DNA of 64,000 bases. It comes from Phycisphaerales bacterium. GTDB lineage: Bacteria; Planctomycetota; Phycisphaerae; Phycisphaerales; UBA1924. The stretch lies in contig JADLGW010000044.1 of NCBI GenBank assembly GCA_020849105.1, positions 13,683-77,682 of the forward strand, in the 5' to 3' direction. The position numbers and the translations under genes are program-made. Below the pieces are notes generated by a model. It was given only the letters and a program-made list of their open reading frames with translations. It searched no databases and had not been told where the DNA came from. Shown piece by piece: positions 1-64,000 of this stretch (the first letter of the stretch is position 1; each line of letters starts with the position of its first letter).

Positions 1-1166
1 GTGCCGGCGTCAACAGGGCGGTTGAGGGCGCGGCGGACTCCCGGGCGGCCAGCGCGTACACCTGGCTGGTGATCACTTATATGGTGGCGCAGTTGCTGTT
101 CGCGCCGGTGCTGGGCAGTCTTTCCGACCAGATCGGGCGGAGGCCGGTCATCCTGATCTCGCTGCTGGGGACGGGGATTGACTACTTCGCGATGGCGGTG
201 GCGCCGACCCTGTGGTGGCTGTTCGTCACGAGGGCGATCAGCGGCATCACCGGGGCGAACTTCTCCGCGGCCAGCGCCTACATCGCCGACGTGACGCCGC
301 CGGAGAAGCGGGCGGCGGGGTACGGGCTGCTGGGCGCGGCGTTCGGGATCGGGTTCGTGTTCGGGCCCCTGGTCGGCGGGCTGCTCGGGGATGCGTCGCA
401 CCACATCCCCTTCATCGGGGCGGGGAACGTGCGGTACCCGTTCATGGTGGCGGGCGGGCTGGCGCTGGTGAACACGCTCTACGGTGTGTTCGTGCTCCGT
501 GAGTCCCTGCCGCGGGACCGGCGGAGGGCGTTCTCGCTGCGGCGGGCGCACCCGATCGGGGCCCTGCGGACGCTGGCGAAGTACCCGATCGCCAACGGCC
601 TGGCGTGGACGTTGTTCCTGGTGATGCTGGCGCACTTCGGCCTGCGGGTGGTGTGGGTGCTGTACACGCAGTACCGCTACGGGTGGAGCGAGGCGGAGGT
701 CGGCATCTCCCTGGGCCTTGTGGGGATCGTGGCGGCGGTGGTCCAGGGCGGGCTGTCGCGCACGCTGATCCCGAAGATGGGGGAGGCGCGGGCGGTGCGG
801 CTGGGGCTGATCCTGGCGATCGTCCAGTACGCGGCGTACGGGCTTGCGACCCAGGGCTGGATGATCTATGTCATCATCATGGCCGGGGCGCTCGGGGCGG
901 TGTTCGGCCCCGCGGCCCAGTCGCTCATCAGCCGGGCGGTGCCGGCCGACGAGCAGGGGGAGGTGCAGGGGGCGATCACCAGCCTGCAGAGCCTGGCGGG
1001 GATCCCCGGCACGCTCATCGGCGGGAACCTGTTCGCGTACTTCGTTTCCCCCGATTCCCCGGTCATCCTGCCGGGGGCGCCGCTGTATATCAGCGCGCTG
1101 GTCATGGTGGGCGGCTACCTGCTGGCCGACCGGGTGCTGCGCCGCCACCGGCCCGGGCCGGGATAG
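1..1166 (+). CDS. MFS transporter, Tet/TCR-like; 5' end lies outside the window
   Basis: ORF 69..1166 stays open in frame back to nt 3. MFS motif-A-like GSLSDQIGRRPVILISL lies near the N-terminus and is followed by a run of hydrophobic helices. TAG stop at 1164-1166. Confidence 0.8.
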   Translation, partial: AGVNRAVEGAADSRAASAYTWLVITYMVAQLLFAPVLGSLSDQIGRRPVILISLLGTGIDYFAMAVAPTLWWLFVTRAISGITGANFSAASAYIADVTPPEKRAAGYGLLGAAFGIGFVFGPLVGGLLGDASHHIPFIGAGNVRYPFMVAGGLALVNTLYGVFVLRESLPRDRRRAFSLRRAHPIGALRTLAKYPIANGLAWTLFLVMLAHFGLRVVWVLYTQYRYGWSEAEVGISLGLVGIVAAVVQGGLSRTLIPKMGEARAVRLGLILAIVQYAAYGLATQGWMIYVIIMAGALGAVFGPAAQSLISRAVPADEQGEVQGAITSLQSLAGIPGTLIGGNLFAYFVSPDSPVILPGAPLYISALVMVGGYLLADRVLRRHRPGPG

Positions 1167-1227
1167 GACCGGAAGATTCTTTGGCCCCGGCGGGCCCCGT
1201 CGCCGCATGAGTGCATGGAGAACCACC

Positions 1228-3423
1228 ATGCGGCTCATACCCCTTGTTCTTGGCGTTGCCGCGGCCTTCGTGTGTGTGCCCTCGGCACGGGCGCAGCCGG
1301 ACCGCTACGCGGACACCGAGACCGGCTGGGCGTACTACTTCGGCGCCAGCCCGACCACGATCGCGGGCTCGATCGGGCAGGGGCTCCGTCCGTTCAGCGT
1401 CGAGCGCGTGGGGTTCAATCAGTACGACACGATCCTGGTCGGCAACAGCGGCATCTACAGCGCGGGGACGCCGCGGATCGCGTATGACCTGACCCCCACG
1501 GGGGTGTCCGACTGGCTCACGGCGAACAACCTGCGGCTCCTGGACCTGGAGTGCTACGACATCGGGGCCGGGCTGCTGCGCATGACGGCGGTGGGCGTTC
1601 CGAACAGCGGCGGGACGTCGGCGCCGGGCTGGGGCTACCTGTACAACGCGACCGCGGCGCAGATCAACTCGTGGATGAGCGCGAACGGCCAGCGGCTGAT
1701 CGACCTGGATGTGTACTCCCTGAACGGGACGAAGTACTACTCCGGGGTCTCGGTCCCCAACGCCGGCGCGGCCCACCACGACTGGCTGTACGCGTACAAC
1801 CGGACGGAGCAGGAGGTCGTGGACCTGCTGACGCAGAACAGCGCCCGGCTGGTGAGCATCTCCGTGGAGAGCGTGGGCACGATCACGAACCCGGTGGTGC
1901 GGTACACGGTTGTCGCCATCGGCGACAACCCGGGGGCGGGCTGGTTCTACGGGAACCTGTCGGGTGGGCAGGTCGGGAGCGAACTGGCCCGCACCGGCTC
2001 GCGGCTCACCTGCTTCCGGCGGTTCACCGACGCGTTCGGCCAGACCCGCTACGCCGTCGCGATGGTGGACAACGCCAACGCGCAGACGCGCCGCGTCCGC
2101 GACCTGATCTGGGCCGGCTGCACGGGCACGACCGGGTTCCAGATCAAGGAAGTCGGCGGCGGGGTCGTCGCGGGGGTCAACGGCGACTTTGTGTGGGAGC
2201 CGGCCAGCACGATCAAACTCCTGCACGGTGTGTACGCGATCTACCAGTGCGCGCTGGGGAACGACTCGCTCACGGCGAGCGTGTCCTACCGCAACGAGTG
2301 CGCGACCTGCCCGCTTGCCTGGACCTGCGCGCTCACGCTCGACTCGGTGAGCAACTCACTGCGGCGGATGCTCGAGCCCAGCGACAACTACGCGCTCATC
2401 GCCTTCGAGCACCGCTACGGCGTTCCCACGCTCAATAACTTCGCGGCGAGCATCGGCAGCCCGAACATCAAGTCGTTGCGGCAGGACTGCAACTGCGGCC
2501 AGACTCTGAACACGGCCACTTGCACCGACATCGTGAACCTGATGGAGAAGGCCGCGGACGGGAGCCTCTTCGACAGCGGGTGGCGCGACACGCTCTTTGA
2601 CCGCATGAACGACCTGGACGGCCAGGGCTACGGCATCTACCCGACCCTCAGCGGGGTCATCGCCTCCGAGGCGGCGGCGATCAACCTCCCGGCCTCGGAG
2701 CGCGAGAGTTTCCGCACGGCGATGCGGTACGCGAACAAGGGCGGTCTGTACGACTGCTCCGGCCCTCCGCGGCGACTGTGGCACACCGAGGGCGGGTGGG
2801 CGAGCATCCCCCGCAAGGTCTACTTCCTGAACAACTGGGTCGTCGTGCCGCGGGAGTACACCTTCGCGCTGTTCGACGACGCGGCCAGCACCGAGTCGAA
2901 CACGATCTACATGATGAAGGAAGAGATGTTCCGCGAGCAGATCCGCGAGGCGCTGGGCACCTGGAAGAGCGCGTGTACCCCGCGTGTGACCGCCGATCCG
3001 GAGGATGTCCTTGCCGCGGCCGGCGGCTCCGCGGAGTTCACGGTGGAAGCGACGGGATCGGCGCTCACCTACCGCTGGCGCCGCAATAACGTCTACCTGA
3101 GCAACCAGGCCGGGCACATTGCGGGGGCGACGGCCGCGACCTTGCAACTGTCGAACATCGTCCCCGCCGACGCCGGGGATTATTCCTGCGTCGTCAGCGG
3201 CCCCTGCGGGAGCGACACCTCGGCCGCGGCTGCGCTGACCGTGATCGTGCCCGTGTGCTACCCCGATTGCAACGGTGACGGGGCGCTGAACCTGTCGGAC
3301 TTCGGTTGCTTCCAGACCAAGTTCGCCCTGGGGCAGCCGTACGCGGATTGCAACGGGGATGGGCAGCGGAACCTCGCCGACTTCGGGTGCTTCCAGACCA
3401 AGTACGCCCTGGGCTGCCCGTGA
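1228..3423 (+). CDS. Secreted multidomain protein: four ~60-aa tandem repeats, a class-A beta-lactamase-fold serine hydrolase domain, an Ig-like domain and a Cys-rich dockerin-like tail
   Basis: Inner ATG at 1228 gives signal peptide MRLIPLVLGVAAAFVCVPSARAQ. Hydrolase motifs are SxxK (ASTIKLL), SDN (EPSDNYA) and a KGG variant of KTG. The Ig-like stretch is AGDYSCVVSGPCG. The last 55 aa are the CYPDCNGDG...GCP module. The 868-1227 part of the track ORF is an upstream artefact. Confidence 0.85.
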   Translation: MRLIPLVLGVAAAFVCVPSARAQPDRYADTETGWAYYFGASPTTIAGSIGQGLRPFSVERVGFNQYDTILVGNSGIYSAGTPRIAYDLTPTGVSDWLTANNLRLLDLECYDIGAGLLRMTAVGVPNSGGTSAPGWGYLYNATAAQINSWMSANGQRLIDLDVYSLNGTKYYSGVSVPNAGAAHHDWLYAYNRTEQEVVDLLTQNSARLVSISVESVGTITNPVVRYTVVAIGDNPGAGWFYGNLSGGQVGSELARTGSRLTCFRRFTDAFGQTRYAVAMVDNANAQTRRVRDLIWAGCTGTTGFQIKEVGGGVVAGVNGDFVWEPASTIKLLHGVYAIYQCALGNDSLTASVSYRNECATCPLAWTCALTLDSVSNSLRRMLEPSDNYALIAFEHRYGVPTLNNFAASIGSPNIKSLRQDCNCGQTLNTATCTDIVNLMEKAADGSLFDSGWRDTLFDRMNDLDGQGYGIYPTLSGVIASEAAAINLPASERESFRTAMRYANKGGLYDCSGPPRRLWHTEGGWASIPRKVYFLNNWVVVPREYTFALFDDAASTESNTIYMMKEEMFREQIREALGTWKSACTPRVTADPEDVLAAAGGSAEFTVEATGSALTYRWRRNNVYLSNQAGHIAGATAATLQLSNIVPADAGDYSCVVSGPCGSDTSAAAALTVIVPVCYPDCNGDGALNLSDFGCFQTKFALGQPYADCNGDGQRNLADFGCFQTKYALGCP
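3256..3420 (+). repeat. Dockerin-like Cys-rich C-terminal module, copy 1 (165 nt / 55 aa)
   Basis: CYPDCNGDGALNLSDFGCFQTKFALGQPYADCNGDGQRNLADFGCFQTKYALGCP, immediately before the stop codon. Confidence 0.9.
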
Positions 3424-3462
3424 GCGCCCGCAACCTGTCGGTGTGCCGAGGAGAGAGAGGGT

Positions 3463-3490
3463 CGGGCGGCCCGGACGCCCGGCCCTTTTT
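3463..3490 (+). terminator. Intrinsic terminator-like hairpin with T-run
   Basis: CGGGCG-gcccgga-CGCCCG, then GCCC and TTTTT (3486-3490), about 40 nt after the stop at 3423. Confidence 0.6.
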
Positions 3491-3544
3491 CCATGACGGC
3501 CGGGCCACCTGGCGTGGACGCGCCGGCACGATATCCTCTGCCCC

Positions 3545-6500
3545 ATGAAGTTGTTCTCCTCCGCGTTTCTTCCGGCCGTGCTGGCCGCTGCCGCGGCGCT
3601 GGCCCAGCCCACCGGCACCTCGCCCCTCGACCCCCCTCCCAATGGGCCGCGTCACGAGGACCCGACGTGGCACGCCCTGACGCACGCGACGGTGCACGTC
3701 AGCCCCGCTCAGGTCCTCGACGATGCCATGGTCGTGGTGCGGGACGGGCGGATTGTTTCCGTCGGGGCGGGCGACGCGCCGGCGGGGGCGCGGGTCTGGG
3801 ACTGCACGGGCCTGCACGTCTACGCCGGGTTCATCGACCCCTATGTGGAGGTCGATGCGCCGCGGCCGGCCGCCGGGGCGCCGGGCGTCCACTGGAACAG
3901 CCGTGTCACGCCGCAGAGGTCGGCCCTGGACGGCCCGGTGATGGACGAGGGGACGGCCGGATCGCTCCGCAAACTGGGGTTCGCGGCCGCGATTGTGAGC
4001 CCCCGCGGCGGGGTTTTCCGCGGGTCGTCGGCGCTGGTGAGCCTGGCGGCTCCCGCGACCGAGTCGAGCGCCGACCGGCCGCCGGTGTACACGCCCGTGG
4101 CGTACCAGGCCGTGGCGTTCGAGACCGGCGGATTCGGGGGCGGGGATCAGTACCCGGGTTCGCAGATGGGGGCCATCGCGCTGGTGCGCCAGACGCTGAT
4201 CGACGAGACGTGGCAGAGGGACGAGCGGGCCAGAGGGGCGGTGATCCCGCCCAACGCGCTCGACGGGCTGCGGCCGTGGCGCGGTCCGGATGGCCTGCCA
4301 TCGGCGATGCCGGTGAACGATGCGCGGGTGCAGTCGCCGCCGATGGTCCCCCTGTTGTTCGACTGCCGGGATGAACTGGAAGTGCTCCGGGCGATCAAGG
4401 TCGCGGGCGAGTTCTCGCGCACGGCGGTGATCCTCGGGTCCGGGAGCGAGTTCAAGCGTCTGGCCGCGATCGCCGGGGTGGGCAAGCCGATCTTCATCGA
4501 GCCGCTGAACTTTCCGAGAGCGCCCGACGTGGCGGGGGTCGGGAAGGCGGAGTCCGTCGACGTGCGGGAGTTGATGGCGTGGGAACAGGCGCCGACGAAC
4601 CCGCGCCGGATGCTGCAGGCAGGGCTTCATGTGGCGCTCACGACGGCGCGGCTGCGGGATCGGGGCGAGTTCGCGGCGAACCTGAGGAAGGCGATCGCAT
4701 ACGGCCTGTCGCCGGCGGATGCCCTGGCCGGCCTGACCACCGTCCCCGCGATGATCGGCAACACCGGTGACCTGGGCCAGGTGAAGGCGGGGATGCGGGC
4801 GAACCTGGTGGTTGCGGATGGCGACCTGTTTGCCGTGAGCAACGCGAAGAAGCCGGACCCCACGCCCGATGCGGCCGGGCCCGCCCCAAAGGGCGACTCG
4901 GCGAAGGCGGAACGGGCCGAGGGCAAGCCTGACGCGAAGGACGCCAAGGTCCGCGACGTGTGGATCGACGGCGCCCGGTACGAGGTGAACGCGGCTCCGG
5001 ATGAGACCGCGGTGGGCATGTGGACGGTGATCGAGGCGGACGGGAAGCCCGTCCCGGAGGGTGACCCCGCGGCTCCCGGCATCATCATCGACGACAAGGG
5101 CGCCGTGACGGTGCAGGTGGGCGAGAAGAAGGTGAAGGCGACGAGCGTCCATGTGCTGCGGGGGCGCGCGGATTATGTGTACGACACCAAGGAGTTCGGC
5201 GGCACGGGCCTGGTCGCGGACCAGGCGACGATCCAGGGCAAGGAGATGATCGGGGTCACGCGGCGTGCGGACGGGTCGATCCACCGGTGGAAGGCGAAGT
5301 ACACGGGCGAGCCACCGAAGGAGGCCCCCCGGGCCAGGGGCACGGGGGACCGACTCTCAGGGAACTGGGTCTTCGTCATGTACGACGGCGAGCCCGTGGC
5401 GCCGGAGAGGCAGGGCGTCATGTCGATCGCGGCGGACGGCGCGATCACGATCACGGGCAAGGGCAAGGACATCTGGTGGTCCCCGCCGGAGCGGGTCACG
5501 CCGGCCGACGTGAAGGTCGAGGGGGACAAGGTCTCGTTTCATTGGGACCTGACCCGCTGGGGCGGGGAGGTGTTTGAGGCCTCCGCGACACGCACGGGCG
5601 ACAAACTCGCGGGAAAGATCGTCGGGCTGAACAGCAAGATCGAGAGGACCTGGGAGGCTGCCCTGGAAACGCCCCCGCAGCCGGACAAGCCGGCGTCCGC
5701 CGAGACACCTGCGGAGAAGCCGGACCCGACCAAGGACATCCCGGAAACGCTCGCGTACCCGTTCGGGCCGTACGGGGTCGAGGCTCTCCCCCCGCAGGAG
5801 CGGCTGGTGGTGACGAACGCGACGCTGTGGACCAGCGGGCCGCAGGGCATCATCAAGGAGGGCGCCCTTGTCATCGACGGCGGAAAGATCGTGTACGTCG
5901 GGCCCGCGGCATCGCTCCCGGCGCTCGAGGGTGCTCCGCGCACCATCGACGCGGGCGGCCGGCCCGTCACCGCGGGGCTCATCGACTGCCACAGCCACAC
6001 GGGGATCAGCGGCGGCGTGAACGAGGGCACGCAGTCGTGCACGGCGGAGGTGCGGATCGGAGATGTCACCGACCCCGACTCGATCAACTGGTACCGGCAG
6101 ATCGCCGGCGGGCTGACGGTGGTGAACAGCCTGCACGGGTCCGCCAACCCGATGGGCGGTCAGAACCAGGTGAACAAGATCCGCTGGGGCGCCCGGTCGC
6201 CGGACGACATGCACTTTGAGGGTGCGCAGCCGGGGATCAAGTTCGCGCTGGGCGAGAACGTCAAGCGTTCCCGGAGCCCGGACAACACCCGTTACCCGGA
6301 CACGCGGATGGGGGTGGAGGCCTTCATGCGCGATCGGTTCACGGCGGCGCGGGAGTACGCGGCCGCGCGGTCGAAGTGGGAGGCCTCCGACAAGACCGGC
6401 CCGGAGCCGCGCCGGGACCTGGAACTGGACGCGCTGGCGGAGATCCTGGCCGGCACGCGCCTGGTGCACTGCCACAGTTACCGGCAGGACGAGATCCTGA

Positions 6501-7240
6501 TGCTGGCGCGGCTGTCCGCCGGCTTCGGCTTTCGGCTCGGCACATACCAGCACGGGCTGGAGTGCTACAAGGTCGCGGACACCGTGCGCGAGGCGGCACG
6601 CGGGGCGTCTATCTTCAGCGACTGGTGGGCGTACAAGGTTGAGGTCCAGGACGCGATCCCGCAGGCCGGGCCGATCCTGCACGAGCAGGGCGTGGTCGTG
6701 AGTTACAACTCCGACTCGGATGAACTCGCTCGCCGGCTCAACGTGGAGGCCGCGAAGGCCGTGAAGTACGGCGGTGTGAAGCCGGAGGAGGCGATCAAGT
6801 TCGTCACGATCAATCCGGCGATCCAGCTCAACATCGCGGACCGAGTCGGATCGCTGGAAGCAGGAAAGGACGCGGACTTCGTGATCTGGTCGGGCGACCC
6901 GCTCTCGGCCTTCAGCCGCTGCCAGGCGACCTATATCGATGGACGCGAGTATTTTTCGCTCGAAAAGGATGCGGCGGCCCGCCAGAAGATCGCATCCGAA
7001 CGCACCCGCCTGATCCAGAAGGTGCTCACCGAGGGGAAGAGCCCCGGCCGGCCGGGCGGCGATGAGGGCGGAGGACCGGGCGCTCCGGGGGGACGCCGTC
7101 GTCCGCCATCCGGAGCCGACCGCGACGCCGCGTTGATCGAGGCGTACTACCTGGACCGCTCCAACCGCGGCCTGGAGTGCGACGTGTGCGGAGAGTGCGG
7201 GCTGGAGATCGAGCACCTGCTCGGAGGAGAATCGCGATGA
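3545..7240 (+). CDS. Large secreted amidohydrolase-family protein: degenerate N-terminal amidohydrolase-like half, ~270-aa insert, canonical C-terminal half
   Basis: Signal peptide MKLFSSAFLPAVLAAAAALAQP. The N-terminal half has GFIDPYVEV where the HxH metal motif is expected. The C-terminal half has the canonical GLIDCHSHTG. Coding is uninterrupted for 1231 aa. Confidence 0.85.
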   Translation: MKLFSSAFLPAVLAAAAALAQPTGTSPLDPPPNGPRHEDPTWHALTHATVHVSPAQVLDDAMVVVRDGRIVSVGAGDAPAGARVWDCTGLHVYAGFIDPYVEVDAPRPAAGAPGVHWNSRVTPQRSALDGPVMDEGTAGSLRKLGFAAAIVSPRGGVFRGSSALVSLAAPATESSADRPPVYTPVAYQAVAFETGGFGGGDQYPGSQMGAIALVRQTLIDETWQRDERARGAVIPPNALDGLRPWRGPDGLPSAMPVNDARVQSPPMVPLLFDCRDELEVLRAIKVAGEFSRTAVILGSGSEFKRLAAIAGVGKPIFIEPLNFPRAPDVAGVGKAESVDVRELMAWEQAPTNPRRMLQAGLHVALTTARLRDRGEFAANLRKAIAYGLSPADALAGLTTVPAMIGNTGDLGQVKAGMRANLVVADGDLFAVSNAKKPDPTPDAAGPAPKGDSAKAERAEGKPDAKDAKVRDVWIDGARYEVNAAPDETAVGMWTVIEADGKPVPEGDPAAPGIIIDDKGAVTVQVGEKKVKATSVHVLRGRADYVYDTKEFGGTGLVADQATIQGKEMIGVTRRADGSIHRWKAKYTGEPPKEAPRARGTGDRLSGNWVFVMYDGEPVAPERQGVMSIAADGAITITGKGKDIWWSPPERVTPADVKVEGDKVSFHWDLTRWGGEVFEASATRTGDKLAGKIVGLNSKIERTWEAALETPPQPDKPASAETPAEKPDPTKDIPETLAYPFGPYGVEALPPQERLVVTNATLWTSGPQGIIKEGALVIDGGKIVYVGPAASLPALEGAPRTIDAGGRPVTAGLIDCHSHTGISGGVNEGTQSCTAEVRIGDVTDPDSINWYRQIAGGLTVVNSLHGSANPMGGQNQVNKIRWGARSPDDMHFEGAQPGIKFALGENVKRSRSPDNTRYPDTRMGVEAFMRDRFTAAREYAAARSKWEASDKTGPEPRRDLELDALAEILAGTRLVHCHSYRQDEILMLARLSAGFGFRLGTYQHGLECYKVADTVREAARGASIFSDWWAYKVEVQDAIPQAGPILHEQGVVVSYNSDSDELARRLNVEAAKAVKYGGVKPEEAIKFVTINPAIQLNIADRVGSLEAGKDADFVIWSGDPLSAFSRCQATYIDGREYFSLEKDAAARQKIASERTRLIQKVLTEGKSPGRPGGDEGGGPGAPGGRRRPPSGADRDAALIEAYYLDRSNRGLECDVCGECGLEIEHLLGGESR

Positions 7241-8595
7241 CCACGCTCCGCAGGACGCTCGGATTCGTGACCGGGGCGCTGCTGGCCTGCGGGGCCGCGG
7301 CGCAGGACCTGACCGTCAAGGCGCCGGCCCAGTCGCAGACCATCGCGATCGTGAATGCCACGGTCCATCCCGTGTCCGGCCCGGACATCGACCGCGGCTA
7401 CGTCGTGTTTGATCGCGGCGTGATCACGGCGGTGGGGGCCGGCGACTACACGCTGCCGGGGCCCGGCACCGTCATCGACGCGACCGGGAAGCACGTCTAC
7501 CCGGGCATGATCGGCCCCTGGACGCGCCTGGGCCTGGTCGAAATCGGCGCCGTGCGCGCCTCCGACGACTTCCGTGAACTGGGCGGCGTGACGCCGGAGG
7601 TCTGGGCGGCGGTGGCCGTCAACCCCGACTCGACGCTCCTGCCGGTGACCAGGTCCAACGGCGTCCTGGTCGTCGGCGTGTGGCCCGCGGGCGGCCTGGT
7701 CCCGGGGCGGGGCTCGGTGATGCAACTGGAGGGCTGGACATGGGAGGACATGGCGGTCGAGCGCGACGCGGGCCTCGTGCTGAACTGGCCCGGCATGCGC
7801 CCGGTCACCGCGTGGTGGATGCAGCGGTCCGAGTCCGAGCAACTCACCGATATCCGCAAGAGCCTTGATCGCATCGACGAGGTGTTCGACACGGCCGTCG
7901 CCTACGCGGCCGCCCGCGACGCGGACCCTGACCACCCGGTGGACCTGCGGTGGGAGGGGATGCGCGGCGTGCTCCCCGCGGCCGGCGAGAAGCAGAAGCC
8001 CGTGTTCATCTCCGCCCAGGACATCGACCAGATCAACGCCGCGGTGGCGTGGGCGGCCGGGAGAAAACTGAGAGCCGTCATCGTGGGGGGGCGCGACGCC
8101 CCGCTCGCCGCGGACCTGCTGAAGAAGAACAACGTGCCGGTGATCGTGACCGGGACCGAGGTGTTCCCGAAGCGGGCGGACTCACCGTACGACGATGCGT
8201 ACACCCTTCCGGGGCGGCTCGAGGAACTCGGCATCCTGTGGTGCATGGGCACCTCCGACGACACCGCGCACGAGCGCAACCTGCCCTACAACGCGGCGAT
8301 GGCCGTGGCGTACGGGCTGCCGCACGATGCGGCAATCCGGGGCGTCACCCTGAACACGGCGAGGGTCCTGGGTGTCGGCGACCGGCTTGGGTCGATCGAG
8401 ACGGGCAAGCAGGCCACGCTCATCATCACCAGCGGCAGCCCTCTGGAGGTGACGACCATAATCGAGCGGGCGTTCGTGCAGGGGCGCGACATCGACCTGT
8501 CCAACAAGCAGACCAAACTCGCGGACAAGTACCGGGAGAAGTACCGGCAGCAGCGGGCCGCGGAAGCGAAGGCCAACGAAAAAGCCCCCCGCTGA
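7237..8595 (+). CDS. Secreted amidohydrolase-family protein with a degenerate metal site
   Basis: ATG at 7237 overlaps the upstream TGA (ATGA). Signal peptide MTTLRRTLGFVTGALLACGAAAQ. Amidohydrolase-like start AIVNATVHPVSG...VYPGMIGPWTRLG lacks HxH. Confidence 0.8.
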   Translation: MTTLRRTLGFVTGALLACGAAAQDLTVKAPAQSQTIAIVNATVHPVSGPDIDRGYVVFDRGVITAVGAGDYTLPGPGTVIDATGKHVYPGMIGPWTRLGLVEIGAVRASDDFRELGGVTPEVWAAVAVNPDSTLLPVTRSNGVLVVGVWPAGGLVPGRGSVMQLEGWTWEDMAVERDAGLVLNWPGMRPVTAWWMQRSESEQLTDIRKSLDRIDEVFDTAVAYAAARDADPDHPVDLRWEGMRGVLPAAGEKQKPVFISAQDIDQINAAVAWAAGRKLRAVIVGGRDAPLAADLLKKNNVPVIVTGTEVFPKRADSPYDDAYTLPGRLEELGILWCMGTSDDTAHERNLPYNAAMAVAYGLPHDAAIRGVTLNTARVLGVGDRLGSIETGKQATLIITSGSPLEVTTIIERAFVQGRDIDLSNKQTKLADKYREKYRQQRAAEAKANEKAPR

Positions 8596-8599
8596 AGGA

Positions 8600-8629
8600 G
8601 CGGGGGGCCGGGTGTGGTTGAGCCCCCGC
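8600..8629. terminator. GC hairpin between convergent genes; possible bidirectional terminator
   Basis: GCGGGGG (8600-8606) pairs with CCCCCGC (8623-8629). It lies between the stops at 8595 (+) and 8631 (-). There is no clear T-run. Confidence 0.35.
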
Positions 8630-8630
8630 G

Positions 8631-9317
8631 TCAGCGCCCCTGGGTCGCGTCGTCGCCCGCGGCATCGGCCGGTTCTGCCGGGCCGCGTGTGTACTCGATC
8701 GTCATCATCTTCATTTCCTTGCCATCGGGCCCCGGGCCGTACATGACCATGGTGTGGCTGGTCGGGCTCTTGATGGTGATGACCTCGCGCAGGACCGTGT
8801 CCTTGCCGGTGATCGGGTCGGGGGACGTGCCCTTCATCGAGTAGGTGTGGGTCTTGTCGTCGTAGGTGCCGGTGCTGACCATGATGGACGTGCTCATGGA
8901 GTCGGTCCACGTCGCGACGTACTCCTTCTTGATGTTGTCGTAGCCCCAGTAGCCCAGCCCCTCGAAGGGCATGCCCATCATGTCGCCCTTCCACTCTTGG
9001 CGCAGTTGGCGCCCGCCCAGCACCGGGGTGTTGACCATCGTGCCCATCGAGGTCTGCATGGGGGCGTCGGGGGCCATCTGGAAGGAGCACTTGCCGTGCC
9101 AGGTGCCGGCGAGGGTCATGATGCGGGCGTGCTCCGGGCCCGGCGCGCCGGCCTTCTCCATCGCGGCCATGTACTCGGCTTCGCTCGGCTGACCTGCGGG
9201 CTGGGCCGCCGGCTTGGACCCCGCCGGCTGCGTGGCCTTGTCCGGCTGGGCCAGGCCCGCCAGCACCATGACCGCCAGCGCGCCCACCGACACACCTGCC
9301 ACCTTGCGGAGATTCAT
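8631..9317 (-). CDS. DUF1579-like secreted protein
   Basis: Inner ATG at 9317 is preceded by GAGAAAGGGA. Signal peptide MNLRKVAGVSVGALAVMVLAGLAQP. The C-terminal half (THTYSMKGTSPDPITGKD...MVMYGPGPDGKEMKMMTIEYTR) matches my recollection of DUF1579. Confidence 0.75.
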   Translation of the reverse strand: MNLRKVAGVSVGALAVMVLAGLAQPDKATQPAGSKPAAQPAGQPSEAEYMAAMEKAGAPGPEHARIMTLAGTWHGKCSFQMAPDAPMQTSMGTMVNTPVLGGRQLRQEWKGDMMGMPFEGLGYWGYDNIKKEYVATWTDSMSTSIMVSTGTYDDKTHTYSMKGTSPDPITGKDTVLREVITIKSPTSHTMVMYGPGPDGKEMKMMTIEYTRGPAEPADAAGDDATQGR

Positions 9318-9502
9318 CACGTTCCCTTTCTCTTGCGGACCCCCGGAGACCGACGCCACGCACGCCGCGCGGCGACCGATCATTTCCCAAACATCGGGAG
9401 GAAGTGTAGCCGCGCGGGCAGGGGTGTCAACCCCAGGCCGGGCGCTCGCGGGCGGGGCTGTTGCGAGCATCGCGAGCGGGCGCGAGTCGGGTAGGCTTGT
9501 TC

Positions 9503-9970
9503 ATGCCTACCGCTGCGCGCGCGAGCCGAGCCAATCTGAACGGCGCGAACGTGCGCGACGATTTCACCAACGTGGTCCTGCAGGGCGACGCGGTGGCGCT
9601 CCTCTCGGAGATGCCGGACGCGAGCGTCCACCTCACGGTGTTCAGCCCGCCGTACGACGGCATCCGCGACTACGGGAAGGACTGGAGTTTCGACTCGAGG
9701 GCGCTGGGGTCGGAAGCATCTCGGGTCGGAGGGGATGGCGAGCCAACCGATCGGTAGCAGATGCACGAGTCAATCTTTGAGCACGAGTTTCGATGGGAAC
9801 GCAAACGAGTTCGACTCCAGTACACCATTGAGACGACGCTGTGGGGACGCCAACTCACGCTCCTGGACATTCTTGGCGCCTCAATGACGCATGTTGAGGC
9901 CGTGCCGGATTGGAGGATCGAAGCTGAGGCTTGTGATGCAGCCTGCCGCCATGACGCGAAGTACATGTAA
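9503..9970 (+). pseudogene. Remnant of a beta-class N4/N6 DNA methyltransferase (motif IV only, in-frame TAG, motif I missing)
   Basis: VVLQGDAVALLSEMPDASVHLTVFSPPYDGIRDYG is a typical MTase N-terminus with an SPPY (DPPY-type) motif. ORFs 9461..9757 and 9761..9970 share one frame and are split by a single TAG at 9755-9757. No FxGxG/GSG SAM motif follows. GC drops to about 50% from roughly 9700. Confidence 0.65.
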
Positions 9971-10010
9971 CTCCGTGGGTTCGGAAGCCGACTGAGACGA
10001 TGAACCACAG

Positions 10011-10868
10011 ATGACCACTACCGTTATCGAGGGCCCTTGGCAGCCGGAGTTGAGATCTCTTGTGTCGTCGGCCCGCCTGCGTCTGACGATCTGCACCCCC
10101 TACATTTCCGAGCGCGGCGCCGCCGTTGTCCGGCATGCTCGCGCAGGCGTAGCAGCAACAGGTTGTGATATACTTGTGCTTACGGATCTGTCGGCATCAG
10201 CAATCTGCACAGGCGCAACTGATCCCGAGGCCGTCGCTTCAATTGCAAGGTGCCTCACGAACGTTCGGACGGTGCATCTTCCCCGGCTGCACGCGAAGGT
10301 GTACGCGGCGGACGGCGAGCAGGCGGTTGTCACCTCTGGCAACCTGACCGACGGCGGGCTTCGAATGAACCACGAGTACGGGTTGCTGGTGGACGATCCC
10401 GATCTTGCGGGGCGCATCGAAGCGGGCGTGGCGGCCTATGCGGGGCTCGGCGCGGAGATTGATACCATCACGCTCAATCGGCTGTGCGCGGTGTCCATTG
10501 ACGCGCGGGCGGCATATCAAGCGCAAACTGCGTCTGCGTCGCGGGATGCGACGCGCCGTCTCCGGGCTGTGGTCCGCGCTACGTCCGAGACGCTGCTCCG
10601 CGCCCGGCTCGCAAGGGGGCCAATCCACACGGTCTTTGCGAGGACCATCGAGTACCTGTTGCGTCAGCACGGGCCGTTGTCCACTAAGCAGATTCACCCG
10701 CTAATCCAAGGGCTGCATCCAGATCTCTGCAACGACATGGTTGATCGTGTGATAAACGGGAATCGCTTTGGGAAAAAATGGAAGCACGCGGCACGTACGG
10801 CGCAAGCGCAGTTGAAGAAACGGGGCACGATTACGCTTATGAACGGTGTCTGGGCGCTCGTGCGATGA
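10011..10868 (+). CDS. Single-HKD phospholipase-D-family nuclease (Nuc/BfiI-like) with a C-terminal winged-helix (Mrr_N-like) domain
   Basis: HKD motif HAKVYAADGEQAVVTSGNLT. The C-terminus (HPDLCNDMVDRVINGNRFGKKWKHAARTAQAQLKKRGTI..GVWALV) resembles the restriction-protein wHTH. Local GC is about 50-60%, against about 70% in the flanks. Confidence 0.7.
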   Translation: MTTTVIEGPWQPELRSLVSSARLRLTICTPYISERGAAVVRHARAGVAATGCDILVLTDLSASAICTGATDPEAVASIARCLTNVRTVHLPRLHAKVYAADGEQAVVTSGNLTDGGLRMNHEYGLLVDDPDLAGRIEAGVAAYAGLGAEIDTITLNRLCAVSIDARAAYQAQTASASRDATRRLRAVVRATSETLLRARLARGPIHTVFARTIEYLLRQHGPLSTKQIHPLIQGLHPDLCNDMVDRVINGNRFGKKWKHAARTAQAQLKKRGTITLMNGVWALVR

Positions 10869-11997
10869 CCTCACCGCTCGGAAGCGAGGCCGTAATCCCC
10901 ACCCGCTCCACCACCTCCAGCCCAAAGGCGTCGAGGGCGGGGAGTTCGGTCTGGTGGTTGGTGAGCAGCCGGAGGCGGGAGAGGCCGAGGTCGCGGAGGA
11001 TTTGGCTGCCGATGCCGAGTTGGCGTTCCGCGGCGGAGTCGGCGTGCTCGGGGGCGGCGGAGGGCTCGACGGGGGCGTCGTGGCGGAGGTAGACGACGGC
11101 GCCGCGACCCGCGGAAGCAATCTGGCGCATGGCGGCGCGGAGCGTATCGCCGCCGGCCGCACGGTCGCCGAAGAGGTCGGCGAGAGGCGCGGCGCGATGG
11201 ACGCGGACGAGCGCCGGCTCCGTGGTCCGCGGCACGACGCCGTTTACCGGCACGCCGATGGCGCCGACGGTGAACGCCCAGTGCGGGAGCGGGTCCACGG
11301 CGGAGTGGTACTCGATGAGCGTGAAGTCGCCCATCGGCGTGCGGATCGGGCGGCCCGCGGCGGGTCCCAGCCTGCGGACGAGGGTCTCGCGGGCGAGGCG
11401 GTGGGCGATGATCTGCGCGACCGAGCACATCCGCAGGCCGTGCCGCTCGCAGAGGGCGGCGAGGTCCGGGACGCGGGCCATCTCGCCGTCGTCGCGCATG
11501 ACCTCGATGATGGCGGCGGCTGGGTAGAGCCCGGCCAGGCGGCACAGGTCCAGCGACCCCTCGGTCTGCCCGGTGCGCACGAGCACGCCGCCGTCGCGCG
11601 AGCGGAGCGGGTTGATGTGCCCGGGGCGGACGAAGTCGCCCGGCCCGAAGGCGGGGTCGATCATCATGCGGATGGTCCGGGCCCGCTCGTGGGCGGAGAC
11701 GCCCGTGGTAAAGCCGTGGCGCGGGTGCCCGTCCACGGAGACGGTGAACGCGGTGCCGCGGTGTGTGGTGTTCTCGGTGGATTGCGGGTGGAGTTGGAGG
11801 CGGTCGCAGTCGGCCTCGGTCATGGAGAGGCAGAGGTAGCCGCGGGCGGCGGAGAGCATGAAGTTGACGGCCTCGGGGGTGACGAACTGGGCGGGGAGGA
11901 CGAGGTCGCCCTCGTTCTCGCGGTGCTCGTCGTCGGTGAGGACGACCATGCGGCCGTCGCGGAGGTCGGTCAGGATCTGGGGGATGGGGGCGAACAC
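10837..11997 (-). CDS. ribB: 3,4-dihydroxy-2-butanone-4-phosphate synthase (RibB) fused to a degenerate RibA-like domain (RibBX-like)
   Basis: LTDDEHRENEGDLVLPA is the DHBP synthase signature. GTG at 11997 gives MFAPIPQILTDLRDGRMVVL. The C-terminal domain aligns to GTP cyclohydrolase II, but the Zn cysteines are replaced (VRVHRAAPLADLFGDRAAGGD versus RVHSECLTGD..RCDCG). The start codon is uncertain. Confidence 0.8.
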   Translation of the reverse strand: MFAPIPQILTDLRDGRMVVLTDDEHRENEGDLVLPAQFVTPEAVNFMLSAARGYLCLSMTEADCDRLQLHPQSTENTTHRGTAFTVSVDGHPRHGFTTGVSAHERARTIRMMIDPAFGPGDFVRPGHINPLRSRDGGVLVRTGQTEGSLDLCRLAGLYPAAAIIEVMRDDGEMARVPDLAALCERHGLRMCSVAQIIAHRLARETLVRRLGPAAGRPIRTPMGDFTLIEYHSAVDPLPHWAFTVGAIGVPVNGVVPRTTEPALVRVHRAAPLADLFGDRAAGGDTLRAAMRQIASAGRGAVVYLRHDAPVEPSAAPEHADSAAERQLGIGSQILRDLGLSRLRLLTNHQTELPALDAFGLEVVERVGITASLPSGEVIARAPRHRS

Positions 11998-12096
11998 CGG
12001 GCGGATGGTAGATCGTGACGGCGGATTGGCGCCGGGGCTGGATTTCGCCGGTTGATGGGCCAGTGATCGCCCGAAGACTCCACCTACGATTCGTGC

Positions 12097-12804
12097 GTGC
12101 CCGACGAGGCCTCCATCCAGGTGAACTTCGGGAAGGCGGTGCCGCTGTTCCCGCTCGACAACGCGGCTCTGCTGCCGCAGCAGGTGCTGCACCTTCATGT
12201 GTTTGAGCCGCGGTACAGGCAGATGGTGGGGCACGCGCTGGACGGCGCCGGGCAGTTCGCCGTCGCGGTGTTCAAGGGGAATCAGTGGAAGCATCAGTAC
12301 CACGGGCGGCCGGCGCTGCGCCCCGCGGTGTGCATCGGGCAGATCATGGAACACGAGAAACTGAGCGACGGTCGTTACAACGTGCTGGTGCAGGGCGTGT
12401 GCCGGGCCCGGATCGTGGAGGAGGAGCCGGCGGCGGAGGGGCGGCTCTACCGCCTGGCGCGCGTGGAGCCGGTGGGGATCGACCCCGAAGAGGAGATGAA
12501 GTTGTACGGCATCCGCGAACGGTTCACGGAACTGCTGACCGACGGGCCGCTCACGAAACTGACGGCCGCGGAATGGATCGTGGACCGGATCGGGAACTCG
12601 GAGATTCCGGCGGCGGTGGTGCTGGAACTGGTGGGGTTCGCGCTGTCGACGCGGCGCGAGACGAGGTACCGCCTGCTCGAGGAGGGTGATGCGGGCGAGC
12701 GGGCGGAGATCGTGGAGCGGGAACTTCTGGACCTGCAGAAACTGATCCGCATGGCCGCGGCCCAGCACCCCGAGACGTGGCCCAAGGGGTGTTCCTGGAA
12801 CTGA
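12097..12804 (+). CDS. LON N-terminal (substrate-binding) domain protein
   Basis: VPLFPLDNAALLPQQVLHLHVFEPRYRQMV is a typical Lon N-domain start. GTG start; an alternative GTG lies at 12121. Confidence 0.75.
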   Translation: MPDEASIQVNFGKAVPLFPLDNAALLPQQVLHLHVFEPRYRQMVGHALDGAGQFAVAVFKGNQWKHQYHGRPALRPAVCIGQIMEHEKLSDGRYNVLVQGVCRARIVEEEPAAEGRLYRLARVEPVGIDPEEEMKLYGIRERFTELLTDGPLTKLTAAEWIVDRIGNSEIPAAVVLELVGFALSTRRETRYRLLEEGDAGERAEIVERELLDLQKLIRMAAAQHPETWPKGCSWN

Positions 12805-12810
12805 CGGCGT

Positions 12811-13050
12811 TCAGCGTCGGTTGTTCTGATCGCCGAGGATGCCGCCGACGATGGCCCCGCCGATGGCTCCGGCCGCGGCCCCCTTGCCCATGTTGCCGCT
12901 CAGACTGCCGATGCCCATGCCGGCAAGGGCGCCGAACGCGGCGCCGCTGGCGCCGCCTTGAAACGCGTTCTGACATCCGCCGGTGAGCAGCCCCCCGAGT
13001 GCCACCGCGGCCACGGTCACGAGGCGCCGAGTGCTGGTCTTTGTCGTCAC
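12811..13050 (-). CDS. Small glycine-zipper lipoprotein (SlyB/17-kDa-antigen-like)
   Basis: GTG start 6 nt after GGAGG. Lipobox LLTGGC. Gly-zipper GAAFGALAGMGIGSLSG...GAIGGAIVGGILG. Confidence 0.75.
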   Translation of the reverse strand: MTTKTSTRRLVTVAAVALGGLLTGGCQNAFQGGASGAAFGALAGMGIGSLSGNMGKGAAAGAIGGAIVGGILGDQNNRR

Positions 13051-13172
13051 GCCACACCTCCATTCAGGGCCGTTGCGGCCTCGCCCGGCATAACGCGGAA
13101 CCGGGGCGGGTTAGTGCACCGGCCCCGGATAAAGTTAGTATTCGCTTACGGCCAAGTCAAGCGGTCAGATGG

Positions 13173-13649
13173 TCACGGCGAGCCGCCCCACCAGGCGCCC
13201 CACATGGCGCTGACCACGGCGTTCGCCAGCAGCAGCCCCCAGAGCAGCACGAGAAGGGCGTCGAAGGTGGCGTCTTCCTTCATCATGCGCCAGGCGGCCA
13301 CCACCCCGACCAGCAGGACCTGGGCGGCGAGCACCATGAGGTAGGTCTCGATACCGGGCTTGTGGCCATCCTTGTCCGTGATGTTGTCGTAGACCTTGAT
13401 CGCGGTCCAGCCGCCGGTGTGGGCGGGAACCCCCTCGACCGACCGCCAGATGCGCTGGGTGAGCGTCGGTGGCGGCTCGCCCTTGGCCGGCTGCACGCCC
13501 AGGTGGACCGCGGACACCAGCAGGCCGATGATGGCCTGCATCCCGACGCCCTTGGCGATCGCGAGGCCCCAGGACTTCTCATCCGAGAGCAGGAGCGAGA
13601 TCGCCGAGCCGACCAGGACGACGCCGATCGCAATCAAGAGCGGGTTCAT
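13173..13649 (-). CDS. Hypothetical integral membrane protein
   Basis: Four predicted hydrophobic helices (MNPLLIAIGVVLVGSAISLLL..., ...LLVLLWGLLLANAVVSAMWGAWW). GC3-rich codons. Start is either ATG 13649 or TTG 13661. Confidence 0.6.
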   Translation of the reverse strand: MNPLLIAIGVVLVGSAISLLLSDEKSWGLAIAKGVGMQAIIGLLVSAVHLGVQPAKGEPPPTLTQRIWRSVEGVPAHTGGWTAIKVYDNITDKDGHKPGIETYLMVLAAQVLLVGVVAAWRMMKEDATFDALLVLLWGLLLANAVVSAMWGAWWGGSP

Positions 13650-13849
13650 GGACTGCCCCAACGCCTCCGCACGCTTCCCCCGGCGTCGGACGTGCCGCGT
13701 CAGCGGTATCGGCGTGCGGGAGCCGGTCCTGCTTGCGCGGCCTTGTGAGGGCGGCGCGGGGGGGCGGTGTGCGCGGACCCTACACTCTGCGCGGCTGGTT
13801 ATTGGGCGTTGCGGTTTTGACCACCGGGGCGGCGGCTTAGGGGTGAGCG

Positions 13850-15379
13850 ATGTTCGAACGGCTGAGCGAAGGCTTTGGGTCGGTGCTCCGCGGGCTGTCG
13901 GGCAAGGGCTCGATCAGCGAGTCCAACGTGCGCGAGGCGATGGGGCAGGTGCGCACGGCGCTGCTGGACGCGGATGTGAGCCTGGAGGTCGTGGACGGGT
14001 TCACGGAGCGGGTGCTGGCCGACTCCGTCGGGCGCGAGGTCACCCGGAGCCTGCAACCCGGCCAGGAAATGATCGGGATCGTCTACCAGCGGCTGATCGA
14101 ACTGCTGGGCGGCGAGGTCGCGGAGGGCCGGGACGGGAAACCGGAGGTGCGCGGGCCTGAGCCGGGCGTGCTGCATGTGAGCCCGGGGCCGACCGTCGTG
14201 ATGATGTGCGGGCTCCAGGGGTCCGGAAAGACGACGACCTGCGGCAAACTGGCGGCGTACCTGAAGAAGCGCGGGCGCAGCGTGCTGCTGGCCGCGGCGG
14301 ACCTCCAGCGGCCGGCGGCGGTGGAGCAACTCCAGACCGTGGCCCGCCAGGTTGAGGCGGAGATGCCCGGCGGGGCGCAGGTGTCTTTCTATTCCGAGCC
14401 CGACAAGGTTGCGGCGTACGGGAAGGCGGTGGGGGTGGCGGTCGGGGTGTGCCAGCGCGCGGTGGAGGCGGCGCGGCGGCAGGGGATCGACACGGTCATT
14501 CTGGATACGGCGGGGCGGCTGCACGTCAACGACTCCCTGATGGGCGAGCTGCAGGCGGTGAACCGGACGCTGCAGCCGCACCAGGTGTTCCTTGTGGTGG
14601 ACGCGATGACGGGGCAGGACGCGGTGACGAGCGCCCGGGCGTTCCACGAGAAACTGGCGATCGACGGGGTGATCCTGACAAAGTTTGATTCCGACACGCG
14701 GGGCGGGGCGGCGCTCTCGGTGAAGCAGGTGACCGGGGCGCCCATCCGCTTCATCGGCGTGGGGGAGAAACTGGACGCGATCGAGGAGTTCCACCCGGAG
14801 CGGATCGCCGGGCGCATCCTGGGCATGGGGGACGTCGTCAGCCTGGTCGAGAAGGCGCAGGAACAGGTCAGCGAGAAGGAGGCGCTGGAACTGCAGGCCA
14901 AGATGGCCCGCGGCGAGATGAGCATGGACGACTTCCTGAAGCAGCTCAGGACGCTGCGGAGGATGGGTCCGCTGAAGCACCTGCTGGGGCTGATGCCGGG
15001 CGTGGGGTCGATGCTGAAGAACGTGAGCGTGGACGAGAAGCAACTGGACGGCGTGGAGGCCATGATCTGCTCGATGACGAAGCAGGAGCGGGGCAGGCCG
15101 TCGGTGATCGATCACTCGCGCCGGCGGCGGATCGCGACCGGCAGCGGCAAGAAGCCCGAGGAGGTCGGGGCGCTGGTCAAGCAGTTCGACACGATCAGCA
15201 AACTGAGCCGCACGATGGCGGGCATGAGCACCGCGGCGAAGGTGAAGGCGGTGAAGGAGATGGGGGCCAGCGGGATGGAGGGGATGGTGCCGGGAGTCGC
15301 GGGGCTGCCGGGGTTCGCGTCGCGCGGGTCGAGCCACACGACAAGCGTGAAGGGCCGTTTCAAAAAGCGCAAACGGTGA
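13850..15379 (+). CDS. ffh: Signal recognition particle protein Ffh
   Basis: MFERLSEGFGSVLRGLSGKG, P-loop GLQGSGKTTTCGKLA, DTAGRL, TKFDSDTRGGAALS, and a Met-rich M domain. Confidence 0.97.
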   Translation: MFERLSEGFGSVLRGLSGKGSISESNVREAMGQVRTALLDADVSLEVVDGFTERVLADSVGREVTRSLQPGQEMIGIVYQRLIELLGGEVAEGRDGKPEVRGPEPGVLHVSPGPTVVMMCGLQGSGKTTTCGKLAAYLKKRGRSVLLAAADLQRPAAVEQLQTVARQVEAEMPGGAQVSFYSEPDKVAAYGKAVGVAVGVCQRAVEAARRQGIDTVILDTAGRLHVNDSLMGELQAVNRTLQPHQVFLVVDAMTGQDAVTSARAFHEKLAIDGVILTKFDSDTRGGAALSVKQVTGAPIRFIGVGEKLDAIEEFHPERIAGRILGMGDVVSLVEKAQEQVSEKEALELQAKMARGEMSMDDFLKQLRTLRRMGPLKHLLGLMPGVGSMLKNVSVDEKQLDGVEAMICSMTKQERGRPSVIDHSRRRRIATGSGKKPEEVGALVKQFDTISKLSRTMAGMSTAAKVKAVKEMGASGMEGMVPGVAGLPGFASRGSSHTTSVKGRFKKRKR

Positions 15380-15431
15380 GGACGGCACCGGCCGTCGTTC
15401 CGGGCGGCGGTCGTGAGCGCCGGCCGAACGG

Positions 15432-18400
15432 CTATGCCTCCTCCACCGCATCCCGCCGGAGGGTGAGGATGTCGCGGAGTTGATCGGTGGACATCTCGGT
15501 CAGCCAGCGTTCGCCGGAGCCGATGATGCTCGCGGCGAGTTCGGTCTTCTGCTCGATCATCTCGTCGATGCGTTCCTCGAGCGTGCCGCGGACGACGAAC
15601 TTGTGGACCTGGACGGTGCGGTTCTGGCCGATGCGGTGGGCGCGGTCGGTGGCCTGGTTCTCGACGGCCGGATTCCACCAGCGGTCGAAGTGGAAGACGT
15701 GGGTCGCGGCGGTGAGGTTGAGCCCGACGCCGCCGGCCTTCAGGCTGACGACCAGGATCGGCGATGAGCCGTCGCCGCGCTGGAAGGCCTTGACGATGGA
15801 CTCGCGCTGGGGCGCGGGGGTTCCGCCGTGGAGGACCAGGACCTCGCGGTCCAGGTCGTGGCGGAGCATCGGGGCCAGGAGCGAGGCCATCTGGCGGAAC
15901 TGGGTGAAGACCAGGGCCTGCTCTCCGCCCTGCATGACCTCGTCGAGCATCTCGATGAGGCGGACGCACTTGCCGCTGCGGGCGGCGGCGGGGGGCGCGG
16001 AACCGGCGAAGTCGTGGTCCTTGAGCAACTGGGCGGGGTGGTTGCACGCCTGTTTGAGTTTGATGAGCGTGGAGAGGACGAGGCCGCGGCGCTGCATGCC
16101 CTCGGAGGCCTCGACCGCGCCGAGCATGCGCTGGACGAGCGACTCGTAGAGTTCGGCCTGCTCCGCGGTGAGGTGCGAGTACTCCTTGGACTCGACCTTG
16201 GGCGGGAGGTCGGCCGCGACGGCGGGATCGGACTTCAGGCGTCGCAGGACGAACGGCCGGATGAGTTCGCGGAGTTGCTCACCCTTCACGGGGTCGCGGT
16301 AGCGCTCGACCGGTACGGCGAAGCGTTTCCGGAAGGAGTGGGCCCCCCCGAGGTACTCCGGGTTCAGGAAGTCGATGATGGACCACAGTTCGGAGAGGCG
16401 GTTCTCCACCGGGGTGCCGGTGAGGGCAACGCGGGTGGTGGCGGGCAGGGCGCGGACGGCGGCGGTCTGCTTGGCGGCCGGGTTCTTGATGTTCTGGGCT
16501 TCGTCCAGGACGACGCGCTGCCAGTGGACCTGTCCCAGGGTCTCGCGGTCGCGGTGGGCCAGCGCGTAGGTGGTGATGACGGCGTCGGCGGCGGACGCCT
16601 GGCCGAGGAAACCCGCCCCCTGGAGCCGCGCGGCGCCGTGGTGGGCGATGATCCGCAGTTGCGGGCAGAAGCGGCGGGCCTCGTGGACCCAGTTGCCGAC
16701 GACAGACATCGGCACGATCAGGAGCGTCGGGGGCACGGAGCCTTCGCGTGCCTCGGTCGCGGCGCGGCGCTGGGCCTCCTCGCGTTCAAACGCCAGGAGC
16801 GCCAGCAACTGGATGGTCTTGCCCAGGCCCATGTCGTCGGCCAGGCAGGCTCCGAAGCCGAAGCGTTCCAGGAACCAGAGCCAGGAGAGGCCCCGGACCT
16901 GGTAGGGCCGGAGTTTGCCGTGGAACCCCGCGGGCGGGTCCACGATAGGGACGCGGTCGAGCCGTGCTTCCGGGCCGAAGAAGGCGGAGACCCAGCCGGT
17001 GGCTTCAAGCCCCACGATGGGGATGCCTGTGGTGCGCGCATCGGCGCCGTAGGCCATGCGGATGGCCTCTCCGACCCGCATGGAGCCGCCCGGGTTCTCC
17101 TGGAGGAACCTCATGGCCGCCCGCAGGTCCTCCGGGCGTACTTCAACCCAGCGTCCATTGATCCGGATGAGCGGGGCCCTGCGGGAGGCCAGTTGCTCGA
17201 ACTCCGCGAGCGAGAGGGTGGTGCCGCCGATCGAGATCTCCCAGTCGTACTTCACGAGCGCTTCAAGCCCGACGGCCGGGCGGGTGGTCGGGGCGCCCGC
17301 GCCGGCCGGCCCGGGCTGGGCGTCCAGGTCGCCGCTGAAGAGTTTCAGGCGTGCGCCCAGGCGGGCTCCGGGCTGGTCCCACCACTCCGGGCCCTCGGCG
17401 CCGAATCCCTGTTCGATCAGGATGGGGCGGTACTCGCGCAGGAACTGGTACGCCTGGCGAGTGGAGAGTTTGAGGTCCGCGGGCTCGGAGTCCGCGAGCG
17501 CCCGTTCGAGCATCGGGTAGACGCGGGCCGCCCGGGCGATCTCCTTGAGCAGGGTTTCCTGCGGGCGTTCGGCGCGGCGGCCCTCGATCGTCACGGAATC
17601 GGACGCCAGCGCCCAGAGGTCCTCCGCCGCGAGCGCGATGGCCGGGTTATCCTGGGACTGCAGGTGGAAGCGGACCGTCCATCGCACCTGGTCCCCCGGG
17701 TCCTGGATGTCGCCGAGCAGGTTGGAGTCCTCGGGCTCCGTCAGGCGGAGCAGCAGGCGCCACGCCGAGCCCGTGCCGCGGTCCTCCAGGCCCGCGATCC
17801 ATCGACGGACGGCCCGGACGACATCGGGGCGGGAGGCGGGGCGGATCGGTACGGCGTCGGGCTCGTCGAGCAGCCCGCCGAGCCACGCGACCTGCGGGTC
17901 CGCGCCGGGGTCTCGCTCCGCGATGGCTCCCGCCATCACTTCGGCGCGGAGGGTGTCGCGGCACTGGGCGTCCACGATCGCGCCCAGGAAACTCTGGAGG
18001 ATCGGCCACGGCTGGTGGCCGTGCTCGTCCACGGCGGCGCGGGCCACGGGCGGCATGGTCGCAAGGAGCGCGGCGGCCCGAGCGGCGGTCCGCTCGTCGC
18101 TCAGCCACGGCTGCCAGAGCCCCCGCAGTTCGCCCGCGGAGTCCTGCTTCAGGGCCGGGATGAAGCGTTGCTGGGCCAGGAGGTGGCGGCCCAGGCGCGC
18201 CGCGGCGGCGTAGAACTCAACGGACGAGCCGAGCGACACCCCGTTGGCGGAATCACGCGGCGCGGTGAGATCGCCCAGGATCGCGGCGGCGTGCGGCGGG
18301 GGCAGCGCCAGCGTAGGAACCCGGACGCGCGCGAAGCCCGTGCCGCGGGTCTCGGCCCCGAGCCCGAGGGCGTGGGCGAGGCGTGTGCTTGGCGCCGGCA

Positions 18401-18464
18401 GGCCGCCGGAGCAGGGCAACCGGAGTGTGATCTCCGCATCGGCGGCGTGTGCGGCCTGGCCCAC
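15432..18464 (-). CDS. SNF2-family helicase with a ~430-aa SNF2-associated N-terminal region
   Basis: Helicase motifs LADDMGLGKTIQ (I), VLDEAQNIKN (II), LTGTPVENRLSELW (III) and QATDRAHRIGQ (VI). The exact start is uncertain. Confidence 0.9.
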   Translation of the reverse strand: MGQAAHAADAEITLRLPCSGGLPAPSTRLAHALGLGAETRGTGFARVRVPTLALPPPHAAAILGDLTAPRDSANGVSLGSSVEFYAAAARLGRHLLAQQRFIPALKQDSAGELRGLWQPWLSDERTAARAAALLATMPPVARAAVDEHGHQPWPILQSFLGAIVDAQCRDTLRAEVMAGAIAERDPGADPQVAWLGGLLDEPDAVPIRPASRPDVVRAVRRWIAGLEDRGTGSAWRLLLRLTEPEDSNLLGDIQDPGDQVRWTVRFHLQSQDNPAIALAAEDLWALASDSVTIEGRRAERPQETLLKEIARAARVYPMLERALADSEPADLKLSTRQAYQFLREYRPILIEQGFGAEGPEWWDQPGARLGARLKLFSGDLDAQPGPAGAGAPTTRPAVGLEALVKYDWEISIGGTTLSLAEFEQLASRRAPLIRINGRWVEVRPEDLRAAMRFLQENPGGSMRVGEAIRMAYGADARTTGIPIVGLEATGWVSAFFGPEARLDRVPIVDPPAGFHGKLRPYQVRGLSWLWFLERFGFGACLADDMGLGKTIQLLALLAFEREEAQRRAATEAREGSVPPTLLIVPMSVVGNWVHEARRFCPQLRIIAHHGAARLQGAGFLGQASAADAVITTYALAHRDRETLGQVHWQRVVLDEAQNIKNPAAKQTAAVRALPATTRVALTGTPVENRLSELWSIIDFLNPEYLGGAHSFRKRFAVPVERYRDPVKGEQLRELIRPFVLRRLKSDPAVAADLPPKVESKEYSHLTAEQAELYESLVQRMLGAVEASEGMQRRGLVLSTLIKLKQACNHPAQLLKDHDFAGSAPPAAARSGKCVRLIEMLDEVMQGGEQALVFTQFRQMASLLAPMLRHDLDREVLVLHGGTPAPQRESIVKAFQRGDGSSPILVVSLKAGGVGLNLTAATHVFHFDRWWNPAVENQATDRAHRIGQNRTVQVHKFVVRGTLEERIDEMIEQKTELAASIIGSGERWLTEMSTDQLRDILTLRRDAVEEA

Positions 18465-18636
18465 CGTGTGGCGGAGCGCGGCCGGCCCCGCGGCGAACGG
18501 GTGGACCGGTTCGGCCGGCGCGGGTGAACCGCGGACGGACCAGAGGTCCGCGGATTCGGCCCAGAGATGGAGCGCCCCGCCCGACCATGCCGCGTGGACG
18601 ACGTGTGTTGCCAGGGGACCCCTCCGTGACGCTAAG

Positions 18637-18709
18637 TGAGGGCGCGGGGACTCGAACCCCGGACCAACGGCTTAAAAGGCCGATGCTCTACCAACTGAGC
18701 TACGCCCTC
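18637..18709 (-). tRNA. tRNA-Lys (anticodon TTT)
   Basis: Manual cloverleaf: GAGGGCG-TA-GCTC-AGTTGGTA-GAGC-A-TCGGC-CTTTTAA-GCCGT-TGGTC-CGGGG-TTCGAGT-CCCCG-CGCCCTC-A. 73 nt, CCA not encoded. Confidence 0.93.
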
Positions 18710-18843
18710 GAGCCGGCGGGACGCCCCGCGGCCAGATGGGATGGTAGGGGTCGTATGGTGGACGCCGAGCGGTCTTGCCGCCGGTCCTGGTTCACGAGTC
18801 CGGGCGGGGCGCGGAGGCGTCATCCTTCGAGGCCGCAGCCGTG

Positions 18844-20154
18844 CTACGCCCCCGGGCGCGCGTGATCCCTGGATCGCAAGGACAGGAGGAGTTCGCGGTG
18901 GCGGGCGCTCGCGCCCTGGCACCGACGGATGCAGGCACGCCCGCGCGCGGCAAGGCCGGAGCGGCGTGCCGGGTCTGCCAGCAGCGTGGAGAGGACGGCG
19001 GGCAGAGATTCGCGGGTCGCGCGAACGATGGCGTCGTCCTGCTCGAACGCGGCGACGATGGACGCGAAGTCGCTGACGGCGGGGCCGATGACCGTGGGCT
19101 TTCCCAGGGCGATCGGCTCGACCGGGTCGGAGCCGTACTGATCGCCGAAGGAGCGGCCGATCACGGCGACATCGGCGAGCGCGTACGCGGCGCGCAGTTC
19201 GCCGATGGTGTCCAGGAGGAAGCGGTCGGTGGGCCGCGGCGCGGGTGCCCCGGCCGTCCGGCGCGTGCAGCCGGGCATCGATGCCGCGGCATCGCCGAAG
19301 CGCTCCGGCTTTCGCGGCGCGCAGAGCAACTGGACCCCCGGCGGCGCGGCCCGGTGGAGCAGCACCTCCTCCCCCGGGCCGGTGCTGCCCGCGACGATCA
19401 GCGGGCGAGACCGGTCGATGCCGAGCGCGGCGGCCAGAGCGTCCGCGCCGGGGCCTGGGTCCTCGATGCGTGCGGCGTCCCATTTCATGGAGCCGGTGAC
19501 CAGGCAGTTCGTGGGGGCGACGCCCATCGCCTCGAACCGGGCGGCGTACTGCGGGTCCTGGACGGCCGCAAACTCCAGCGCACCGAAGGCGGGCGCGAAG
19601 AACCGGCGCAGGCGGCGGTAGCCCCTGAAGGACCGTTCGGACAGGCGGCCGTTGATCACGCAGACGGGGACGGAGCGGCGCCGGCACTCGGCGATGAAGT
19701 TGGGCCAGAGTTCCAGTTCGACCAGGGCCACGGCATCCGGACGCACCGCGTTCATGAAGCGTCGCACGGACCAGGAAAAGTCCAGCGGGTAACGGACGAC
19801 GTCGCAGGTTGTGCCGAAAAGGTCTCGGGCCCGTGCGATGCCGGTATCCGTTCCCACAGAGACGATGACCTGGGTAGCCCGGCAGTCCGCGGCGGGCCTT
19901 GTGCCCCCATGCCCATCGCGGCGCGCCGGGTCAGCCAGGAGCAGGGGCACCAGTGTCCTCAGGGCGTTCACCTCGCCGACGGAGACGGCGTGGATCAGCA
20001 GCCGGTGCGGCGAACCATGACCGCCGGCTTCCCGGCGCGGCTGGACCGGCGCAATCCTGCCGAATCGCTGGCCCCAGTCGGCGCGGCTCTTGCGGGCCCA
20101 GACCGGAGCCGTGGCCGCCGCCAGCGGGAGGTAAAGGAGGTCAAGGCGGTTCAA
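18844..20154 (-). CDS. waaA: 3-deoxy-D-manno-octulosonic acid (Kdo) transferase
   Basis: LIHAVSVGEVNALRTLVPLL signature and GT30-like architecture. 436 aa. Confidence 0.88.
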   Translation of the reverse strand: MNRLDLLYLPLAAATAPVWARKSRADWGQRFGRIAPVQPRREAGGHGSPHRLLIHAVSVGEVNALRTLVPLLLADPARRDGHGGTRPAADCRATQVIVSVGTDTGIARARDLFGTTCDVVRYPLDFSWSVRRFMNAVRPDAVALVELELWPNFIAECRRRSVPVCVINGRLSERSFRGYRRLRRFFAPAFGALEFAAVQDPQYAARFEAMGVAPTNCLVTGSMKWDAARIEDPGPGADALAAALGIDRSRPLIVAGSTGPGEEVLLHRAAPPGVQLLCAPRKPERFGDAAASMPGCTRRTAGAPAPRPTDRFLLDTIGELRAAYALADVAVIGRSFGDQYGSDPVEPIALGKPTVIGPAVSDFASIVAAFEQDDAIVRATRESLPAVLSTLLADPARRSGLAARGRACIRRCQGASARHRELLLSLRSRDHARPGA

Positions 20155-20328
20155 ATGGGCAAACGCCGGGGCGGCGCAGGCCCCGGAAACCCCGGAGAAT
20201 ATAGGCTTTCATCGGCGGGGAGGTGCCGCGGGTCGGAAGACCCCTTCGGGGCGGCCGGAGGTGCTGCGACGCCGGCGGGTAGAGTAGGTGCTGCGTTCGG
20301 TTCGGGGCACTCCGGATCGGGGGAACAT

Positions 20329-21378
20329 ATGACCAGACTGCTGCTCTCGGTGTGCGTGCTTGCAGTGGTGACTGCCCGCGCGGCCTGCCAACCGGTGTCC
20401 GCCGAGGTGACGTTCAAGGGCGCCGGCGATCTTGAACTCCACGGCACACTCCTGTTGCCCGAGAGGACGTTGGGCGCCGCTCCCGCCGGGGTCGGCGCGG
20501 TCCTGCTTCTCCCGGGCTCCGGCCCGACTGATCGCAACGGCAACCAGCCTCCGGGGTTCGTGACCAACCTGCTGAGCCAGATCGCGGACCGACTGGCGGC
20601 TGAGGGCATCGCCACCCTGCGTTTCGACAAGCGAGCGGCGCACGTCTACGCCGCCCAGTGGCCGAAGGGCGCTGACCAGATCGGTGAGTTCTTCTCGTAC
20701 GACAACTTTGTCGGCGATGCGACCGCGGCGTATCTGTTCCTTCGCGGCGGTGAAGGGGTGGATGCCGTGCGGGTGGCGATCCTGGGGCACAGTGAGGGGG
20801 GCCTGTTCGCGTTGCAGATCGGGAGTGACCTGGCGGCTACCGGGGATCGTCCCGCCGGCCTCATCCTGGCCGGCACGCCCGGCCGGACCCTGGATGAGGT
20901 GGTGCGCGAGCAGATCAGGGCGCTGCTGGAGAAGCAGACCACCGACCAGTCGGTGCGGGATACCTACATGGCCCACCTCGAGCGCGGGATTGCGGCGGCC
21001 AAGAACCGGGCTCCGGTCCCCCGTGACATGCCGCCCGGGCTTGCCCCGCTGTTCAACCCCAGCGCCCAGAAACTGTTGTACTCATGCTTCACGATCGATC
21101 CGGCCGGCCTGGCTGCCCGGGTTCGCGGCCCGGTTCTCGTGCTCCAGGGCGAGCGTGACAGTCAGGTATCGGCGGAGCGGGATGCGCCGCGGCTTGTCGA
21201 AGCCCTGAAGAAGCGGGAGACCGCGGAGGGGAACAGCACGGAGTTGGTGCTGGTGCCCGGCGCCAGCCACAATCTCAAGTCGGTGCAGAACGCCGGCGAT
21301 GCGGGCATCGCGGGTCCAGCGGCTCCGCAGGCTCTTGACGCGATCGCGGAATGGTGCAAGGCTCACCTGGGCCCGTGA
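20329..21378 (+). CDS. Secreted alpha/beta hydrolase
   Basis: Inner ATG at 20329. Signal peptide MTRLLLSVCVLAVVTARAA. Nucleophile elbow GHSEGG. The upstream part of track ORF 18775..21378 is antisense to waaA. Confidence 0.85.
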   Translation: MTRLLLSVCVLAVVTARAACQPVSAEVTFKGAGDLELHGTLLLPERTLGAAPAGVGAVLLLPGSGPTDRNGNQPPGFVTNLLSQIADRLAAEGIATLRFDKRAAHVYAAQWPKGADQIGEFFSYDNFVGDATAAYLFLRGGEGVDAVRVAILGHSEGGLFALQIGSDLAATGDRPAGLILAGTPGRTLDEVVREQIRALLEKQTTDQSVRDTYMAHLERGIAAAKNRAPVPRDMPPGLAPLFNPSAQKLLYSCFTIDPAGLAARVRGPVLVLQGERDSQVSAERDAPRLVEALKKRETAEGNSTELVLVPGASHNLKSVQNAGDAGIAGPAAPQALDAIAEWCKAHLGP

Positions 21379-21422
21379 GGCCGCGGCCCGCTTCCGCCGG
21401 CGCGGACACCGAGCCGGTTGAA

Positions 21423-21496
21423 TGGGCAGGCCGGGACTCGAACCCGGGACCCCTTGCGTGTAAAGCAAGTGCTCTAGCCAACTGAGCTACCCGCCC
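21423..21496 (-). tRNA. tRNA-Val (anticodon TAC)
   Basis: GGGCGGG-TA-GCTC-AGTTGGCTA-GAGC-A-CTTGC-TTTACAC-GCAAG-GGGTC-CCGGG-TTCGAGT-CCCGG-CCTGCCC-A. 74 nt, CCA not encoded. Confidence 0.93.
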
Positions 21497-21567
21497 GAAG
21501 CCCTCCAAGTGTAATCCGCCGGCCGGAGGCGGCGTTGTTCGGTGGGCCGCGCTGATACTCTGGGGCC

Positions 21568-22290
21568 ATGAACATCGTGCGCACCGGGGCCGGCATAGCG
21601 GTTCAGACTGCCGGCGGGCCGCTCCTGATCAGGCACATCATCGGTATCGGACGGAACTACGCCGAGCACGCCAGGGAGCAGGCCGCGACCGTCCCGACGC
21701 GACCGATGGTCTTCGTGAAAGCGCCGGCGTCGGCGTGCCTGTCCGGCGAGGCGATCGTGATCCCCGCGGTCTGCCGCGACCCGCGTTACGGCGGCGACCA
21801 GGTGGACTTCGAGGCGGAACTTGCGGTGGTCATCGGGACGGGCGGGCGCAACATCGCCGAGGACCGGGCCCTGTCCCACGTGCTCGGGTACTGCTGCGCC
21901 AACGACGTGTCGGCTCGGTGGTGGCAGAAGGAGGGCAGCGGGGGCCAGTTCTGCCGCGGCAAGTCGTTCGATACGTTCTGCCCGCTGGGGCCGCGGCTTG
22001 TGCCCGCGGCGGAGGTGCGCGATCCGCAGGCGATGCGAGTCCGGTGCCGGGTGAACGGCGGCACGATGCAGGACGACAGCACCGCCGGCATGATCTTCCC
22101 GGTCTCACGGCTGGTGAGTGAACTGTCCTGGGGCACGACGCTCCTTCCCGGCACAGTGATCCTGACCGGAACCCCGAGCGGGGTGGGCATGGCCCGCACG
22201 CCGCCCGTGTGGCTGCGCGAGGGCGACACGGTCGAGGTCGAGATCGACGGACTCGGCGTGCTGAGCAACCCCGTGCGGTGCGAGGCCTGA
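21568..22290 (+). CDS. Fumarylacetoacetate hydrolase (FAH) family protein
   Basis: IIGIGRNYAEHARE, FEAELAVVIG, and the C-terminal GTPSGVG..L..GD motif. Confidence 0.88.
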   Translation: MNIVRTGAGIAVQTAGGPLLIRHIIGIGRNYAEHAREQAATVPTRPMVFVKAPASACLSGEAIVIPAVCRDPRYGGDQVDFEAELAVVIGTGGRNIAEDRALSHVLGYCCANDVSARWWQKEGSGGQFCRGKSFDTFCPLGPRLVPAAEVRDPQAMRVRCRVNGGTMQDDSTAGMIFPVSRLVSELSWGTTLLPGTVILTGTPSGVGMARTPPVWLREGDTVEVEIDGLGVLSNPVRCEA

Positions 22291-22347
22291 GCGGCACCGG
22301 GCCCTTGCGCGGGTACCGTTCCCGATGACCGTGCGGAGCGTCCGCCC

Positions 22348-23598
22348 TTGGAAACGATCACCCGGGACATGTCGGCCCCTACGCGGCGGCGCTCGCCGCT
22401 GCCCGCGGCGGCGTCGGGCGGCCTGCGCGTCTGCCTGTTCACGGACACGCTTGGCGACGTGAACGGGGTCTCGCGGTTCATCCGCGGCGTGGCGGATCGG
22501 GCGCACGCGTGCGGGCGGGACCTGCGGGTCGTCACGTCGACGAACTTTGAGGTGCCGAGCGGGGCCAACATCTTCAACTTCAAGCCGCTGCTGGCGTGCG
22601 CGATGCCCGGGTACAAGAACCTGGAACTGGCGGTCCCGCCGCGGGCCCGGATGCTGCGGCATGTCGGGCTGCACCGGCCCGACGTGATCCACGTCTCGAC
22701 CCCCGGGCCTGTGGGCCTGGTCGGGTGCACGGCGGCCCGGCGGCTGGGGATCCCGCTGCTCGGCGTGTACCACACGGATTTCCCGGCCTATGTCGAACGG
22801 CTGTTTGACGACGCCGCGATGACGTGGGCAGCGCGGTGGTACATGCGGCGGTTCTACCGGCGATTCCGGGCGGTGCTGGCGCGCAGCGGTGGGTACGCGG
22901 GGGCGCTGGACTGGTTGGGGAGCGGGCGGGTTGTGGCGCTGCGGCCGGGGGTTGATACCGACGTGTTCCACCCGCGGCACCGGGATGCCGGGCTTTGGGG
23001 GCGTCTGGGTGGTGCGGGTGAGCGTGTGCGCGCGGGCTCGGTGAAGGTGCTGTCGATCGGGCGTGTGAGCGTCGAGAAGAACCTTCCGCTGCTGACCCGG
23101 GCCTGGCGGGCGGTGATCGCCCGAACGCGGGGCGCGGGCGTGGATGCGCAGTTGATCGTGGTGGGAGATGGTCCATACCGCGCGGAGATGGAGCGCGAAC
23201 TGGCGGACCACCCCGCGTGCTTCCTGGGTTTTCGGCACGGGGCGGAGTTGTCGGCGATCTACGCCATGGGCGACGTGTTCGTGTTTCCATCCACCACCGA
23301 CACGCTGGGGCAGGTGGTGCTGGAGGCGCAGGCGAGCGGGGTGCCGGTCCTTGTGACCGATCAGGGCGGGCCGAAGGAAGTGGTGGAGGACGGGGTCACC
23401 GGGCTGGTGCTTCGAGCATCGCCGGACCACTGGGTGGAGGCGATCACCCGCCTCATCCTTGACAGCGATCGGCGCGTCCACATGGGCAGGGCCGCACATG
23501 CCCTGATGCAGCAGTTCTCATTTGACGCGTCGTTTGATCAGTTCTGGGCGGAGCATGAGCGTGTCGTCCGGCGGGCGCACCTGTCGGGCGGGCGGTGA
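22348..23598 (+). CDS. Glycosyltransferase, GT4/GT1 family
   Basis: LRVCLFTDTLGDVNGVSRFI N-terminus and the C-terminal GT-B motif FVFPSTTDTLGQVVLEAQASGVPVLV. Start is TTG 22348 or ATG 22369. Confidence 0.85.
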   Translation: METITRDMSAPTRRRSPLPAAASGGLRVCLFTDTLGDVNGVSRFIRGVADRAHACGRDLRVVTSTNFEVPSGANIFNFKPLLACAMPGYKNLELAVPPRARMLRHVGLHRPDVIHVSTPGPVGLVGCTAARRLGIPLLGVYHTDFPAYVERLFDDAAMTWAARWYMRRFYRRFRAVLARSGGYAGALDWLGSGRVVALRPGVDTDVFHPRHRDAGLWGRLGGAGERVRAGSVKVLSIGRVSVEKNLPLLTRAWRAVIARTRGAGVDAQLIVVGDGPYRAEMERELADHPACFLGFRHGAELSAIYAMGDVFVFPSTTDTLGQVVLEAQASGVPVLVTDQGGPKEVVEDGVTGLVLRASPDHWVEAITRLILDSDRRVHMGRAAHALMQQFSFDASFDQFWAEHERVVRRAHLSGGR

Positions 23599-23602
23599 TA
23601 CG

Positions 23603-23620
23603 GGCCGCCCGTGGGCGGCC
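23603..23620. terminator. GC palindrome between convergent stops
   Basis: GGCCGCCC-gt-GGGCGGCC lies between stops at 23598 (+) and 23624 (-). No T-run. Confidence 0.35.
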
Positions 23621-23623
23621 GGT

Positions 23624-26434
23624 TCATCGCTTCCGGGCGGCGATCTCGGCACGGAGGGCGTCGGCTTTTTCGCCTTCACTCCGGGCGTCGTAGAGCGCTG
23701 CACGCCGCTCCAGCACCGCCAGGGTTCGGGGGTGGCGCGGCCCGGCGGTGGCCGCGAGTACGTCCTCGGCCTCCAGCAGGCCCGCCTCCGCTTCGGCCGG
23801 GTGGCCCAGCCCGATCTGCGCTGCGGCGTGCTGCTCCAGCGCGGTGCCCAGCCGCCAGGTGGGCGGCAGGTCCCGGGCCGCCTTTATGAAAGGAGCGAGT
23901 GTGGTCAGAGCCTCGGTGAACCGGCCCTGCGCGTTGAGAGACCGGGCGAGCGCGGTTGCCACGAACAGGGTGTCCGGATGGGCGTTCCCGAACGCCAGGG
24001 TGTTGATCCGGAGCGACTCTCGGAAGGGTGCTTCGGCCCGATCGGGCTGGCTGCGTTCCTCGGCGATAAGGCCCAGTTCGTGCTCAGAGATGGCGATGTA
24101 TGAGCGATCCGGGCCGTACACGAGGCGCAGCGCGGACAGGGCGCGGTGCTGGGCTTCTTCGGCCTCGTCCAGCCGCCCCGTGCTGCGATAGAGGCGGGCG
24201 AGCGTCGCGACGCTCAGCGCCGTCTCGCCCGCGGCCTCTCCGAAGAGCCGTGACCTGCCCTCCAGGGCTTCGCGGATCAGCGGCTCAGCGCCGGCGTAGT
24301 CGCCCCGCACCCGGATGAGGAGTTGGGCGATGGCATCAAGCGTGGTCCAGACCGAGGGATGGTCGTTGCCGTGGGCCGCGCGGTAGATGCCCAGGGCCTC
24401 GCGGAGGGACGCCTCCGCGGCCGCCGCGTCGCCCGCGGCCTGCTGAACCTCCCCGAGTTCGTACAACGTGTTGGCGACATCCGGGTGCGCGGGCCCCAGC
24501 AACCGACGGCCCATTTCGAGGGCGCGGGAGAGTGTTGCCTTCGCCCCGTCCAGGTCGCGCCGCAGGAACTGGAGCCAGGCACGATCGTTCAGGCCGTCCA
24601 CGAGGCGCGGGTGCTCCGCGCCATAGATGGCCTCCCAAGCGGTCATGGCTTCATCGAGGAACCGCTCCGACGCGGATACATCACCGCGGTCGCGCGCCAG
24701 TTTGGACAGGTTCATGAGGCTTTCGGCGGTCTCCGAGCCGTTCGGGCCCGGCAACTCGCGGCGTATGGACAGCGCGAGGTCCGCGTTGTCCTGGGCCTGG
24801 TTGAACCTGGCCTCGTGACGCTGGACGTCGGACAGGCCGTGCAGCGCGGCCGCGACCTGGGCGTGCCTGGGCCCCAGCGCCTGCCGGCTCACGGTCAGAG
24901 CCTCGGTGAACAGCCGTTCCGCGCCCGGGTAGTCTGCCTGGTCATGGCGCACCCAGGCCAGGTCGGACAGGGCGGCGGCCACCTTGGGGTGTCCCGCGCC
25001 TTGCAGTGCATTGCGGAGGTCGAGCGCCGCCTGGAGGTTGTCCCGGGCGCGCGGGTAGTCACCCAGGAGGCGGTACGCGTTGCCGATGGTGGACCTGACT
25101 TGCGCCTCGACCTCGGGCTGGCCGGCGAGCCGCTCGTCCAGGTTGCGGGAGATGTCGTCCAGCAGTTGCCGGACGGTGTACCCGGCGCCCTTCACCTCGT
25201 GCGGGTTCGCGGCCCGCAGCGCCGACTCCAGGAGCCCGCTGACGGACTCTGCGGTCTGGCGTCTGCGCTCGGCGCGCACGAGGCCGTAGGTTGTCCCCGC
25301 CAGGCCCGCCGCCAGCGCAACGAAGACCGCGCCGGAGGCGGCGACCAGGAGCCGGTTTCTCCGGGCGAAGAGGCGGAGGTGGTAGAGGGCGCTCGGCGGG
25401 CGGGCGGCTACCGGTACGCCGTCGAGGTGGCGGCGCAGGTCCGCGGCCAGCGCCGCAGCCGTGGCGTAACGGCGGTCGGGGTCCTTTGCCATGGCCGCCG
25501 CGGTGACGGCCTCAAGGTCTCCCCGCAGGGCGCGATCCACATGGCCGAGGCGGAGCGGCTCGCGCTCCTGGATGATGCGCAGGGCTGCGACGGCCGAGGC
25601 TGACGTGAGGTCCAGCGGGAGGCGGCCGGCCAGCAGTTCATACAGGATCACGCCGAGGGCGTAGACATCGGCCTGCGCTCTTGCGGGTTCGCCGGCGGCC
25701 TGCTCCGGGCTCATGTAGGCGAGCGTGCCCACCAGAAGGCCGGGCTCGGTGTGTGCCGCGGTGGGGCCGGGTTCCATGGGGCGGGCGACCCCGAAATCCA
25801 GCACCTTGGGCTGGCCGTGCTCATCCACGATGATGTTGGACGGCTTCAGGTCTCGGTGCACGACGCCGTGGTCGTGGGCGTAGTGCACCGCGTCGCAGAC
25901 GCGGGCGAGCAGTTCAAGCCTGGCCCGGCGATCCAGGTCCGCGGCGTGTTCCAGCAGCGTCCGGCCGCGCAGCAGTTCCATCGCGAAGTACGGCCGGGCG
26001 TCCTGACCATCGGTTCCCGCGGCGTAGACCTGCGCGATGCCGTGGTGGTGAAGCCGGGCGAGGATCTCCGCCTCCTGGCGGAAGCGGGCGAGCGCAGCCC
26101 TGGAGTTGAGCCCCCGGGCCAGCACCTTGAGGGCCACGGCGCGGCGTGGGTGGTCCTGCTCGGCCTCGTAGACCGTGGCCATGCCGCCGCTCCCGAGGAT
26201 TCTTGTAATGCGGAAGCCGCCCAGTTGCCCGGCCAGTACCTGCGGCATGGCTCGGACGGGGTGGCCGGCCAGCACGGCGCGAAGGTCATCCGCAAGGAGT
26301 TCGTTGCGAACAAGGTCGGCGAGGAGGCGGGAGCAGGCAGCGCACGTCTTGGCGTGCCGATCCAGGTCGGCGCGATCGGGGGCGGTACCGGCAACGAGGG
26401 CCGCCCAGCGCTCAATCGGCGGGCAGGCGGTCAC
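23624..26434 (-). CDS. Anti-sigma (HxxxCxxC) / Ser-Thr protein kinase / TM / TPR fusion protein
   Basis: GTG at 26434 overlaps the sigma gene stop (GTGA). ZAS-like HAKTCAAC. Kinase motifs GSGGMATVYEA, HRDLKPSNII, DFGVAR and GTLAYMSPEQ. One TM helix (LLVAASGAVFVALAAGLAG) is followed by about 500 aa of TPR-like repeats. Confidence 0.9.
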   Translation of the reverse strand: MTACPPIERWAALVAGTAPDRADLDRHAKTCAACSRLLADLVRNELLADDLRAVLAGHPVRAMPQVLAGQLGGFRITRILGSGGMATVYEAEQDHPRRAVALKVLARGLNSRAALARFRQEAEILARLHHHGIAQVYAAGTDGQDARPYFAMELLRGRTLLEHAADLDRRARLELLARVCDAVHYAHDHGVVHRDLKPSNIIVDEHGQPKVLDFGVARPMEPGPTAAHTEPGLLVGTLAYMSPEQAAGEPARAQADVYALGVILYELLAGRLPLDLTSASAVAALRIIQEREPLRLGHVDRALRGDLEAVTAAAMAKDPDRRYATAAALAADLRRHLDGVPVAARPPSALYHLRLFARRNRLLVAASGAVFVALAAGLAGTTYGLVRAERRRQTAESVSGLLESALRAANPHEVKGAGYTVRQLLDDISRNLDERLAGQPEVEAQVRSTIGNAYRLLGDYPRARDNLQAALDLRNALQGAGHPKVAAALSDLAWVRHDQADYPGAERLFTEALTVSRQALGPRHAQVAAALHGLSDVQRHEARFNQAQDNADLALSIRRELPGPNGSETAESLMNLSKLARDRGDVSASERFLDEAMTAWEAIYGAEHPRLVDGLNDRAWLQFLRRDLDGAKATLSRALEMGRRLLGPAHPDVANTLYELGEVQQAAGDAAAAEASLREALGIYRAAHGNDHPSVWTTLDAIAQLLIRVRGDYAGAEPLIREALEGRSRLFGEAAGETALSVATLARLYRSTGRLDEAEEAQHRALSALRLVYGPDRSYIAISEHELGLIAEERSQPDRAEAPFRESLRINTLAFGNAHPDTLFVATALARSLNAQGRFTEALTTLAPFIKAARDLPPTWRLGTALEQHAAAQIGLGHPAEAEAGLLEAEDVLAATAGPRHPRTLAVLERRAALYDARSEGEKADALRAEIAARKR

Positions 26435-27018
26435 GCCGACTCCCCCTCTCTGGTGAAGTCCTCGCCGGTGAGATCCAGCATCTTTGCGCGGATTCTCTCG
26501 AGCACCCGGTGCTTCGAGACATAGACCTGATTCACCGACATGCCCAGCGCAGCCCCCACGGCCTCGGCGGACCTGCCGTCCAGGGCGGTGCCGACGAACG
26601 CGGCATAGGTGGAATCCGCGACCTCCGCGCGGGCGGCTTCGGCGCAGTAGCGCAGGTGAGCCTCGGCCCAGTGGCGATCCCAGACCTTGTCGGCGGCCGG
26701 CGTGTCGTCCGGCTGGGCCCGCCACTCGCCGCTGGGCAGGCGGACCTCGTGCCGGCGCCGCGCCAGGTCGGCGATCTTGTGGTGGGCGATGGCCCGCAGC
26801 CATCGGCTGAAACTGCCCTGGTGGGCGTACTGGGCGATCTGCTCCAGAACCGCCTGTGAGCACTGCTGGGCGACGTCCTCGGCGTCCGCCCGGGTCAGGC
26901 CGCGCGCCCGGGCATAACCGATCAGCATCCCGCGGTAGAGCACGTCGAAGGTCTGCCACGCCTGCTGGTCGGCGGGGTTCCGAAGCCTGACCAGGAGCGT
27001 TGAACGAGTGGGGTCCAC
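26431..27018 (-). CDS. ECF-type RNA polymerase sigma factor
   Basis: Sigma-2 region (AWQTFDVLYRGMLIGYARARGL..DAEDVAQQ) and sigma-4 HTH (SAEAVGAALGMSVNQVYVSKHRVLERIR). GTG at 27018 lies 7 nt after GGAG. The track ORF start at 27105 is also possible. Confidence 0.85.
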   Translation of the reverse strand: MDPTRSTLLVRLRNPADQQAWQTFDVLYRGMLIGYARARGLTRADAEDVAQQCSQAVLEQIAQYAHQGSFSRWLRAIAHHKIADLARRRHEVRLPSGEWRAQPDDTPAADKVWDRHWAEAHLRYCAEAARAEVADSTYAAFVGTALDGRSAEAVGAALGMSVNQVYVSKHRVLERIRAKMLDLTGEDFTREGESA

Positions 27019-27138
27019 CGCGAGGCTCCGACGGTGTCCGGCCTGGGGGCGATCCACGCAGATTCCGCATCCCAAGTGTAAGGAAAACCCGGGGCGTGCG
27101 AGCACCTCCTGGACTCACCCCATTTCACGGAGACTCCC

Positions 27139-28383
27139 ATGACCCGCACGATTACCAGCCGCTGCCCCGCCCTCACGCCGGCCATCCTTGTCCTCGCCGC
27201 GGCGGGCCTCGCCCAGCATGTGGCCGCCCAGCCCGTGATCACCAACCTCGGGTCCCTGATGGGCTCGTCGAGCGCGTCGGCCGTGAACGCCGACGGCACC
27301 GTTGTCGTTGGGACCAGTGACTTCGTCCCATTCCCCGGCGGCAGCCGTCCGTTCCGGTGGACGAGCGGATTGGGCATGACGAACCTGGGCACGCTCGGCG
27401 GGATCTACGGCGGGGCGCGCGCCGTGAGCGCCGATGGCCTGATCGTGGTCGGGTCGAGTGAGACAGCATTCCGGTGGAGCGACGCGCTCGGCCTCGTCAG
27501 CCTGGGCGCCCTTTCAGGAGGGATCGGGTCGTCGGCCGCGGGCGTGAGCGCGGACGGCTCGATCATCGTCGGCGTCAGCAGTTCCGAGTTCGGGGACCGC
27601 GCGTTCCGCTGGGCCTCGGCCCTCATCGGCATGGAGAACCTGGGGACGCTGCCCGGCGGGGGCTACTCCTCGGCACGCGGCGTGAGCGCCGACGGGGCGG
27701 TGATCGTGGGCGAGAGTGAGGTCGCGGGCGGCACATGGCTCGCGTTCCGGTGGACGGAGGCCACCGGCATGGTCAGCCTGGGAACGATCATCGGTGTGCC
27801 CACCGCGTATGGATCCTCGGCGTTCGGTGTGAACGGAGATGGGTCGGTCGTGGTCGGGCGCGGGGGCACCACGTTCGGCGTGCGCGCGTTCCGCTGGACG
27901 GGAGGCGGCGGCATGGTCAGCCTCGGGGCGTTCCCGGGCGGGACAACGACGGAGGCCCGCGCCGTGAACGGCGATGGGTCGGCCGTCGTCGGCACGGGCC
28001 TTACCCCGCTGGGGGCGCGTGCATTCCTGTGGACCGAGTCCTTGGGGCTGGTGGACCTCAATACCTACCTGCCGACGCTCGGCGTCAGTCTTGCCGGTTG
28101 GACGCTGGAGGAGGCCCGGGGCATCAGCGCCGACGGCACCGCGATTGCCGGCTATGGCGTCTTCGGCGGCGAGCAGCGGGCGTGGATCGTGACCGGGCTC
28201 GGATCCGGCGTTCCCTGCTACCCAGATTGCAACGGCGACGGGGCCCTGAACCTGGCGGACTTCGGGTGCTTCACGACGAAGTTCGCTCTGGGTGACGGGT
28301 ACGCCGACTGCAACGGGGACGGCGTGCGAAACCTGGCCGACTTCGGCTGCTTCACGACCACGTTTGCGCTCGGGTGCCCGTAG
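27139..28383 (+). CDS. Secreted HAF-type repeat protein with dockerin-like tail
   Basis: Signal peptide, then about 8 repeats of the form (R/L)AFRW..G.GMV.LG.L.GG..S.A.GVSADGS.(V/I)VG. The last 55 aa are the CYPDCNGDG...GCP module. Confidence 0.88.
   Translation: MTRTITSRCPALTPAILVLAAAGLAQHVAAQPVITNLGSLMGSSSASAVNADGTVVVGTSDFVPFPGGSRPFRWTSGLGMTNLGTLGGIYGGARAVSADGLIVVGSSETAFRWSDALGLVSLGALSGGIGSSAAGVSADGSIIVGVSSSEFGDRAFRWASALIGMENLGTLPGGGYSSARGVSADGAVIVGESEVAGGTWLAFRWTEATGMVSLGTIIGVPTAYGSSAFGVNGDGSVVVGRGGTTFGVRAFRWTGGGGMVSLGAFPGGTTTEARAVNGDGSAVVGTGLTPLGARAFLWTESLGLVDLNTYLPTLGVSLAGWTLEEARGISADGTAIAGYGVFGGEQRAWIVTGLGSGVPCYPDCNGDGALNLADFGCFTTKFALGDGYADCNGDGVRNLADFGCFTTTFALGCP
28216..28380 (+). repeat. 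Dockerin-like Cys-rich C-terminal module, copy 2
   Basis: CYPDCNGDGALNLADFGCFTTKFALGDGYADCNGDGVRNLADFGCFTTTFALGCP. Confidence 0.9.
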
Positions 28384-28458
28384 ACCCGCCACCAGGACCG
28401 CGACCCGTCCGTCTGCGTGTCCTTGGGTCGTGACCGCTGCGGCCGCGAGCAATCCCAA

Positions 28459-28531
28459 TGGGCAGGGCCGGACTTGAACCGGCGACACCCGCATTTTCAG
28501 TGCGGTGCTCTACCAACTGAGCTACCTGCCC
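28459..28531 (-). tRNA. tRNA-Phe (anticodon GAA)
   Basis: GGGCAGG-TA-GCTC-AGTTGGTA-GAGC-A-CCGCA-CTGAAAA-TGCGG-GTGTC-GCCGG-TTCAAGT-CCGGC-CCTGCCC-A. 73 nt, CCA not encoded. Confidence 0.93.
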
Positions 28532-28686
28532 GGCAGCGGGTCAACGATACGGCGGCGGGAGGCGGGCTTCCAGCGGGATCGGGGCTCGACAGAACCGGCG
28601 CTGATTGCACGGGCACCAAATCCGGTGCAGGGATGGAGAACCGCGACGCGCTGTGCCTGCCGACGCCCGCGACCGCACCACGCGGT

Positions 28687-29991
28687 TCACGCCTCAAACC
28701 GGACCATTCCGCCGACGATGGTTGCCACCGCCCGGCCGCGGACTCTGCGGCCCAGGAAGGGCGTGTTGCGGGACATGCCGGCCAGACAGGCGGCGTCCAG
28801 TGTCCACTCCATCTCCGGGTCGATCACGGTCACGTCCCCCGGGCCGCCGACGGTGAGCGAGCCGAGCCCGCGGCGGTCGAGGCCGCACAGGCGGGCCGGC
28901 TCGATGGTCATCAGTTCAATGAGCCGTTCCCAGCCGATCGCGCCCGTGGCGACCAGGGCCTCGGCGTAGAGCGGCAGGGCCGTTTCCAGCCCGATGATGC
29001 CGAAAGGGGCGTCCTCGAAGGGCCGGGCTTTCTCCTGCGGCGCGTGCGGCGCATGGTCGGTGGCGAGCACGGTGATCGTGCCGTCGGCAACGCCGGCGCG
29101 GAGGGCGTCCACGTCCGCCCGCTCGCGCAGCGGGGGGTTCATCTTGGCCGCGGTGTCGTAGTCCTCACACGCTTCGTGTGTGAGCAGGAGGTGGTGGGGT
29201 GACGCCTCGGCGGTCACGGGCCGCCCGGCGGCCCGTGCGCGGCGGACGATATCAACGGAGCCGGCCGAAGAGATGTGCTGGACGTGGTACCGCGAGCCGA
29301 TCCCCGCGTTCAGGCGCACGTCGCGCTCGATGATGATCTCCTCCGCTGCCCGCGGCCAGCCGGTGAGGCCGAGGCGCGCGGCGACCTCCCCGGCGTGCAT
29401 CGACGCGCCGCGGGTCATGGTCGTTTCCTGGCAGTGCTGCATGAATGCCAGCCCGGCATCGCGGCACGCGGCCAGGACGCGGGCCATCACGGCGGCCGAC
29501 GCCACACAGTCGCCGTCGTCGCTGATCCCGACCGCGCCGGCCCGGGCGAGCAGCCCGATCTCCGTCACATCGTCACCCCGGCGGCCCCGCGTTGCCGCGG
29601 CCACTGTGAAGATGCGGCACGCGGAGGTCGCGGCGGCGCGGTGGGCGATGAACCCGACCATCTCGGGCGAGTCCAGGGCCGGGCCGGTGTTGGGCATGCA
29701 GCAGACGGTGGTGAAGCCGCCCGCGGTCGCGGCACGTCCGCCGGTCTCCAGGGTCTCCTTGTGCTCGCCTCCGGGCTCGCGAAGGTGGACGTGGGGGTCG
29801 ATCAGCCCGGGAACGACCAGGCACCCGCTGGCATCGATCACGCGATCGGCCGGGTCTGAGGAGAGCCCCGGGCCGATGTCCCGGATCGCGCCGTTCTCCA
29901 TGGCCACGTCGGCGTCGGTCGGCGGGGCGAAACCGCCACCGACCTGCGGACTCCCGATAACCCGTCCGCCGGCGATGAGGAGCGATGCCAT
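28687..29991 (-). CDS. pyrC: Dihydroorotase
   Basis: Inner ATG at 29991 (MASLLIAGGRVI). PGLIDPHVHLREPGGEHKETLETGGRAATAGGFTTVCCMPNT and the later DHAPH motif. Confidence 0.9.
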   Translation of the reverse strand: MASLLIAGGRVIGSPQVGGGFAPPTDADVAMENGAIRDIGPGLSSDPADRVIDASGCLVVPGLIDPHVHLREPGGEHKETLETGGRAATAGGFTTVCCMPNTGPALDSPEMVGFIAHRAAATSACRIFTVAAATRGRRGDDVTEIGLLARAGAVGISDDGDCVASAAVMARVLAACRDAGLAFMQHCQETTMTRGASMHAGEVAARLGLTGWPRAAEEIIIERDVRLNAGIGSRYHVQHISSAGSVDIVRRARAAGRPVTAEASPHHLLLTHEACEDYDTAAKMNPPLRERADVDALRAGVADGTITVLATDHAPHAPQEKARPFEDAPFGIIGLETALPLYAEALVATGAIGWERLIELMTIEPARLCGLDRRGLGSLTVGGPGDVTVIDPEMEWTLDAACLAGMSRNTPFLGRRVRGRAVATIVGGMVRFEA

Positions 29992-30175
29992 CGGCGTGAG
30001 GATACACGCCCCCTTGCCCACTTTGCCGGATGCAGGGAACCCGCCCCAACTCGGGTGCGAAAGGGCACCCGTTCGCACATTTCCCGGTTCCCCATCCCGG
30101 AATAGGCTGTATTGTGAACGCTCGACGGGCGGAGAGCCCGGCGACGCCCCCCACGTTTGCACGGAAGGAGACTGC

Positions 30176-32890
30176 ATGTCCTCACGTTGGATGTCCCGCG
30201 CCGCGGCCTTCGTGTCGCTGGCCTGTTGTGGTATCGCCCTGGCCGACGGCACGCTGAACGCCGCGGCGGAGCACCTTCGCACCCTCTACCCCGGCACCCA
30301 GTTCGTGTGGGAGGGCAACCAGGTCCGCGGAATCTACGGTGTGCCGATGACGATGGGCATGAACCCTGAGCAGGCCGCGACGCAGTTCCTTGCGGCCCAC
30401 GGCGCGGCCTTTGGCGCGGGCACGCTGGAACTGGTTGCCCGCCCGGCCAGCACGGTCCAGAACGGGCGGTTCACCGTCTACTCCTACGGCCAGACGATCT
30501 CCGGCATGCCCGTCGAGTACGGCGAACTTCGAGTCCTGGTGCTGAACCAGCCCGTTCCGCGGGTGGTGTACGCGAGCGGCCGGCTGGCGGCGGCCCCCGC
30601 GGCGGGGTTCCCGGAGGCGGCGAGCACCGGCGCGGGCGCCCTGGCGAGCGTCCGGGCGCTGCGGCAGTATTCCGACCTGACCAACTGGACGGCCCCCTTG
30701 GCCGCGATCTACCAGGGCGATGAGGTCTGGGCGGCGCCGGTGCGCGTCTGGAAGTTCTCCGGCTCCGGCGCACCGAACCGGGTGTTCACGTTCTTTGTCG
30801 ACATGGCGACCGGGCTGGTTGTCGAGGCCCGGAACGAGGTCTCCACGACCGACGTGACAGGCACCGTGAAGGGCATGGCGACGTCGGGGCTGCGCGCCGA
30901 CTACGCGGGCAACCCGCCGACCCTGCAGAACATCCCGGAGGTGAACGTGAGCGTGGCGGGCGGCTCCGCGGCCCTGGCGGACCGCAACGGCAACTTCACC
31001 ATCCCGAACGCGGGCTCCGCCCCCGTGACTGTGAACACCAACGGCACGAACGCCCGGTGGATCACGATTGTGCCGCAGGACGGTGCGCCGCTGGTCTCCG
31101 CCAGCGTGCCCAACGTGACGCCGGGCGTCCCGGCCACGCCCACGTTCAACGCCGTGCCGTCGGCGACGACGACGTCCCAGGTCAACGTGCTGATCCACGC
31201 GGACCTGACGCACAACTACTACACGGACCGCGCCCCGGGGATCAACCTGCCGCGGATCCAGGGTCGCACCGGCGTCGCGGGCACCTGCAACGCGTTCTTC
31301 AACGGCTCCTCGATCAACTTCTACAACCTGGGCGGCGGCTGCAACAACACGGCCTTCAGCACGGTGATCGCCCATGAATACGGGCACTATGTGGTGCAGC
31401 AGCTCGGGCTCCAGCAGGGCGCCTTCGGCGAGGGGTTCGGCGATACCACCTCCGTCCTGCTCTACGACACCGGCCTGATGGGCGAGTACTTCACGACCGG
31501 CGGCGGCCTGGTCCGCAACCTGATCACCACGACCCGCGTGTACCCGTGCAGCGGCGAGGTGCACGACTGCGGTGAGGTGCTCGGGGCGTTCTGGTACCGG
31601 GCGAAGGAGAACTTCAAGGGCAAGTACGGGGCCACGACCGGCCTCGACAACATCCGCGACCTCCAGGTCGCATGGGCGGACATCACCATCGGCGGCTCGG
31701 GCAGCAACTCGCTCCACCCGGCGAGCGCCGTGGAGATCCTGACCGTGAACGACGACGACGGGAACCTTGCCAACGGCACGCCGGACTATTCGGAACTGTG
31801 CAGCGCGTTCCAGGCCCGCAACATCCCGTGCCCGGTGGTCTCGCTGCTGGCGTTCTCGTACCCGAACGGGCGGCCGGCGACCCTGACGCCCGGGCAGCCG
31901 ACGACGATCCGTGTGGATGTCGCCGGCGTGTCGGCAACCCCCGTGCCGAACTCCGGCACGATGACGTACAAGGTCAACAGCGGCTCATTCCAGACCGTGC
32001 CGATGATGCAGATTGCCGCCAACCAGTACGAGGCGGTCATCCCCGCGGTGGCCTGCCGCGACGACGTCCGGTACTACTTCGGTGCGCAGTCGAGTTCCGG
32101 CGCGGCCGTTGACCCGCAGGGTGCGCCGGGGACGACGTTCGGTGCGGTCGGGGGCGCCGCGCTCACGGCGGTCTTCACCGATACATTTGAGACAAACCTG
32201 GGCTGGTCCGGGGTGGCCCCGGGCGATACCGCGGCCACGGGGCGCTGGAACCGGATGGACCCGCAGCCCACGGCGGCCCAGCCCGGGGATGACGTAACCC
32301 CCGCACCCGGTGTCAACTGCTGGGTGACGGACGGCAACGCCGGGAGCGGCATCGGAACCTACGACGTGGACTCCGGCTTTACCACGCTGACCTCGCCGGT
32401 CCTTGACCTTTCCGCGAGCCCGGACGCGAAGATCAGTTATTGGCGCTGGTACTCCAACGACCAGGGCGGCGCACCCAACGCGGACACGTTCAACATCGAC
32501 ATCACCAACAACGGCACGAACTGGGTGCCGGTCGAGGTGGTCGGGCCCGGCGGAGTCCAGGCGAGCGGGCAGTGGTACTTCCACGAGTTCCGCGCGGCGG
32601 ACTTTGTCGCGCCGTCGGCGACGGTCCGGGTTCGGTTCATCGCGTCCGACCTGGGCGATGGATCGATCGTCGAGGCCGCGGTGGACGACTTCAAGGTCGC
32701 GGCCGTGCAGTGCTCCTCGGCCTGCTACCCCGACTGCAACGGCGACGGTGCGCTCAACCTGTCCGACTTCGGCTGCTTCCAGACGAAGTTCGCGACCGGC
32801 AACTCGTACGCTGACTGCAACGGGGACGGCGTGCTGAACCTGTCCGACTTCGGCTGCTTCCAGACGAAGTTCGCGGTGGGTTGCCCGTAG
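30176..32890 (+). CDS. Secreted gluzincin-type zinc metalloprotease with a jelly-roll (MAM/choice-of-anchor-J-like) domain and dockerin-like tail
   Basis: ATG at 30176 follows GGAAGGAG. Signal peptide MSSRWMSRAAAFVSLACCGIALA. Catalytic motifs HEYGH and downstream GAFGEGFGD (ExxxD). C-terminal CYPDCNGDG...GCP. The 29180-30175 part of the track ORF is antisense to pyrC. Confidence 0.85.
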   Translation: MSSRWMSRAAAFVSLACCGIALADGTLNAAAEHLRTLYPGTQFVWEGNQVRGIYGVPMTMGMNPEQAATQFLAAHGAAFGAGTLELVARPASTVQNGRFTVYSYGQTISGMPVEYGELRVLVLNQPVPRVVYASGRLAAAPAAGFPEAASTGAGALASVRALRQYSDLTNWTAPLAAIYQGDEVWAAPVRVWKFSGSGAPNRVFTFFVDMATGLVVEARNEVSTTDVTGTVKGMATSGLRADYAGNPPTLQNIPEVNVSVAGGSAALADRNGNFTIPNAGSAPVTVNTNGTNARWITIVPQDGAPLVSASVPNVTPGVPATPTFNAVPSATTTSQVNVLIHADLTHNYYTDRAPGINLPRIQGRTGVAGTCNAFFNGSSINFYNLGGGCNNTAFSTVIAHEYGHYVVQQLGLQQGAFGEGFGDTTSVLLYDTGLMGEYFTTGGGLVRNLITTTRVYPCSGEVHDCGEVLGAFWYRAKENFKGKYGATTGLDNIRDLQVAWADITIGGSGSNSLHPASAVEILTVNDDDGNLANGTPDYSELCSAFQARNIPCPVVSLLAFSYPNGRPATLTPGQPTTIRVDVAGVSATPVPNSGTMTYKVNSGSFQTVPMMQIAANQYEAVIPAVACRDDVRYYFGAQSSSGAAVDPQGAPGTTFGAVGGAALTAVFTDTFETNLGWSGVAPGDTAATGRWNRMDPQPTAAQPGDDVTPAPGVNCWVTDGNAGSGIGTYDVDSGFTTLTSPVLDLSASPDAKISYWRWYSNDQGGAPNADTFNIDITNNGTNWVPVEVVGPGGVQASGQWYFHEFRAADFVAPSATVRVRFIASDLGDGSIVEAAVDDFKVAAVQCSSACYPDCNGDGALNLSDFGCFQTKFATGNSYADCNGDGVLNLSDFGCFQTKFAVGCP
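32723..32887 (+). repeat. Dockerin-like Cys-rich C-terminal module, copy 3
   Basis: CYPDCNGDGALNLSDFGCFQTKFATGNSYADCNGDGVLNLSDFGCFQTKFAVGCP. Confidence 0.9.
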
Positions 32891-32926
32891 GGCCCCGGGG
32901 ATTCGGCCCGGTGAGTACACAGCAGA

Positions 32927-32953
32927 CCCCGGCGCTCGCGGCCGGGGTTTTTT
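32927..32953 (+). terminator. Intrinsic terminator
   Basis: CCCCGGC-gctcgcg-GCCGGGG followed by TTTTTT, 37 nt after the stop at 32890. Confidence 0.75.
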
Positions 32954-33044
32954 GTGGGCACGCCGGGACGCCCGCCCTCCGGCGTCACGCCTTGAATGGG
33001 GAACACTGCTGGGGCATGGTGCTGGTGAGCCGCGGCGATCGACC

Positions 33045-33818
33045 TTACCTGGTCCGCGGCTTGGCGATCTTCCGGAGGGCGGGGCCCTTGTGCATCGCCA
33101 CATGGTCGGTCTTGTCACTCTTGATCTCGTACTGCGGCTCATCCTTGCTGGCGTGGTGGGTGTAGCCCTTGTAGTCCACGTCCCGCGTGTGCACGCGGAT
33201 GATCGTGCCCCGGACGCGCCCCGCCTCCGAGTTCCAGGACACATGGTCGCCCACCTTGAAGCCCTTTGACATCGGTGCCTCCTCCTCCTCGGCGGCGTAC
33301 GACAACGTGCCGTTGTCGATGTGAGCCGCGGACGTGTACGGGTGCTCCTGACTCCGCGCCGCGTCCCGGATGTGGAGCACGCGGAGCCCTCGCGACTTCA
33401 GGTGGTCGGCGATGAGCGCGCGGTGGCACCGCCACCAGACGGCCTCCGCGCACATGATGGCCGTGCGCCTGCGGCGGGCCAAATCCAGGAGACGATCGGT
33501 GCCCGCGCGGAACTCGGGGGCCTCCATGTAGTCCGCGTAGCCCCGGAAGGACCCGTTGCGCCAGGCGGTATTGCGGGAGCCGGGCCGCGCGGGGCGGCGC
33601 CCGCCCAGTTCCGGCATCGGGACGTACTCAATCCCGGCTTCCGGCAGGGACTGCCGCAGCGATTCGGCGCTGAAGTGGGGGTGCTTCCGCGAGCCGGGGA
33701 AGCGCCGGACGTCCGCAAGCGCCTGTATGCCGTGGGCTGCAAGGACACTGATGAACTCCGCCAGGGGCCGGGTCGAGTGACCAATGGTCCAGATCGTCAG
33801 TGCCCCGCCGCCCATCAT
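33045..33818 (-). CDS. DUF488 domain fused in frame to a DUF2945 (hypervirulence-associated TUDOR-like) domain
   Basis: ATG at 33818. DUF488-like TIWTIGHSTRPLAEFISVLAAHGIQALADVRRFPGSRKHPHF...CAEAVWWRCHR. Linker AAEEEEAP. Then MSKGFKVGDHVSWNSEAGRVRGTIIRVHTRDVDYKGYTHHASKDEPQYEIKSDKTDHVAMH. No stop codon lies between the two domains. Confidence 0.75.
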   Translation of the reverse strand: MMGGGALTIWTIGHSTRPLAEFISVLAAHGIQALADVRRFPGSRKHPHFSAESLRQSLPEAGIEYVPMPELGGRRPARPGSRNTAWRNGSFRGYADYMEAPEFRAGTDRLLDLARRRRTAIMCAEAVWWRCHRALIADHLKSRGLRVLHIRDAARSQEHPYTSAAHIDNGTLSYAAEEEEAPMSKGFKVGDHVSWNSEAGRVRGTIIRVHTRDVDYKGYTHHASKDEPQYEIKSDKTDHVAMHKGPALRKIAKPRTR

Positions 33819-33906
33819 GTACCCGCCACGACTGCCGTTTGCCGCCGCCGAGTGCCCGCGGCGCTGGCGCGACGAGAGTCCGGGGCCTGAAAATCGTCCT
33901 GACGAA

Positions 33907-33980
33907 TCGGGGTGGCGGGATTTGAACCCACGACCTTTTGACCCCCAGTCAAACGCGCTACCAAGCTGCGCTACACCCCG
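33907..33980 (-). tRNA. tRNA-Pro (anticodon GGG)
   Basis: CGGGGTG-TA-GCGC-AGCTTGGTA-GCGC-G-TTTGA-CTGGGGG-TCAAA-AGGTC-GTGGG-TTCAAAT-CCCGC-CACCCCG-A. 74 nt, CCA not encoded. Confidence 0.92.
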
Positions 33981-34070
33981 GACAGCGAAGGATATGCGGT
34001 GTGCCGCCCGTGGGCACGGACTCGCCGCGGCCGCGGCCCTTGGTCCCGGCCGCCCGCTGCTCACTGACGG

Positions 34071-34901
34071 CTACATCAGCCAGCCGGGCAGGGCGGCCGC
34101 CTGCCTCACCCACCGGGTGAACAGCGCCTCGTCCAGTGTGTCACGCTCGTGAAGGTTGAGGTAACGGACTTCCTTCTGCTTGGACTCGCCGGGCGGCGGC
34201 GGGCGCAGCGACGCACCGCGGAAGAACCCGGTCTTCACATATCTCGTGAAGACGTGGAACGACAGGAACCAGCCGCGGCCTGCAACACCGTAGAACGGCG
34301 AGTTCCACTTCACCGCCTTGCGCACGCCCGGCACGGCACGCTCGATGATCGCGTCAAGCCGCTGTCCCGCCCCGCGCGTCCAACCCGGCATGGCCGCGAT
34401 GAACTCCTGCACCGGCCCGTCGCCGTCACCCCTGGCGATCTGCGGGTTTCCGCCGGCGAGGAGCCGCGGCGGGCCCGACCTGGTCCGGCGGTTCGCACTG
34501 ATCGCGGCGTTCACGAGCGCCTTGAATGCGGCCGCGTCCACCGTTTCCCCTTCGTGGATATCAATCGCCCGGCGTGTGCCGCCGCGACCCGCGCTAAACA
34601 GGCCGGCGGGGTCCGGCAGTCCAGCCCCCTTCGCAAATGTCAGTTTCACCGTGTCCTTGTACGTCTCGCCGGTGCAGACGATGCCGCTGAGCGACCAGAC
34701 GGGCACTCCCGCCATGCCGTTCGAGGGCTTTCGCCACTTGCGCTCCTCGGCGATCCCCGGTGCGGCCGCCAGGATCAGCCGCCGCATCCGTTCCAGCGTC
34801 TCCTCGTGCCAACCGCCCGTCTTTGGGCCTCGCTGCCCCCTCGATGCGGCGCGTGCCCTCGATCGTGGGGGAGTCTTCTTCCCCGGTGCCTTCTTTGCCA
34901 T
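34071..34901 (-). CDS. Protein with two DUF1801 (YdhG-like) domains
   Basis: ATG at 34901 (MAKKAPGKK...). Two copies of the WRKPSNGMAGVPVWS / VKWNSPFYGV type motif. Confidence 0.7.
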   Translation of the reverse strand: MAKKAPGKKTPPRSRARAASRGQRGPKTGGWHEETLERMRRLILAAAPGIAEERKWRKPSNGMAGVPVWSLSGIVCTGETYKDTVKLTFAKGAGLPDPAGLFSAGRGGTRRAIDIHEGETVDAAAFKALVNAAISANRRTRSGPPRLLAGGNPQIARGDGDGPVQEFIAAMPGWTRGAGQRLDAIIERAVPGVRKAVKWNSPFYGVAGRGWFLSFHVFTRYVKTGFFRGASLRPPPPGESKQKEVRYLNLHERDTLDEALFTRWVRQAAALPGWLM

Positions 34902-34948
34902 CGTTCTCGCTCCAAGCACCGCCGCCGTTGCGGGGCCTTCGGGCACGA

Positions 34949-35728
34949 TCAATGCTGGGCGGGCGCGGTGATGCCCGGCCTCTCCATCCACGGGTCGATA
35001 AAGGGCGTGCCATCGTAGCGGTCGTGGTGACGAAGCCAGCCCATGCCGCCGGTCTGGGCCTCGTCGCGGCCCTTGGGGGTGATGTCGATGAACCGGTACG
35101 CGGTCAGGAACTCCTCCAGCCCGCGGGCGAACGTGGAGTAGGTGTGGTAGATGTCGCCGTGCTCCCGGGCGAAGACGGAGAGCCCGGGCAGTTCGCGGAT
35201 GCCGAAGGCCTTGCCGGTGTAGTTGTACACGCGGTCGCCGCGGGCGAGTTCCTGGTCCGTGAAGGAAACGCCGAAGTCGCGTCCGAAGTCCGTTCCGCCT
35301 CCGGAAACCCACGGGAATGTCCAGCCCATGCGGGAACGGAAGGCCTCGATCTGCGCGATCGGCGCCCGGGAGACCGTGACGAGCGAGGTGTCGCGGTGGG
35401 CCAGGTGGACGACCAGGCCGTTGTAGTGGTCCGCGATGAACGAGCAGGACTTGCACCCCTGCGACCACGTCGGGTCGAACATGAAGTGGTAGACGATGAG
35501 TTGGCCGTGCGGTCCGAAGAGGTCACCCAGAGACCTTGCGCCGCCCGGCGCGTCAAACCTGTACTGCTTGTCCACCCTGACCCAGGGCAGCGCCCGGGCC
35601 TTGGCCGCGACCGCGTCACGCTGACGGGTCAGTTGCTTCTCCTCGGCCAGGAGCGCGATCCGCTCCCGGAGCCACTCGTCGCGCGAGACCACCCTGTGCC
35701 CGGCGACCGCCACTTGAGCCTGGTTCAT
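34949..35728 (-). CDS. DUF899 thioredoxin-like protein
   Basis: ATG at 35728 follows GGAGGAG. LIVYHFMFDPTWSQGCKSCSF... is typical of DUF899. Confidence 0.8.
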   Translation of the reverse strand: MNQAQVAVAGHRVVSRDEWLRERIALLAEEKQLTRQRDAVAAKARALPWVRVDKQYRFDAPGGARSLGDLFGPHGQLIVYHFMFDPTWSQGCKSCSFIADHYNGLVVHLAHRDTSLVTVSRAPIAQIEAFRSRMGWTFPWVSGGGTDFGRDFGVSFTDQELARGDRVYNYTGKAFGIRELPGLSVFAREHGDIYHTYSTFARGLEEFLTAYRFIDITPKGRDEAQTGGMGWLRHHDRYDGTPFIDPWMERPGITAPAQH

Positions 35729-35754
35729 CGGTGACTCCTCCCGGACTGGCCCGT

Positions 35755-36114
35755 TCAGGGCGCCGGCTTGACTTCCATCAGGTACGACACGAGTCTGCGG
35801 ATCCTGCCACGTTCCATCGTGAACACGTCGCAGAACACCAGGTGCAGGTCGCCGCCGCCGCGCTTCCGCGCCCGCACCGTCCCCTCGGCGACGACCACGC
35901 CATCCTCCTCCAGCAGGCGGGTCACGGCGATGTCCGGGTGCCCGACGAACGCCTCGTTCTCGATCTCCCTGTCGAACGCCGCCGTGCCTCGCACGTGGAA
36001 CATGCCGGGAATCAGCCACTCCACGTCGTCGGTGAGGCAGGAGAGCACCATGGCGTGATCACCACGGCGGAAGCCCTCCATGTAGCGCTCGACCACGCCC
36101 TTGTTCGCGGACAT
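35755..36114 (-). CDS. SnoaL/NTF2-like (ketosteroid-isomerase-like) protein
   Basis: ATG at 36114. MSANKGVVERYMEGFRRGDHAMVLSCLTDDVEW. 119 aa. Confidence 0.75.
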   Translation of the reverse strand: MSANKGVVERYMEGFRRGDHAMVLSCLTDDVEWLIPGMFHVRGTAAFDREIENEAFVGHPDIAVTRLLEEDGVVVAEGTVRARKRGGGDLHLVFCDVFTMERGRIRRLVSYLMEVKPAP

Positions 36115-36128
36115 GCGGCCACCGTCTC

Positions 36129-36602
36129 TCATCGCTTGGCCCTGCGCTCCGCGAGTTCCTTGATCATCTTCAGCCCGTGCTCCCAGCCCTCGGGCATCCC
36201 GCCCGCGTGCTCGGCCGGGATCAGCCCCATCGCCCGGTGCACCAGCGACAGTCGCGTGCCCTTGCCCTCCGCGGCCAGCCGGTACTGCACATGGTTCACG
36301 GCGGGGTACGACATCGGCATCGGGCCGGTCAGTTCCAGGAGCACCGGGGCCTTGATGACCTGCACATGCCCCCACAGGTGCCCGAACTTGTGCCCCCCGG
36401 CGTTGCCTCGGTCGCGGTACCAGCGGCCGCCCGGCCAGGGCTCGATGGTCATGGGGAACGGCGTGCCGTCGGGCATTCGGCTTCCAGGCCCAAGTTCCTC
36501 CAGCAGGGCCTCGAACGATGCTTCCGGCGAGGCCGCGATAAACACGTCCTTGCGGATGTCAATCGTGTGGATGGTTTCGCTCTCGGTGGCCGTTGTCATC
36601 AT
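36129..36602 (-). CDS. SRPBCC (AHSA1-like) domain protein
   Basis: 157 aa. TIHTIDIRKDVFIAASPEASFEAL... Classic position directly downstream of an ArsR gene. Confidence 0.75.
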   Translation of the reverse strand: MMTTATESETIHTIDIRKDVFIAASPEASFEALLEELGPGSRMPDGTPFPMTIEPWPGGRWYRDRGNAGGHKFGHLWGHVQVIKAPVLLELTGPMPMSYPAVNHVQYRLAAEGKGTRLSLVHRAMGLIPAEHAGGMPEGWEHGLKMIKELAERRAKR

Positions 36603-36975
36603 GCTCCCCTTTCAATGGGTTGTGCGACTCTCTCGCCGACCTCGACTCCCGCTCGATCCGCTCCGCGCGGGCCCTCACCCGCTCCAGTTGGCTCTCCCAG
36701 AACCGCTCGAAGTGCCGCACCCAGTCGTACACGGACCTCAAACGCCCGCCGTTCACCCGGTACACGCGGCGCCTCCCGCGTCGCTCGACGGTGACCAGCC
36801 CAGCCCGCCGCAGCACGCCCAGACTCTTCGAGACCCGGGGCTGGGGCCACCCGAGTTCCTGGACGAGCCCTGTGACATCCCGCCCCTCGTCACGGGCGAG
36901 CGCGCCCAGCACGCGCCGGCGGCCCGGCTCGGCGATGGCCGTGAAGGCGTCGGATTGGTTGGGAATGCGGGGCAC
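36559..36975 (-). CDS. ArsR/SmtB-family transcriptional regulator
   Basis: FTAIAEPGRRRVLGALARDEGRDVTGLVQELGWPQPRVSKSLGVLRRAGLVTVERRGRRRVYRV is a wHTH with no CxC metal motif. Its 3' end overlaps the next ORF by 44 nt. Confidence 0.85.
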   Translation of the reverse strand: MPRIPNQSDAFTAIAEPGRRRVLGALARDEGRDVTGLVQELGWPQPRVSKSLGVLRRAGLVTVERRGRRRVYRVNGGRLRSVYDWVRHFERFWESQLERVRARAERIERESRSARESHNPLKGEHDDNGHRERNHPHD

Positions 36976-37087
36976 ACTGACAATATATCCTCAATCAGGC
37001 ATATGTCAAGCGGCCGCGGCGCGGCGACCGGGCTTGCCTGACCCCGAAGGGCCGGGGCACGGCGGCGGGCTTCGGTACCATCCCTCG

Positions 37088-37690
37088 ATGTCCAGCGCAT
37101 TCTGGGATGAGCGGTACGCAAGCGATGGCCTGGTCTATGGCGCAGCGCCAAACGAGTTCCTGGCCCGGATGGCGGCGCTGTTCCCGAGAGTGGGGCGGGC
37201 ACTGGACATCGGCGCGGGCGAGGGCCGGAACGCCCTGTTCCTGGCGTCGCTCGGGCTGGACACGCTGGCGGTGGACCAGAGCGAAGTCGGCACGCGGAAG
37301 GCCCGGCGCCTGGCGGAGGCTCGCGGGCTGAGCCTGCGCACACTGGCCGCGGACCTTCGGGATTTCGGCGCCGAGCCGGGCTCTCTGGACGTTGTCAGTT
37401 CGATCTTCGTGCACCTTCCGGCGGACCTTCGCGCATCGGTGCACCAGCGCATCGGCGTGTGGCTGCGTCCGGGCGGCGTGTTCGTGCTCGAGGCGTACGC
37501 TCCCGACCAGGTGGAGCGGGGCACGGGCGGACCCAAGGACCCGGCGCTGCTCGCGCCCCTGGGGGTGATCGTGGGAGAGTTGGCCGGTTTGGTGATCGAG
37601 CATCAGGCCGCGCTGATCCGTGATGTCTCCGAGGGGCAGTTCCACACGGGGCCGGCTTCCGTGGTGCAGGTGGTGGCGCGAAGGCGTTAG
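37088..37690 (+). CDS. Class I SAM-dependent methyltransferase (TehB-like)
   Basis: Inner ATG at 37088. WDERYASDGLVYGAAPNEFL and motif I ALDIGAGEGRNALFLA. Confidence 0.85.
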   Translation: MSSAFWDERYASDGLVYGAAPNEFLARMAALFPRVGRALDIGAGEGRNALFLASLGLDTLAVDQSEVGTRKARRLAEARGLSLRTLAADLRDFGAEPGSLDVVSSIFVHLPADLRASVHQRIGVWLRPGGVFVLEAYAPDQVERGTGGPKDPALLAPLGVIVGELAGLVIEHQAALIRDVSEGQFHTGPASVVQVVARRR

Positions 37691-37697
37691 GCGGTCC

Positions 37698-39080
37698 CTA
37701 TACCGAGGCTTGCTGCTGTTCCTCGATGGCTTCCTGCACCCCTGTCTTCGGTGTTCCCAGCCGGCCCAGGCGGCGGAGGTCCGGCAACCACCAGGCCACG
37801 ACGATGACGATGGCGATGGTCCCGATGCCCCCGCTGACGACACTGATGAGCGGCGTGAAGAGGCGTGCAACGAGCCCGGATTCAAAGCCCCCGAGCTCGT
37901 TCGAGGACTCGATGAAGACGCTGTTGACGGCCGAAACACGCCCGCGCAGGGCGTCCGGCGTGCGGACGCTCACGAGCACATGGCGGATCACCACGCTGAC
38001 GCCGTCCAGTGCCCCGAGGCTCACGAGCAGCGCCAGCGAGAGGCCGAGGTTGGTCGAGAACCCGAAGCCCACGGTGCACGCGCCGAAGCCCGCAACGCAG
38101 AGCAGGAGGGTGCGGCCGGCGTGCTCGAAGGGTCTGCGGTGCGCCAGCAGCAGCGCGACGGCCAGTGCGCCGACGAACGGCGCCGACCTCAGCGCTCCCA
38201 GCCCGACCGGGCCCACATGCAGGATGTCCCTGGCGTACACGGGCATGAGCGCGGTCGCACCGCCCAGGAGCACGGCGAGCAGGTCCAGCGCGATCGCGCC
38301 GAACACGGTCTTCTCCCGCCAGACGTGGCGGGCGCCCTCGAGCATCCCCGGCAGGAGCACCGAGGGGCGCACCGCGTGCCCGATCGAGATGCCCCCGGCC
38401 GCCCTCCGCACCAGATCGGGGTAGGGCCGGACCATCGTGCATCCGAGCGCCAGCGCGAGAGAACTCAGCGCCGCGATCCCGTACACCGGCCACGCCACAC
38501 CGTGCGCAGCGCCCGCTCCGTCACGCCCCATGCCGAGCGCTGCCGAGAACCAGATGAGGCCGCCCGCGGCCAGCGGGCCGACCATCGCGGCGAACTGGAA
38601 GACGCCGCTGTTCCATGCGACGGCGTTGTGGAAGCGTTCCGGCCGGACGATCTGCGGCAGGAGGCTCGCGCGGCTCGGGCCGTTGAACACACGGGCGCAC
38701 CCCGTGAGCGCGACGAGGATGTAGATCCAGGCAACGCTGACCCCGGCGGCGGAGCCGAGGCACAGGAAGAGGCTCGTGAGGGCAAAGCCGACCTGCGTGA
38801 ACATGAGAACCTTGCGACGGTCCAGCAGGTCCACGATCTGCCCGGCCGGGAGGGCAAGGGCCAGCACCGGCAGGGCCCGGGCCAGCGACACGAACCCCAG
38901 GGACAGCGGATCGCTGGTCTTGTCGTAGACCTCCCAGGCGAGCGCGGTGCCCTGCATCTGCAGGCCCATGCTCGCCAGCACCCACCCGCCGGCGAAGTAC
39001 CGGTAGTTGGGCTCGCGCAACGCGGCGTAGGGGTCGTGCTTCTGCGGCCGCGGCGGGGATGCGGTCGATGTGGCGCTCAC
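37698..39080 (-). CDS. MFS transporter
   Basis: About 12 hydrophobic helices. N-terminus YRYFAGGWVLASMGLQMQGTALAWEVY. I prefer GTG 39080, because the TTG at 39221 would abut the divergent gene's RBS. The start is uncertain. Confidence 0.8.
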   Translation of the reverse strand: MSATSTASPPRPQKHDPYAALREPNYRYFAGGWVLASMGLQMQGTALAWEVYDKTSDPLSLGFVSLARALPVLALALPAGQIVDLLDRRKVLMFTQVGFALTSLFLCLGSAAGVSVAWIYILVALTGCARVFNGPSRASLLPQIVRPERFHNAVAWNSGVFQFAAMVGPLAAGGLIWFSAALGMGRDGAGAAHGVAWPVYGIAALSSLALALGCTMVRPYPDLVRRAAGGISIGHAVRPSVLLPGMLEGARHVWREKTVFGAIALDLLAVLLGGATALMPVYARDILHVGPVGLGALRSAPFVGALAVALLLAHRRPFEHAGRTLLLCVAGFGACTVGFGFSTNLGLSLALLVSLGALDGVSVVIRHVLVSVRTPDALRGRVSAVNSVFIESSNELGGFESGLVARLFTPLISVVSGGIGTIAIVIVVAWWLPDLRRLGRLGTPKTGVQEAIEEQQQASV

Positions 39081-39232
39081 GGGGGTGGAGGGTACCGGCT
39101 CTCCGCGGCCATGCTGCGGGCGCCGTTCCCCTTGAGGGGGGTAGCGACGGGCGCTATTGTCGCCCTGCCGGTCGGCGGCCTGAGGGCCGCGGCGGGCACT
39201 GCGCGGGGCGCCAACAAGCAAGGGAGAGGACG

Positions 39233-39661
39233 ATGCCGGGCACCCTGATTGAGCCGTACCTGTTCTTCAACGGGCGCTGCGAGGAGGCGTTCAACTTCTA
39301 CGCCAAGGCCCTGGGGGCCAGGATCGAGCGGACCGTGCGTTACAGCGAGAGCCCGGAAAAGCCCCCGGGCATGCAGCCCGGCATGGAGGCCAAGATCATG
39401 CACGCCAGCATGGTCGTGGGCGGGGCGCGCGTGATGGGGTCGGACGGCTGCATGGGGGCGGAGACGAAGTTCGACGGGTTCTCCCTGTCGCTGGCGTCGG
39501 CGATCCGGGGCGATGTGGAGAAGTGGTTCGCGGCGCTCTCCCAAGGGGGCAAGGTGACGATGCCGCTCGTCAAGACCTTCTGGTCCCCGCTGTTCGGCAT
39601 GGTCACGGACAAGTTCGGTGTGGGCTGGATGGTGAGCGTCGTGCACGACGTGCCGAAATAG
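39233..39661 (+). CDS. VOC-superfamily protein (PhnB/YjdN-like)
   Basis: ATG at 39233 follows GGGAGAGGA. IEPYLFFNGRCEEAFNFYAKALGA...TFWSPLFGMVTDKFGVGWMV. Confidence 0.85.
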   Translation: MPGTLIEPYLFFNGRCEEAFNFYAKALGARIERTVRYSESPEKPPGMQPGMEAKIMHASMVVGGARVMGSDGCMGAETKFDGFSLSLASAIRGDVEKWFAALSQGGKVTMPLVKTFWSPLFGMVTDKFGVGWMVSVVHDVPK

Positions 39662-39753
39662 AGAGGCTGACAGCCGGCGCCGCGCCCGCGTCATTGGGGC
39701 GCGACATGCCGCCGGAAGTACCCGGCCGCCGAGCGCGATCGGGTGCGCGGCAT

Positions 39754-41199
39754 CTACGCCTTCACGATCGGCGCCACGGGATAACTGCCCTCGAGGATCG
39801 CCTTCGCATCCGCATTCAACCAGCCCTGGAGCACGCCGGCGTAGACGCTGCGGAAGTCGATGCGGTGCCTCAGATCACCGTCGTCCAGGTCCGTGAGCGA
39901 CGGGTGCTCGCCCAGCACACCGGCCTTCACCATCGGGCCGCACAGGAACATCGGGGCCGCGGTGCCGTGGTCCGTACCCTGGCTGGCGTTCTGCCCGACG
40001 CGGCGGCCGAACTCGCTGAACGACATGGTGAGCACGCGCCCGTCCTGGCCGGCGGCCTTCAGGTCCGCGTAGAACGCCCGCAGGGCCGAGGCGAAGCGCC
40101 CGAGCAGTTGCCCGTGTCCGCCCTGGGCCCCGCCCTGGCCGGCGTGCGTGTCGAACCCGCCGAGTTGCACGTAATAGACGCGCGTCGGCAGCCCGCCGCG
40201 GATCATCGCGGAGACCATCTGCAGTTGTTGGGCCAGCGGATTGCCGCCGGGGTACTCGGCCATCGGCTTCTGACGCACGGCTTTGCGGATCAGGTCGCTG
40301 GAGACCTGGGCGTCCAGCGCGGTGCGCATGAGGAACGCGGCGTTGGAGTCCGGGTTGATCGTGTCCGGCATCGGCCGACCCTGCATGTCCTTGTACGGCC
40401 CGGCGAGGGCGGGGTCCACGTCCTGCCCGATCCACCTGAAGAGTTCCTCGCTCTCGAAGGAAACGGGCTTGACCTTCTGACCCTGCATCGCCAGCGGGGC
40501 CGAGCGCCCGATCGCGATACCCGGCATGGACGACTGCGCGGCGACGACGTCGATGGTGGCACCGGTCTCCAGACCGGTGGTTCCGCGGACACCGCTCTGG
40601 AGAGCGGTGCCACCAAGAGCGGTGCCACCAAGAGCGGTGCCACCGGGAGCGGTGCCACCGGGAGCGGTGCCGCCGGGAGCGGTGCCGCTCTCGCCCTTGC
40701 CGTATCCGCAGCACTGGGCGTCGAAGTACCGGCCGAGCCAGCCGTTGCCTGTGGCGGTCGTGTCGGCGGTCTGCCAGATGTCCATGGACTTGAAGTGCGA
40801 GCGATTGGGGTTGGGGTAGCCCACGCCCTGGACGATGGTGCACAGACCGTCCTCGTAGAGGTCCTTGAGCGCGGTCATCTGCGGGTGCAGCCCGACGCCG
40901 CTGGCCCTGGACAACTTCAGCACCTGATCTGCCGGCACGCCGATGCCCGGGCGGGCGTTGTAGTACTCCTTCATGCCGTAGGGGATCACGGTGTTGAGCC
41001 CGTCGTTGCCGCCGGAGAGTTGCACGACAACCAGCACGTGGTCCTGCGGCACGCCGGGGATTGACGACATCCCGAGCCCAGGCATCGGAAGGCCCAGCGC
41101 CGAACGGTTCAGGAACCACGGCACGGTCGCGGCGGCCGAGGCCATGACGAGCCCGGAGTGCAGGAACTCGCGTCGTGTAAAGGCCGTGCGATCACTCAT
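39754..41199 (-). CDS. DUF1501 (sulfatase-fold) protein with Tat signal
   Basis: MSDRTAFTRREFLHSG twin-arginine leader. NDGLNTVIPY and GTDHGTAAPMFL motifs. Contains an in-frame G-T-A-P/L pentapeptide repeat. Confidence 0.88.
   Translation of the reverse strand: MSDRTAFTRREFLHSGLVMASAAATVPWFLNRSALGLPMPGLGMSSIPGVPQDHVLVVVQLSGGNDGLNTVIPYGMKEYYNARPGIGVPADQVLKLSRASGVGLHPQMTALKDLYEDGLCTIVQGVGYPNPNRSHFKSMDIWQTADTTATGNGWLGRYFDAQCCGYGKGESGTAPGGTAPGGTAPGGTALGGTALGGTALQSGVRGTTGLETGATIDVVAAQSSMPGIAIGRSAPLAMQGQKVKPVSFESEELFRWIGQDVDPALAGPYKDMQGRPMPDTINPDSNAAFLMRTALDAQVSSDLIRKAVRQKPMAEYPGGNPLAQQLQMVSAMIRGGLPTRVYYVQLGGFDTHAGQGGAQGGHGQLLGRFASALRAFYADLKAAGQDGRVLTMSFSEFGRRVGQNASQGTDHGTAAPMFLCGPMVKAGVLGEHPSLTDLDDGDLRHRIDFRSVYAGVLQGWLNADAKAILEGSYPVAPIVKA
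40606..40690 (-). repeat. 15-nt tandem repeat, about 5.7 copies, inside the DUF1501 CDS
   Basis: Plus-strand units starting at 40606, 40621, 40636, 40651, 40666 and 40681: GGTGCCACCAAGAGC x2, GGTGCCACCGGGAGC x2, GGTGCCGCCGGGAGC, plus a partial unit. They encode GTAPGGTAPGGTAPGGTALGGTALGGTAL. Confidence 0.9.
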
Positions 41200-41226
41200 G
41201 GTGAACTCCTCACTCTTCGCTCTCGG

Positions 41227-42798
41227 CTAGCACAGTTGGTACTCCGGCATCGCGGTGATCAGGAGGAGCATCGCGATCAGCGCGTCCCGGTCGGCCGTTG
41301 CGCGCCCCGCGGTGAGCATAGCGACGCTCGAAGGCTCGGCCCGGCCGACCGTCAATCGCAGGAGCGCGGCCGCGGCGTGGGCCGGGTCCTTCTCGGCGCC
41401 GGGTGACTTCCGGGCCATCTCCGCCAGCAGCGGCGCGGGGTCGTACCGCTCGGCCGCCGCCAGGGCGTCGAACCCCCGCGTCTTGCGCCCGGTCAGCAGG
41501 AACGTGAGGATGTTCTGCCGCACATACAGCGTGGACGTGTTGATCCACGAGCGTCCGCCGTCCCAGCCCTTGACGCTCGGCGGGAGCAGGATGTTCTGCC
41601 CCATCAGGTCCATCGCGTCCAGCAGCACCGCGAGTTCCCGTACCGGCGTGCCGAGTGAGCGGATCGCGCCGACGACCAGTTGCACCGGCGACTTGATCTG
41701 CTGCCCCATGACGATGGGGTCATAGAAGTGCTCCGAGAGCAGGAGCCGCCGGAGCAGGGGCTTCACCTCATAGTTGGCGCTCGCCAGGGTCTCCGACAGG
41801 TCGTCCAGGACCCGGCGCGTGGAGCGCCCGGTGTCGTCCTCCCGGTCCGGCAGGTCGGCGGCGAAGAACCGGTAGAACTTGCGGGCGATGTACCGGGGGC
41901 AGGCCCGCTGCGCCAGGATCGCCCGCACGAACTCGTCGCCGTCGAGTGAGCCCTTGGCTCCCAGCACGTGCTTCATCCCCTGGTCATGGTCCCGCTGGCG
42001 GAACACGAAGCCGTCGTCGTAGAACGTGTACCCGGTGAGGGCCCGAGCCCCCTCCTTGATGTCCGCCTCGCTGTAGTTTCCCACGCCCAGGCTGAACAAC
42101 TCCATGATCTCGCGGGCCAGGTTCTCGTTGGGGTGGCCCTTGCGGCTGTCGTTGTTGTCGAGGTACGCCAGCATCGCCGGGTCGCGGATGATGTCCGCGA
42201 GCAGTTCACCAAAGTTGCCGGCCGCGTGGGACCGGAACAACTGGTTCTGCGCGTACATGTGGTAGGAATCTTCGATGGTGCGGAAACTCGTGGCGAAGTG
42301 CCCGTGCCAGAAGAGCGTGAGTTTCTCTTCCAGGGGCCGGGGGCTCTCGATCATCCGAGTCAGCCACCACTTCTGCACGTCGCGGGCCTGCCGCCGGTCC
42401 TCGCGCTCGCGCTCCTGGCGCATGACCTGGAGCCGGGCCAGCGTGTCCTCGTCGCGCTGGCGGCGGGCCTGGGCGGCCATCCGGCGCTGCTCGTCGGTCG
42501 CGGGCCGGATCAGATCCCTGCTGAACTGTTCGGCCGTAGGGGCGGGGTAGTCCTTGCCGCTGAAGTCCAGGAGCGTGTCTACCGCTCGCTCCGGGCCCCA
42601 GGCAACAAGCGCCTCGATCTGCCCGTCGGGCCCCCCGAACCCCGCCCGCCAGAGCAGGTGCCGCGCCTCCTCATACCCGAACGCCGCGGGCTTGATGGGC
42701 CGCATCGATGCCGTCGGCTCGTGCGACGTGGCGGGTGGCCTGGACGGGGACGGGGAACTGGGCTGGACCATCGCGATCTCCGCAGGATGGTTGGGCAA
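41227..42798 (-). CDS. DUF1800 domain protein
   Basis: LLWRAGFGG, LTLFWHGHFATS and LAYLDN motifs. Sits immediately upstream of the DUF1501 gene (27-nt gap, GAGGAG RBS). Confidence 0.85.
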   Translation of the reverse strand: MPNHPAEIAMVQPSSPSPSRPPATSHEPTASMRPIKPAAFGYEEARHLLWRAGFGGPDGQIEALVAWGPERAVDTLLDFSGKDYPAPTAEQFSRDLIRPATDEQRRMAAQARRQRDEDTLARLQVMRQEREREDRRQARDVQKWWLTRMIESPRPLEEKLTLFWHGHFATSFRTIEDSYHMYAQNQLFRSHAAGNFGELLADIIRDPAMLAYLDNNDSRKGHPNENLAREIMELFSLGVGNYSEADIKEGARALTGYTFYDDGFVFRQRDHDQGMKHVLGAKGSLDGDEFVRAILAQRACPRYIARKFYRFFAADLPDREDDTGRSTRRVLDDLSETLASANYEVKPLLRRLLLSEHFYDPIVMGQQIKSPVQLVVGAIRSLGTPVRELAVLLDAMDLMGQNILLPPSVKGWDGGRSWINTSTLYVRQNILTFLLTGRKTRGFDALAAAERYDPAPLLAEMARKSPGAEKDPAHAAAALLRLTVGRAEPSSVAMLTAGRATADRDALIAMLLLITAMPEYQLC

Positions 42799-42964
42799 CC
42801 ACTCTAACGCTTTCCAGTCGGCCCGATTGCACAGCCTCTTCTACCGCGTCTCGTGGCGCAGTCGTCCCGCCTGTGTCTACCCCGCCCCCTCACATCCCGA
42901 ACGACCCTGCCCGCCACTCATCGGTATTTCCGGCCCTGTTTCGCGGATCGCCGACAATCTAGGC

Positions 42965-43399
42965 GTGAACCCGCACCCCGAGCCCGGCCGTTTCCCTCTT
43001 GGTCCCGGCGCTTCGGTCCCCGAATCTGCCCTCCGCTTCACGTTCGTCGCCAGCGGCGGGCCCGGCGGCCAAAACGTCAACAAGCGGGCGACCAAGGCCG
43101 AACTCCGCGTCGCCGCGGCCGACCTCAGGTTGCCCGAGCCCACGCGGGCACGCCTCGTCCGCCTCGCCGGCCGGCGGCTGGTGGACGGCGACCTGGTCTT
43201 CACCTCCGAGGTCCACCGCTCCCAGGGCCAGAACCGCGCCGAGTGCCTGGACCGCCTGCGCGAACTCGTCCTGGCCGCCCTCACCCCGCCCCGCCCGCGC
43301 ACGAGGACCCGCCCCAGCCGCGGCTCCGTCGAACGCCGCCTCGAATCCAAGCGCCACGCCTCCGAAACCAAGCGGCGCCGACGGCGACCGGGTGATTGA
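42965..43399 (+). CDS. arfB: Alternative ribosome-rescue factor ArfB (peptidyl-tRNA hydrolase, GGQ domain)
   Basis: GTG at 42965. SGGPGGQNVNKRATKAELR and a basic C-terminal tail (SKRHASETKRRRRR). About 144 aa. Confidence 0.85.
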   Translation: MNPHPEPGRFPLGPGASVPESALRFTFVASGGPGGQNVNKRATKAELRVAAADLRLPEPTRARLVRLAGRRLVDGDLVFTSEVHRSQGQNRAECLDRLRELVLAALTPPRPRTRTRPSRGSVERRLESKRHASETKRRRRRPGD

Positions 43400-43463
43400 C
43401 CGGCCCGCCTGTATTTCCCTTCTGCTTCGTGCCTCTGTGACTCAGTGCCTTTGTGCCTTCTTC

Positions 43464-44690
43464 CTACGGGCACCCCATCGCGAACTTCGTCTGGAAGCAC
43501 GCGAAATCGGCGAGGTTCCTTACCCCATCACCGTTGCAGTCCGCATACGCCTCACCCAGCGCAAACTTCGTCTGGAAACCCCCGAAGTCCGCCAGGTTGA
43601 GCGCCCCGTCGCCATTGCAGTCGGGATAACAGTCGCAGCCATAGGAAGCCCATTGCCCGGTGGACAGGCTGAAGCTGCCCGCAACGACGATCTGATCCTG
43701 GTACGGCGCCATCGCCGAAATCGTTGCATCGACTCCCGGGTCCATTGAATGCCACGCCGCCCCGTCCCAAGCCGCAACCGAACGCGAGGGTGCGCCGCCG
43801 ACCCCGGTGAAGTCGCCGCCGACAACGAGATGGCTGCCACGGACGATGAGCGCCCCCACCATCATGAGACCTTGCACGGCACCCACCGCTTCCCACTGGA
43901 ACCCGTTCCACCTCGCAAACTTATTCACCGGTCCTGAGAATACTCCCCCAGCGTATATGTCCCCCCCAAACTCGCGGACGGCAAGAACAGGGGAAAAATC
44001 GACACCGAAGAGTCCGGTAGCAAAGCCGGACCAGTCGTCGCCATTCCACCGTGCCACGTTGTTTGCCGGAACGCCGTCGGCATCATAGAAGAGTCCTCCC
44101 GCGACCAGCCCTTCTTTGGATGGACATAGGGCATACACGGCGGGATTATTCAGGTAAGCGCCGGTCATGCCCCCTCTAAGTGGGCGCCAACTCTTGCCGT
44201 CCCATCGGGCAATGCATTGCGCCGGGTTGCCGCCGGCACCATTGAATGATCCACCGATTATCAGTTCGCCCTCCCACTCGCAGCACGAATAGACGGCGCC
44301 CCCCTGTACCCCTATGCCGAGGGTGTGCCATTCGTCGCCGTCCCACGCTGCTACGCGACCAGCCGGAATCCCACCGGCAACCGAGAATGCGCCGCCCGCA
44401 ACCAGCTCCCCTTCATACTGCACAAGAGCCCACACCTGGCCGTTCACCCCAGTCCCGAGCGGCGACCACGCGCCGCTCGGGGCTCGGCGCGCCAGGTACT
44501 TGATTTGATTGCCACCGGCGGTCGCGAACTGTCCGCCCAAGACAAGCTCGTTGTTATACTCAGCGCAAGCGTATACATATGCCAAACCACCGCCCACACC
44601 GGCGGAGACTGGGTACACCGTCCACTCAGGAATGCACTGACCCAGTGCGGACGGCACCAGTAACGCCGACACGAAACAGACAGGCCTCAC
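43464..44690 (-). CDS. Secreted beta-propeller-like repeat protein with dockerin-like tail
   Basis: About 7 repeats of ~50 aa of the form (A/V)A(R/W)WDG..W..LG.G..G.V.A....G.L..GG.F..AGG. Signal-like VRPVCFVSALLVPSALGQ if the GTG at 44690 is used, which overlaps the upstream stop as GTGA. Terminal CYPDCNGDG...GCP. ATG 44726 is the alternative start. Confidence 0.8.
   Translation of the reverse strand: MRPVCFVSALLVPSALGQCIPEWTVYPVSAGVGGGLAYVYACAEYNNELVLGGQFATAGGNQIKYLARRAPSGAWSPLGTGVNGQVWALVQYEGELVAGGAFSVAGGIPAGRVAAWDGDEWHTLGIGVQGGAVYSCCEWEGELIIGGSFNGAGGNPAQCIARWDGKSWRPLRGGMTGAYLNNPAVYALCPSKEGLVAGGLFYDADGVPANNVARWNGDDWSGFATGLFGVDFSPVLAVREFGGDIYAGGVFSGPVNKFARWNGFQWEAVGAVQGLMMVGALIVRGSHLVVGGDFTGVGGAPSRSVAAWDGAAWHSMDPGVDATISAMAPYQDQIVVAGSFSLSTGQWASYGCDCYPDCNGDGALNLADFGGFQTKFALGEAYADCNGDGVRNLADFACFQTKFAMGCP
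43467..43631 (-). repeat. Dockerin-like Cys-rich C-terminal module, copy 4
   Basis: CYPDCNGDGALNLADFGGFQTKFALGEAYADCNGDGVRNLADFACFQTKFAMGCP. Confidence 0.9.
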
Positions 44691-44974
44691 CTGCGCCTCC
44701 CGCTCTCGAGATATAGCATGAAGCACATGAAGTCACGGCTCGTGAGCACACCGTCATGGTCGCAGTCGGCACGCGCGTCACCTGACGCGTAGCGGCTACG
44801 GAAGCACGCCAAGTCGGATAGGTCGACCACCCCATCGGTTGGCAGCACCCCGCGCCTCCCGGTCCGTCCAAGGACCATTTCAGGCCGAGATGCTTTAGTC
44901 TGCCCCAGAGTGCCCATCTTGTCAAGGGTGATCTTCTTCGAATTCTGCCAATCCATGATCTTCGCACGCCGCAT
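44687..44974 (-). CDS. Small ORF (95 aa) that is little more than a degenerate dockerin-like module
   Basis: MRRAKIMDWQNSKKITLDKMGTLGQ...PTDGVVDLSDLACFRSRYASGDARADCDHDGVLTSRDFMCFMLYLESGRRR. No signal peptide. About 55% GC. Its stop overlaps the GTG of the next gene. Confidence 0.45.
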   Translation of the reverse strand: MRRAKIMDWQNSKKITLDKMGTLGQTKASRPEMVLGRTGRRGVLPTDGVVDLSDLACFRSRYASGDARADCDHDGVLTSRDFMCFMLYLESGRRR

Positions 44975-45025
44975 GGCGAATCGCCTGACAGTCCCGGAAT
45001 TCGCCAGCGCATAGGCTCCTGCCGT

Positions 45026-45724
45026 ATGCCCCTCACCCTTGCCATCGAGACCAGCAACCCCTCCGCGGGGCCGGGGGGGTGCGGCGTCGCCATCGGCGAC
45101 GGGCAGCGGTTGCGGGGAGAAGAGGCCGTGCGGGAGGCCACGCGCCATGATGACGACCTCATGCCCGCCATCGACCGGCTGACGCGGCGCCTGGGCATCG
45201 GGCCACGGGATATCGGGCGTGTCGCCGTCTCCGTCGGCCCCGGCGGGTACACCGCGGTGCGCACAGCCGTCGCCACGGGAAAGTTGATCGCGGAGGGAGC
45301 GGGGGCGCGGTGCATCGCGGTGCCGACGGCGATGGTGGCGGCCGTGCACGCCGGGCGGACGCCGGGCGCGTTCGTCGTATGCCTGGCGAGCAAGGGGGAC
45401 TCCACGCACGCGACCGTCTTCACACCCGCTGCCGCGACAGGACCCATAGGTTCCATGCGACCCATAGGACCTATCGCGGCAGCCGACGTGGCGGCCCTGG
45501 GCGTGCAACGACTGATCGCCGACGGCTTTCTGCCCGCGACCATCGCCGCCGCGGCGACCACGGGTGGGATGACGATTGAACCGCTGCACCTCTCCGGGTC
45601 CGCCTGCTACGAAGCGTCCCTGGCGCTCCCCGACATCGATCCCGTCGAACTTCTGCCGCTGTATCCGCGTGAGCCCGACGCGGTGACGCAGTGGCGCAGG
45701 CGCTTGAACGAGTCCCGCGCGTGA
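45026..45724 (+). CDS. tsaB: tRNA threonylcarbamoyladenosine (t6A) biosynthesis protein TsaB
   Basis: LAIETSNPSAG..., RHDDDLMPAIDRLTRRLGIGPRDIGRVAVSVGPGGYTAVRTAVATGKLIA. Confidence 0.85.
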   Translation: MPLTLAIETSNPSAGPGGCGVAIGDGQRLRGEEAVREATRHDDDLMPAIDRLTRRLGIGPRDIGRVAVSVGPGGYTAVRTAVATGKLIAEGAGARCIAVPTAMVAAVHAGRTPGAFVVCLASKGDSTHATVFTPAAATGPIGSMRPIGPIAAADVAALGVQRLIADGFLPATIAAAATTGGMTIEPLHLSGSACYEASLALPDIDPVELLPLYPREPDAVTQWRRRLNESRA

Positions 45725-45744
45725 GCGAGCGGGATTGACCGACG

Positions 45745-45790
45745 CCGCCACGGAGGGGCGGACCACCAAGAGACCGCCACGGAGTGGCGG
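45745..45790 (+). promoter_or_regulatory. Two copies of a 17-nt palindrome/hairpin, CCGCCACGGAG(G/T)GGCGG
   Basis: Copies at 45745-45761 and 45774-45790, 29 nt apart. They lie between the tsaB stop and the HTH-response-regulator gene. Confidence 0.35.
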
Positions 45791-45905
45791 GGTACCCAAA
45801 CTCGCAACCTTCCGGCGCCCCCTGCGAACCGTTCTCGGACGCCGTCAGCGTCAATCCGGCCGCAATCGCGGGCCGGAGGTGTGAAGTTGGGCAATGTAGG
45901 GGCCG

Positions 45906-46622
45906 ATGAACCCGCGGGCCTCTCTGCGCGGTGCTGTCCGCGCGGGCCTTATGTACGGATCGGCCGCGCCAAGGACGGGGCACAAGGCCATGAACGACAC
46001 GACAAGCGCAGAGTCATGGGCGGACAAGCGGGTCTTCACGACGGGGGAAGCCGCCACCATCTGCAAGGTCAGCCAGCAGACCATCATCCGCTGCTTCGAC
46101 AGCGGGCGGCTGACCGGCTTCCGCGTGCCGGGGTCAAAGTTTCGGCGCATCCCGCGCGACGAACTCATCCGCTTCATGAAGTCCAACAGCATCCCCATTG
46201 AAGCCCTGGAGAGCGGGCACAAGCGGGTGCTGGTCGTGGACGACGACCCCCAGATCATCGAACTCTTCACCGACATGCTCGGGCGCGACGGGCGGTTCGA
46301 GGTGAAGACCGCGGGCACCGGCTACGACGCGGGCCTCCAGACCGAGGCCTTCAAGCCCCACCTGATCATCCTCGATTACATGCTCCCGGACATCAACGGC
46401 AACATCGTGTGCAAGCGCCTGCGCGAGCGGCCCGAGAGCAAGGACACCCGTGTCATCTTCGTCAGCGGCGTGGTGAACCAGGAGGAGATCGACCAACTCC
46501 TGTCCGCCGGCGCCGACGACTTCATCAAGAAACCGTTCAACGTTCACAAACTCCTGGCCCGCATCGGCGAGTTGCTCGGCCTGGAGCCCATCGCGAATGG
46601 CAAGGCGGCCCGACCGTCGTAG
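45906..46622 (+). CDS. Response regulator with N-terminal excisionase/MerR-type HTH and C-terminal receiver
   Basis: FTTGEAATICKVSQQTIIRCFDSGRLTGFRVPGSKFRRIPRDEL, then the REC domain (KRVLVVDDDPQ...LIILDYMLPDING...FIKKPF). ATG 45990 (MNDTTSAESW) is at least as likely a start. Confidence 0.85.
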   Translation: MNPRASLRGAVRAGLMYGSAAPRTGHKAMNDTTSAESWADKRVFTTGEAATICKVSQQTIIRCFDSGRLTGFRVPGSKFRRIPRDELIRFMKSNSIPIEALESGHKRVLVVDDDPQIIELFTDMLGRDGRFEVKTAGTGYDAGLQTEAFKPHLIILDYMLPDINGNIVCKRLRERPESKDTRVIFVSGVVNQEEIDQLLSAGADDFIKKPFNVHKLLARIGELLGLEPIANGKAARPS

Positions 46623-46639
46623 GGCAGCGGAGTTGTTTC

Positions 46640-48985
46640 ATGCCGACGACGCAGCAGCAGGGTGGCCGCGCCCGACAGATCGAACTGATCCTGCAGCAGG
46701 TGGACAGCCTGCCCACGCTCTCACCGATCGCGGCGCGCCTGCTCCAGATCACCAGCCCGGTGGACGCGGACCTGGACGAGATCGTGGGGCTGATCGAGGC
46801 CGATCCGGCGATGACCGGGCGCATCCTCGGCCTGTGCCGCCGAGCCGATCGCGGGCTCGGCGACCGGATCACCACCGTTCGCCGGGCCGTCGTCATGCTG
46901 GGCCTGGAGGCCGTGCAATCGGCGGTGCTGAGCGTCGCGGTCTACGACCTGATGGAGCACGCGGCCACCGCCGCGGGGCGGGAACTGGAGGCGCCTCCCG
47001 GACTGGTTGCCGACGCCACGGGCCACCCGTTCGATCGTGTCGGGTTCTGGAAGCACTGCATCGGCGTGGCGGCAGCCAGCGAACTGATCGCCGAGAGCCA
47101 CGGGCGGCTGGGTGTGCCGCCCGAGGAAGCCTTTGTCGCCGGGTTGCTGCACAACCTCGGGAAGATGGCGTTCGACCTCATCCTGCCGCAGGCGTACCAG
47201 CGGGTGCTGGGCCTGGCCGAGCGTCGGCGCTGCGGGAGCGCCGGGATCGAGCGCGAAGTCCTGGGCCTGGACCACCATACCGCGGGGCGGCGCCTGGGTG
47301 AGCACTGGTGCCTGCCGCACGCGCTCCAGGACGTCATGTGGCTGCACGGGCAGCCGGCCGCGACGCTCCCGGACCTGCCGCACAAGCGGCTCATCGGTAT
47401 CGTGAGCGTCGCCAACGTGCTGTGCCGGTCGCTGCACATGGGCTGGTCGGGCGACTTCTCGACGCCGCGCCCCGTCGCGGGTCTCTGCCAGGAATACGGC
47501 ATCGACGCGGTGCTGGTGGACGACATCGTGCCGCGGCTGCACGACGCGCTGGCGGCGCGCTGCAAACTGCTGGGGATCGAGGACAAGACCCCGCCCGAAC
47601 TGCTCATGCAGTCGATCGCGTCGGCCAACCGGCAACTGGCCCGCCTCAACGCGGCGCTGCAGCAGCGCGCCAGGCACAGCGAGCGGCAGGGCAGGGTGCT
47701 CGAAGCCATCACCGCGTTCCACGCTTCCTGGCAGCCCGGCCGGAGCGTCGGCGACGCCGCGGGCGCGATCGTCCAATCCGCCTCCACGCTCCTGGGCCCC
47801 GGCCTGTACGCCGTGCTGTTCCAATCGCGCACGGGGCAGCGCTCCGAGCCGTGGCAACTGTGCCAGTTCGCGCCCGACGGGAACACGATGCGCACGCGGA
47901 TGATCGAGCCCCCCGGCGGGCCCGAGGGGCGGGACGCCCTCGCCGCCCTCGTCGAGCCGACGAAGATGAACCTCTCGGCGCTGTCGCTGCTCCCATGGCT
48001 GGCCGAGTACCTCGGCGAGCCCGGTCGTATCCAGCGCCTCCATGTGCTCCCGCTGCTCTCTACCGGCGGGCTCGGACCCGTCACCGTGCTCCTGCACGAC
48101 CGCGACCTGGCCGACTGGGCGAGCGAGCCTTCGCTGCTCTCGGCCATCATGGGCTCCTGGACGGCCGCGATCACGGCGGCGTCGCAGCACGAGGGGGCGC
48201 GCCGCCTGGGCGAGCGCCTGGCCGACTCCAACCGCAGCCTGGCCGAGGCCCAGCACCGCCTGGCCGAGGCGCAGTCGCTGGCGCGCCTGGGCGAAATGGC
48301 CGCCGGCGCCGCCCACGAGATGAACAACCCGCTGACGGTCATCAGCGGGCGCAGCCAGTTGCTCGCGGACACCGCCTCGAACGAGTCGGACCGCGCCGCC
48401 GCCAAGGCCATTATCGACGCCGCCCACCACCTGACGGACCTGATCACCAGCTTGCGGCTGCTGGCCAGCCCCCCGAAGCCGGTGATGAGCCCGACCCGCC
48501 TCGACGAGATGATTCAACTCGCCGTCACCCGGGCCGAGGACCGCACAAGGCTGCGCGGTCGCATCACGATCGAACTGCCCAAGCCGTCGCCGCTGGTGAT
48601 CCTGGACCGAGAACTTATTGCGCTCGCGGTCTCGGAGGCGATCGCCAACGCCCTGGAATCTTCGCCCGACACGCCGGTCACCATCCGCGTACAGACCGGC
48701 CTGCCCGACGGACGCCTGATGATCTCCGTAGAGGACCGCGGCATCGGCATGTCCGGCAAGACGCTCCAGCACGCCTTCGACCCGTTCTACTCCGACAAGC
48801 CGGCGGGCCGGCAGACCGGATTGGGGCTCACGAGAGCCCGCCGTCTGGTCGATCTGCATCATGGCGAGCTTGCCCTCCGGAGCACGCCCGAGCAGGGGAC
48901 CATCGCGACGTTCATCCTGCCGACGGCCCAGCCGTCGGCAGCGTCGCGGGGGAGAAGCGGGGCATTCGCCGACATGGCCGCGTAG
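46640..48985 (+). CDS. Cytoplasmic HDOD-domain sensor histidine kinase
   Basis: ATG at 46640. HDOD-like N-terminus (LPTLSPIAARLLQI...DLDEIVGLIEADPAMTGRILG). HisKA H-box AAGAAHEMNNPLTV. HATPase motifs DRGIGM and GLGLT. No TM helix. Confidence 0.88.
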   Translation: MPTTQQQGGRARQIELILQQVDSLPTLSPIAARLLQITSPVDADLDEIVGLIEADPAMTGRILGLCRRADRGLGDRITTVRRAVVMLGLEAVQSAVLSVAVYDLMEHAATAAGRELEAPPGLVADATGHPFDRVGFWKHCIGVAAASELIAESHGRLGVPPEEAFVAGLLHNLGKMAFDLILPQAYQRVLGLAERRRCGSAGIEREVLGLDHHTAGRRLGEHWCLPHALQDVMWLHGQPAATLPDLPHKRLIGIVSVANVLCRSLHMGWSGDFSTPRPVAGLCQEYGIDAVLVDDIVPRLHDALAARCKLLGIEDKTPPELLMQSIASANRQLARLNAALQQRARHSERQGRVLEAITAFHASWQPGRSVGDAAGAIVQSASTLLGPGLYAVLFQSRTGQRSEPWQLCQFAPDGNTMRTRMIEPPGGPEGRDALAALVEPTKMNLSALSLLPWLAEYLGEPGRIQRLHVLPLLSTGGLGPVTVLLHDRDLADWASEPSLLSAIMGSWTAAITAASQHEGARRLGERLADSNRSLAEAQHRLAEAQSLARLGEMAAGAAHEMNNPLTVISGRSQLLADTASNESDRAAAKAIIDAAHHLTDLITSLRLLASPPKPVMSPTRLDEMIQLAVTRAEDRTRLRGRITIELPKPSPLVILDRELIALAVSEAIANALESSPDTPVTIRVQTGLPDGRLMISVEDRGIGMSGKTLQHAFDPFYSDKPAGRQTGLGLTRARRLVDLHHGELALRSTPEQGTIATFILPTAQPSAASRGRSGAFADMAA

Positions 48986-49021
48986 GCCAGGGCCTGCGAA
49001 CCGCCCCAAGAGGGAGGTCCG

Positions 49022-50143
49022 ATGGCCCGCACGAACCAGCGAACTCCGCGGACGAAGGTCGAACCGCTACCGGTTGAGTCACCCCGCCCCGTGGCCGCCA
49101 GTGTCCTGGTGGCCGCCCCGAGTCCGCAGCGTGTCGAGGAAGTTGCCTCCGCCCTGCACGGCAGCCGCGTGCTGCGCGCGGGGTCTCCTGACGAGATCCG
49201 GGCCATCCTGCGGGAGACGGCCGTGGACGCCGCGTTCATCGCGTGCGACGCCGGCGACCCCGCGGCCCTGGCCCTGATTGAGCAGACCGTCGGTCGCGCC
49301 GCGGTCGTGGCGCTGGCGCAGCGCCCGACGCTGGAGCACGCGACGGGCCTGATGCGCCTCGGGGCCGCGGACCTTGTCGCGCTCCCCGCCACGCCCCACG
49401 ACCTGCGGGAGCGCCTCGCCGAGGCGCTGGAACGCACGCGGCGATCCCGTCTTCTGGAGGCGCGCGTCGAGCGGCTGCGCCTCGTCTGCCGCCGTCTCAA
49501 TGAAGCCCGTCGCCAGGTCTCCAGCCAGGTCGGCACGCTGTGCAACGACCTGGTCGAGGCCTACCAGGAACTCTCCGACAAGGTGACCCACATGAACGTC
49601 GCCACCGAGTTCAGCAGCCTGATCCGCCACGAACTGGACGTGGAGAGCCTGCTCCGCACGGCCCTGGAGTTCGTGCTCGCCAAGACCGGCCCGACCAACG
49701 CGGCCGTGTACCTCCCCGCGACCAGCGGCGACTACTCGCTGGGCGCGTATGTGAACTTCGACGGTCCCAAGGACTCGGCGGACATCCTGCTGGAGCAGAT
49801 GGCCGGGGTGGTCGCACCGCGCATCGAGCGCGAGAGCGGCGTGTGCTTCCTGAAGCAGGGCAGGGACATGGCGGAGTTTCTCGGCAGCGATGCCCAGTGG
49901 ATCGGGGACGCGGGGGGCGTGGCCTTCCCGTGCCGGCACGAGGGCGAGTGCCTGGCGGTGGTCATCCTGTTCCGCGACCGGCGCACGCCGCTGAGCGAGG
50001 ACCTGCGCCCCGTGTTCCAGACGATCTCGGAACTGTTCGGACGGCAACTGGCGCGGGTTATCCACATCCACCACCGGCACTTGCCGAAGGACCAGTGGGG
50101 CGGCTTCGCCGGGCCGGATGACGACATCGACCTGGCGGCGTAA
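49022..50143 (+). CDS. Receiver-like (apparently degenerate) plus GAF-like domain protein
   Basis: GGGAGG RBS. The REC-like fold (VLVAAPSP...AAFIACDAGDP...VVALAQ...DLVALPATP) lacks the N-terminal DD pair and the conserved Lys. A coiled coil and a GAF-like C-terminal half follow. Confidence 0.7.
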   Translation: MARTNQRTPRTKVEPLPVESPRPVAASVLVAAPSPQRVEEVASALHGSRVLRAGSPDEIRAILRETAVDAAFIACDAGDPAALALIEQTVGRAAVVALAQRPTLEHATGLMRLGAADLVALPATPHDLRERLAEALERTRRSRLLEARVERLRLVCRRLNEARRQVSSQVGTLCNDLVEAYQELSDKVTHMNVATEFSSLIRHELDVESLLRTALEFVLAKTGPTNAAVYLPATSGDYSLGAYVNFDGPKDSADILLEQMAGVVAPRIERESGVCFLKQGRDMAEFLGSDAQWIGDAGGVAFPCRHEGECLAVVILFRDRRTPLSEDLRPVFQTISELFGRQLARVIHIHHRHLPKDQWGGFAGPDDDIDLAA

Positions 50144-51466
50144 CTAGGGACAACCACGCGCGAACTTCGTCAGGAAGCATCCGAAGTCCGAGAGGTTGCG
50201 CACGCCATCGCCGTTGCAGTCGGCGTAGGGCTGGGCGAGGGCGTAGCGGGTCTGGAAGCAGCCGAAGTCCGCAAGGTTGAGCGCGGTGTCGGAGTTGCAG
50301 TCGGGGTAGCAGGACGAGGGCAGCGTGGCCATGTAGATGCCTTCAGCGCCGTTCGTGAACTCGACCCAAAGAGCGATGGACCGGCCGCTGAGCCCCTGCG
50401 GCCCCATGTTGATGTCGAAAGCAAGATTGCCGTCGAGGATGTCGCCCTGGGCCGCGACCTTGGACAGCACGCCGTTCTCCCAGGTGTAAGTGCCGCGGTT
50501 ACCGCCGCCGAAGTGTCCTACGAACGCGATCAGGCCGTCCTCCATCGAAACCCAGCCGAAGCCGTTGAACGTGCCGGAATGGCCTGGGATCGGTGTGTCG
50601 TGGTTCGCGATCTTGATGAGTGTCCCACCGAGGTCGGTGTAGATGCCCTCTTGATCACCGCCCTGTCCGAAGAAGGCCATGGCGCCGTCGTCGTTCAAAC
50701 TCCCCCGGCCAAGATTGGTGAATGTGCCGCCGTTACCGGCCGGGACGACGGTGGCGCGGTCGTACCGGCGGTGCAGGCCGCTGGAGTCGCTGACATAGAT
50801 GCCCTGCTGATTGACGCCGAGCGCGGTGAATGAAACTCGGCCGTTCCGCAGTACGGTGTTGCCGAAATCCGTGAACATGCCCGTGCCGCCGGGAATCAGG
50901 GTGGACCGGTCGGCAATGATCGAGAGCAAGCCGTTCTCCCACGAGTAGACGCCTTTCTGGTTGTCGCCAGATTCAGAGCCAGCGAAAACTACGCGATTGC
51001 TCTCGACAACTGGCGAGTTCGTGATTGCAAATGTGCCACCATTCCCATTCGGCACGAATATGAGAGTAGTGGCGACTGCCATGATTCCCGCGTCGGAACG
51101 CAAGAATACGCCGCCTTCGACGCCGTCGCCCGCTTGAAAACTGGTTGAAGTTCCGTGTATCGAAGGGCGCCAGTTGGCGACAAAGCCAAACCCAGTAAAG
51201 TGTCTTCCGCCCGGCGACAGGGTATTCAGATCCGCGACCACCGTGAGCGGTCCGCCCGATCCGCGATACACACCCTGCATGGTTGACGCCTCGGCCATGA
51301 ACGCAACTACGCCCCGGTCGATCGCGGGCTCTAGGAACTGCTGGAAGGGAGAGATTGCGCCCGGTGCAATAGTGGCCGTGTCCGCAATGCGGCTGACAAT
51401 CACCGGCTGGGCCGCGCCTTGGGACCCCATCAGCAAACCGCACAACGAAATAGTGGCGACTCTCAT
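50144..51466 (-). CDS. Secreted tandem-repeat (NxxGxxAF-type) protein with dockerin-like tail
   Basis: GAGGGAG RBS. Signal peptide MRVATISLCGLLMGSQGAAQP. About 6 repeats of ~55 aa of the form G.F..FG......(N/D)..G..AF......(Q/E)GIY. Terminal CYPDCNSDTALNL...GCP. Lower GC than the flanks. Confidence 0.85.
   Translation of the reverse strand: MRVATISLCGLLMGSQGAAQPVIVSRIADTATIAPGAISPFQQFLEPAIDRGVVAFMAEASTMQGVYRGSGGPLTVVADLNTLSPGGRHFTGFGFVANWRPSIHGTSTSFQAGDGVEGGVFLRSDAGIMAVATTLIFVPNGNGGTFAITNSPVVESNRVVFAGSESGDNQKGVYSWENGLLSIIADRSTLIPGGTGMFTDFGNTVLRNGRVSFTALGVNQQGIYVSDSSGLHRRYDRATVVPAGNGGTFTNLGRGSLNDDGAMAFFGQGGDQEGIYTDLGGTLIKIANHDTPIPGHSGTFNGFGWVSMEDGLIAFVGHFGGGNRGTYTWENGVLSKVAAQGDILDGNLAFDINMGPQGLSGRSIALWVEFTNGAEGIYMATLPSSCYPDCNSDTALNLADFGCFQTRYALAQPYADCNGDGVRNLSDFGCFLTKFARGCP
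50147..50311 (-). repeat. Dockerin-like Cys-rich C-terminal module, copy 5
   Basis: CYPDCNSDTALNLADFGCFQTRYALAQPYADCNGDGVRNLSDFGCFLTKFARGCP. Confidence 0.9.
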
Positions 51467-51476
51467 TCTGTCTCCC

Positions 51477-53537
51477 TCACTCCAAGAAGCTGAGGTCCGT
51501 GAATGCCTCCGCCATGTCTGCGTTGGTAAGTGCAGTAGTCGTGTCGATCATCCCTCCGAACCACCTGAACTCGCACACCTCGCCTGAAGTGCTGACACCG
51601 CCGCTTGGCCCACGAAAACGCAGTTCGGTGAATGGTGCGGACGGAGTAAAGGAAATCCCGGCCGGGACCACCTGAACACGATCGCCACCGACACTCACCC
51701 CGACATACAGCTTGTGGACAGACGAATCGTATCCCACCGCAATCAGGACAGGAGAGTCCGCAGTCCAGGCGATGTGCGGAACATTGTTCACGTCGACGCC
51801 CGCCTCGTGGTTGGTCACAGTCCCGCCGATGGAAACCGCAATCCGGAGAGTCTTTTCCTCACAGTTGGCGATGAGGGCGATCCAGTTGGAACTGTCGGCC
51901 CAAGGGGTGCAGAGCGGCCAGCGGCGATCGCTTTCGAACTGACCGGTACCGCTGTTGAATTGCCCCCGTGCCGCGAAGCGATCCCAGTTTCCGACCGGCA
52001 TCATGCCCACGAGTTTCACGGACCAGTCGGTGGTTGTGCCGAGGCTGAAGTTGTAGATCCGCAGCAGTTCATCCGGCGCATCGATGAGGTGGCTTCCTTG
52101 AGGGGCCAGCGGATAGGGGAGCGCGCCATTGCCGTCGAGCGCCGTATCGATCAGAAGGTAGTAATAGTTCTCGTCGACATCCGTGTCGATGCCGCTGTCC
52201 CTGGCGTACATGCGGAGCGTGAAGCCGCCCGCGACATCGAGGGGGCGGCCGCACTGTGCCCAAAGATTGGGCTCGGAGGAGTCCGGGCAGTACAGAACAC
52301 GGTCGGCGTCCCGGTCCTGGCCGGCGAGGGCCTCGGCCTCCATGTAGCAAGCAACGATGGGGTTCTCGTTGGCCGTTCCGCCCGTCAGTTCGGGCCGCGG
52401 CTGCGTCAGATTGAAGACGGAGCCTGTTGCGTTATTCGTTCCAACCGAGGTGCCCCACCCGTACAGATGATCAAACTGCGCTTCCTGGACCTCACCGGCA
52501 TCGGCAGGAAGCCGCGTGGCAAAGAGCGTCTCCGTCCCCAGGTCCGCCCCCCAGAACATGACGCGTTCCACGGGGCTGAACGCCGCACACACCGGCTGGG
52601 GGCTTGTGGTTGACACCGGGTACGGATCGGGATCGGTGACCGGCGTGCCCACGCCGTGGAAGTTGTCGGTGAGGGTCCAGTTGCCCGGATCGGAATAATC
52701 AAGGTCAATGTCGTCAAGTGACGCATGAATGAAACGAGCCAGGCCCTTGCCGTCTCCCGTCGACATTAGAACCTGAACACCTTGGGAGTCCTCTTCACCG
52801 GTCCACTCGGTTGCGATGGCGGAGTGCACGTGGTAGACCGGACGTGTGTTTGGGGCCCAGATGTCGAACGCCATCACCCATGCCTGGTGCGGGGAAGCGG
52901 GATTACGCTGGACATCCCACGGACCCACACTGTCTCCCTCGATGGTCCGCACGATGTGGAAGTAGTACCCGCGGCCGGAAGCAGCCTCGGGCTCAGAAGG
53001 GCTCGCGGCCTTGTTGATGTAGTCAGAACTGACGATCGCGCACCGCCCGGGCGGGTCTGCGGGGTCGCGTTCGTAGACCGGCGCGGCCCGCACGCACCAG
53101 ACTTGGCCTCGTCTCTTGAAACGCTGCGCGTGCGACGTCGGCGCATCCGAATCGTCCCACAGTAGGGTCCAGGCACTCTGAAGGGGGTCGCTGAGCGCGA
53201 AGCCCCACCCGAGAATCTCGTACTTTGGAGGGTCCGCTGTGTCGTCCGTGCATATCCAGACCGGGCCGCCGGCGACAATCGCCCCATGAAAGACAACGAC
53301 GGAATGCACCTCGAGGGCCTTGTTCCCGATCGTCTGCGGCTTCAGAAGCACGTCCGAGAATTCAGTCAGCCCGACCGCGACGGAGAGCGAATCTGGCTCG
53401 CGTATCTCCATGTTGGTGACCGATGCCTCTCCGCTCCCAAAGGGGGGTGTTCCCGTGATCGTGCCGCCGTGAAATGTCCAAAGCGGACACGGCAACTGAC
53501 TCGGACCGCCTGACGCAAACGCGTCCGCGTACACCAT
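51477..53537 (-). CDS. Large hypothetical protein (~686 aa): no signal peptide and no recognised catalytic motif, with a possible C-terminal LamG/jelly-roll
   Basis: Uninterrupted ORF with coding-like composition. It ends 10 nt before the next gene. ATG at 53537 overlaps the stop of a small upstream ORF (TGATG). TTG 53579 and GTG 53564 are alternative starts. Confidence 0.7.
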   Translation of the reverse strand: MVYADAFASGGPSQLPCPLWTFHGGTITGTPPFGSGEASVTNMEIREPDSLSVAVGLTEFSDVLLKPQTIGNKALEVHSVVVFHGAIVAGGPVWICTDDTADPPKYEILGWGFALSDPLQSAWTLLWDDSDAPTSHAQRFKRRGQVWCVRAAPVYERDPADPPGRCAIVSSDYINKAASPSEPEAASGRGYYFHIVRTIEGDSVGPWDVQRNPASPHQAWVMAFDIWAPNTRPVYHVHSAIATEWTGEEDSQGVQVLMSTGDGKGLARFIHASLDDIDLDYSDPGNWTLTDNFHGVGTPVTDPDPYPVSTTSPQPVCAAFSPVERVMFWGADLGTETLFATRLPADAGEVQEAQFDHLYGWGTSVGTNNATGSVFNLTQPRPELTGGTANENPIVACYMEAEALAGQDRDADRVLYCPDSSEPNLWAQCGRPLDVAGGFTLRMYARDSGIDTDVDENYYYLLIDTALDGNGALPYPLAPQGSHLIDAPDELLRIYNFSLGTTTDWSVKLVGMMPVGNWDRFAARGQFNSGTGQFESDRRWPLCTPWADSSNWIALIANCEEKTLRIAVSIGGTVTNHEAGVDVNNVPHIAWTADSPVLIAVGYDSSVHKLYVGVSVGGDRVQVVPAGISFTPSAPFTELRFRGPSGGVSTSGEVCEFRWFGGMIDTTTALTNADMAEAFTDLSFLE

Positions 53538-53794
53538 CACTTCGGTCGAGCCGTCTTCCGCCACCCCCGAGCAGAACAAAATGTCGCCGGCGCTGAAGAC
53601 GTGTTCGTACTCTTCTGGGATTGCTGCGATGGGGCTTCCCGGTCCCGGCGCGGAAGTCCCGAAGCCACGCCCGCGCCATCGGGATCAACGGTCGCGATCG
53701 CCCGCGTGAAACTCTGGTGTATTGACGTACTCGACAGGATAAATGCATCGGCGCTCGACTTTGTCTCGTCCGACTTGAACGTGTACACCGCCAT
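53537..53794 (-). CDS. Small hypothetical ORF (85 aa)
   Basis: ATG at 53794 lies 6 nt after GGGGA. MAVYTFKSDETKSSADAFILSSTSIHQSFTRAIATV..., then a low-complexity tail. Its stop overlaps the downstream ATG. Weak call. Confidence 0.3.
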   Translation of the reverse strand: MAVYTFKSDETKSSADAFILSSTSIHQSFTRAIATVDPDGAGVASGLPRRDREAPSQQSQKSTNTSSAPATFCSARGWRKTARPK

Positions 53795-53929
53795 GCTTGG
53801 TCCCCTGTGTGGCAGGTTCTCGGAGCGTACCACAGGAATACCGGATTGCCACGTCCGAGGATGCAGCCCGCTACAAGTTTCCGACCGCCAAGTCTCTGCT
53901 GCGGCTCGAAGCCTCGGATACGATCCCCC

Positions 53930-54199
53930 ATGCCCGACGGAGCAGTCGATCCCGGCCTCACCGACACCGTCTACGCCCAACTGCGGGCGGTGGCGCAGAA
54001 CCAGATGAGCGGCGAGCGGGCCGGGCACTCGCTGTCGGCGACGGCCCTGGTGCACGAGGCATACCTGCGTCTTGAAGGAAAGCCCGGCTCGCAAAGGCCG
54101 CCGCGCTCCGTCTACCTGTTCGCGGCCCCCGTCAGTTCATGGGCAGGTTCTTGCGGCGCCAGAGTTCAACGAGACGGTCGAGGGTGGTGGGCTCCATGA
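53930..54199 (+). pseudogene. N-terminal fragment (~52 aa of ~190) of a TIGR02999-type ECF sigma factor
   Basis: MPDGAVDPGLTDTVYAQLRAVAQNQMSGERAGHSLSATALVHEAYLRLEG matches the ...RPGHTLQPTALVNEAYLRL... signature. Similarity ends near 54085, and the frame then runs into the 3' end of the convergent gene. Confidence 0.65.
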
Positions 54200-55613
54200 C
54201 CGCGCCATCGGCCTGGCGGCTGCTGATGAGTTCGCCGGTGGATTTGTAGAGCGAGACACGGGGCTCCTTTTCCTCGGTCATGCGTGTCGTGAGCCTCCAT
54301 GACGATGGGTCGTCGGGCACCTGCTCCAGGACGTCACGCCGAAGGCGGACGTTGCCGAACTCCGACTGATAGACGTAGAAGCCGAAGTCACCGGGCTTGG
54401 CGCCGCGCAGCATGATCTGCGGAAGCAGCATCCCTTCGACCTGCGTCACATAGCCCTGGTCGGGCACGGTCGGCTTCGCCTGCTTGCCGACCTCGGCCGT
54501 GCCGCTGACGCTGACGCTCATGCTCCCGCCGGAGCGGGCCCCGGATTCCAGCCATGTCGCGGGGTCCCTGCGGCCGGGCGTGCGGACGGCCATCTGGATG
54601 GTCCAGGTCTCCTCGCCGCGGTCGGGGGTCATGAAATAGACAGCACGTGAGTCAATCGTCTGTCCTTCCAGCAGCGATCGCCCCTCGATGAGGACCAGGA
54701 AGCCCTGCTGCCGGTCGGATGACTTCCAGTGGGACCGCTGCTTCGTCGGGTCCAGATCACCCCGCTGTCCGACCCAGGCCTTGACGTGCTGGTATCCAAG
54801 TTCGGTGGCGTCCAGGGCGGCCTTGCCCGGGGCCTCGCGGTAGAGCCGGTACCAGGTCTCGGCTCGGGATTCGACGACCCTCCGCAGGTCGGCGGGAGTG
54901 AGCGACGACATGAGCGTGATGCCCGACTCGACCGCCCCGCCGCGGGCCGCGGCGAGCGCATCGGCATCGTCAAAGGTCGCGGCGGCGATGATGGTCTCGT
55001 AGATGGTGCGCGCCCGGGCGAAGTTCGGCTCCGTGGTGATCAGGTCGAAACTGACAAAGCGGCCGGCGCCCGCGGGGAAGACGGTGTAGCCGCGGACCGC
55101 GGGGGGTTCGCCGGGCCCGCGGGGCAGAAGGGTGTAGAACCGTGAGCCGGGGGACTTTGAGCCGGGGATGGAGATGGTGTCGGTCCGCTCCAGGACCTTG
55201 CCCGCGGTCTCGATGCTCTCCGTCGTGATGCCCTGCTTGGGGTCGAACTTCTGCTTGGGAATGCCGACCGAGTCGAGGACCTGCTGCAGGACCTTGTCGG
55301 CAACCTGGACGGTCGAGAGGTTGTGGTCGCGGCTGGCGGGCGTGTCGATGGTCAGGATCCACGAATCCGGGTCGTCTGTTGGGGAGATTCGGGTGACGGA
55401 TCGGTCGCTCGTGCGTTCCGAACTGGCGCGGGTGCCCTCGGGCACATGGACGGTGAGCCCGACACTCTGGATTCGGATCGGCTCCTCACCCATGACGACC
55501 GCGGCCGGGGTGGCGCCGGGCTGGATGGTTGCGGGCCGGGAGTCCTGGCCCCGGACGGGGGCCGCGGCCGCGACCACGAGGGCGAGAAATCGGACGAAGC
55601 ACCGGGTGTCCAT
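54132..55613 (-). CDS. Secreted hypothetical protein (493 aa)
   Basis: ATG at 55613. Signal peptide MDTRCFVRFLALVVAAAAPVRGQ. Coding-like composition with no recognised domain. Confidence 0.7.
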   Translation of the reverse strand: MDTRCFVRFLALVVAAAAPVRGQDSRPATIQPGATPAAVVMGEEPIRIQSVGLTVHVPEGTRASSERTSDRSVTRISPTDDPDSWILTIDTPASRDHNLSTVQVADKVLQQVLDSVGIPKQKFDPKQGITTESIETAGKVLERTDTISIPGSKSPGSRFYTLLPRGPGEPPAVRGYTVFPAGAGRFVSFDLITTEPNFARARTIYETIIAAATFDDADALAAARGGAVESGITLMSSLTPADLRRVVESRAETWYRLYREAPGKAALDATELGYQHVKAWVGQRGDLDPTKQRSHWKSSDRQQGFLVLIEGRSLLEGQTIDSRAVYFMTPDRGEETWTIQMAVRTPGRRDPATWLESGARSGGSMSVSVSGTAEVGKQAKPTVPDQGYVTQVEGMLLPQIMLRGAKPGDFGFYVYQSEFGNVRLRRDVLEQVPDDPSSWRLTTRMTEEKEPRVSLYKSTGELISSRQADGAVMEPTTLDRLVELWRRKNLPMN

Positions 55614-55705
55614 GGCGCGGCCTCCTGAAACCATATATAGCCGTACCATCGACGCGCGGCGGTGGTTTCAATGACCGGGCGCTGGAAACGGGCGGGGTAC
55701 CCCTG

Positions 55706-55733
55706 TTGACATCGCGAGTTGACCCCGTATCCT
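55706..55733 (+). promoter_or_regulatory. Sigma-70-like promoter candidate for the S10 operon
   Basis: TTGACA (55706-55711), a 16-nt spacer, then TATCCT (55728-55733), about 180 nt upstream of rpsJ. Confidence 0.45.
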
Positions 55734-55911
55734 TCCGGGCTCGGTTCGTCCCTCCGAACTTTCGGGCGGTGGGCTCGTGCGCTTGGAGGCGCGCGGGCGG
55801 TGCCCGGCGGAGCCCTATGGGGAAGGACAGGAACGACGGCGCAGGCGCGCCGGCGGGTTCCACGCCCGATGGTCGGGCTGGAGTGTTGCGGCGGTGGCCT
55901 GAGGCGTACCT

Positions 55912-56220
55912 ATGACCGGTGGGAAAATCAGAATCCGGATGGAGGCCTACGACCACCTGGCGCTCGACGCGTCGGCCCGCGAGATCGTGGACCACGCGAA
56001 GCGGACGAACGCCCGGGTGGCGGGGCCGATCCCCCTGCCGACGCGGATCGAGCGGTACACGGTGCTGCGCAGCCCCTTCATCGACAAGAAGAGCCGCGAG
56101 CAGTTCGAGATCCGCACCCATAAGCGGATCATCGACATCCTCGAGCCGACGGCGCGGACGATCGAGGCGCTGAACCGGCTGGTCGTCCCGGCGGGCGTGT
56201 TCATCAAGATCAAGGCGTGA
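55912..56220 (+). CDS. rpsJ: 30S ribosomal protein S10
   Basis: [40 protein letters not shown]. Confidence 0.97.
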
Positions 56221-56281
56221 TTGAGACGGGCCGGCGTGAGCCGGCCCGGTGTGTTCCGACGCAGAAGCACGAGAACGAACC

Positions 56282-56965
56282 ATGGGCCTCGCCCTCCTCG
56301 GCAAGAAAATCGGAATGACCCGGATCCTGGCGGAGAAGGGCGGCAGCACGCCCGTGACCGTGATCGAAGTCGGCCCGTGCGTCGTCACCCAGATCAAGAC
56401 CCTGGAAAAGGACGGCTACTCGGCGGTCCAGATCGGCTTTGGCGAGGTGCGGGCCCGCAACTCGACGATGGCCAACATCGCCCATGACCACAAGGCAGGT
56501 ACCGGCCCCAAGCGGCGGCACCGCGAGTTCAAGATCGCCGCGGCCGATGCGGGTCAGTACCAGGTCGGCCAGACGCTCTCGGTGAAGAACCTTGAGGGCG
56601 TGATGTTCGTGGACGTCATCGGGCGCAGCAAGGGCAAGGGCTTTGCCGGTGTCATGAAGCGGCACCATTTCAAGGGGATGTGCGCCAGCCACGGCACGGA
56701 GCGCAAGCACCGTTCGCCGGGCTCGATCGGCAGTTACGGGTCCAACCGCGGGTTCGGCGGCGGGTTGCTCAAGGGCAAGAAGATGGCGGGCCACATGGGT
56801 GACGAGCGAGTCACCGTCCGCAGCCTGGACGTCGTCCGGCTGGACGCGGATCGGAACCTGCTCCTGGTCAAGGGCCCGATCCCGGGCGGGAAGAACGGCA
56901 TCGTGAGTATCCGGCCTTCGACCCGGTTGTACCGGAGCAAGGCCAAGCGATTGGCAGCGGCGTGA
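56282..56965 (+). CDS. rplC: 50S ribosomal protein L3
   Basis: Inner ATG at 56282. [15 protein letters not shown]...[13 protein letters not shown]. Confidence 0.95.
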
Positions 56966-57152
56966 GTCACCTCCGGCCCCTGAACACAGGGGGCCGGCGG
57001 GTCCGGCAGGTCCACCTGGATACCACCGGACGGAAACAAGGAATGTAGGCAGCCGAGTCGATTCCGTGCCGCGGTCCCCGGGCCCCCAGAGTGGGCGGCC
57101 AACAGGCGGCGAGCCGGATAGGCGCACGAGGCTCTTGGGCGAGGTACGACAG

Positions 57153-57854
57153 ATGGATGTCCCCGTCTACAACATGCAGGGCTCGCAGGTCGGGTCTTTT
57201 TCTGTCGATGAGGCCGCTCTGGGCGGCAAGGTCAACGCGGACCTGCTGAAGCAGGCCTATGTGCGGTACCACGCGAACCTGCGTCAGGGCTCGTCGCGGT
57301 CGAAGAACCGGCACCAGGTCGAGGGTTCCACTCGCAAGATCTACAAGCAGAAGGGCACCGGAAACGCCCGGCACGGCGACCGGAAGGCCAACCTGTTCCG
57401 CGGCGGCGGTCACGCGCACTCCAAGAAGCGCACCCGCGAGGACTACCGGGTGGACATGCCGAAGAAGATGCGCAGGAAGGCCAACCGCAATGCGCTCCTG
57501 GCGAAACTGATCGATGCCGAGGTCCGCATCGTTGACCGGCTCGAACTTCCCGCCCCCAAGGCCCGGGAGTTCGCGGCGTTCCTGGCGGCGGTGAAGGTGG
57601 AGCGCTCGGCCCTGGTCGCGCTCAACGAGAGCAACGACGGCACGAAGAACCTTCGGCTCTCGGCGCGGAACCACTCCGACGTCACGCTGTGCCGGGCGGA
57701 CCAACTGACCGCGTTCAACCTGCTCAACCACCGGTACCTGGTGATCGCCAGAGCGGACCTGGAGGCCTGGCTCAGCGGGCCGAGTTCGCAGACGGGCAAG
57801 GCCGCCAAGACCGACCCGCTCGGTCGCGCGGGCGCGACGAAGGAGGCCGCGTGA
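57153..57854 (+). CDS. rplD: 50S ribosomal protein L4
   Basis: Inner ATG at 57153. MDVPVYNMQGSQVG...GTGNARHGDRKANLFRGGG. Confidence 0.95.
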   Translation: MDVPVYNMQGSQVGSFSVDEAALGGKVNADLLKQAYVRYHANLRQGSSRSKNRHQVEGSTRKIYKQKGTGNARHGDRKANLFRGGGHAHSKKRTREDYRVDMPKKMRRKANRNALLAKLIDAEVRIVDRLELPAPKAREFAAFLAAVKVERSALVALNESNDGTKNLRLSARNHSDVTLCRADQLTAFNLLNHRYLVIARADLEAWLSGPSSQTGKAAKTDPLGRAGATKEAA

Positions 57855-58132
57855 TGGACCCGGTCTATGTGCTGAAGCGGCCGCTGGTGACGGAGAAGAG
57901 CACGTTCGCGATGAACGAGCGGAAGCAGTACTCCTTCCAGATCGACCCCCGCGCATCCAAGGCGGACGTCAAGAAGGCCGTTGAATCGGCGTACGGCGTC
58001 CGGGTTGTGGGTGTGACGACGCAGGTGCGGAAGCACAAGTCCCGCCGGCAGAAGTTCGGGCTGGTGCTGGAACCGAACACGAAGAAGGCGACGGTGCGGC
58101 TGCACCCCGACGACACGATCGATCTGTTCTAA
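57854..58132 (+). CDS. rplW: 50S ribosomal protein L23
   Basis: ATG overlaps the rplD TGA by 1 nt. LKRPLVTEKSTFAMNERKQYSFQIDPRASKADVKKAVE. Confidence 0.95.
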   Translation: MDPVYVLKRPLVTEKSTFAMNERKQYSFQIDPRASKADVKKAVESAYGVRVVGVTTQVRKHKSRRQKFGLVLEPNTKKATVRLHPDDTIDLF

Positions 58133-58185
58133 GGATCGGGGCCTGGAAAGGCCCCGCCCCGGAAGGCGAGACGGAAGGCAAGACC

Positions 58186-59043
58186 ATGGGCATCCGAATC
58201 TACAAGCCGACGAGCGCGGGCCGCCGCAATGCCTCCGTGAATACGCACGCGGAGGTCACGAAGACGGCGCCCGAGAAGTCGCTGCTCCGGCCCATCCACA
58301 AGAAGGGCGGCCGCAACAGCACGGGCATCATCACGTCCCGCGGGCGGGGCGGCGGGGCCAAGCGGATGTACCGCTCGATCGACTTCCGCCGGTTCGACCG
58401 CGACGGGATCATGGGCAAGGTCACGGGGATCGAGTACGACCCCAACCGCTCGTGCCACATCGCGCTGGTCGAGTACACCGATGGGGTGAAGCGGTACATC
58501 CCCTGTCCGGCCGCGCTCAGGGTCGGGGCGACGCTGGTCTCATCCTCGGACGGCGCGGTCGAGCCGGACGTCGGCAACTGCATGCCGCTCCGCCACATCC
58601 CGTCAGGCCTGGACGTCCACTGCGTCGAACTCACGCCGGGGCGTGGGGCGCAGATGTGCCGCTCGGCCGGGACCTACGCGAAACTGACGAACAAGGAGGG
58701 CGAGTACGCCACGCTGACGCTGCCCTCGGGCGAGGTGCGGCGCGTCCCCATCGATTCGCGGGCGACCATCGGCCAGATCGGGAACTCCGACCACCGCCTG
58801 CGGCAACTTGGTAAGGCGGGCCTGACGCGGCACCTGGGCCGCCGCCCGATCACCCGCGGCATGGCCAAGAGCCACCACGCCCACCCGCTGGGCGGCGGCT
58901 CCGGGCGCAGCAAGGGCAACCGCCCGCCGTGCGGCCCGACCGGCGTGCACGCCAAGGGCGGCGGGACGCGCGAGAAGAAGAAGGCGAGTTCGAAGTTGAT
59001 CCTGCGGCGTCGCATGACGAAGCGGTTCGGGCAGTTGCACTAG
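58186..59043 (+). CDS. rplB: 50S ribosomal protein L2
   Basis: MGIRIYKPTSAGRR...GRNSTGIITSRGRGGG...HPLGGG.G. Confidence 0.97.
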   Translation: MGIRIYKPTSAGRRNASVNTHAEVTKTAPEKSLLRPIHKKGGRNSTGIITSRGRGGGAKRMYRSIDFRRFDRDGIMGKVTGIEYDPNRSCHIALVEYTDGVKRYIPCPAALRVGATLVSSSDGAVEPDVGNCMPLRHIPSGLDVHCVELTPGRGAQMCRSAGTYAKLTNKEGEYATLTLPSGEVRRVPIDSRATIGQIGNSDHRLRQLGKAGLTRHLGRRPITRGMAKSHHAHPLGGGSGRSKGNRPPCGPTGVHAKGGGTREKKKASSKLILRRRMTKRFGQLH

Positions 59044-59053
59044 GTAGAACACA

Positions 59054-59350
59054 ATGGGCAGAAGCGTCAAGAAGGGGCCGTACGTGGACGAGACGCTCTA
59101 CCGCCGGGTGGAGCGGCTCAATCAGCAGAACAAGCGCGAACCGGTGAAGACCTGGGCGCGCCGGTCCACCATCGTGCCGGAGTTCGTCGGCCACACGTTC
59201 AAGGTGCACAACGGGCGTGCCTTCCTGGACGTGTTCATCACCGAGGACATGGTGGGGCACAAACTGGGCGAGTTCAGCCTCTCCCGCACGTTCCGCGGGC
59301 ACACCAACAAGAAGGAAGGCATCGAGGGCGGCGAGAAGGCCGCCACCTGA
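59054..59350 (+). CDS. rpsS: 30S ribosomal protein S19
   Basis: [13 protein letters not shown]...[12 protein letters not shown]. Confidence 0.97.
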
Positions 59351-59367
59351 TCCGGGAAGGACCTGAC

Positions 59368-59913
59368 GTGAGACTCCGAGGCGAAACACTCAAGGAACTT
59401 GCCGGGGCCAAGGGCATCGGCGTGGCCCAGCTTGCCCAGGCCGTGGAGCGTACCGGCCTCTCGGGCGCCCGGGCCGTGTCGGCCGTGCGCAACTGGATCG
59501 CGGGGCGCGATCACCCGCACTGCAAGTCCCAGGACATCGAGAAACTGGCGACGCTGCTGGGCGTCCAGCCCAAGGACATCGCGCGGTTCACCAGCGAGGT
59601 GCTCCACCACCGCGGCTCGCCCCGCAAGGCCGGGCTGCTGGTGGACCTGATCCGCGGGCGCTCGTACGAGGACGCCCTGAACCAGCTCGCGTTCTCGCCC
59701 AAGCGGGCCGCCCTCAACGTGCGCAAGGCTCTTGATGCCGCGTACGCCGAGGCGGAGCGTGCCGAGGCCGACGTGACCGCGTTGTTCGTGGCCGAGAGCC
59801 GCTGCGCGGACGGGCCGCGGATCAAGCGGTTCCAGCCCAAGGACCGCGGGCGTGCCCACCCGATCACCAAGCGCCTGAGCCACATCACGGTCGGGCTGGA
59901 GGAACGCCGCTAA
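59368..59913 (+). CDS. rplV: 50S ribosomal protein L22 with a ~77-aa N-terminal XRE-like HTH extension
   Basis: L22 core SPRKAGLLVDLIRGRSYEDALNQLAFSPKRAA...RAHPITKRLSHITV. The frame is open from the GTG at 59368, 17 nt after rpsS. An alternative GTG at 59599 would give a conventional L22. Confidence 0.85.
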   Translation: MRLRGETLKELAGAKGIGVAQLAQAVERTGLSGARAVSAVRNWIAGRDHPHCKSQDIEKLATLLGVQPKDIARFTSEVLHHRGSPRKAGLLVDLIRGRSYEDALNQLAFSPKRAALNVRKALDAAYAEAERAEADVTALFVAESRCADGPRIKRFQPKDRGRAHPITKRLSHITVGLEERR

Positions 59914-60623
59914 TGGGACAGAAGACGCAGCCCTTCGGGCTCCGCCTGGGCATCACGGAGGCCCACCGCAGCCGCTGGTACGCGCCCAAGGCGCTGTACG
60001 GCGAGTTGCTGATCGAGGACGAGAAGATCCGCCGATTCCTGGACAAGCGGCTCAACCGGCAGCCGAACCGTCCGAGCGCCGCCGTGTCGGACGTCCACAT
60101 CGAGCGCACCCGCGAGGAACTGGTGGTCATCATCAAGACCGCTCGGCCCGGCGTGGTGATCGGGCCCAAGGGCGCCGAGGTCGACCGGATGACCGAGGAA
60201 CTCCAGCTCATGACCGGCCGCAAGGTCAAGATCCAGATCCTGGAGGTGAAGAACCCGGACCTGGATGCGAAACTGGTGGCGGAGGCCGTGGCGGAGCAGC
60301 TCTCGAAGCGTTCCAGTTTCCGCCGGGTGATCAAGTCGCGGGCGGAGGGGACCCTCAATGCCGGGGCCAAGGGTGTGAAAATCCAGATCTCCGGCCGCCT
60401 GGGCGGGGCGGAGATGAGCCGCAGCCTGGACGTTCGCCTGGGGTCGCTGCCGCTCTCGACGCTCCAGGCGAACATCGACTACGGGCTGGCCGAGGCGCAC
60501 TGCAGTTACGGCGTGATCGGGTGCCAGGTGTGGATCTATAAGGGCCTGTACGGGGCGAACCAGGAGGACGAGCAGCAGAGCCGTGCCGCCGGTGCGCGGG
60601 CCCGTGCGCGTGGGAGGCGTTGA
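59913..60623 (+). CDS. rpsC: 30S ribosomal protein S3
   Basis: MGQKTQPFGLRLGIT..W; KH domain; TAATG overlap with rplV. Confidence 0.97.
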   Translation: MGQKTQPFGLRLGITEAHRSRWYAPKALYGELLIEDEKIRRFLDKRLNRQPNRPSAAVSDVHIERTREELVVIIKTARPGVVIGPKGAEVDRMTEELQLMTGRKVKIQILEVKNPDLDAKLVAEAVAEQLSKRSSFRRVIKSRAEGTLNAGAKGVKIQISGRLGGAEMSRSLDVRLGSLPLSTLQANIDYGLAEAHCSYGVIGCQVWIYKGLYGANQEDEQQSRAAGARARARGRR

Positions 60624-60672
60624 TCGCGTTTCGGCCGGTGCCCTTTGCCCCTGTTTCCTCTGGAGTTGACCG

Positions 60673-61092
60673 ATGGCCTTGATGCCCAAACGAGTGAAGT
60701 ACCGCAAGGAGATGCGCCGGGTGCGCCCGCGCAAGGCGACCAAGGGCAACTACGTCGCCTACGGCGACTTCGGGCTCCAGGCGATGGAGGGGTGCTGGCT
60801 CAAGGGCACCTGCATCGAGGCCGGACGCATCGCCAGCCAGCACTTCCTGAAGCGAGAGGGCAAACTCTTCATCCGCGTGTTCCCGGATAAGCCCATCAGC
60901 AAGAAGCCGCTGGAGACGCGGATGGGCACCGGCAAGGCGGAGGTGGACTACTGGGCCGCCCGGGTGAAGCCCGGCACGGTCCTGTTCGAGATCGCGGGCG
61001 TCCCGGAGGCGGTGGCCCGTCAGGCGCTGGTGCGCGTGGCGATGAAGATGCCGGTGAAGACGCGGCTGGTGCAGCGGCGGGTGAGCGTGTAA
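60673..61092 (+). CDS. rplP: 50S ribosomal protein L16
   Basis: MPKRVKYRKEMRG-type start...RMGTGKAEVDYWAARVKPG. Confidence 0.97.
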   Translation: MALMPKRVKYRKEMRRVRPRKATKGNYVAYGDFGLQAMEGCWLKGTCIEAGRIASQHFLKREGKLFIRVFPDKPISKKPLETRMGTGKAEVDYWAARVKPGTVLFEIAGVPEAVARQALVRVAMKMPVKTRLVQRRVSV

Positions 61093-61153
61093 GGGTGACG
61101 TGGAACGGGGCACAACGTCCGGCACACAGAAGCGAAAGCCCACAGGTACATCA

Positions 61154-61567
61154 ATGAACGGCAAAGAAGTCAGGGCGCTCAAGAACGAAGAAATCCAGGT
61201 GGAGTTGAAGCGCCTGCGCGCCCACCTGTTCACGCTGCGCGGGCAGACCGTGACGGAGAAGGTCGAGGACAACTCGCAGTTCGCCAAGACGCGCCGCGAC
61301 ATCGCCCGCCTCCTGACCGAGCGGACGGCCCGGCTGCACGGCAAGACGGGCGCAGCCAAGACCGGTGGTGAAGAGCCCGCCAAGTCCTCGGGCCGGAAGC
61401 GATCGCCGGTGAAGACCGCGACCGCGGCGGAGGGAGCCTCCCCGAAGCACAAGCGCGCCCCGCACGCCGGGAAGAAGACGACGGGCACTCCGGCGGTGAA
61501 GCGGGCCGGCGCCCGTTCCGTGAAGAAGAAGGCCGCGGGCAAGTCCGCCACCAGGGGTAAGGCATGA
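61154..61567 (+). CDS. rpmC: 50S ribosomal protein L29 with a ~73-aa Lys/Ala/Pro-rich C-terminal tail
   Basis: MNGKEVRALKNEEIQVELKRLRAHLFTLRGQ is the L29 core. The tail is TGAAKTGGEEPAKSSGRKRSPVKT...KKKAAGKSATRGKA. GTG 61100 is an alternative start. Confidence 0.88.
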   Translation: MNGKEVRALKNEEIQVELKRLRAHLFTLRGQTVTEKVEDNSQFAKTRRDIARLLTERTARLHGKTGAAKTGGEEPAKSSGRKRSPVKTATAAEGASPKHKRAPHAGKKTTGTPAVKRAGARSVKKKAAGKSATRGKA

Positions 61568-61875
61568 CGACGACGCAGAAGAAGGCAGCCGCAGCGTCCG
61601 CCAAACCGGTTCAGGCCGGGCCCGCCCCGAAGCGGGCGCGCCGGGGTCGCGTGGAAGCGGACGGCCGCGACAAGACGCGGACGGTCGTGTTCGAGGATAC
61701 GACGCGGCACCCCAAGTACGGCAAGTACATCCGCACGCGTACGCACGTGCAGGTGCACGACGAGGCGAACGCGTCGCGGACGGGCGACACGGTCGAGGTG
61801 GCGCAGTGCCGCCCGATGAGCAAGACAAAGAACTGGCGGCTCGTGCGGGTGGTCCAGAAGCGTGTCCAGGACTAG
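61564..61875 (+). CDS. rpsQ: 30S ribosomal protein S17 with a ~25-aa basic N-terminal extension
   Basis: ATGA overlap with rpmC. HPKYGKYIRTRTHVQVHDEAN..GDTVEVAQCRPMSKTKNWRLV. Confidence 0.93.
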   Translation: MTTTQKKAAAASAKPVQAGPAPKRARRGRVEADGRDKTRTVVFEDTTRHPKYGKYIRTRTHVQVHDEANASRTGDTVEVAQCRPMSKTKNWRLVRVVQKRVQD

Positions 61876-61896
61876 GCACCGGGAAGGAACAGGCAG

Positions 61897-62283
61897 ATGC
61901 TCCAGCAGGAAACCAGGTGCGAGGTCGCGGACAACTCCGGTGCGAAGATCGCGTATGTGATCCGCGTCTACGGCGGTTCGACCCGGACCGGCGCCTTCAC
62001 CCGTCGCGTCGCCCATGTGGGCGACCGCGTGTTCGTATCGATCAAGAAGGCCCTGCCCGGGGCCGACGTGAAGCCGGGTGACAAGAGCAAGGCCGTGGTC
62101 GTGCGGACGACCAAGGCGACGCGGCGGCGCGACGGCTCGTATGTGGCGTTCGACTCGAACGCGGTCGTGCTGATCCAGGACGACGGCAACCCGAAGGGCA
62201 CGCGCATCTTCGGGCCGGTGGCCCGCGAACTGCGCGAGAAGAACTACATGAAGATCGTGTCGCTGGCGTCGGAAGTCGTGTAA
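61897..62283 (+). CDS. rplN: 50S ribosomal protein L14
   Basis: [17 protein letters not shown]... Confidence 0.97.
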
Positions 62284-62304
62284 GTAGAGGAACCAGGACC
62301 AAAC

Positions 62305-62649
62305 ATGCCACGGCACGTGCGAAAAGGCGACACGGTGATCGTCACCAGCGGATCCCACAAGGGCAAGGTCGGCGAGATCATGCGCATGATCACGAAGACC
62401 GGCCATGTGGTCGTCAAGGGGATCAACCTGCGGACCAAGCACCTCAAGCCCACGCGGCTGGCGCCGCAGGGCGGCATCATCACGAAGGAAGCCCCCATCC
62501 ACATCAGCAATGTCAGCCCGGTGGTGGACGGGCGGCCCACCCGGGTCCGCTTCCAGACCCGCGATGACGGGTCGAAGGTCCGCGTCGCGGTCCGCGGCGG
62601 GAAGGTTCTTGGAACGGTCCGCGGCAAGCGTGAAAAGTCGAAGGCGTAA
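62305..62649 (+). CDS. rplX: 50S ribosomal protein L24
   Basis: VRKGDTVIVTSGSHKGKVGEI, a KOW motif. Confidence 0.95.
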   Translation: MPRHVRKGDTVIVTSGSHKGKVGEIMRMITKTGHVVVKGINLRTKHLKPTRLAPQGGIITKEAPIHISNVSPVVDGRPTRVRFQTRDDGSKVRVAVRGGKVLGTVRGKREKSKA

Positions 62650-62667
62650 GCAACCAGGCGAAACACC

Positions 62668-63447
62668 ATGGCGAGCGACCAGGACAAAGCGAAGCAGAAC
62701 GAGCCCCACGGCGGGGCGAAGCCCGCCGAGGGCAGGCCGCGTCCCGAGGGCAAGGGCCCCGAGGGCAAGGGCGGCCCGCGGCCCGGCGGCGATCAGCGCA
62801 AGGGCGGCGGGAAGCCCGGCGGCGGTGGGGGTGCCAAGGGCAAGAAGGACGCGGCCCCGACGGAGCCCGTGGTGGCGTCGCGCCTCCGCGCGGTGTACCG
62901 GGAGAGGGTCCATGCGGGGCTGAAGGAGAAGTTCGGCATCACCAATCGCATGGCGATGCCGAAACTTGAGAAGATCACGCTCAACGTCAACATGGGCCGG
63001 CACCTGGAGGGGACGAAGATCCCGCCGGTCGTCCGGACGACCGTGCTCGATACCTTGACAAAGGTGACGGGCCAGAAGCCGATCGTCCAGAAGGCCAGGA
63101 AGAGCGTCGCGAACTTCAAGGTCCGCGCGGGGCTTGAGTCGTCCGCGATGGTGACGCTGCGGCGCGACCGCATGTGGCACTTTCTGGACCGGTTCATCAA
63201 CCTCGCAACGCCTCGTATCAAGGACTTCCGCGGCCTGTCCCGTACGGCCTTCGACCGGCAGGGCAACTACTCCGCGGGCGTGAGCGAGCAGGGCGTGTTC
63301 CCCGAGATCAACATGGCCGAGGCCCAGTTCACCCACGGGATGAACATCAACTTCACGTTCTCCCGCTCCAACCCGGAACTGTCCCGGTATGTGCTGGAGA
63401 GCCTGGGCATGCCGTTCGCCAAGCCGGAAGAGAAGGGCAAGAAATGA
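62668..63447 (+). CDS. rplE: 50S ribosomal protein L5 with a ~67-aa Gly/Lys/Pro-rich N-terminal extension
   Basis: L5 core [40 protein letters not shown]. The frame is open with GC3-rich codons from the ATG at 62668. An alternative GTG at 62869 would give a conventional L5. Confidence 0.85.
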
Positions 63448-63629
63448 CGACCAAGGCGCAGATGGCCAAGACGCGGCGCAAGCCCAAGTTCAGCACGCGG
63501 ATCGTCCGCCGGTGTGAACTGACTGGGCGCAGCCGCGGCGTGTACCGCAAGTTCCGCATCAGCCGCATCATGCTGCGGAAACTCGCGCTCGAGGGCAAGA
63601 TCCCGGGGATGCGCAAGGCCAGTTGGTAA
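63444..63629 (+). CDS. rpsN: 30S ribosomal protein S14, short (type Z length) form
   Basis: ATGA overlap with rpl[48 protein letters not shown]. Only one Cys, so the CxxC...CxxC zinc ribbon is absent. Confidence 0.9.
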
Positions 63630-63662
63630 GCACCAGGCACCCGTGAAGGACCAGGACCGACC

Positions 63663-64000
63663 ATGACCGACCCGATCGCCGACATGCTGACGCGGATCCG
63701 CAACGCCACGCGGAACCGCCACAAGACCGTGAACTGCCTCAACAGCCGGGTGTGCCGCGGCATCGCCGACGTGCTCAAGGCCGAGGGGTACATCACGGGT
63801 TACGACGTCATCGAGGACGCCCGGCAGGGGCAGATCCGCGTGAAACTCAAGTACGGGCCGCGGGGTGAGACCCTGATCCACAAGATCGAGCGGGCGAGCA
63901 CGCCCGGGCGGCGCGTCTACCGGGGTGTCGAGGGGCTTCCCAAGCCGCTGCAGGGCCTGGGCATCGCGATCGTCTCGACCAGCCGCGGCGTGCTGAGCGA
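63663..64000 (+). CDS. rpsH: 30S ribosomal protein S8; 3' end lies outside the window
   Basis: My own translation from the ATG at 63663: MTDPIADMLTRIRNATRNRHKTVNCLNSRVCRGIADVLKAEGYITGYDV... No stop before the window end, so it is absent from the ORF track. Confidence 0.93.
   Translation, partial: MTDPIADMLTRIRNATRNRHKTVNCLNSRVCRGIADVLKAEGYITGYDVIEDARQGQIRVKLKYGPRGETLIHKIERASTPGRRVYRGVEGLPKPLQGLGIAIVSTSRGVLS

Follow-up and report, generated by a model that had tools for sequence, protein, structure and literature searches.

The window, meaning the whole 64-kb stretch of DNA analysed here, comes from an uncultured Phycisphaerales bacterium and encodes five putatively secreted proteins, called carriers below, that share a 55-residue C-terminal tail. 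In GenBank these proteins are annotated as 'hypothetical'. The carriers, their tails and one further copy of the module lie as follows.

About 1207 to 3423, plus strand: carrier 1, with a signal peptide, a BTRD1 repeat, a beta-lactamase fold and an Ig I-set domain
3256 to 3420, plus strand: GC-type dockerin tail 1, the end of carrier 1
27139 to 28383, plus strand: carrier 2, with a signal peptide and HAF repeats
28216 to 28380, plus strand: GC-type dockerin tail 2, the end of carrier 2
30176 to 32890, plus strand: carrier 3, with a signal peptide and an HEYGH...GAFGEGFGD motif; no family above threshold
32723 to 32887, plus strand: GC-type dockerin tail 3, the end of carrier 3
43464 to 44726 (alternative start 44690), minus strand: carrier 4, a DUF5122-type beta-propeller
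43467 to 43631, minus strand: GC-type dockerin tail 4, which has Gly in place of Cys18, the end of carrier 4
44690 to 44845, minus strand: sixth, diverged dockerin-like module (PTDGVVDLSDLACFRSRYASGDARADCDHDGVLTSRDFMCFMLYLESGRRR*), a profile match with 38.3 bits on NF041540
50144 to 51466, minus strand: carrier 5, with DUF7453 / NxxGxxAF 'choice-of-anchor' repeats (GenBank MCC6661002.1)
50147 to 50311, minus strand: GC-type dockerin tail 5, the end of carrier 5

A preliminary description of this DNA had placed a 55-aa tail at the end of five secreted proteins, and the translations at all five positions agreed with it. Each tail closes on Gly-Cys-Pro and is followed directly by the stop codon. 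The consensus is CYPDCN(G/S)D(G/T)ALNL(S/A)DFG(C/G)F.T..A...YADCNGDG..NL(S/A)DF(G/A)CF.T..A.GCP, with 36 of the 55 columns invariant. A profile of the five tails, searched against all six frames of the window, recovered those five at E-values of 1e-35 to 1e-37, together with one diverged copy that had been overlooked (E = 2.6e-11). This sixth copy lacks equivalents of C1, C5 and C54. It forms the end of a short ORF (ATG at 44974 to TGA at 44687) that has neither a signal peptide nor space for a passenger. The stop of this ORF overlaps a GTG that may be the start of carrier 4, and the copy is probably either a relic or an ORF made of the tail alone. The nucleotide identity between tail pairs was 73-82%, with 11-20 synonymous codon differences per pair against 8-12 non-synonymous ones. 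This balance indicated that the tail protein sequence is under purifying selection, and the abundant synonymous differences ruled out recent DNA duplication or gene conversion as the source of the likeness. The tagged share of the coding sequences, first put at about 10%, was about 9% (five of about 56 called genes).

The passengers had been described as unrelated to each other. The beta-lactamase fold with its Ig domain, the HAF repeats, the DUF5122 propeller and the NxxGxxAF/DUF7453 repeats were all recovered, while the gluzincin protease proposed for carrier 3 stood at the motif level: it had no PDB match and no supra-threshold Pfam match, only the HEYGH...GAFGEGFGD motif and sub-threshold hints. 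Plausible Sec-type signal peptides were found on all five carriers, on carriers 1 and 3 only with corrected starts. The longest ORFs of these two genes (from 868 and 29180) extend into neighbouring genes, and the real starts lie at about 1207 and 30176. All five tails adjoin their passengers directly, without a Pro/Thr-rich linker. Such a linker is usual before classical dockerins. Upstream of carrier 5 lies a 700-aa gene with conserved synteny, which was set aside as a receptor candidate, being without a signal peptide.

By sequence, the tails belong to the NCBIfam family NF041540, 'GC-type dockerin domain-anchored protein', at the edge of its model. All five aligned over positions 1-67 of the 67 in the model. 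Carriers 3, 4 and 5 scored 33.0, 31.4 and 30.6 bits, above the curated cutoff of 29 bits, and carriers 1 and 2 fell less than 1 bit under it (28.9 and 28.1 bits). The name 'GC-type dockerin', which the preliminary description had already given, was thereby borne out. The tails share with the family the C-terminal position and the conserved Gly-Cys on which the model ends. They differ in their scores, 28-33 bits against 47-58 bits for more distant variants, and they make up a subfamily marked by a short linker, a terminal Pro and four additional invariant cysteines. The model also matched 112 of 114 relatives. The module is thus real and a member of a named, catalogued family, which is already curated and hence not new. 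The author of the preliminary description knew of no experimental work, and a literature search likewise found no use of the term 'GC-type dockerin' and no publication or experiment on the family.

Profile comparison also showed the tails to be distant homologues of type I dockerins. Pfam Dockerin_1 (PF00404) was the top Pfam match for four of the five tails and came second after EF-hand_1 for tail 3. The scores of 13.5-21.5 bits were under the gathering threshold of 22.9 bits, and reference dockerins scored 42-76 bits. Dockerin_1 matched the sixth copy as well, and its E-values over all these matches ran from 2.7e-4 to 0.087. The proposed dockerin/EF-hand profile check therefore returned the only consistent Pfam matches, all of them sub-threshold. 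With hhalign, the probability was 97.9% against dockerins passing the Pfam threshold, and 92.2% (E = 6e-7) against a reference set assembled without a pattern criterion, where the two repeats stayed in register. Searched against PDB sequences, the profile gave weak EF-hand proteins only (E 0.09-1) and no dockerin. The best Foldseek match of the AF2 tail model in the PDB was calmodulin, which was not significant (E = 5); at 55 aa, a two-helix domain is too small for such a comparison to say much. The lack of a PDB dockerin match by sequence or fold, and the sub-threshold Dockerin_1 scores, would be expected if the likeness were convergent, with an unrelated Cys-rich mini-domain carrying D-x-N-x-D-G motifs by chance. 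This is very improbable, since the two units line up with those of verified dockerins in register, the predicted fold is a loop and a helix twice over, and the CelK cellobiosidase model gave weak matches at its C-terminal end (positions about 826-883 of 889), a stretch that we take to be its dockerin. Moreover, the top scorers on NF041540 are family members with only the two outer cysteines, so the internal cysteines appear to be an add-on to a dockerin-like core, which also argues against convergence.

The internal duplication and the EF-hand / type I dockerin pattern of the calcium loops, both claimed at the outset, hold for a unit of about 27 aa. Across 168 relatives the D-x-N-x-D-G-x-x-(N/T)-x-x-D loops hardly vary, and at least 150 of these relatives have, in each of the two units, D, N, D, N/T and D at loop positions 1, 3, 5, 9 and 12. 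The AF2 model of the tail (49-sequence alignment, pLDDT 86-95) contained exactly two helices, each beginning at the end of a loop. Column statistics, AF2 secondary structure and the in-register hhalign alignment all pointed to the duplicated F-hand of type I dockerins, with putative Ca2+ sites. Loop position 12 is Asp in dockerins and Glu in EF-hands. The tails have Asp there, no helix precedes loop 1, and the scores on EF-hand models (PF13499 / PF00036) were sub-threshold, which separates the tails from EF-hand pairs.

Type I dockerins (PF00404) of cellulosomal enzymes bind the cohesins of scaffoldins. Like them, the GC tails have two tandem F-hand loops with D/N/D/(N,T)/D as the putative Ca2+ ligands, a helix after each loop and an internal two-fold sequence symmetry; both are usually C-terminal on secreted enzymes. 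The GC tails differ by an inter-repeat linker about 8-9 residues shorter, by L-(A/S) instead of S-T at recognition positions 10/11, and by six invariant cysteines, correctly noted before as non-classical. Further differences are the host, a diderm planctomycete, the passengers, which are mostly propellers, repeats and peptidases and not cellulases, and the lack of a cohesin partner among 40 window proteins.

All six cysteines were present in 163 of 168 tails of the close subfamily, and because of this invariance covariation was uninformative on the disulfides. A handful of natural variants nonetheless suggests three pairs, C1-C54, C5-C18 and C32-C45. Two variant tails retained only C1 and C54, one was without both C32 and C45, and one was without both C5 and C18. 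C1 and C54 were lost jointly in internal copies in relatives, and tails with one unit or three units retained this outer pair. C5-C18 and C32-C45 would each join loop position 2 to helix position 15 inside one unit. C1-C54 would be a covalent version of the N-C 'clasp', a known general feature of dockerins (PMC3821032) that the GC tails would then share.

Relatives of the tail were found almost only in Phycisphaerales MAGs (6,201 cluster representatives). A homologue search with the 55-aa profile gave only short fragments, and the census was taken from the representative search. The expected C-terminal placement was upheld: the tail lay no more than 3 aa from the C-terminus in 200 of 202 relatives, and 177 relatives ended in GCP. 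Among related MAGs, 103 of 112 distinct tails lay no more than 3 aa from the stop and 4 more were cut by the end of the locus, and a single MAG contained at least 64 tails. The passengers of 114 relatives covered 59 Pfam families, including several NCBIfam 'choice-of-anchor' families. A crude signal-peptide heuristic was positive for 64% of these 114 metagenomic relatives, a value confounded by truncated or mis-started gene calls.

At the junction of carrier 5, ...GIYMATLPSS is followed by CYPDC...GCP. In four paralogues from the same MAG, ...GIYMATIPGP is followed by GVVVSLAAAGLLFARRRR. These paralogue tails consist of a motif, a TM helix and RRRR; they resemble PEP-CTERM but score under the threshold of every sorting-domain model. 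In these paralogues, the source genome does contain sorting tails with the build of exosortase substrates. Orthologues of carrier 5 elsewhere carry ...IPEP and TM-RRR, a true PEP-CTERM (TIGR02595, 24.6 bits against a cutoff of 16), and further homologues bear Dockerin_1 at the Pfam threshold. Because the paralogues bear a TM+RRRR sorting tail at the same junction, the module occupies an anchor slot. The five tails themselves have no PEP motif, transmembrane helix or basic cluster and fall outside PEP-CTERM / TIGR02595. They share with PEP-CTERM/exosortase tails the same slot on the same passengers (DUF7453/NxxGxxAF and HAF repeats), same-MAG paralogues included, and differ from them in being, by prediction, a folded soluble Ca2+-loop domain.

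The swap with a tripartite PEP-CTERM-like tail at one paralogue junction would also be expected if the GC tail were a secretion or sorting signal for dedicated machinery, comparable to the T9SS CTD or PEP-CTERM/exosortase systems, and not a lasting dock. Such a tail may be cleaved off or altered, with the terminal Gly-Cys as one conceivable site. The strict extreme C-terminal position, the G-C-(P) end conserved in relatives and the lack of a receptor among the scanned proteins fit this reading; a rigid terminal position with conserved last residues fits sorting signals better than classical dockerins and counts against docking. We nevertheless consider a sorting signal unlikely. The tail is a homologue of a module for protein-protein docking, it lacks a transmembrane segment and any known sorting motif, and no candidate processing enzyme was found. 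Relatives also include internal and tandem copies and a secreted protein of three dockerin-like modules only, which are hard to fit to a terminal signal. For sorting, the T9SS uses a C-terminal beta-sandwich domain some 80 aa long. The GC tail has 55 aa and two predicted helices, and no T9SS-type family matched the carriers.

No cohesin-like gene had been recognised in the window, and a Pfam scan of 40 window proteins (the five carriers and 35 other ORFs, including all called genes from about 220 aa upwards) gave no Cohesin either. Four 20-kb contexts in relatives contained no Cohesin, and the 25 commonest of the 59 Pfam families in the 114 relatives included no cohesin or candidate receptor. 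The lack of a receptor candidate in these scans counts against docking, as do the sub-threshold Dockerin_1 scores, the missing PDB dockerin match and the linkerless attachment of the tails. The absence of a cohesin from the scans would also suit a module with no dedicated protein receptor, stabilised by Ca2+ and disulfides and used for self-association through F-hand pairing or for binding a Ca2+-rich polysaccharide/LPS matrix. Single-unit (half) tails occur in relatives and, like lone EF-hands, are expected to pair with another unit, and the secreted tail-only protein and multi-tail proteins fit as well. We judge this explanation quite improbable, because all paralogues strongly conserve Q-T-K/R, the putatively exposed residues of the helix, in both units, and in other lineages QTKF is replaced by LNxF/W in both units together. 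This is the pattern that a shared, co-evolving protein partner would give. To our knowledge, known dockerins bind cohesins and not glycans.

We therefore lean, with somewhat better than even confidence, towards the tail being a disulfide-stapled GC-type dockerin that docks its carriers to a shared putative receptor in the envelope. It would consist of two 27-aa 'F-hand' units in tandem, each a calcium-binding loop followed by a helix and each homologous to those of type I dockerins. The carriers would be exported by Sec, and outside the cytoplasm the tail would oxidise and bind Ca2+. The passenger would then be docked non-covalently via the tail on one shared cell-envelope receptor, with the near-invariant helix residues ADFGCFQTKFA of both units as the docking face. 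The five carriers are probably tethered in this way to a partner at the cell envelope. In the source genome, the module takes the same architectural slot as the membrane-anchoring sorting tail of PEP-CTERM build.

For the Nemodlikiaceae (Phycisphaerae CL500-3), Andrei et al. 2019 (PMC6461901) proposed, in silico, a 'planctosome' of cohesins and dockerins, in which dockerin-bearing M14 and M12B peptidases dock on cohesin-bearing anchor and adaptor proteins. Similarly, in one relative (L071) five GC-tailed genes stand in a row, three of them coding for M14 peptidases and one for an S8 peptidase. The scanned window proteins differ in including no cohesin, lamin-tail-domain (LTD) anchor or adaptor protein, and the planctosome is an in silico model only. 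More tentatively, GC-type dockerins could be the cargo half of a large 'planctosome'-like display system with a non-cohesin receptor, a PEP-CTERM-like parallel route with tail exchange and a three-disulfide staple, which we regard as conceivable and somewhat unlikely. If such a system existed, tails would be swapped at a fixed junction and the staple would suit an oxidising periplasm or the cell surface.

The disulfide map suggested by Cys-loss variants and the sorting-tail swap at the carrier 5 junction are new here. Their value is limited for now, as the family is catalogued, its hosts have not been cultured and the searches turned up no partner. As far as we know, non-cellulosomal dockerins are widespread, with partners and roles that are mostly uncharted. 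The PEP-CTERM-like swap at a fixed paralogue junction, the putative three-disulfide staple and the conserved helix face provide handles for finding the receptor, and the same three results could help in engineering docking tags that are very small and covalently stabilised. The module is present on about one gene in eleven over 64 kb of ordinary chromosome, with 64 copies or more in one related MAG. Given this abundance, a binding partner of the tail would have to organise much of the exported proteome, including propellers, adhesin-like repeats and peptidases.

The same 55-residue module was translated from all five claimed intervals of the window, with a stop codon immediately after each copy, and the tail observation was confirmed. 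The five tails agree at 36 of their 55 positions. A profile built from them, run on all open frames across the window, recovered each one at E 1e-35 to 1e-37. The same search found a sixth, diverged copy on the minus strand (44690-44845). The five copies of the preliminary description therefore stand, but five is not the total. The proteins that end in the tails (carriers 1 to 5, each with a passenger preceding the tail) and the additional copy are as follows.

1207-3255, plus strand: carrier 1 passenger, with BTRD1 repeat, beta-lactamase fold and Ig I-set; tail 1 at 3256-3420
Carrier 2 passenger, HAF repeats; tail 2 at 28216-28380, plus strand
Carrier 3 passenger, HEYGH...GAFGEGFGD motif only, plus sub-threshold hints of a thermolysin-like enzyme; tail 3 at 32723-32887, plus strand
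Carrier 4 passenger, DUF5122-type propeller; tail 4 at 43467-43631, minus strand
44687-44974, minus strand: short ORF closed by the sixth dockerin-like module (profile match E 2.6e-11; 38.3 bits with NF041540, the NCBIfam GC-type dockerin model)
Carrier 5 passenger, DUF7453/NxxGxxAF repeats; tail 5 at 50147-50311, minus strand

Nucleotide identity among the tails is 73-82% and synonymous differences are abundant, which rules out recently copied DNA as their source. Each pair differs by 11-20 synonymous and 8-12 non-synonymous codons, a signature of selection on the tail peptide. The ORF of the sixth copy has neither signal peptide nor passenger, and the copy itself lacks equivalents of C1, C5 and C54 (numbered within the 55-residue tail). 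The TGA that ends this ORF shares bases with a GTG at which carrier 4 may begin (GTGA). The ORF may be what is left of a former carrier, or else a gene encoding the tail alone.

The differing domain matches bore out that the passengers are mutually unrelated. The proposed passenger types held for carriers 1, 2, 4 and 5, while the protease of carrier 3 came down to its motif and the weak hints. The BTRD1 "polyglycine hydrolase-like structural repeat" match in carrier 1 was also below threshold (20.2 bits, cutoff 23); the architecture of this protein recalls fungal polyglycine hydrolases. In carriers 1 and 3 the longest ORF (starting at 868 and 29180, respectively) is too long and extends, in a low-GC3, Arg-rich frame, by about 110 codons into an MFS transporter gene (868-1206) and about 330 codons into an opposite-strand amidohydrolase gene (29180-30175). 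Corrected starts at about 1207 and 30176 each give a signal peptide. After this correction all five carriers had a plausible Sec signal peptide, as had been proposed; examples are MRLIPLVLGVAAAFVCVPSARA followed by QP and MSSRWMSRAAAFVSLACCGIALA followed by DG.

The tail occurs on 5 of about 56 called genes, or about 9%, close to the earlier estimate of 10%. The carriers form no operon and are dispersed among ordinary chromosomal genes (among them ffh, ribBA, Kdo transferase, SNF2 helicase, kinases, a DUF1501/DUF1800 pair and a ribosomal-protein operon) at a window G+C of 66-72%. The source MAG is labeled "Phycisphaerales bacterium" (locus tags IT437_), and carriers 3 (MCC6660984.1) and 5 (MCC6661002.1) are annotated as hypothetical proteins. 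Immediately upstream of carrier 2, and divergent from it, lie genes for a sigma factor of the ECF type and for a Ser/Thr kinase of 1,164 aa that has TPR repeats (23624-27105, minus strand). Carrier 5 is preceded, at a distance of 10 nt, by a 700-aa gene without Pfam match or signal peptide (51477-53579, minus strand). A homologue of this gene on an unrelated metagenomic contig (L072, 8538-10004; 37% identity, E 2e-54) is directly upstream of a carrier 5 homologue, and the two genes form a conserved cassette. Codon usage is atypical in two stretches, 43464-44974 (carrier 4 and the sixth copy) and 50144-53579 (carrier 5 and the 700-aa gene), where GC3 was 0.69-0.77 compared with 0.86-0.93 elsewhere in the window, perhaps because of more recent acquisition.

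All five tails matched NF041540 ("GC-type dockerin domain-anchored protein") over the whole 67-position model; the family name given in the preliminary description was correct, and its interpretation is supported. Scores ranged from 28.1 to 33.0 bits and the curated cutoff is 29 bits; three tails passed and two fell short by less than 1 bit. The model ends at the conserved Gly-Cys, leaving the terminal Pro outside. It also matched 112 of 114 full-length relatives (best E 7e-22). More distant members reached 47-58 bits, one of them retaining just the first and last cysteine, and the sixth copy outscored all five tails. By these scores, the window tails are a marginal subfamily, set apart by four additional invariant cysteines, the terminal Pro and a short linker. 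The name "GC-type dockerin" was not found in the literature searched. The family is known by curation and experimentally untouched, and the six-Cys, short-linker subfamily is new within a known kind.

The suspected relationship to dockerins was supported. Dockerin_1 was the top Pfam match in four tails, ahead of the EF-hand models, and second to EF-hand_1 in tail 3, but all scores (13.5-21.5 bits) lay under the 22.9-bit threshold. We compared a 34-sequence GC-tail profile with reference dockerins that all pass this threshold (42-76 bits). Both repeats aligned in register at 97.9% probability, a figure biased by three members obtained with the pattern YADCNGDG; against the members not chosen by pattern, the repeats were again in register (92.2%, E 6e-7). 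In at least 150 of 168 relatives the loops of both units carry D, N, D, N/T and D at positions 1, 3, 5, 9 and 12, and the Asp at position 12 is shared with dockerins, whereas EF-hands have Glu. Between its two repeats the GC type has a linker about 8-9 residues shorter than that of the reference dockerins. AlphaFold2 (49-sequence alignment) placed two helices, each starting where a loop ends, with pLDDT 86-95 across the tail; the domain was too small for structure-based and PDB sequence searches to be informative. That the likeness to dockerins arose by convergence is unlikely, and we give this reading very little weight.

An index-free profile search over 1.84 billion cluster representatives returned 6,201 proteins at E<=1e-3, of which 1,124 reached E<=1e-10. 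In 200 of 202 retrieved relatives no more than three residues followed the tail, close to the constant terminal position noted earlier (exactly at the C-terminus in 188; GCP ending in 177). Scanning one genome per species with two tail-specific peptide patterns as seeds yielded 61 loci, every one of them in a MAG of Phycisphaerales, Phycisphaeraceae or Phycisphaerae, plus a few weak matches on true Clostridia dockerins and Bacteroidota proteins. These loci held 112 distinct tails, which frequently sat on runs of two to five adjacent genes, and at least 64 of them came from a single MAG; 103 lay within three residues of the stop, four were cut by the locus end and five were further away. Passengers of the 114 relatives matched 59 Pfam families, with many beta-propellers, Ig/fn3 domains, beta-helices and subtilases, and several NCBIfam "choice-of-anchor" families.

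The rigid terminal position would suit the main rival reading, in which the tail is a sorting signal read by an export or processing machine. We consider this possible but doubtful, given the dockerin homology, the internal and tandem copies in relatives, and a secreted protein consisting solely of three dockerin-like modules on Pro/Ala-rich linkers. Unit number also varies (L037 640-1905, L038 3209-4525, L054 172-1470; proteins P0065, P0116, P0063, P0064 and P0167), with one-unit (CYPDCNGDGQLTVADFGCFQTKYVLGCP) and three-unit tails, internal copies that lack the outer Cys pair, and this three-module protein. A 67-aa gene on a 450-kb contig (L070, 10001-10204) encodes a signal peptide directly followed by a GC-type tail and nothing else; this secreted free dockerin could act as a competitor or cap. 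Single-unit tails and such a tail-only protein would fit a role without receptor, in self-association or matrix binding, which seems rather improbable.

All six cysteines are present in 163 of 168 close tails, which leaves covariation silent there, and the putative disulfide map comes from paired losses in a few rarer variants. C1 and C54 alone are retained in two tails (L020, L049), C32 and C45 are jointly lost in one (L059), and C5 and C18 in another. Internal copies lose C1 and C54 together and retain the inner pairs, and one-unit and three-unit tails have the outer pair once and an inner pair for each unit. These few sequences point to C1-C54, C5-C18 and C32-C45. Classical dockerins are stabilized by an N-C "intramolecular clasp", with an aromatic residue just before loop 1 stacked on a C-terminal Pro (PMC3821032). 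Y2 and P55 are conserved in GC tails, and the predicted C1-C54 bond would be a covalent version of this clasp.

We lean modestly toward docking as the role of the tail. Carriers would be exported by Sec, the tail would oxidize and load Ca2+ outside the cytoplasm, and its near-invariant helix faces would then dock non-covalently onto one shared putative receptor. A shared receptor is suggested because ADFGCFQTKFA occurs in both units and is replaced in both jointly in other lineages. As the preliminary description had noted, no cohesin-like gene was seen: no Cohesin domain was found in 40 window proteins (the five carriers and 35 other ORFs, including all called genes from about 220 aa upward), or in four 20-kb contexts from relatives. 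An in-silico cohesin/dockerin "planctosome" with M14 and M12B peptidases has been proposed for Nemodlikiaceae, a family of Phycisphaerae (PMC6461901), and dockerin expansions were noted without mechanism in other Planctomycetes (PMC5264255). A run of five consecutive GC-tailed genes in one relative (L071, 2888-12741; three M14 carboxypeptidases, one S8 subtilase and a 96-aa tail-only ORF) would fit the proposed planctosome.

The most informative new result was the exchange of anchors at a fixed junction. Homologues of the carrier 5 passenger have differing C-terminal modules after a conserved "...GIYMAT(I/L)P". In carrier 5 and its closest relatives the junction is followed by "SS-CYPDC...GCP", and in four paralogues from the same MAG (IT437_02895, _02905, _11520 and _11525) by "GP-GVVVSLAAAGLLFARRRR", a tripartite tail of motif, TM helix and Arg-cluster that was sub-threshold with every sorting-domain model. 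Orthologues of other lineages have a true PEP-CTERM there (TIGR02595, 24.6 bits, cutoff 16), and other homologues bear Pfam-threshold Dockerin_1 or IPTL-CTERM. This exchange puts the GC-type dockerin in the place taken by modules for cell-envelope anchoring or sorting, and at least two such systems probably operate in parallel in the source genome.

Follow-up and report, generated by a model that had tools for sequence, protein, structure and literature searches.

Why would an intact nuclease gene persist directly behind a DNA methyltransferase (methylase) gene that has lost most of its length? The question arises in a 64,000-nt stretch of DNA from a Phycisphaerales bacterium (hereafter the window), in which such a pair lies among genes for amidohydrolases, a lipoprotein, RibBA, and Ffh. 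The nuclease joins a single-HKD PLD domain to a C-terminal winged helix (wH), an architecture first described in 2024; no PLD-wH nuclease has been purified and no cleavage target has been established. An initial annotation of the locus, made from the letters alone, had pictured a decayed methylase next to a surviving nuclease. We followed it up by comparing the locus with 80 related loci and by modeling the nuclease.

A Foreign Cassette Between ribBA and a Lipoprotein Gene

Three ORFs form a cassette of about 1.4 kb (window 9431-10890) between ribBA and a DUF1579 lipoprotein gene, with the following features:

9431-9502, plus strand: left cassette edge and 5' leader of the stub ORF; approximate boundary, placed by a promoter-like site and the short spacing in relatives
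9503-9757, plus strand: MT-N', an 84-aa N-terminal stub of a phage-type beta-class (N4/N6) DNA methyltransferase (PADLOC MTase_II, phrog_67)
9761-9970, plus strand: orf2, a putative 69-aa conserved small partner gene, not methylase-derived (homologues upstream of PLD genes)
10011-10868, plus strand: PLD-wH gene, 285 aa, intact, predicted nuclease (PF13091, homologues, AF2 model)
10011-10430, plus strand: PLD single-HKD catalytic domain, residues ~1-140 (Foldseek)
10290-10343, plus strand: HKD motif HAKVYAADGEQAVVTSGN (H94, K96, D101, S109, N111), invariant in alignment A1
10464-10610, plus strand: two long helices, residues 152-200, joining the domains (AF2 secondary structure)
10623-10865, plus strand: C-terminal winged-helix domain, residues 205-285 (HPDLCDD..DRVIDGKRFGKKWKHAVRTAQQQLKK; alignment A3, AF2, Foldseek)
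10837-10890, minus strand: right cassette edge, marked by the altered ribBA 3' end

The islet is foreign, horizontally acquired DNA, and its insertion is evident from the neighboring genes, base composition, and distribution. In five relatives, ribBA and the lipoprotein gene are adjacent and only 150-340 nt apart, whereas the window has the cassette in between. RibBA of the relatives stops 4-6 residues past VERV; in the window, antisense sequence of the cassette end supplies about 16 additional codons at the 3' end of the gene, which shares 32 nt with the PLD gene and yields a protein ending in VERVGITASLPSGEVIARAPRHRS. The GC3 of orf2 and the PLD gene is 63-69% vs. 91-93% in neighboring genes. 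The overall GC content of 9461-10868 is 62.1%, compared with 69.8-70.9% in the flanks. The islet is therefore below its flanks (~70%), as noted in the initial annotation, although the 50-53% given there is too low for the islet as a whole; some 60-nt windows are as low as 43%. The spread is patchy: among 40 relatives besides the window's own genome, a full-length copy is present in one and PLD fragments in one more, and the remaining six matches are weak and confined to the PLD domain. PLD-wH is present as fragments only in the relative G004, while G013, from the same family as the window genome, carries orf2-PLD at a different genomic site.

On the left, the cassette abuts a promoter-like site of the minus-strand lipoprotein gene (9430-9403). 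No integrase, boundary repeats, or tRNA were found at the insertion site, the first two absences having been remarked on already in the initial annotation. A scan found no plus-strand sigma-70-like promoter, the sigma-70 consensus being uninformative for Planctomycetota promoters. The window sequence is matched at 100% over 1,580 nt by three independent Logan assemblies from three sequencing runs.

The Methylase Stub and orf2

The stub most likely starts at ATG 9503, in agreement with homologues and independent gene calls, within a longer ORF (9461-9757). Its similarity to type II and phage DNA methyltransferase profiles is confined to residues ~20-75, which surround SPPY (PADLOC MTase_II, E 1.6e-8; phrog_67, E 3.9e-8), the PADLOC, NCBIfam, and PHROGs matches covering just the first ~40-50 profile positions, and methylase homology stops near residue 70. 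The full PF01555 domain gave no Pfam match on the stub at E<=1; a full-length relative from another genome (L106) scores 108.9 bits against it. All 17 covered positions that are at least 95% conserved in 119 full-length relatives are kept; the 18th such column lies where the tail is misaligned. The stub thus has motif IV (SPPY), as initially described, but not motif I or the SAM-binding half. It terminates at TAG 9755-9757; no FxGxG motif follows, nor is there space for one, and no further methylase sequence was found in 9400-10900 in any frame. Because the whole AdoMet-binding half is missing, the stub is, judging by its sequence, unable to methylate DNA, and the locus lacks the functional methyltransferase, with both motif IV and motif I, that a type II R-M system requires.

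The TAG itself is real, being present in three other assemblies, and ORFs 9461-9757 and 9761-9970 do share a frame. However, the TAG does not interrupt a methylase reading frame as had been supposed, since ORF 9761-9970 is a separate conserved gene, orf2. A sequencing error in, or read-through of, a full methylase was rejected because the downstream ORF is unrelated and conserved and the TAG recurs in the three assemblies. It is therefore a deletion or cassette junction, not the TAG, that cut the methylase gene short. The frame common to stub and orf2 is a coincidence; the two lie in different frames at 6 of 8 loci.

Homologues of orf2 lie directly 5' of the PLD gene at 13 other loci, with 39-50% identity and an invariant PDW motif. 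The conserved gene encodes 65-71 aa. Only ~24 orf2 clusters were found among 1.84 billion proteins, nearly all free-standing and 47-92 aa long, and the dN/dS of orf2 is 0.2-0.25. No profile in Pfam, NCBIfam, PADLOC, or PHROGs matched it. We considered orf2 as a diverged methylase middle and rejected this for want of profile support and because almost all of its homologues stand alone as small proteins. In other clades, a different small protein of the CxxCxGxG zinc-ribbon type is encoded directly 3' of the nuclease gene; kinship between the two was also rejected (hhalign probability 0.5%).

The window stub is the shortest and most altered of its clade, with ~13 residues deleted and a diverged tail, and the window copy is without the downstream remnants seen at other loci. 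The stub reached the window genome already truncated, within the three-ORF unit. The window genome has no close stub paralogue (the best is 34% identical). It does encode at least five full-length N4/N6 (PF01555) methylases, which could protect against, or conflict with, the nuclease.

An Intact Nuclease with a Conserved Winged Helix

The 285-aa ORF is intact and has one HKD motif, consistent with the initial annotation. We assigned proteins to the PLD group by the pattern HxK(x)4D(x)6G(S/T)xN in a PLD fold together with a score above the Pfam threshold; the window nuclease carries the pattern and scores 49.4 bits against PF13091 (PLDc_2), for which the gathering cut-off is 27. The HKD residues are invariant across the 26-sequence family alignment (A1), and all 26 family-invariant N-terminal residues (through G147), HKD included, are present in the window protein. 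The family comprises more than 700 homologues of ~285-300 aa, and dN/dS in relatives is 0.09-0.13. The full-length AF2 model is well supported (pLDDT 91, pTM 0.88). The best Foldseek matches of its PLD domain are SauUSI (7clg), a PLD (7e0m), NucT (6ehi), Nuc (1byr), Zucchini (4gel), and BfiI (2c1l), and by this modeled fold the domain belongs with nuclease-type PLDs. The protein would accordingly be expected to cut DNA. The long helices between the two domains are a possible dimerization element.

The winged helix is the best-conserved part of the family, with a mean column identity of 65% across phyla in alignment A3. The AF2 model of this domain (pLDDT 80) is helix-rich with a two-strand wing, and its Foldseek matches are all winged helices (Zalpha/Zbeta, PadR, cullin WHB, and the Rpa2 wH), at E>=0.06. 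The initial annotation had called the domain Mrr_N-like; the winged helix is borne out by AF2 and Foldseek and the fold class is the same, but Mrr_N (PF14338) gave no Pfam match at E<=1. The wH profile likewise had no match at E<=1 among PDB sequences, DpnI included, and DpnI is missing from the 50 best Foldseek matches. Therefore, neither a DpnI-like wH (by sequence and fold) nor an Mrr_N-like one (by Pfam sequence) was detected.

Truncated Methylases at Related Loci

The arrangement in the window is not unique. The order stub-orf2-PLD, or orf2-PLD alone, recurs at 13 loci (L002-L014) at different genomic sites, and stub-orf2-PLD is found in other Phycisphaerae. More broadly, besides the window, 28 of the 80 related loci, which span many phyla, have a beta-class methylase gene truncated at its 3' end that abuts the PLD gene or orf2. 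The cut points fall at a dozen or more different positions, flush with the start of the PLD gene or orf2. Motif I is retained in one upstream methylase only (L029), leaving ~27 of 28 truncated while the nuclease is intact. Therefore, the nuclease needs no linked methylase. Complete methylases adjoin a few family members, lying downstream at L062 and L070 and upstream, with motif I retained, at L029.

Three further observations show that the cassette originated in a wrecked operon. At L007, a methylase fragment (residues 1-141), orf2, and the PLD gene are followed by the last 90 aa of a PD-(D/E)xK-like gene. The corresponding intact operon occurs in a prophage-like region at L106, where it comprises a 288-aa methylase and ORFs of 406 aa and 249 aa. 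Finally, L016/L019 and L032 have common flanks (83% nucleotide identity), yet their PLD proteins are only 49% identical and their methylase junctions differ. A tree of the stubs with the 119 full-length methylases bears equally on single and multiple origins, as the ~70-residue common region is too conserved to separate them.

In one genome (G042), an intact PLD-wH coexists with a full-length, intact methylase from the same subfamily as the stub. A simple model in which the mark set by that methylase is the nuclease's target does not easily accommodate this pair, unless the prophage copy is not expressed. We also looked for avoidance between PLD-wH and the stub subfamily in 150 genomes of the class; with no methylase match at >=65% identity, the subfamily is too rare for the comparison to have power.

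Purifying Selection on the Stubs

The stub cannot function as a methylase, so the initial description of it as decayed holds to that extent, but its relatives are not freely decaying. In five pairs of relatives with a common junction within each pair (stubs of 95-165 aa, from two methylase subfamilies), dN/dS is 0.05-0.2, indicating strong purifying selection, and neutrality is rejected with p = 7e-7 to 9e-21. The tested stubs keep almost every family-conserved residue and end at, or overlap, the start of the next gene. Such selection is unexpected if the stubs are purely scars. Gene conversion from a full-length paralogue was rejected as the cause, all 11 of the subfamily-A genomes and 8 of 9 clade-B genomes lacking a second copy; recombination with incoming alleles may contribute to the low values.

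Based on the low dN/dS, the retained residues, and the position of the stub ends, it is conceivable, if rather doubtful, that PLD-wH cassettes specifically colonize and disable amino-methyltransferase/R-M operons and that the leftover front half of the methylase has been exapted as a working part. It might, for example, act as a regulator or nuclease inhibitor or, by pairing with incoming phage methylases from the same dimer-forming class, as a decoy or sensor. If the stub is functional, half an enzyme would have been recycled as a component of a defense system.

Proposed Mechanism and Alternative Explanations

On balance, we favor a stand-alone nuclease of the PLD-wH class, a candidate methylation-dependent (type IV) enzyme carried by a cassette that colonized and wrecked an R-M operon. 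By analogy with Nuc and BfiI, one metal-independent active site would be built from the single HKD motifs of two paired copies of the protein, and DNA would be cut via a phospho-histidine intermediate. The target would be chosen by the highly conserved winged helix, which most likely reads a feature of foreign DNA, base methylation being the leading candidate; the enzyme would then be a type IV-like restriction or defense enzyme of the PLD-wH class. In this scheme, orf2 and PLD-wH would have inserted into a phage-type methylase-X-nuclease operon whose middle was deleted, and the 84-aa stub would be the left scar, carried with the cassette into the window genome. The nuclease repeatedly sits where the back half of a methylase gene once was, as would be expected of an enzyme that targets methylated DNA and gains a foothold only where a conflicting methylase has been inactivated. 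Counting against methylation dependence are the pair in G042, the lack of DpnI similarity in the wH, and, in the published work, the failure to purify PLD-wH enzymes and the toxicity of Aba4572I in dam- cells as well (PMC11037411). The initial annotation had argued that the nuclease must be modification-dependent or not in need of protection, part of a non-R-M defense function, or inactive; the first option fits best, given the truncated methylases at 28 of 80 loci and the published PLD-wH class (PMC11037411). Its premises also held: the ORF upstream of the nuclease is related to methylases, a full-length methylase cannot be recovered, and the PLD domain falls among nuclease-type PLDs.

The parallel to BfiI and BmrI raises the alternative of a classical type IIS-like enzyme that has lost its cognate methylase from the locus and is protected by a matching one elsewhere. 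The full-length PF01555 methylases of the window genome would be candidates, and the complete methylases beside L062 and L070, together with the motif I kept at L029, are compatible with this. However, the closest paralogue of the stub is so distant, and a second close copy so consistently missing from the 11 subfamily-A genomes searched, that we regard such protection as quite unlikely. An intact nuclease beside a truncated methylase is, moreover, the reverse of what post-segregational killing predicts, and a winged helix nearly invariant across phyla contrasts with the varied specificities seen among type II enzymes paired with different methylases. An unlikely explanation, too, is a toxin-antitoxin or abortive-infection system, in which PLD-wH would be a non-specific DNase toxin restrained by orf2, and possibly the stub, and freed on phage infection, with no role for methylation. 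The tight linkage of the small, conserved orf2 immediately 5' of the nuclease, the zinc-ribbon gene immediately 3' in other clades, and the published record suit a toxin: PLD-wH genes were toxic and not expressible in E. coli, and Aba4572I was toxic also in dam- cells (PMC11037411). Against this, neither small gene lies nearby in many family members, the two partner proteins are unrelated, and the identity across winged-helix columns is more suggestive of specific recognition than of an unspecific toxin.

It is very unlikely that the whole islet, nuclease included, is a dead relic that has not yet degraded. The altered stub, the missing downstream remnants, the fragments in G004, and the lack of a recognizable promoter point that way, but the sigma-70 scan carries little weight in this phylum, none of the three ORFs is interrupted, the nuclease retains every residue invariant in its family, the stub keeps its 17 conserved positions (one tail column being misaligned), and assemblies from three runs give the same sequence. 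The favored reading, a self-sufficient nuclease, has a consequence for annotation: a methylase pseudogene beside an "orphan" nuclease should not be taken to indicate a dying R-M system. The locus and its 80 relatives instead portray the nuclease as a mobile, self-sufficient unit with lineage-specific small partner genes.

Comparison with Known Systems

Several known systems share part of this architecture. DISARM was considered because DrmC profiles match weakly across the HKD region (PADLOC DrmC, E 2e-11; NCBIfam NF038319, 52.9 bits), but membership was rejected: the NF038319 score is far below the cut-off of 133, drmA, drmB, and drmM are absent nearby, and DrmC, unlike the window nuclease, has no wH domain. 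Nuc (pKM101, 1byr) and NucT (6ehi) have the same catalytic fold and single HKD motif, but they are secreted or periplasmic, non-specific, and without a DNA-recognition domain. SauUSI, an ATP-dependent type IV enzyme that directs a PLD nuclease against modified DNA, is the best structural match of the PLD domain (7clg, E 1.3e-6); it is, however, ~950 aa long with a helicase motor and an SRA-like reader, whereas the window protein has 285 aa and no ATPase.

The type IIS enzymes BfiI and BmrI combine an N-terminal single-HKD PLD with a C-terminal DNA-binding domain in the same way (2c1l; Foldseek E 3.4e-5, phmmer E 0.075), and by analogy both they and the window protein would be expected to be dimers with one common metal-independent active site. 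The DNA-binding domain of BfiI is a B3-like beta-barrel, in place of which the window protein has a wH fold, and BfiI pairs with intact cognate methylases, whereas the window locus has a stub.

The closest counterparts are the PLD-wH fusions Aba4572I and CbaI, candidate N6-methyladenine-dependent type IV enzymes (Front Microbiol 2024, PMC11037411), to which we liken the window family by description and architecture, not by sequence. As modeled, the window protein has the same order of a single-HKD PLD followed by a C-terminal winged helix. The taxa are similar, with Anaerolineales and Chloroflexota members in the window family (L024, L033, L051), and Aba4572I likewise lies directly 3' of an amino-methylase gene. 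The published group is defined by a DpnI wH, whereas the wH of the window family has no detectable similarity to DpnI. Truncated methylases, small partner genes, and cassette behavior are not part of the published description, which covers 27 examples (PMC11037411), compared with the more than 700 members of the window family.

The Cassette Between ribBA and a Lipoprotein Gene

Three plus-strand ORFs lie between a DUF1579 lipoprotein gene and ribBA, namely the N-terminal remnant of a phage-type beta-class DNA methyltransferase (the stub), the small gene orf2, and a nuclease gene encoding phospholipase D (PLD) and winged-helix (wH) domains (PLD-wH):

8631-9320, minus strand: DUF1579 lipoprotein gene, left neighbor of the three ORFs
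9503-9757, plus strand: ORF 1, methylase stub, 84 aa, with methyltransferase profile matches around SPPY
9761-9970, plus strand: orf2, 69 aa, conserved upstream of nuclease genes
10011-10868, plus strand: ORF 3, nuclease, 285 aa, Pfam PLDc_2
3′ end at 10837, minus strand: ribBA, right neighbor of the three ORFs

The GC content of 9461-10868 is 62.1%, compared to about 70% in the flanks; the 50-53% reported in the initial annotation is a local value only. GC3 is 63-69% in orf2 and the PLD gene vs. 91-93% in four neighboring genes, and 85% in the stub itself. Two other stretches of the window (about 50000-53000 and 43400-45000) have GC contents of 60-62%, as low as the islet or lower, the window mean being 69%.

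Five same-family relatives have the lipoprotein gene 150-340 nt after ribBA, the space that holds three ORFs in the window, and the islet is therefore an insertion. The insertion also rewrote the C-terminus of RibBA, which in the relatives stops 4-6 residues past VERV and in the window continues into an extra tail of about 16 residues, read off the strand complementary to the end of the cassette (10837-10890, minus strand), hence the 32-nt overlap between ribBA and the PLD gene. As initially noted, no integrase or boundary repeats were found at the insertion site, nor was a tRNA. Among 40 relatives, a full-length nuclease copy is present in just one other genome, at a different site and again with orf2; one further genome, G004, contains nuclease fragments only, and the six remaining hits are weak and restricted to the PLD domain. 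The fragments in G004, which belongs to the window's family, cover residues 228-283 and 121-201 (L091 and L098), and one of them adjoins the remnant of the 249-aa nuclease-like gene described below; in some lineages, therefore, decay has reached the cassette as well.

The PLD-wH Nuclease

The nuclease matches PLDc_2 at 49.4 bits (cut-off, 27) and retains every residue of one HKD motif (H94, K96, D101, S109, and N111), bearing out the intact, single-HKD ORF of the initial annotation. The ATG start at 10011, and with it the 285-aa ORF, is supported by homologs and the fold model; public gene calls begin at an internal GTG (codon 88), giving a 198-aa product whose PLD domain lacks its first half. 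More than 700 family members, each of about 285-300 aa, occur in Planctomycetota, Chloroflexota, Acidobacteriota, Bacteroidota, Omnitrophota, Verrucomicrobiota, archaea, and other groups, and the gene evolves with a dN/dS of 0.09-0.13 within the window's clade.

In a confident AF2 model (pLDDT 91, pTM 0.88), the best structural matches of residues 1-140 are nuclease-type PLDs, SauUSI leading, then two-HKD phospholipase D, NucT, Nuc, Zucchini, and BfiI. Single-HKD proteins such as Nuc and BfiI must dimerize to form one active site and cut DNA without metal via a phospho-histidine intermediate; by analogy, the window nuclease would dimerize and cleave by the same metal-independent route. Two long helices (residues 152-200) are predicted to precede a winged-helix fold (residues 205-285), for which every Foldseek match is a wH domain, all of them weak (E ≥ 0.06). 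No other part of the protein is as conserved as this domain (HPDLCDD..DRVIDGKRFGKKWKHAVRTAQQQLKK), which has 65% mean column identity across phyla. Invariant H236, D238, C240, D245, and H259 (residues about 236-260; 10716-10790) surround a lower-confidence loop and beta-hairpin inserted before the recognition helix. Such a feature is not known from ordinary wH domains, and the cluster could be a metal site or base-binding pocket.

The Methylase Stub and orf2

The N-terminal methylase identity proposed initially holds, with the start moved from 9461 to the ATG at 9503 on the basis of the homologs' MP(A/T)T... and the 84-aa calls in independent assemblies. Profile matches are confined to the surroundings of SPPY, the catalytic motif IV (PADLOC MTase_II, E = 1.6e-8; phage family phrog_67, E = 3.9e-8), and no Pfam family matched at E ≤ 1. 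Compared to 119 full-length relatives, the stub retains 17 of 17 strongly conserved positions covered, an 18th covered column falling in the misaligned tail, and homology ends after ...ALGSE, near residue 70. In beta-class permuted methylases the AdoMet-binding half (motifs X, I-III) is C-terminal; consistent with the initial annotation, it is missing here, and 9400-10900 offers neither room nor sequence for it.

The TAG at 9755-9757 is, as initially described, in frame with the next ORF, but the two are not one broken gene, since orf2 is a separate conserved gene. Homologs with 39-50% identity lie immediately upstream of the nuclease gene at 13 other loci, sharing invariant F10, D36, P49-D50-W51, and E56, and in six of the eight loci having both, the orf2 frame differs from that of the stub. 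orf2 matched nothing in Pfam, NCBIfam, PADLOC, or PHROGs. Searched as a profile against 1.84 billion proteins, it recovered about 24 clusters, which consist almost entirely of free-standing proteins (47-92 aa) and include no methylase. The TAG and the entire 1,580-nt islet are also identical across three assemblies from three different runs. Together, these observations exclude a full-length methylase concealed by a sequencing error. The initial annotation was largely right about the locus, but not about decay by a TAG: the stub arrived already truncated.

Recurrent Truncation of Methylases Upstream of the Nuclease

Among 80 loci encoding nuclease relatives, 28, in addition to the window, have a 3′-truncated beta-class amino-methylase gene directly upstream in the same orientation. 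A dozen or more different cut positions are represented, the earliest at about residue 40 and the latest at about 233 of about 290, and most lie within 100 nt of where the PLD gene or orf2 begins. Motif I is kept only in L029, and L080 stops inside it. The methylases belong mainly to two subfamilies (SPPYDGIRDYG and SPPFGLVRKKDYGN), with archaeal L080 a third, more distant type. At three loci the methylase is downstream instead, complete in two; where it is absent, the upstream genes are unrelated.

Clades outside Phycisphaerae usually have a truncated methylase followed in turn by PLD-wH, a small CxxCxGxG protein, and an MTaX1-HNH nuclease, the last two having no counterpart in the window. 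The cysteine-rich protein (about 80-110 aa; CxxCxGxG ... CDxCD ... C..GG.HA) lies 3′ of PLD-wH in many of these loci (L016, L020, L025, L035, L036, L038, L054, L058, and others), often followed by the MTaX1-HNH nuclease, and matches no Pfam family.

The intact counterpart of the operon wrecked by the cassette in the window's clade is found on the complete chromosome G042 (L106; G042:C1:2110500-2119500, 2096-4900, minus strand), in a prophage-like region adjoining a capsid-type gene. Besides a 288-aa methylase, it contains a 406-aa ORF whose C-terminus carries a CxxC...C motif and a 249-aa PD-(D/E)xK-like ORF, neither of which has a Pfam family. In L007, methylase residues 1-141 are followed by orf2, PLD-wH, and a remnant of the 249-aa gene covering about its final 90 residues. 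L002 has the same two remnants, which at the amino-acid level are 91% and 80% identical to their intact counterparts; orf2 and PLD-wH therefore took the place of the central part of such an operon. Stubs shorten stepwise within the clade, from about 141 aa (L007, L008) to about 95 aa (L002, L003, L004, L006, L012), about 70 aa (window), about 30 aa (L005), and none (L009-L011, L013, L014), and the window's cassette therefore came in already truncated. In a second case, the flanks of L016/L019 and L032 (left methylase stub, right HNH region) share 83% nucleotide identity, whereas their PLD proteins are just 49% identical and the methylase junctions differ (about 165 vs. 233), which points to repeated joining.

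Selection on the Stubs

In each of five pairs of loci, both members have the same junction, which places their divergence later than the truncation (synonymous divergence, 0.36-1.4).

dN/dS of methylase stubs at loci other than the window, whose own stub has no close relative for comparison
L004-L006: 0.18
L002-L003: 0.14
L007-L008: 0.16
L016-L019: 0.06
L059-L060: 0.05

Unexpectedly, these stubs are under purifying selection (neutrality rejected at p = 7e-7 to 9e-21), with constraint equal to or exceeding that on the nuclease gene. A full-length paralog that might serve as gene-conversion donor is absent from 11 of 11 subfamily-A and eight of nine clade-B genomes. The constraint may reflect a function of the stub itself, although its loss or shortening in several lineages, in-frame stops in L019 and L047, and SPPC in place of SPPY in L003 argue against an essential role. 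Alternatively, stubs may be repeatedly refreshed through recombination with functional alleles from outside. The complete chromosome (CP054186) bearing the SPPC stub (L003, 5427-5759) also retains, within a prophage-like region, a full-length copy with SPPY.

Implications for Nuclease Function

The nuclease does not need a linked methylase. This independence speaks against a classical type II enzyme and agrees with the initial suggestion that the nuclease is modification-dependent or needs no protection. The gene for the published PLD-wH enzyme Aba4572I directly follows an amino-methylase gene, in which its authors saw a potential self-restriction conflict (PMC11037411). A candidate explanation for the recurrent truncations is that a methylation-dependent nuclease could settle only where the conflicting methylase was destroyed; a caveat is that G042 holds PLD-wH together with an intact methylase from the subfamily to which the stub belongs. 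The significance of the locus would rise if the conserved stubs prove functional.

The resemblance to DISARM DrmC is at the motif level only (52.9 bits; cut-off, 133). DpnI is not among the Foldseek matches of the wH domain, whose relation to the DpnI-type reader is putative. By domain architecture, the nuclease resembles the published PLD-wH class. The locus is a new arrangement (methylase stub, orf2, PLD-wH) of this recently described, biochemically uncharacterized nuclease class.

Follow-up and report, generated by a model that had tools for sequence, protein, structure and literature searches.

Two-gene surface-protein module, probably damaged in its first gene, in a Phycisphaerales genome

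The window analysed here is a 64,000-nucleotide stretch of a Phycisphaerales genome (contig JADLGW010000044.1, assembly GCA_020849105.1). A preliminary description had read positions 50144–53794, on the minus strand, as a cassette of three genes. Open reading frames (ORFs) of 85, 686 and 440 aa are indeed found by ORF call at the positions given there (Table 1). The TGATG overlap of the first two is seen in the sequence, as are the lack of a signal peptide in the large ORF and the 10-nt gap before the 440-aa gene with a ribosome-site motif, GGGAG. What has to be given up is the number of genes and the length of the middle protein. The 85-aa ORF is the frameshifted N-terminus of the large gene, here called gene 1, which is followed by the 440-aa gene 2; the module thus has two genes. 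Because the ATG at 53537 is an internal Met, 686 aa is a shortened reading: the frame upstream of it still aligns with relatives (SPIAAIPEEYEHV... against VRIAAVPGSYTEV...). NCBI annotates 695 aa of the main frame as an ordinary protein, IT437_08980.

Table 1. Features in and around the module (positions within the window)
Feature	Position	Strand	Basis or remark
GAF response regulator	49022–50143	plus	convergent with gene 2
Low-GC block	50144–54131		composition profile and percentile test; GC3 and CAI outliers
Gene 2 (440-aa ORF; NCBI IT437_08975)	50144–51466	minus	ORF call and profile matches; apparently intact
Gene 2, C-terminal GC-type dockerin	50147–50311	minus	NF041540; two half-repeats of ~27 aa
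Gene 2, signal peptide (MRVATISLCGLLMGSQGAAQ)	51407–51466	minus	about 20 codons; read from sequence, cleavage site inferred
Gene 1–gene 2 spacer	51467–51476	minus	10 nt; GGGAG motif overlapping gene 1 stop codon
Large ORF	51477–53537	minus	686 aa from ATG; 700 aa from upstream TTG
Gene 1, main reading frame downstream of frameshift	51477–53641	minus	propeller region, deletion scar and LamG-like domain
Gene 1, C-terminal LamG-like (concanavalin-A-like) jelly roll	51480–52220	minus	Foldseek
Gene 1, deletion scar (LWAQCG-RPLDVAGG-FTLRMY)	52203–52256	minus	~200 residues gone: last propeller blade and middle beta-sandwich
85-aa ORF	53537–53794	minus	ORF call; N-terminal fragment of gene 1 in shifted frame
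85-aa ORF, out-of-frame tail (ending in SQQSQKSTNTSSAPATFCSARGWRKTARPK and a stop)	53537–53620	minus	non-family-coding in that frame
Frameshift zone	53621–53645	minus	one base fewer than family
Gene 1, first ~51 codons	53642–53794	minus	homologous part of 85-aa ORF; frame differs from rest of gene
Planctomycete-type ECF sigma remnant	53930–54100	plus	about 57 codons; diverges from module
505-aa exported protein gene	54132–55649	minus	normal GC; bounds low-GC block

Gene 2 encodes an exported "choice-of-anchor" protein (DUF7453 / NxxGxxAF type) that contains seven repeats of ~50 aa, whose xGxxAF...G(I/V)Y motifs are read directly from the translation. It passes the curated cut-offs of PF24251 (DUF7453; 77.1 bits, 1.7e-21), TIGR05002 (NxxGxxAF; 56.7 bits, cut-off 50) and NF041540 (GC-type dockerin, residues 386–439; 30.6 bits, cut-off 29), which bears out its original designation as an NxxGxxAF/dockerin gene. 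The dockerin region contains an internal direct repeat (50169–50228 and 50250–50309, 80%), and dockerin-like DNA recurs in four or more further genes of the window; the organism encodes at least five such tails. In all homologues of this partner protein the N-terminus is a similar hydrophobic leader whose last residues are AQ, and (P/T)W(S/T/D/N)F comes next. In keeping with the DUF7453/TIGR05002 family, a signal peptide and a C-terminal anchor enclose the seven NxxGxxAF-type repeats of gene 2, and its homologues swap the anchor as the family label implies: a PEP-CTERM-like tail is found in most relatives and a GC-type dockerin in the window. The definitions of DUF7453, TIGR05002 and NF041540 mention no conserved upstream partner, and strict pairing with a propeller/LamG protein is confined to this subgroup.

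The first ~52 codons of the 85-aa ORF are the conserved N-terminus of gene 1. Residues F29, R31, T35, D37, P38, G40, V43, P48, R49 and D51 of this segment are invariant in the window and five relatives (alignment A3), and in tblastn the segment matches the large genes of L001, L002, L006 and L008 at their 5' ends, where it shares one ORF with the rest of the gene. These in-ORF homologues, with the frame comparison, rule out the 85-aa ORF as a gene of its own. No relative has anything corresponding to its tail, where the other frame aligns instead; NCBI does not call the ORF, and its exact sequence is absent among 15 billion proteins. The frameshift fits best a C5 to C4 change in the run at 53632–53635 (minus strand). 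Insertion of one base anywhere in the frameshift zone gives a single 772-codon ORF, and when the base is placed in the C-run the result is GLPRRDREAPIAAIP, which lines up with GVPRFDESVRIAAVP of the relative P0002. The frameshifted sequence is identical in an independent Logan assembly. Since the shift lies in a 4-base homopolymer of the metagenome-assembled genome (MAG), with which the Logan contig may share reads, it could be a read-level error.

The depressed GC content reported earlier is confirmed. The cassette has 62.2% GC against 69.2% elsewhere in the window and is its lowest-GC 3651-bp stretch (0.4th percentile); the spot counts of 50% and 65% were exact, the estimate of 55–62% overall being slightly low. 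GC3 is 0.75–0.77 against 0.86–0.90 in the neighbours, and the codon adaptation index (CAI) of both genes, 0.542, is the third and fourth lowest of 34 genes in the window, so that a composition unlike the rest of the window, as first proposed, is found by all three measures. On the other hand, the GC of the module is below that of its flanks in nine of nine loci (mean −4.0 points; −7, the strongest, in the window) and tracks host GC (r = 0.87), which makes low GC a weaker argument for acquisition. In part, the low GC belongs to the gene family as a lasting trait.

Two genes of normal GC delimit the low-GC block with their 3' ends. As previously described, no base separates the stop codons of gene 2 (50144–50146) and of the convergent GAF gene (50141–50143), and the ECF sigma gene on the other side is truncated: it covers PF07638 at positions 22–69 of 185 only (35.8 bits), scores 44.1 bits against TIGR02999 (cut-off 126), and runs into the 3' end of the 505-aa protein gene, where it is cut off. 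Synteny with L010 (TsaD, response regulator, HDOD kinase, GAF regulator) stops at 50143, the cassette edge; in the nearest long relative the GAF protein is 71% identical. There is no tRNA, flanking direct repeat or nearby integrase at the cassette, no module homologue is found by tblastn in 50,697 phage genomes or 72,556 plasmids, and IMG/VR yields no relative. Most loci have housekeeping genes as neighbours (dUTPase, HtrA, rpsL/rpsG, B12-binding), and in one other genome the module lies in duplicated islands with tyrosine integrases 3–6 kb upstream of both copies. Of the earlier proposal of acquisition or rearrangement, the first half is weakened by low GC as a family trait and by the lack of mobile-element marks, while rearrangement is still plausible from the synteny break, the adjoining sigma remnant and the integrase islands elsewhere. 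It is extremely unlikely that an intact operon for a small protein, a 686-aa protein and a dockerin protein was recently acquired horizontally as a unit. The tight packing of three ORFs would fit such a transfer, as would the outlying GC and codon usage, the end of synteny with the closest long relative and the truncated sigma gene, but the small ORF, uncalled and without an exact match, represents the large gene's N-terminus read in another frame, the low GC recurs in all nine loci in proportion to host GC, and both the marks of mobility and homologues in phages, plasmids and IMG/VR are missing. The copy in the window looks like a decaying accessory island, in which relaxed selection, next to the ECF sigma remnant, might have accentuated the low GC.

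A DUF7453/NxxGxxAF gene directly follows gene 1 on the same strand in ten of ten related loci. All seven that are labelled by organism belong to Phycisphaerae or Phycisphaerales MAGs, and the other three are metagenomes. Apart from one uncertain start call, the distance between the genes in the seven delimited loci extends from −4 nt in L006 and L008, where the two overlap by ATGA, to 24 nt (15–24 nt in four other relatives). Gene 2 is 46–48% identical to the gene after the large gene in L001, and the propeller, the LamG domain and the partner co-diverge (r = 0.90). The pairing, the short gaps and the co-divergence back the suggestion, made at the outset, that the large protein and the surface-tagged repeat protein belong together. 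As a syntenic unit, the pair is conserved but the trio is not, the small ORF lying inside the large gene in the four loci named above. The region probably represents one copy of a self-contained two-gene accessory module, so far seen in Phycisphaerae only, with gene 1 damaged here.

In the genome STL-PLA9, two copies of gene 1 share ~100% identity up to about codon 555; from there to the end of the partner gene identity drops to 53–93%, and the flanks are again 96–98% identical. This mosaic suggests that the LamG domain is matched to the partner, and in that case the partner would be the matched counterpart of gene 1's C-terminal half. A protein that is constant at its N-terminal end and variable at its C-terminal end, with a downstream gene that varies along with it, is also known from phage tail-fibre tips with their chaperones, CdiA-CT/CdiI and Rhs-CT/immunity. 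Unlike in these polymorphic loci, the mosaic is known from a single genome pair, toxin, immunity and chaperone domains are absent, the gene downstream encodes an anchored repeat protein that is exported, and average dN/dS is below 1; a paralogue pair in one genome is under purifying selection (0.15–0.5). A prophage or tail-fibre-like remnant, in which gene 1 would serve for receptor binding, its N-terminal part constant and its LamG tip variable and exchanged together with the downstream gene, is very improbable. LamG-like jelly rolls dominate the matches in BFVD, most gene 1 proteins lack a signal peptide, and the mosaic, the integrases upstream of both of its copies, the low GC and the frequent decay would agree with such an origin. 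Against it stand the absence of PHROG matches, the empty searches of phages, plasmids and IMG/VR, the housekeeping neighbours, and a downstream protein whose Sec signal and cell-surface anchors do not resemble the profile of a virion chaperone.

The gene 1 family is rare and unnamed (69 representatives among 1.84 billion), with intact members of ~920–1050 aa; the main frame in the window is 38–47% identical to P0002. Its standing outside well-known families, as first described, agrees with sequence searches of Pfam, NCBIfam, PHROGs and PDB that gave no match. As modelled, the protein consists of a propeller of about seven blades, then a beta-sandwich, and at the C-terminus a LamG-like jelly roll; a conserved segment begins right at the N-terminal Met, and most members have one Asp-box (SxDxGxTW). 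The LamG-like domain is the best-conserved part of the family. By Foldseek, these C-terminal ~245 residues resemble the LamG/LNS domains of agrin, neurexin, laminin-G and thrombospondin-N (E ~1e-4, probability 1.0, target-normalised TM 0.4–0.5), as well as galectins (TM up to 0.70), although no Pfam Laminin_G or LamG model is matched. The C-terminal jelly-roll that the preliminary description thought possible thereby gains fold-level support (LamG/LNS matches at target-normalised TM 0.45–0.5). LamG/LNS domains usually bind glycans or proteins. The full chain has no close structural neighbour in Foldseek, every TM-score being 0.38 or lower. As part of the best explanation as a whole, gene 1 probably encodes an undescribed all-beta protein.

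The order of propeller and then jelly roll or sandwich is shared with GH43 xylosidases, GH32 fructofuranosidases/levanases, the endo-alpha-D-arabinanase EndoMA1 and lectin-bearing bacterial sialidases. Such two-domain carbohydrate-active enzymes (CAZymes) rank first by Foldseek E-value with both models (7e-9 to 1e-5), but at TM of only 0.15–0.3 and with no matched catalytic residues. A weak Pfam BNR match (E = 0.02) in two of 23 members is the only similarity to them detectable by sequence, and gene 1 differs from them in having about seven blades rather than five or six, an extra N-terminal segment and a third domain. When the invariant residues of alignments A1 and A6 are mapped onto the DSSP strands of the P0002 model, which gives strand positions and not coordinates, the invariant His, Asp, Arg and Gln of the propeller fall where inner strands begin and in the loops that follow strands 2 and 4. 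By strand position they may form a single putative ligand-binding or catalytic face. A signal-peptide-like leader is found at four of 16 N-termini (A1, A3), and P0038 and P0039 have dockerin-like C-terminal tails, which points to the cell surface; since ~12 of the 16 lack a signal peptide, a cytoplasmic role may also be considered. In such a role the product of gene 1 would be an enzyme of the cytoplasm or periplasm, such as a metal-dependent propeller lyase/hydrolase acting on imported oligosaccharides, with only a functional link to the surface protein (capture outside, breakdown inside). We consider this unlikely. The leaderless majority, the invariant set of H-x-H, His, Gln, Asp and Arg on adjacent blades and the presence of propeller-plus-sandwich glycoside hydrolases (GH43, GH32, endo-arabinanase; E 1e-8 to 1e-5) among the top Foldseek matches speak for it; TM-scores are, however, ~0.2, Pfam and PDB sequence searches give no tie to any CAZyme family, some members carry signal peptides and dockerin tails, and nearby transporter or sugar-metabolism genes are not conserved.

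Besides the frameshift, gene 1 in the window has an internal gap. The landmarks R413 and Y475 are 62 residues apart, against 234–291 in 23 relatives; the gap is unique among the 24 members carrying both, and alignment A1 agrees. The AlphaFold model of the 686 aa reaches pLDDT 72.7 and pTM 0.69, against 87.2 and 0.91 for an intact relative, and falls below pLDDT 50 over residues 430–490, around the scar. All family-invariant residues of the retained parts are still present; therefore either inactivation would be recent or the shortened protein may still be in use. A pseudogene or crippled remnant is most likely. In this reading, loss of 1 nt in a short C-run would have detached the first ~52 codons of gene 1, leaving them as the "85-aa ORF", and ~200 further codons, for the last blade and the beta-sandwich, would have been lost, with gene 2 apparently intact. 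That gene 1 is instead functional and naturally shortened seems rather doubtful. The frameshift would then be a sequencing or assembly error or be bypassed by internal restart of translation, and the gap would be a tolerated domain loss, the LamG domain and the partner being the functional core. The retained invariant residues, the homopolymer at the shift, the frame open over 700 codons, the intact gene 2 and the recurrence of short forms with the N-terminal segment and/or LamG domain (P0020, in frame; L005; L017) favour this. However, the second assembly has the same sequence, loss of one blade normally blocks closure of a propeller ring, model confidence is low around the scar, and long open frames occur by chance at 62–70% GC. 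Further frame disruptions in L017 and L005, two other decayed copies, suggest decay rather than design.

Taking the window copy as a damaged member of the two-gene module, its intact counterparts would work at the cell surface. Gene 2 would be translationally close-coupled to gene 1, and its product Sec-exported and tethered to the surface. A cohesin/dockerin system, the planctosome, has been proposed for freshwater Phycisphaerae as a hypothesis from peptidases and cohesin scaffolds (Andrei et al., 2019; PMC6461901). The module shares with it dockerin-tagged exported Phycisphaerae proteins that are thought to assemble on the cell surface (PMC6461901), although it contains no cohesin, peptidase or scaffold, and most partners are PEP-CTERM-like rather than dockerin-tagged. 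The anchored repeat protein and the propeller/LamG protein would act together at the cell surface, where the intact pair might, tentatively, recognise or process a glycan or another surface ligand.

The low-GC region on the minus strand holds a conserved module of two genes in degenerate form, seen so far in Phycisphaerae only. The preliminary description placed three ORFs here, and all three are present with the limits it assigned (see the table). The TGATG overlap between the first two is visible in the sequence, as are a GGGAG motif and a 10-nt spacer before the 440-aa gene where a ribosome binding site had been proposed. At the other end, where zero intergenic bases had been reported, the TAA of the convergent GAF gene (50141-50143, +) directly abuts the reverse-strand stop codon of the 440-aa gene (50144-50146). 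This junction is confirmed in L014, a Logan contig of the same organism from another sample. The Logan contigs from four runs (L012-L015) all stop within the dockerin region of the 440-aa gene, 55-90 nt past the GAF gene; short-read assemblies appear to be broken by the repeated dockerin sequence. NCBI annotates two hypothetical proteins of 695 aa (IT437_08980) and 440 aa (IT437_08975) and leaves the small ORF uncalled. Over 49.5-55 kb, scanning for Rfam families, sigma-70 promoters and intrinsic terminators gives nothing credible.

Minus-strand ORFs of the module copy (window coordinates)
Feature	Position	Strand	Basis or remark
Gene 2 ORF, 440 aa	50144-51466	-	ORF reading
Gene 1, 686-aa ORF (from ATG)	51477-53537	-	Frame open back to TTG at 53579
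85-aa ORF	53537-53794	-	ORF reading

The view that these are three genes does not hold, as the 85-aa ORF is the head of the large gene (gene 1) in another frame. In a set of 5.8 billion proteins, the 686-aa protein has only two matches, itself and P0002, a protein of 961 aa from a Phycisphaeraceae MAG that starts about 85 residues earlier. Residues 28-52 of P0002 (EFSRAIVTIDPDGTRVDPGVPRFDE) correspond to the 85-aa ORF (SFTRAIATVDPDGAGVASGLPRRDRE), and its next residues (VRIAAVPGSYTEV...) correspond to what the large ORF's frame encodes ahead of the ATG chosen in the preliminary description (SPIAAIPEEYEHV...). The repaired N-terminus aligns collinearly with five relatives, with invariant residues on both sides of the junction, and by tblastn, four related loci (L001, L002, L006 and L008) have the homology to the small ORF within the large-gene ORF itself. 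One base added anywhere in 53621-53645 produces a single ORF of 772 codons, and the best fit is a run of five C residues that has become four in the window copy (53632-53635). Programmed -1 frameshifting is unlikely because the 0-frame sequence GAC CGG GAA GCC CCA contains no X XXY YYZ slippery heptamer. An artefact of the assembler is argued against by a Logan contig (run SRR11294031) that is 100% identical across 51454-54233, shift included, although a read-level error would be possible if the two assemblies share reads. For annotation, the small and large ORFs should be treated as a single frameshifted gene; they illustrate that closely overlapping ORFs in high-GC DNA can look like an operon.

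The protein encoded by gene 1 belongs to a rare, unnamed family built from known folds, so far confined to Phycisphaerae. Exhaustive phmmer searching of 1.84 billion cluster representatives yields 69 relatives, 23 of them at an E-value of 1e-30 or better. No Pfam family is found at an E-value of 1 or less among the 23 aligned members, save a weak BNR match (E = 0.02) in two. The large protein itself gives nothing usable against Pfam, NCBIfam, PHROGs or the PDB by phmmer, and PDB profile searches with the whole protein, the propeller or the C-terminal LamG domain give no match. The predicted structure of P0002 (pLDDT 87.2, pTM 0.91) is all-beta. After an N-terminal segment, residues 72-539 form about 31 strands by DSSP, read as a propeller of roughly seven four-stranded blades; about 11 strands of residues 542-720 form a sandwich, followed by a C-terminal jelly roll. 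Foldseek searches with two models retrieve glycoside hydrolases with a propeller plus a sandwich (GH43, GH32 and the endo-arabinanase EndoMA1), the seven-bladed propellers of DDB1, SF3B3 and LGI1, and sialidases. No full-chain TM-score exceeds 0.38, and thus the folds are known but have no close solved relative. The C-terminal jelly roll suspected in the preliminary description is recovered as a LamG/LNS domain (Foldseek probability 1.0, E about 1e-4), at the level of fold only; target-normalised TM-scores are 0.4-0.5 for agrin, neurexin, laminin and TSP-N and up to 0.70 for galectins. No sequence model matches this concanavalin-A-like region.

Likeness to the propeller glycoside hydrolases is limited. 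For GH43 and GH32, the Foldseek E-values are good, yet TM-scores are about 0.2, and neither Pfam nor PDB sequence and profile searches return a match; moreover, these families are defined by a five-bladed propeller with characteristic catalytic acids, whereas the about 31 strands of the P0002 model (DSSP) are read as seven or so blades. Sialidases and BNR proteins are characterized by repeated Asp-boxes, an Arg triad and a Tyr/Glu nucleophile pair. The gene 1 family has a single Asp-box (SxDxGxTW) in most members, degenerate in the window copy (SDPLQSAW), and three invariant Arg residues. Vibrio cholerae sialidase and NanB match with E-values of 1e-5 to 1e-3 and TM-scores of 0.16-0.25. When invariant residues are mapped on the P0002 model by DSSP, H300-x-H302 and Q374 fall at the starts of inner strands in adjacent blades, D327, R333 and D392 just after second strands, and H357 where an outer strand ends. 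Such strand positions in a propeller all open onto one face. A ligand-binding or catalytic site is therefore predicted on one face of the propeller, a candidate placed by strand positions.

The downstream gene (gene 2) encodes a partner of a known but uncharacterised grouping, DUF7453. The proposal that it is an NxxGxxAF repeat protein with a dockerin is borne out by three models at their curated cut-offs: DUF7453 (PF24251; 77.1 bits, cut-off 26.2; residues 24-345 on profile positions 34-395 of 460), TIGR05002 (56.7 bits, cut-off 50; three matched stretches) and, by a small margin, NF041540 (30.6 bits, cut-off 29; residues 386-439, ending in ...GCP). Seven repeats are readable in the translation, and the duplicated CxxDCNxDxxxNxxDFxCF motif is clear at the C-terminus. 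The partner in L001 scores 47.7 against TIGR05002, slightly under the cut-off of 50. A search of the PDB with the partner protein gives chance-level matches only. Every partner with a readable start has a signal peptide, and the tails differ: the window copy ends in a GC-type dockerin, that of L004 is dockerin-like, and those of L001, L002, L006, L007, L008, L016 and L018 consist of P(A/G)PG, a hydrophobic stretch and RRRR, read by eye as PEP-CTERM-like. These differences fit the 'choice-of-anchor' label of TIGR05002. About 250 nt upstream of the module in L001, on the opposite strand, lies an isolated half of a GC-type dockerin (2845-2934, -; CYPDCNSNGLLSPADFGCFQTKFALGCP) with no gene body. 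The L001 partner itself has a PEP-CTERM-like tail, and the half dockerin may be a trace of anchor swapping. The GC-type dockerin tail is a common repeated element in the genome of the window. Three dockerin-tailed genes (868-3423, 27139-28383 and 29180-32890, all +) have a GC content of 0.68-0.71 and a GC3 of 0.89-0.90, and their dockerin DNA is 78-82% identical to the L001 remnant. Another gene (43464-44726, -) sits in a second patch of low GC (GC 0.625, GC3 0.69), and its CAI is the lowest in the window (0.448); it encodes an exported protein of 420 aa that combines Kelch-like 'ARWNGxxW' repeats with a double GC-type dockerin tail.

The two genes travel together. A genome scan with alignment A2 finds seven loci, all in Phycisphaerae or Phycisphaerales MAGs, with two copies each in two genomes. 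A metagenome scan with the LamG alignment adds three further loci; one with A2 adds none. In all ten loci, the large gene is succeeded on its own strand by a homologue of the 440-aa gene, in agreement with the coupling suggested in the preliminary description. In seven delimited loci, the genes overlap by 4 nt in two and are 15-24 nt apart in four, the start call of L002 being uncertain. From locus to locus, the pairwise identities of the propeller, the LamG domain and the partner rise and fall together (r = 0.90), which indicates that the module is inherited as a whole; mirror-tree values of LamG against partner and propeller against partner are both 0.90, with no difference between them. The neighbours vary by locus (dUTPase and HtrA; rpsL and rpsG; an AsmA-like gene; a B12-binding protein; integrase islands), and thus the module behaves as a self-contained accessory unit. 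An ECF sigma gene is rejected as a conserved neighbour, since neither the sigma fragment nor the other neighbours in the window have a tblastn match in the related loci.

On localisation, the N-termini of gene 1 proteins are divided. Read by eye in two alignments (A1 and A3), about 12 of 16 lack a signal peptide and start at once with the conserved segment of the MAxxKFxF type, and a cytoplasmic enzyme is kept as a rival reading. In four of the 16, a signal-peptide-like leader is inserted before the conserved segment; the L002 protein has one, and its paralogue in the same genome, L001, has none. P0038 and P0039 carry dockerin-like tails of their own at the C-terminus, and P0039 also has a signal peptide. 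Because some members have leaders and two have dockerin-like tails, an extracytoplasmic role of gene 1 is favoured, with modest confidence and from sequence features. For the pair, the likeliest role would be to recognise or process a ligand at the surface, probably a glycan.

The window copy is damaged beyond its frameshift. Intact members are about 920-1050 aa long, and in the family alignment the window protein passes from LWAQCG through a short RPLDVAGG to FTLRMY. The invariant landmarks R413 and Y475 (window protein numbering) are 62 residues apart, whereas 23 other members have 234-291 residues between them. Judged by the P0002 model, what has been lost is the last propeller blade together with the entire middle beta-sandwich. 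The truncated protein is modelled with a pLDDT of 72.7, below 50 over residues 430-490, and a pTM of 0.69. Every family-invariant residue of the retained parts is still present, so that the damage is either recent or partly tolerated. Visible damage occurs in three of 11 loci including the window, each of which keeps the LamG end and the partner. In L005 (9833-12867), gene 1 is reduced to its LamG end and is followed by a frameshifted partner and then, in tandem, a second intact one; in L017 (599-1796), about 100 N-terminal codons are fused in the wrong frame to the LamG domain. A short form that stays in frame is P0020 (391 aa), which lacks the propeller but keeps the N-terminal segment and the LamG domain. 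The window copy is most likely a decaying remnant on its way out, with little physiological weight of its own.

The same part of gene 1 marks a boundary in MAG STL-PLA9, which has two copies 1.9 Mb apart (L006, 8934-13790; L008, 8934-13811). They are about 100% identical from 430 nt upstream to codon ~555 of gene 1 but 53-93% identical over the remainder of gene 1 and through the partner gene, with flanks at 96-98%. The flanking blocks are interrupted by insertions of 4-5 kb, the L006-specific one containing an Nmad3-domain gene, and two different tyrosine integrases lie 3-6 kb upstream of the copies. In the divergent part, dS is 0.65-1.2 at most and dN/dS 0.15-0.5, and the two are exchanged alleles that still function, not decaying ones. 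Codon ~555 lies at the propeller/sandwich junction, in the region deleted from the window copy. This position suggests an exchangeable cassette: the module might be a polymorphic surface-recognition locus, in which the propeller is constant, the sandwich-LamG part and the partner are exchanged as a matched specificity cassette, and truncations are by-products of recombination at the junction. We consider this improbable on its present basis of one genome pair.

The depressed GC content that had been reported for the cassette is confirmed (62.2% against 69.2% in the rest of the window), and both 60-nt spot counts are exact. It is the lowest-GC stretch of 3651 bp in the window (0.4th percentile), with a GC3 of 0.75-0.77 against 0.86-0.90 in neighbours. 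Codon adaptation points the same way, the CAI of both genes being 0.542, third and fourth lowest of 34 (median near 0.73, with the other window genes as reference). The second-lowest CAI (0.530; GC3 0.76) belongs to a 436-codon ORF (35731-37041, +), which may be either spurious or a further atypical gene. Dockerin-tagged genes are not generally low in GC: of the others in the window, three have normal composition and one is low. Low GC is weakened as a sign of the acquisition that the preliminary description considered. The module lies below its flanks in nine of nine measured loci (by 2.0 to 7.0 points, mean 4.0) and tracks the GC content of the host (r = 0.87), which points to long residence with a persistent compositional offset and not to recent import into this genome alone. 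The nearest tRNA is more than 16 kb away, no flanking repeats longer than 26 nt are found at the cassette except the dockerin halves, and the low-GC block contains no integrase. A phage or plasmid origin is rejected on the lack of any match in the phage and plasmid collections, IMG/VR and PHROGs; the sole likeness of gene 1 to phage proteins is the generic LamG fold. The deficit of the window copy is the largest measured, followed by those of L004 and the decayed L005 copy. Mutation is generally biased toward AT, and the largest deficits would fit AT-biased drift under relaxed selection.

Rearrangement at the window site is likely, because the closest long relative (GAF protein 71% identical) keeps the block of TsaD, response regulator, HDOD kinase and GAF regulator and then continues with unrelated genes, and because a sigma remnant is cut here. 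That the ECF sigma gene is truncated, as previously proposed, is seen from its ORF (53807-54199, +), which covers only positions 22-69 of 185 of PF07638 and scores 44.1 bits against TIGR02999 (cut-off 126), without full sigma-2 and sigma-4 regions; the cut is on its 3' side, where a gene for a 505-aa protein ends. This gene (54132-55649, -) encodes a signal peptide, has no match in Pfam, NCBIfam or PHROGs, and is flanked by the sigma remnant on one side and the S10 ribosomal-protein operon (rpsJ start 55912) on the other. The module also adjoins ribosomal genes (rpsL, rpsG) in L004, probably by coincidence. On the other side, the HDOD histidine kinase and the receiver/GAF regulator (46409-50143, +) belong to a block that also includes TsaD and an HTH response regulator. 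This block, which has no relation to the module, recurs in contigs of two relatives (L010/L011) and in the organism's own L012; in Phycisphaerae, homologues of the GAF protein are widespread (682 matches at an E-value of 1e-10 or better).

The gene 1 family and its obligate pairing with a DUF7453 partner are modestly new. The pairing offers a concrete way into the function of both the gene 1 family and the DUF7453 group, and if the surface-recognition reading is true, the pair would be a further component of the Phycisphaerae cell-surface machinery, which is poorly understood.
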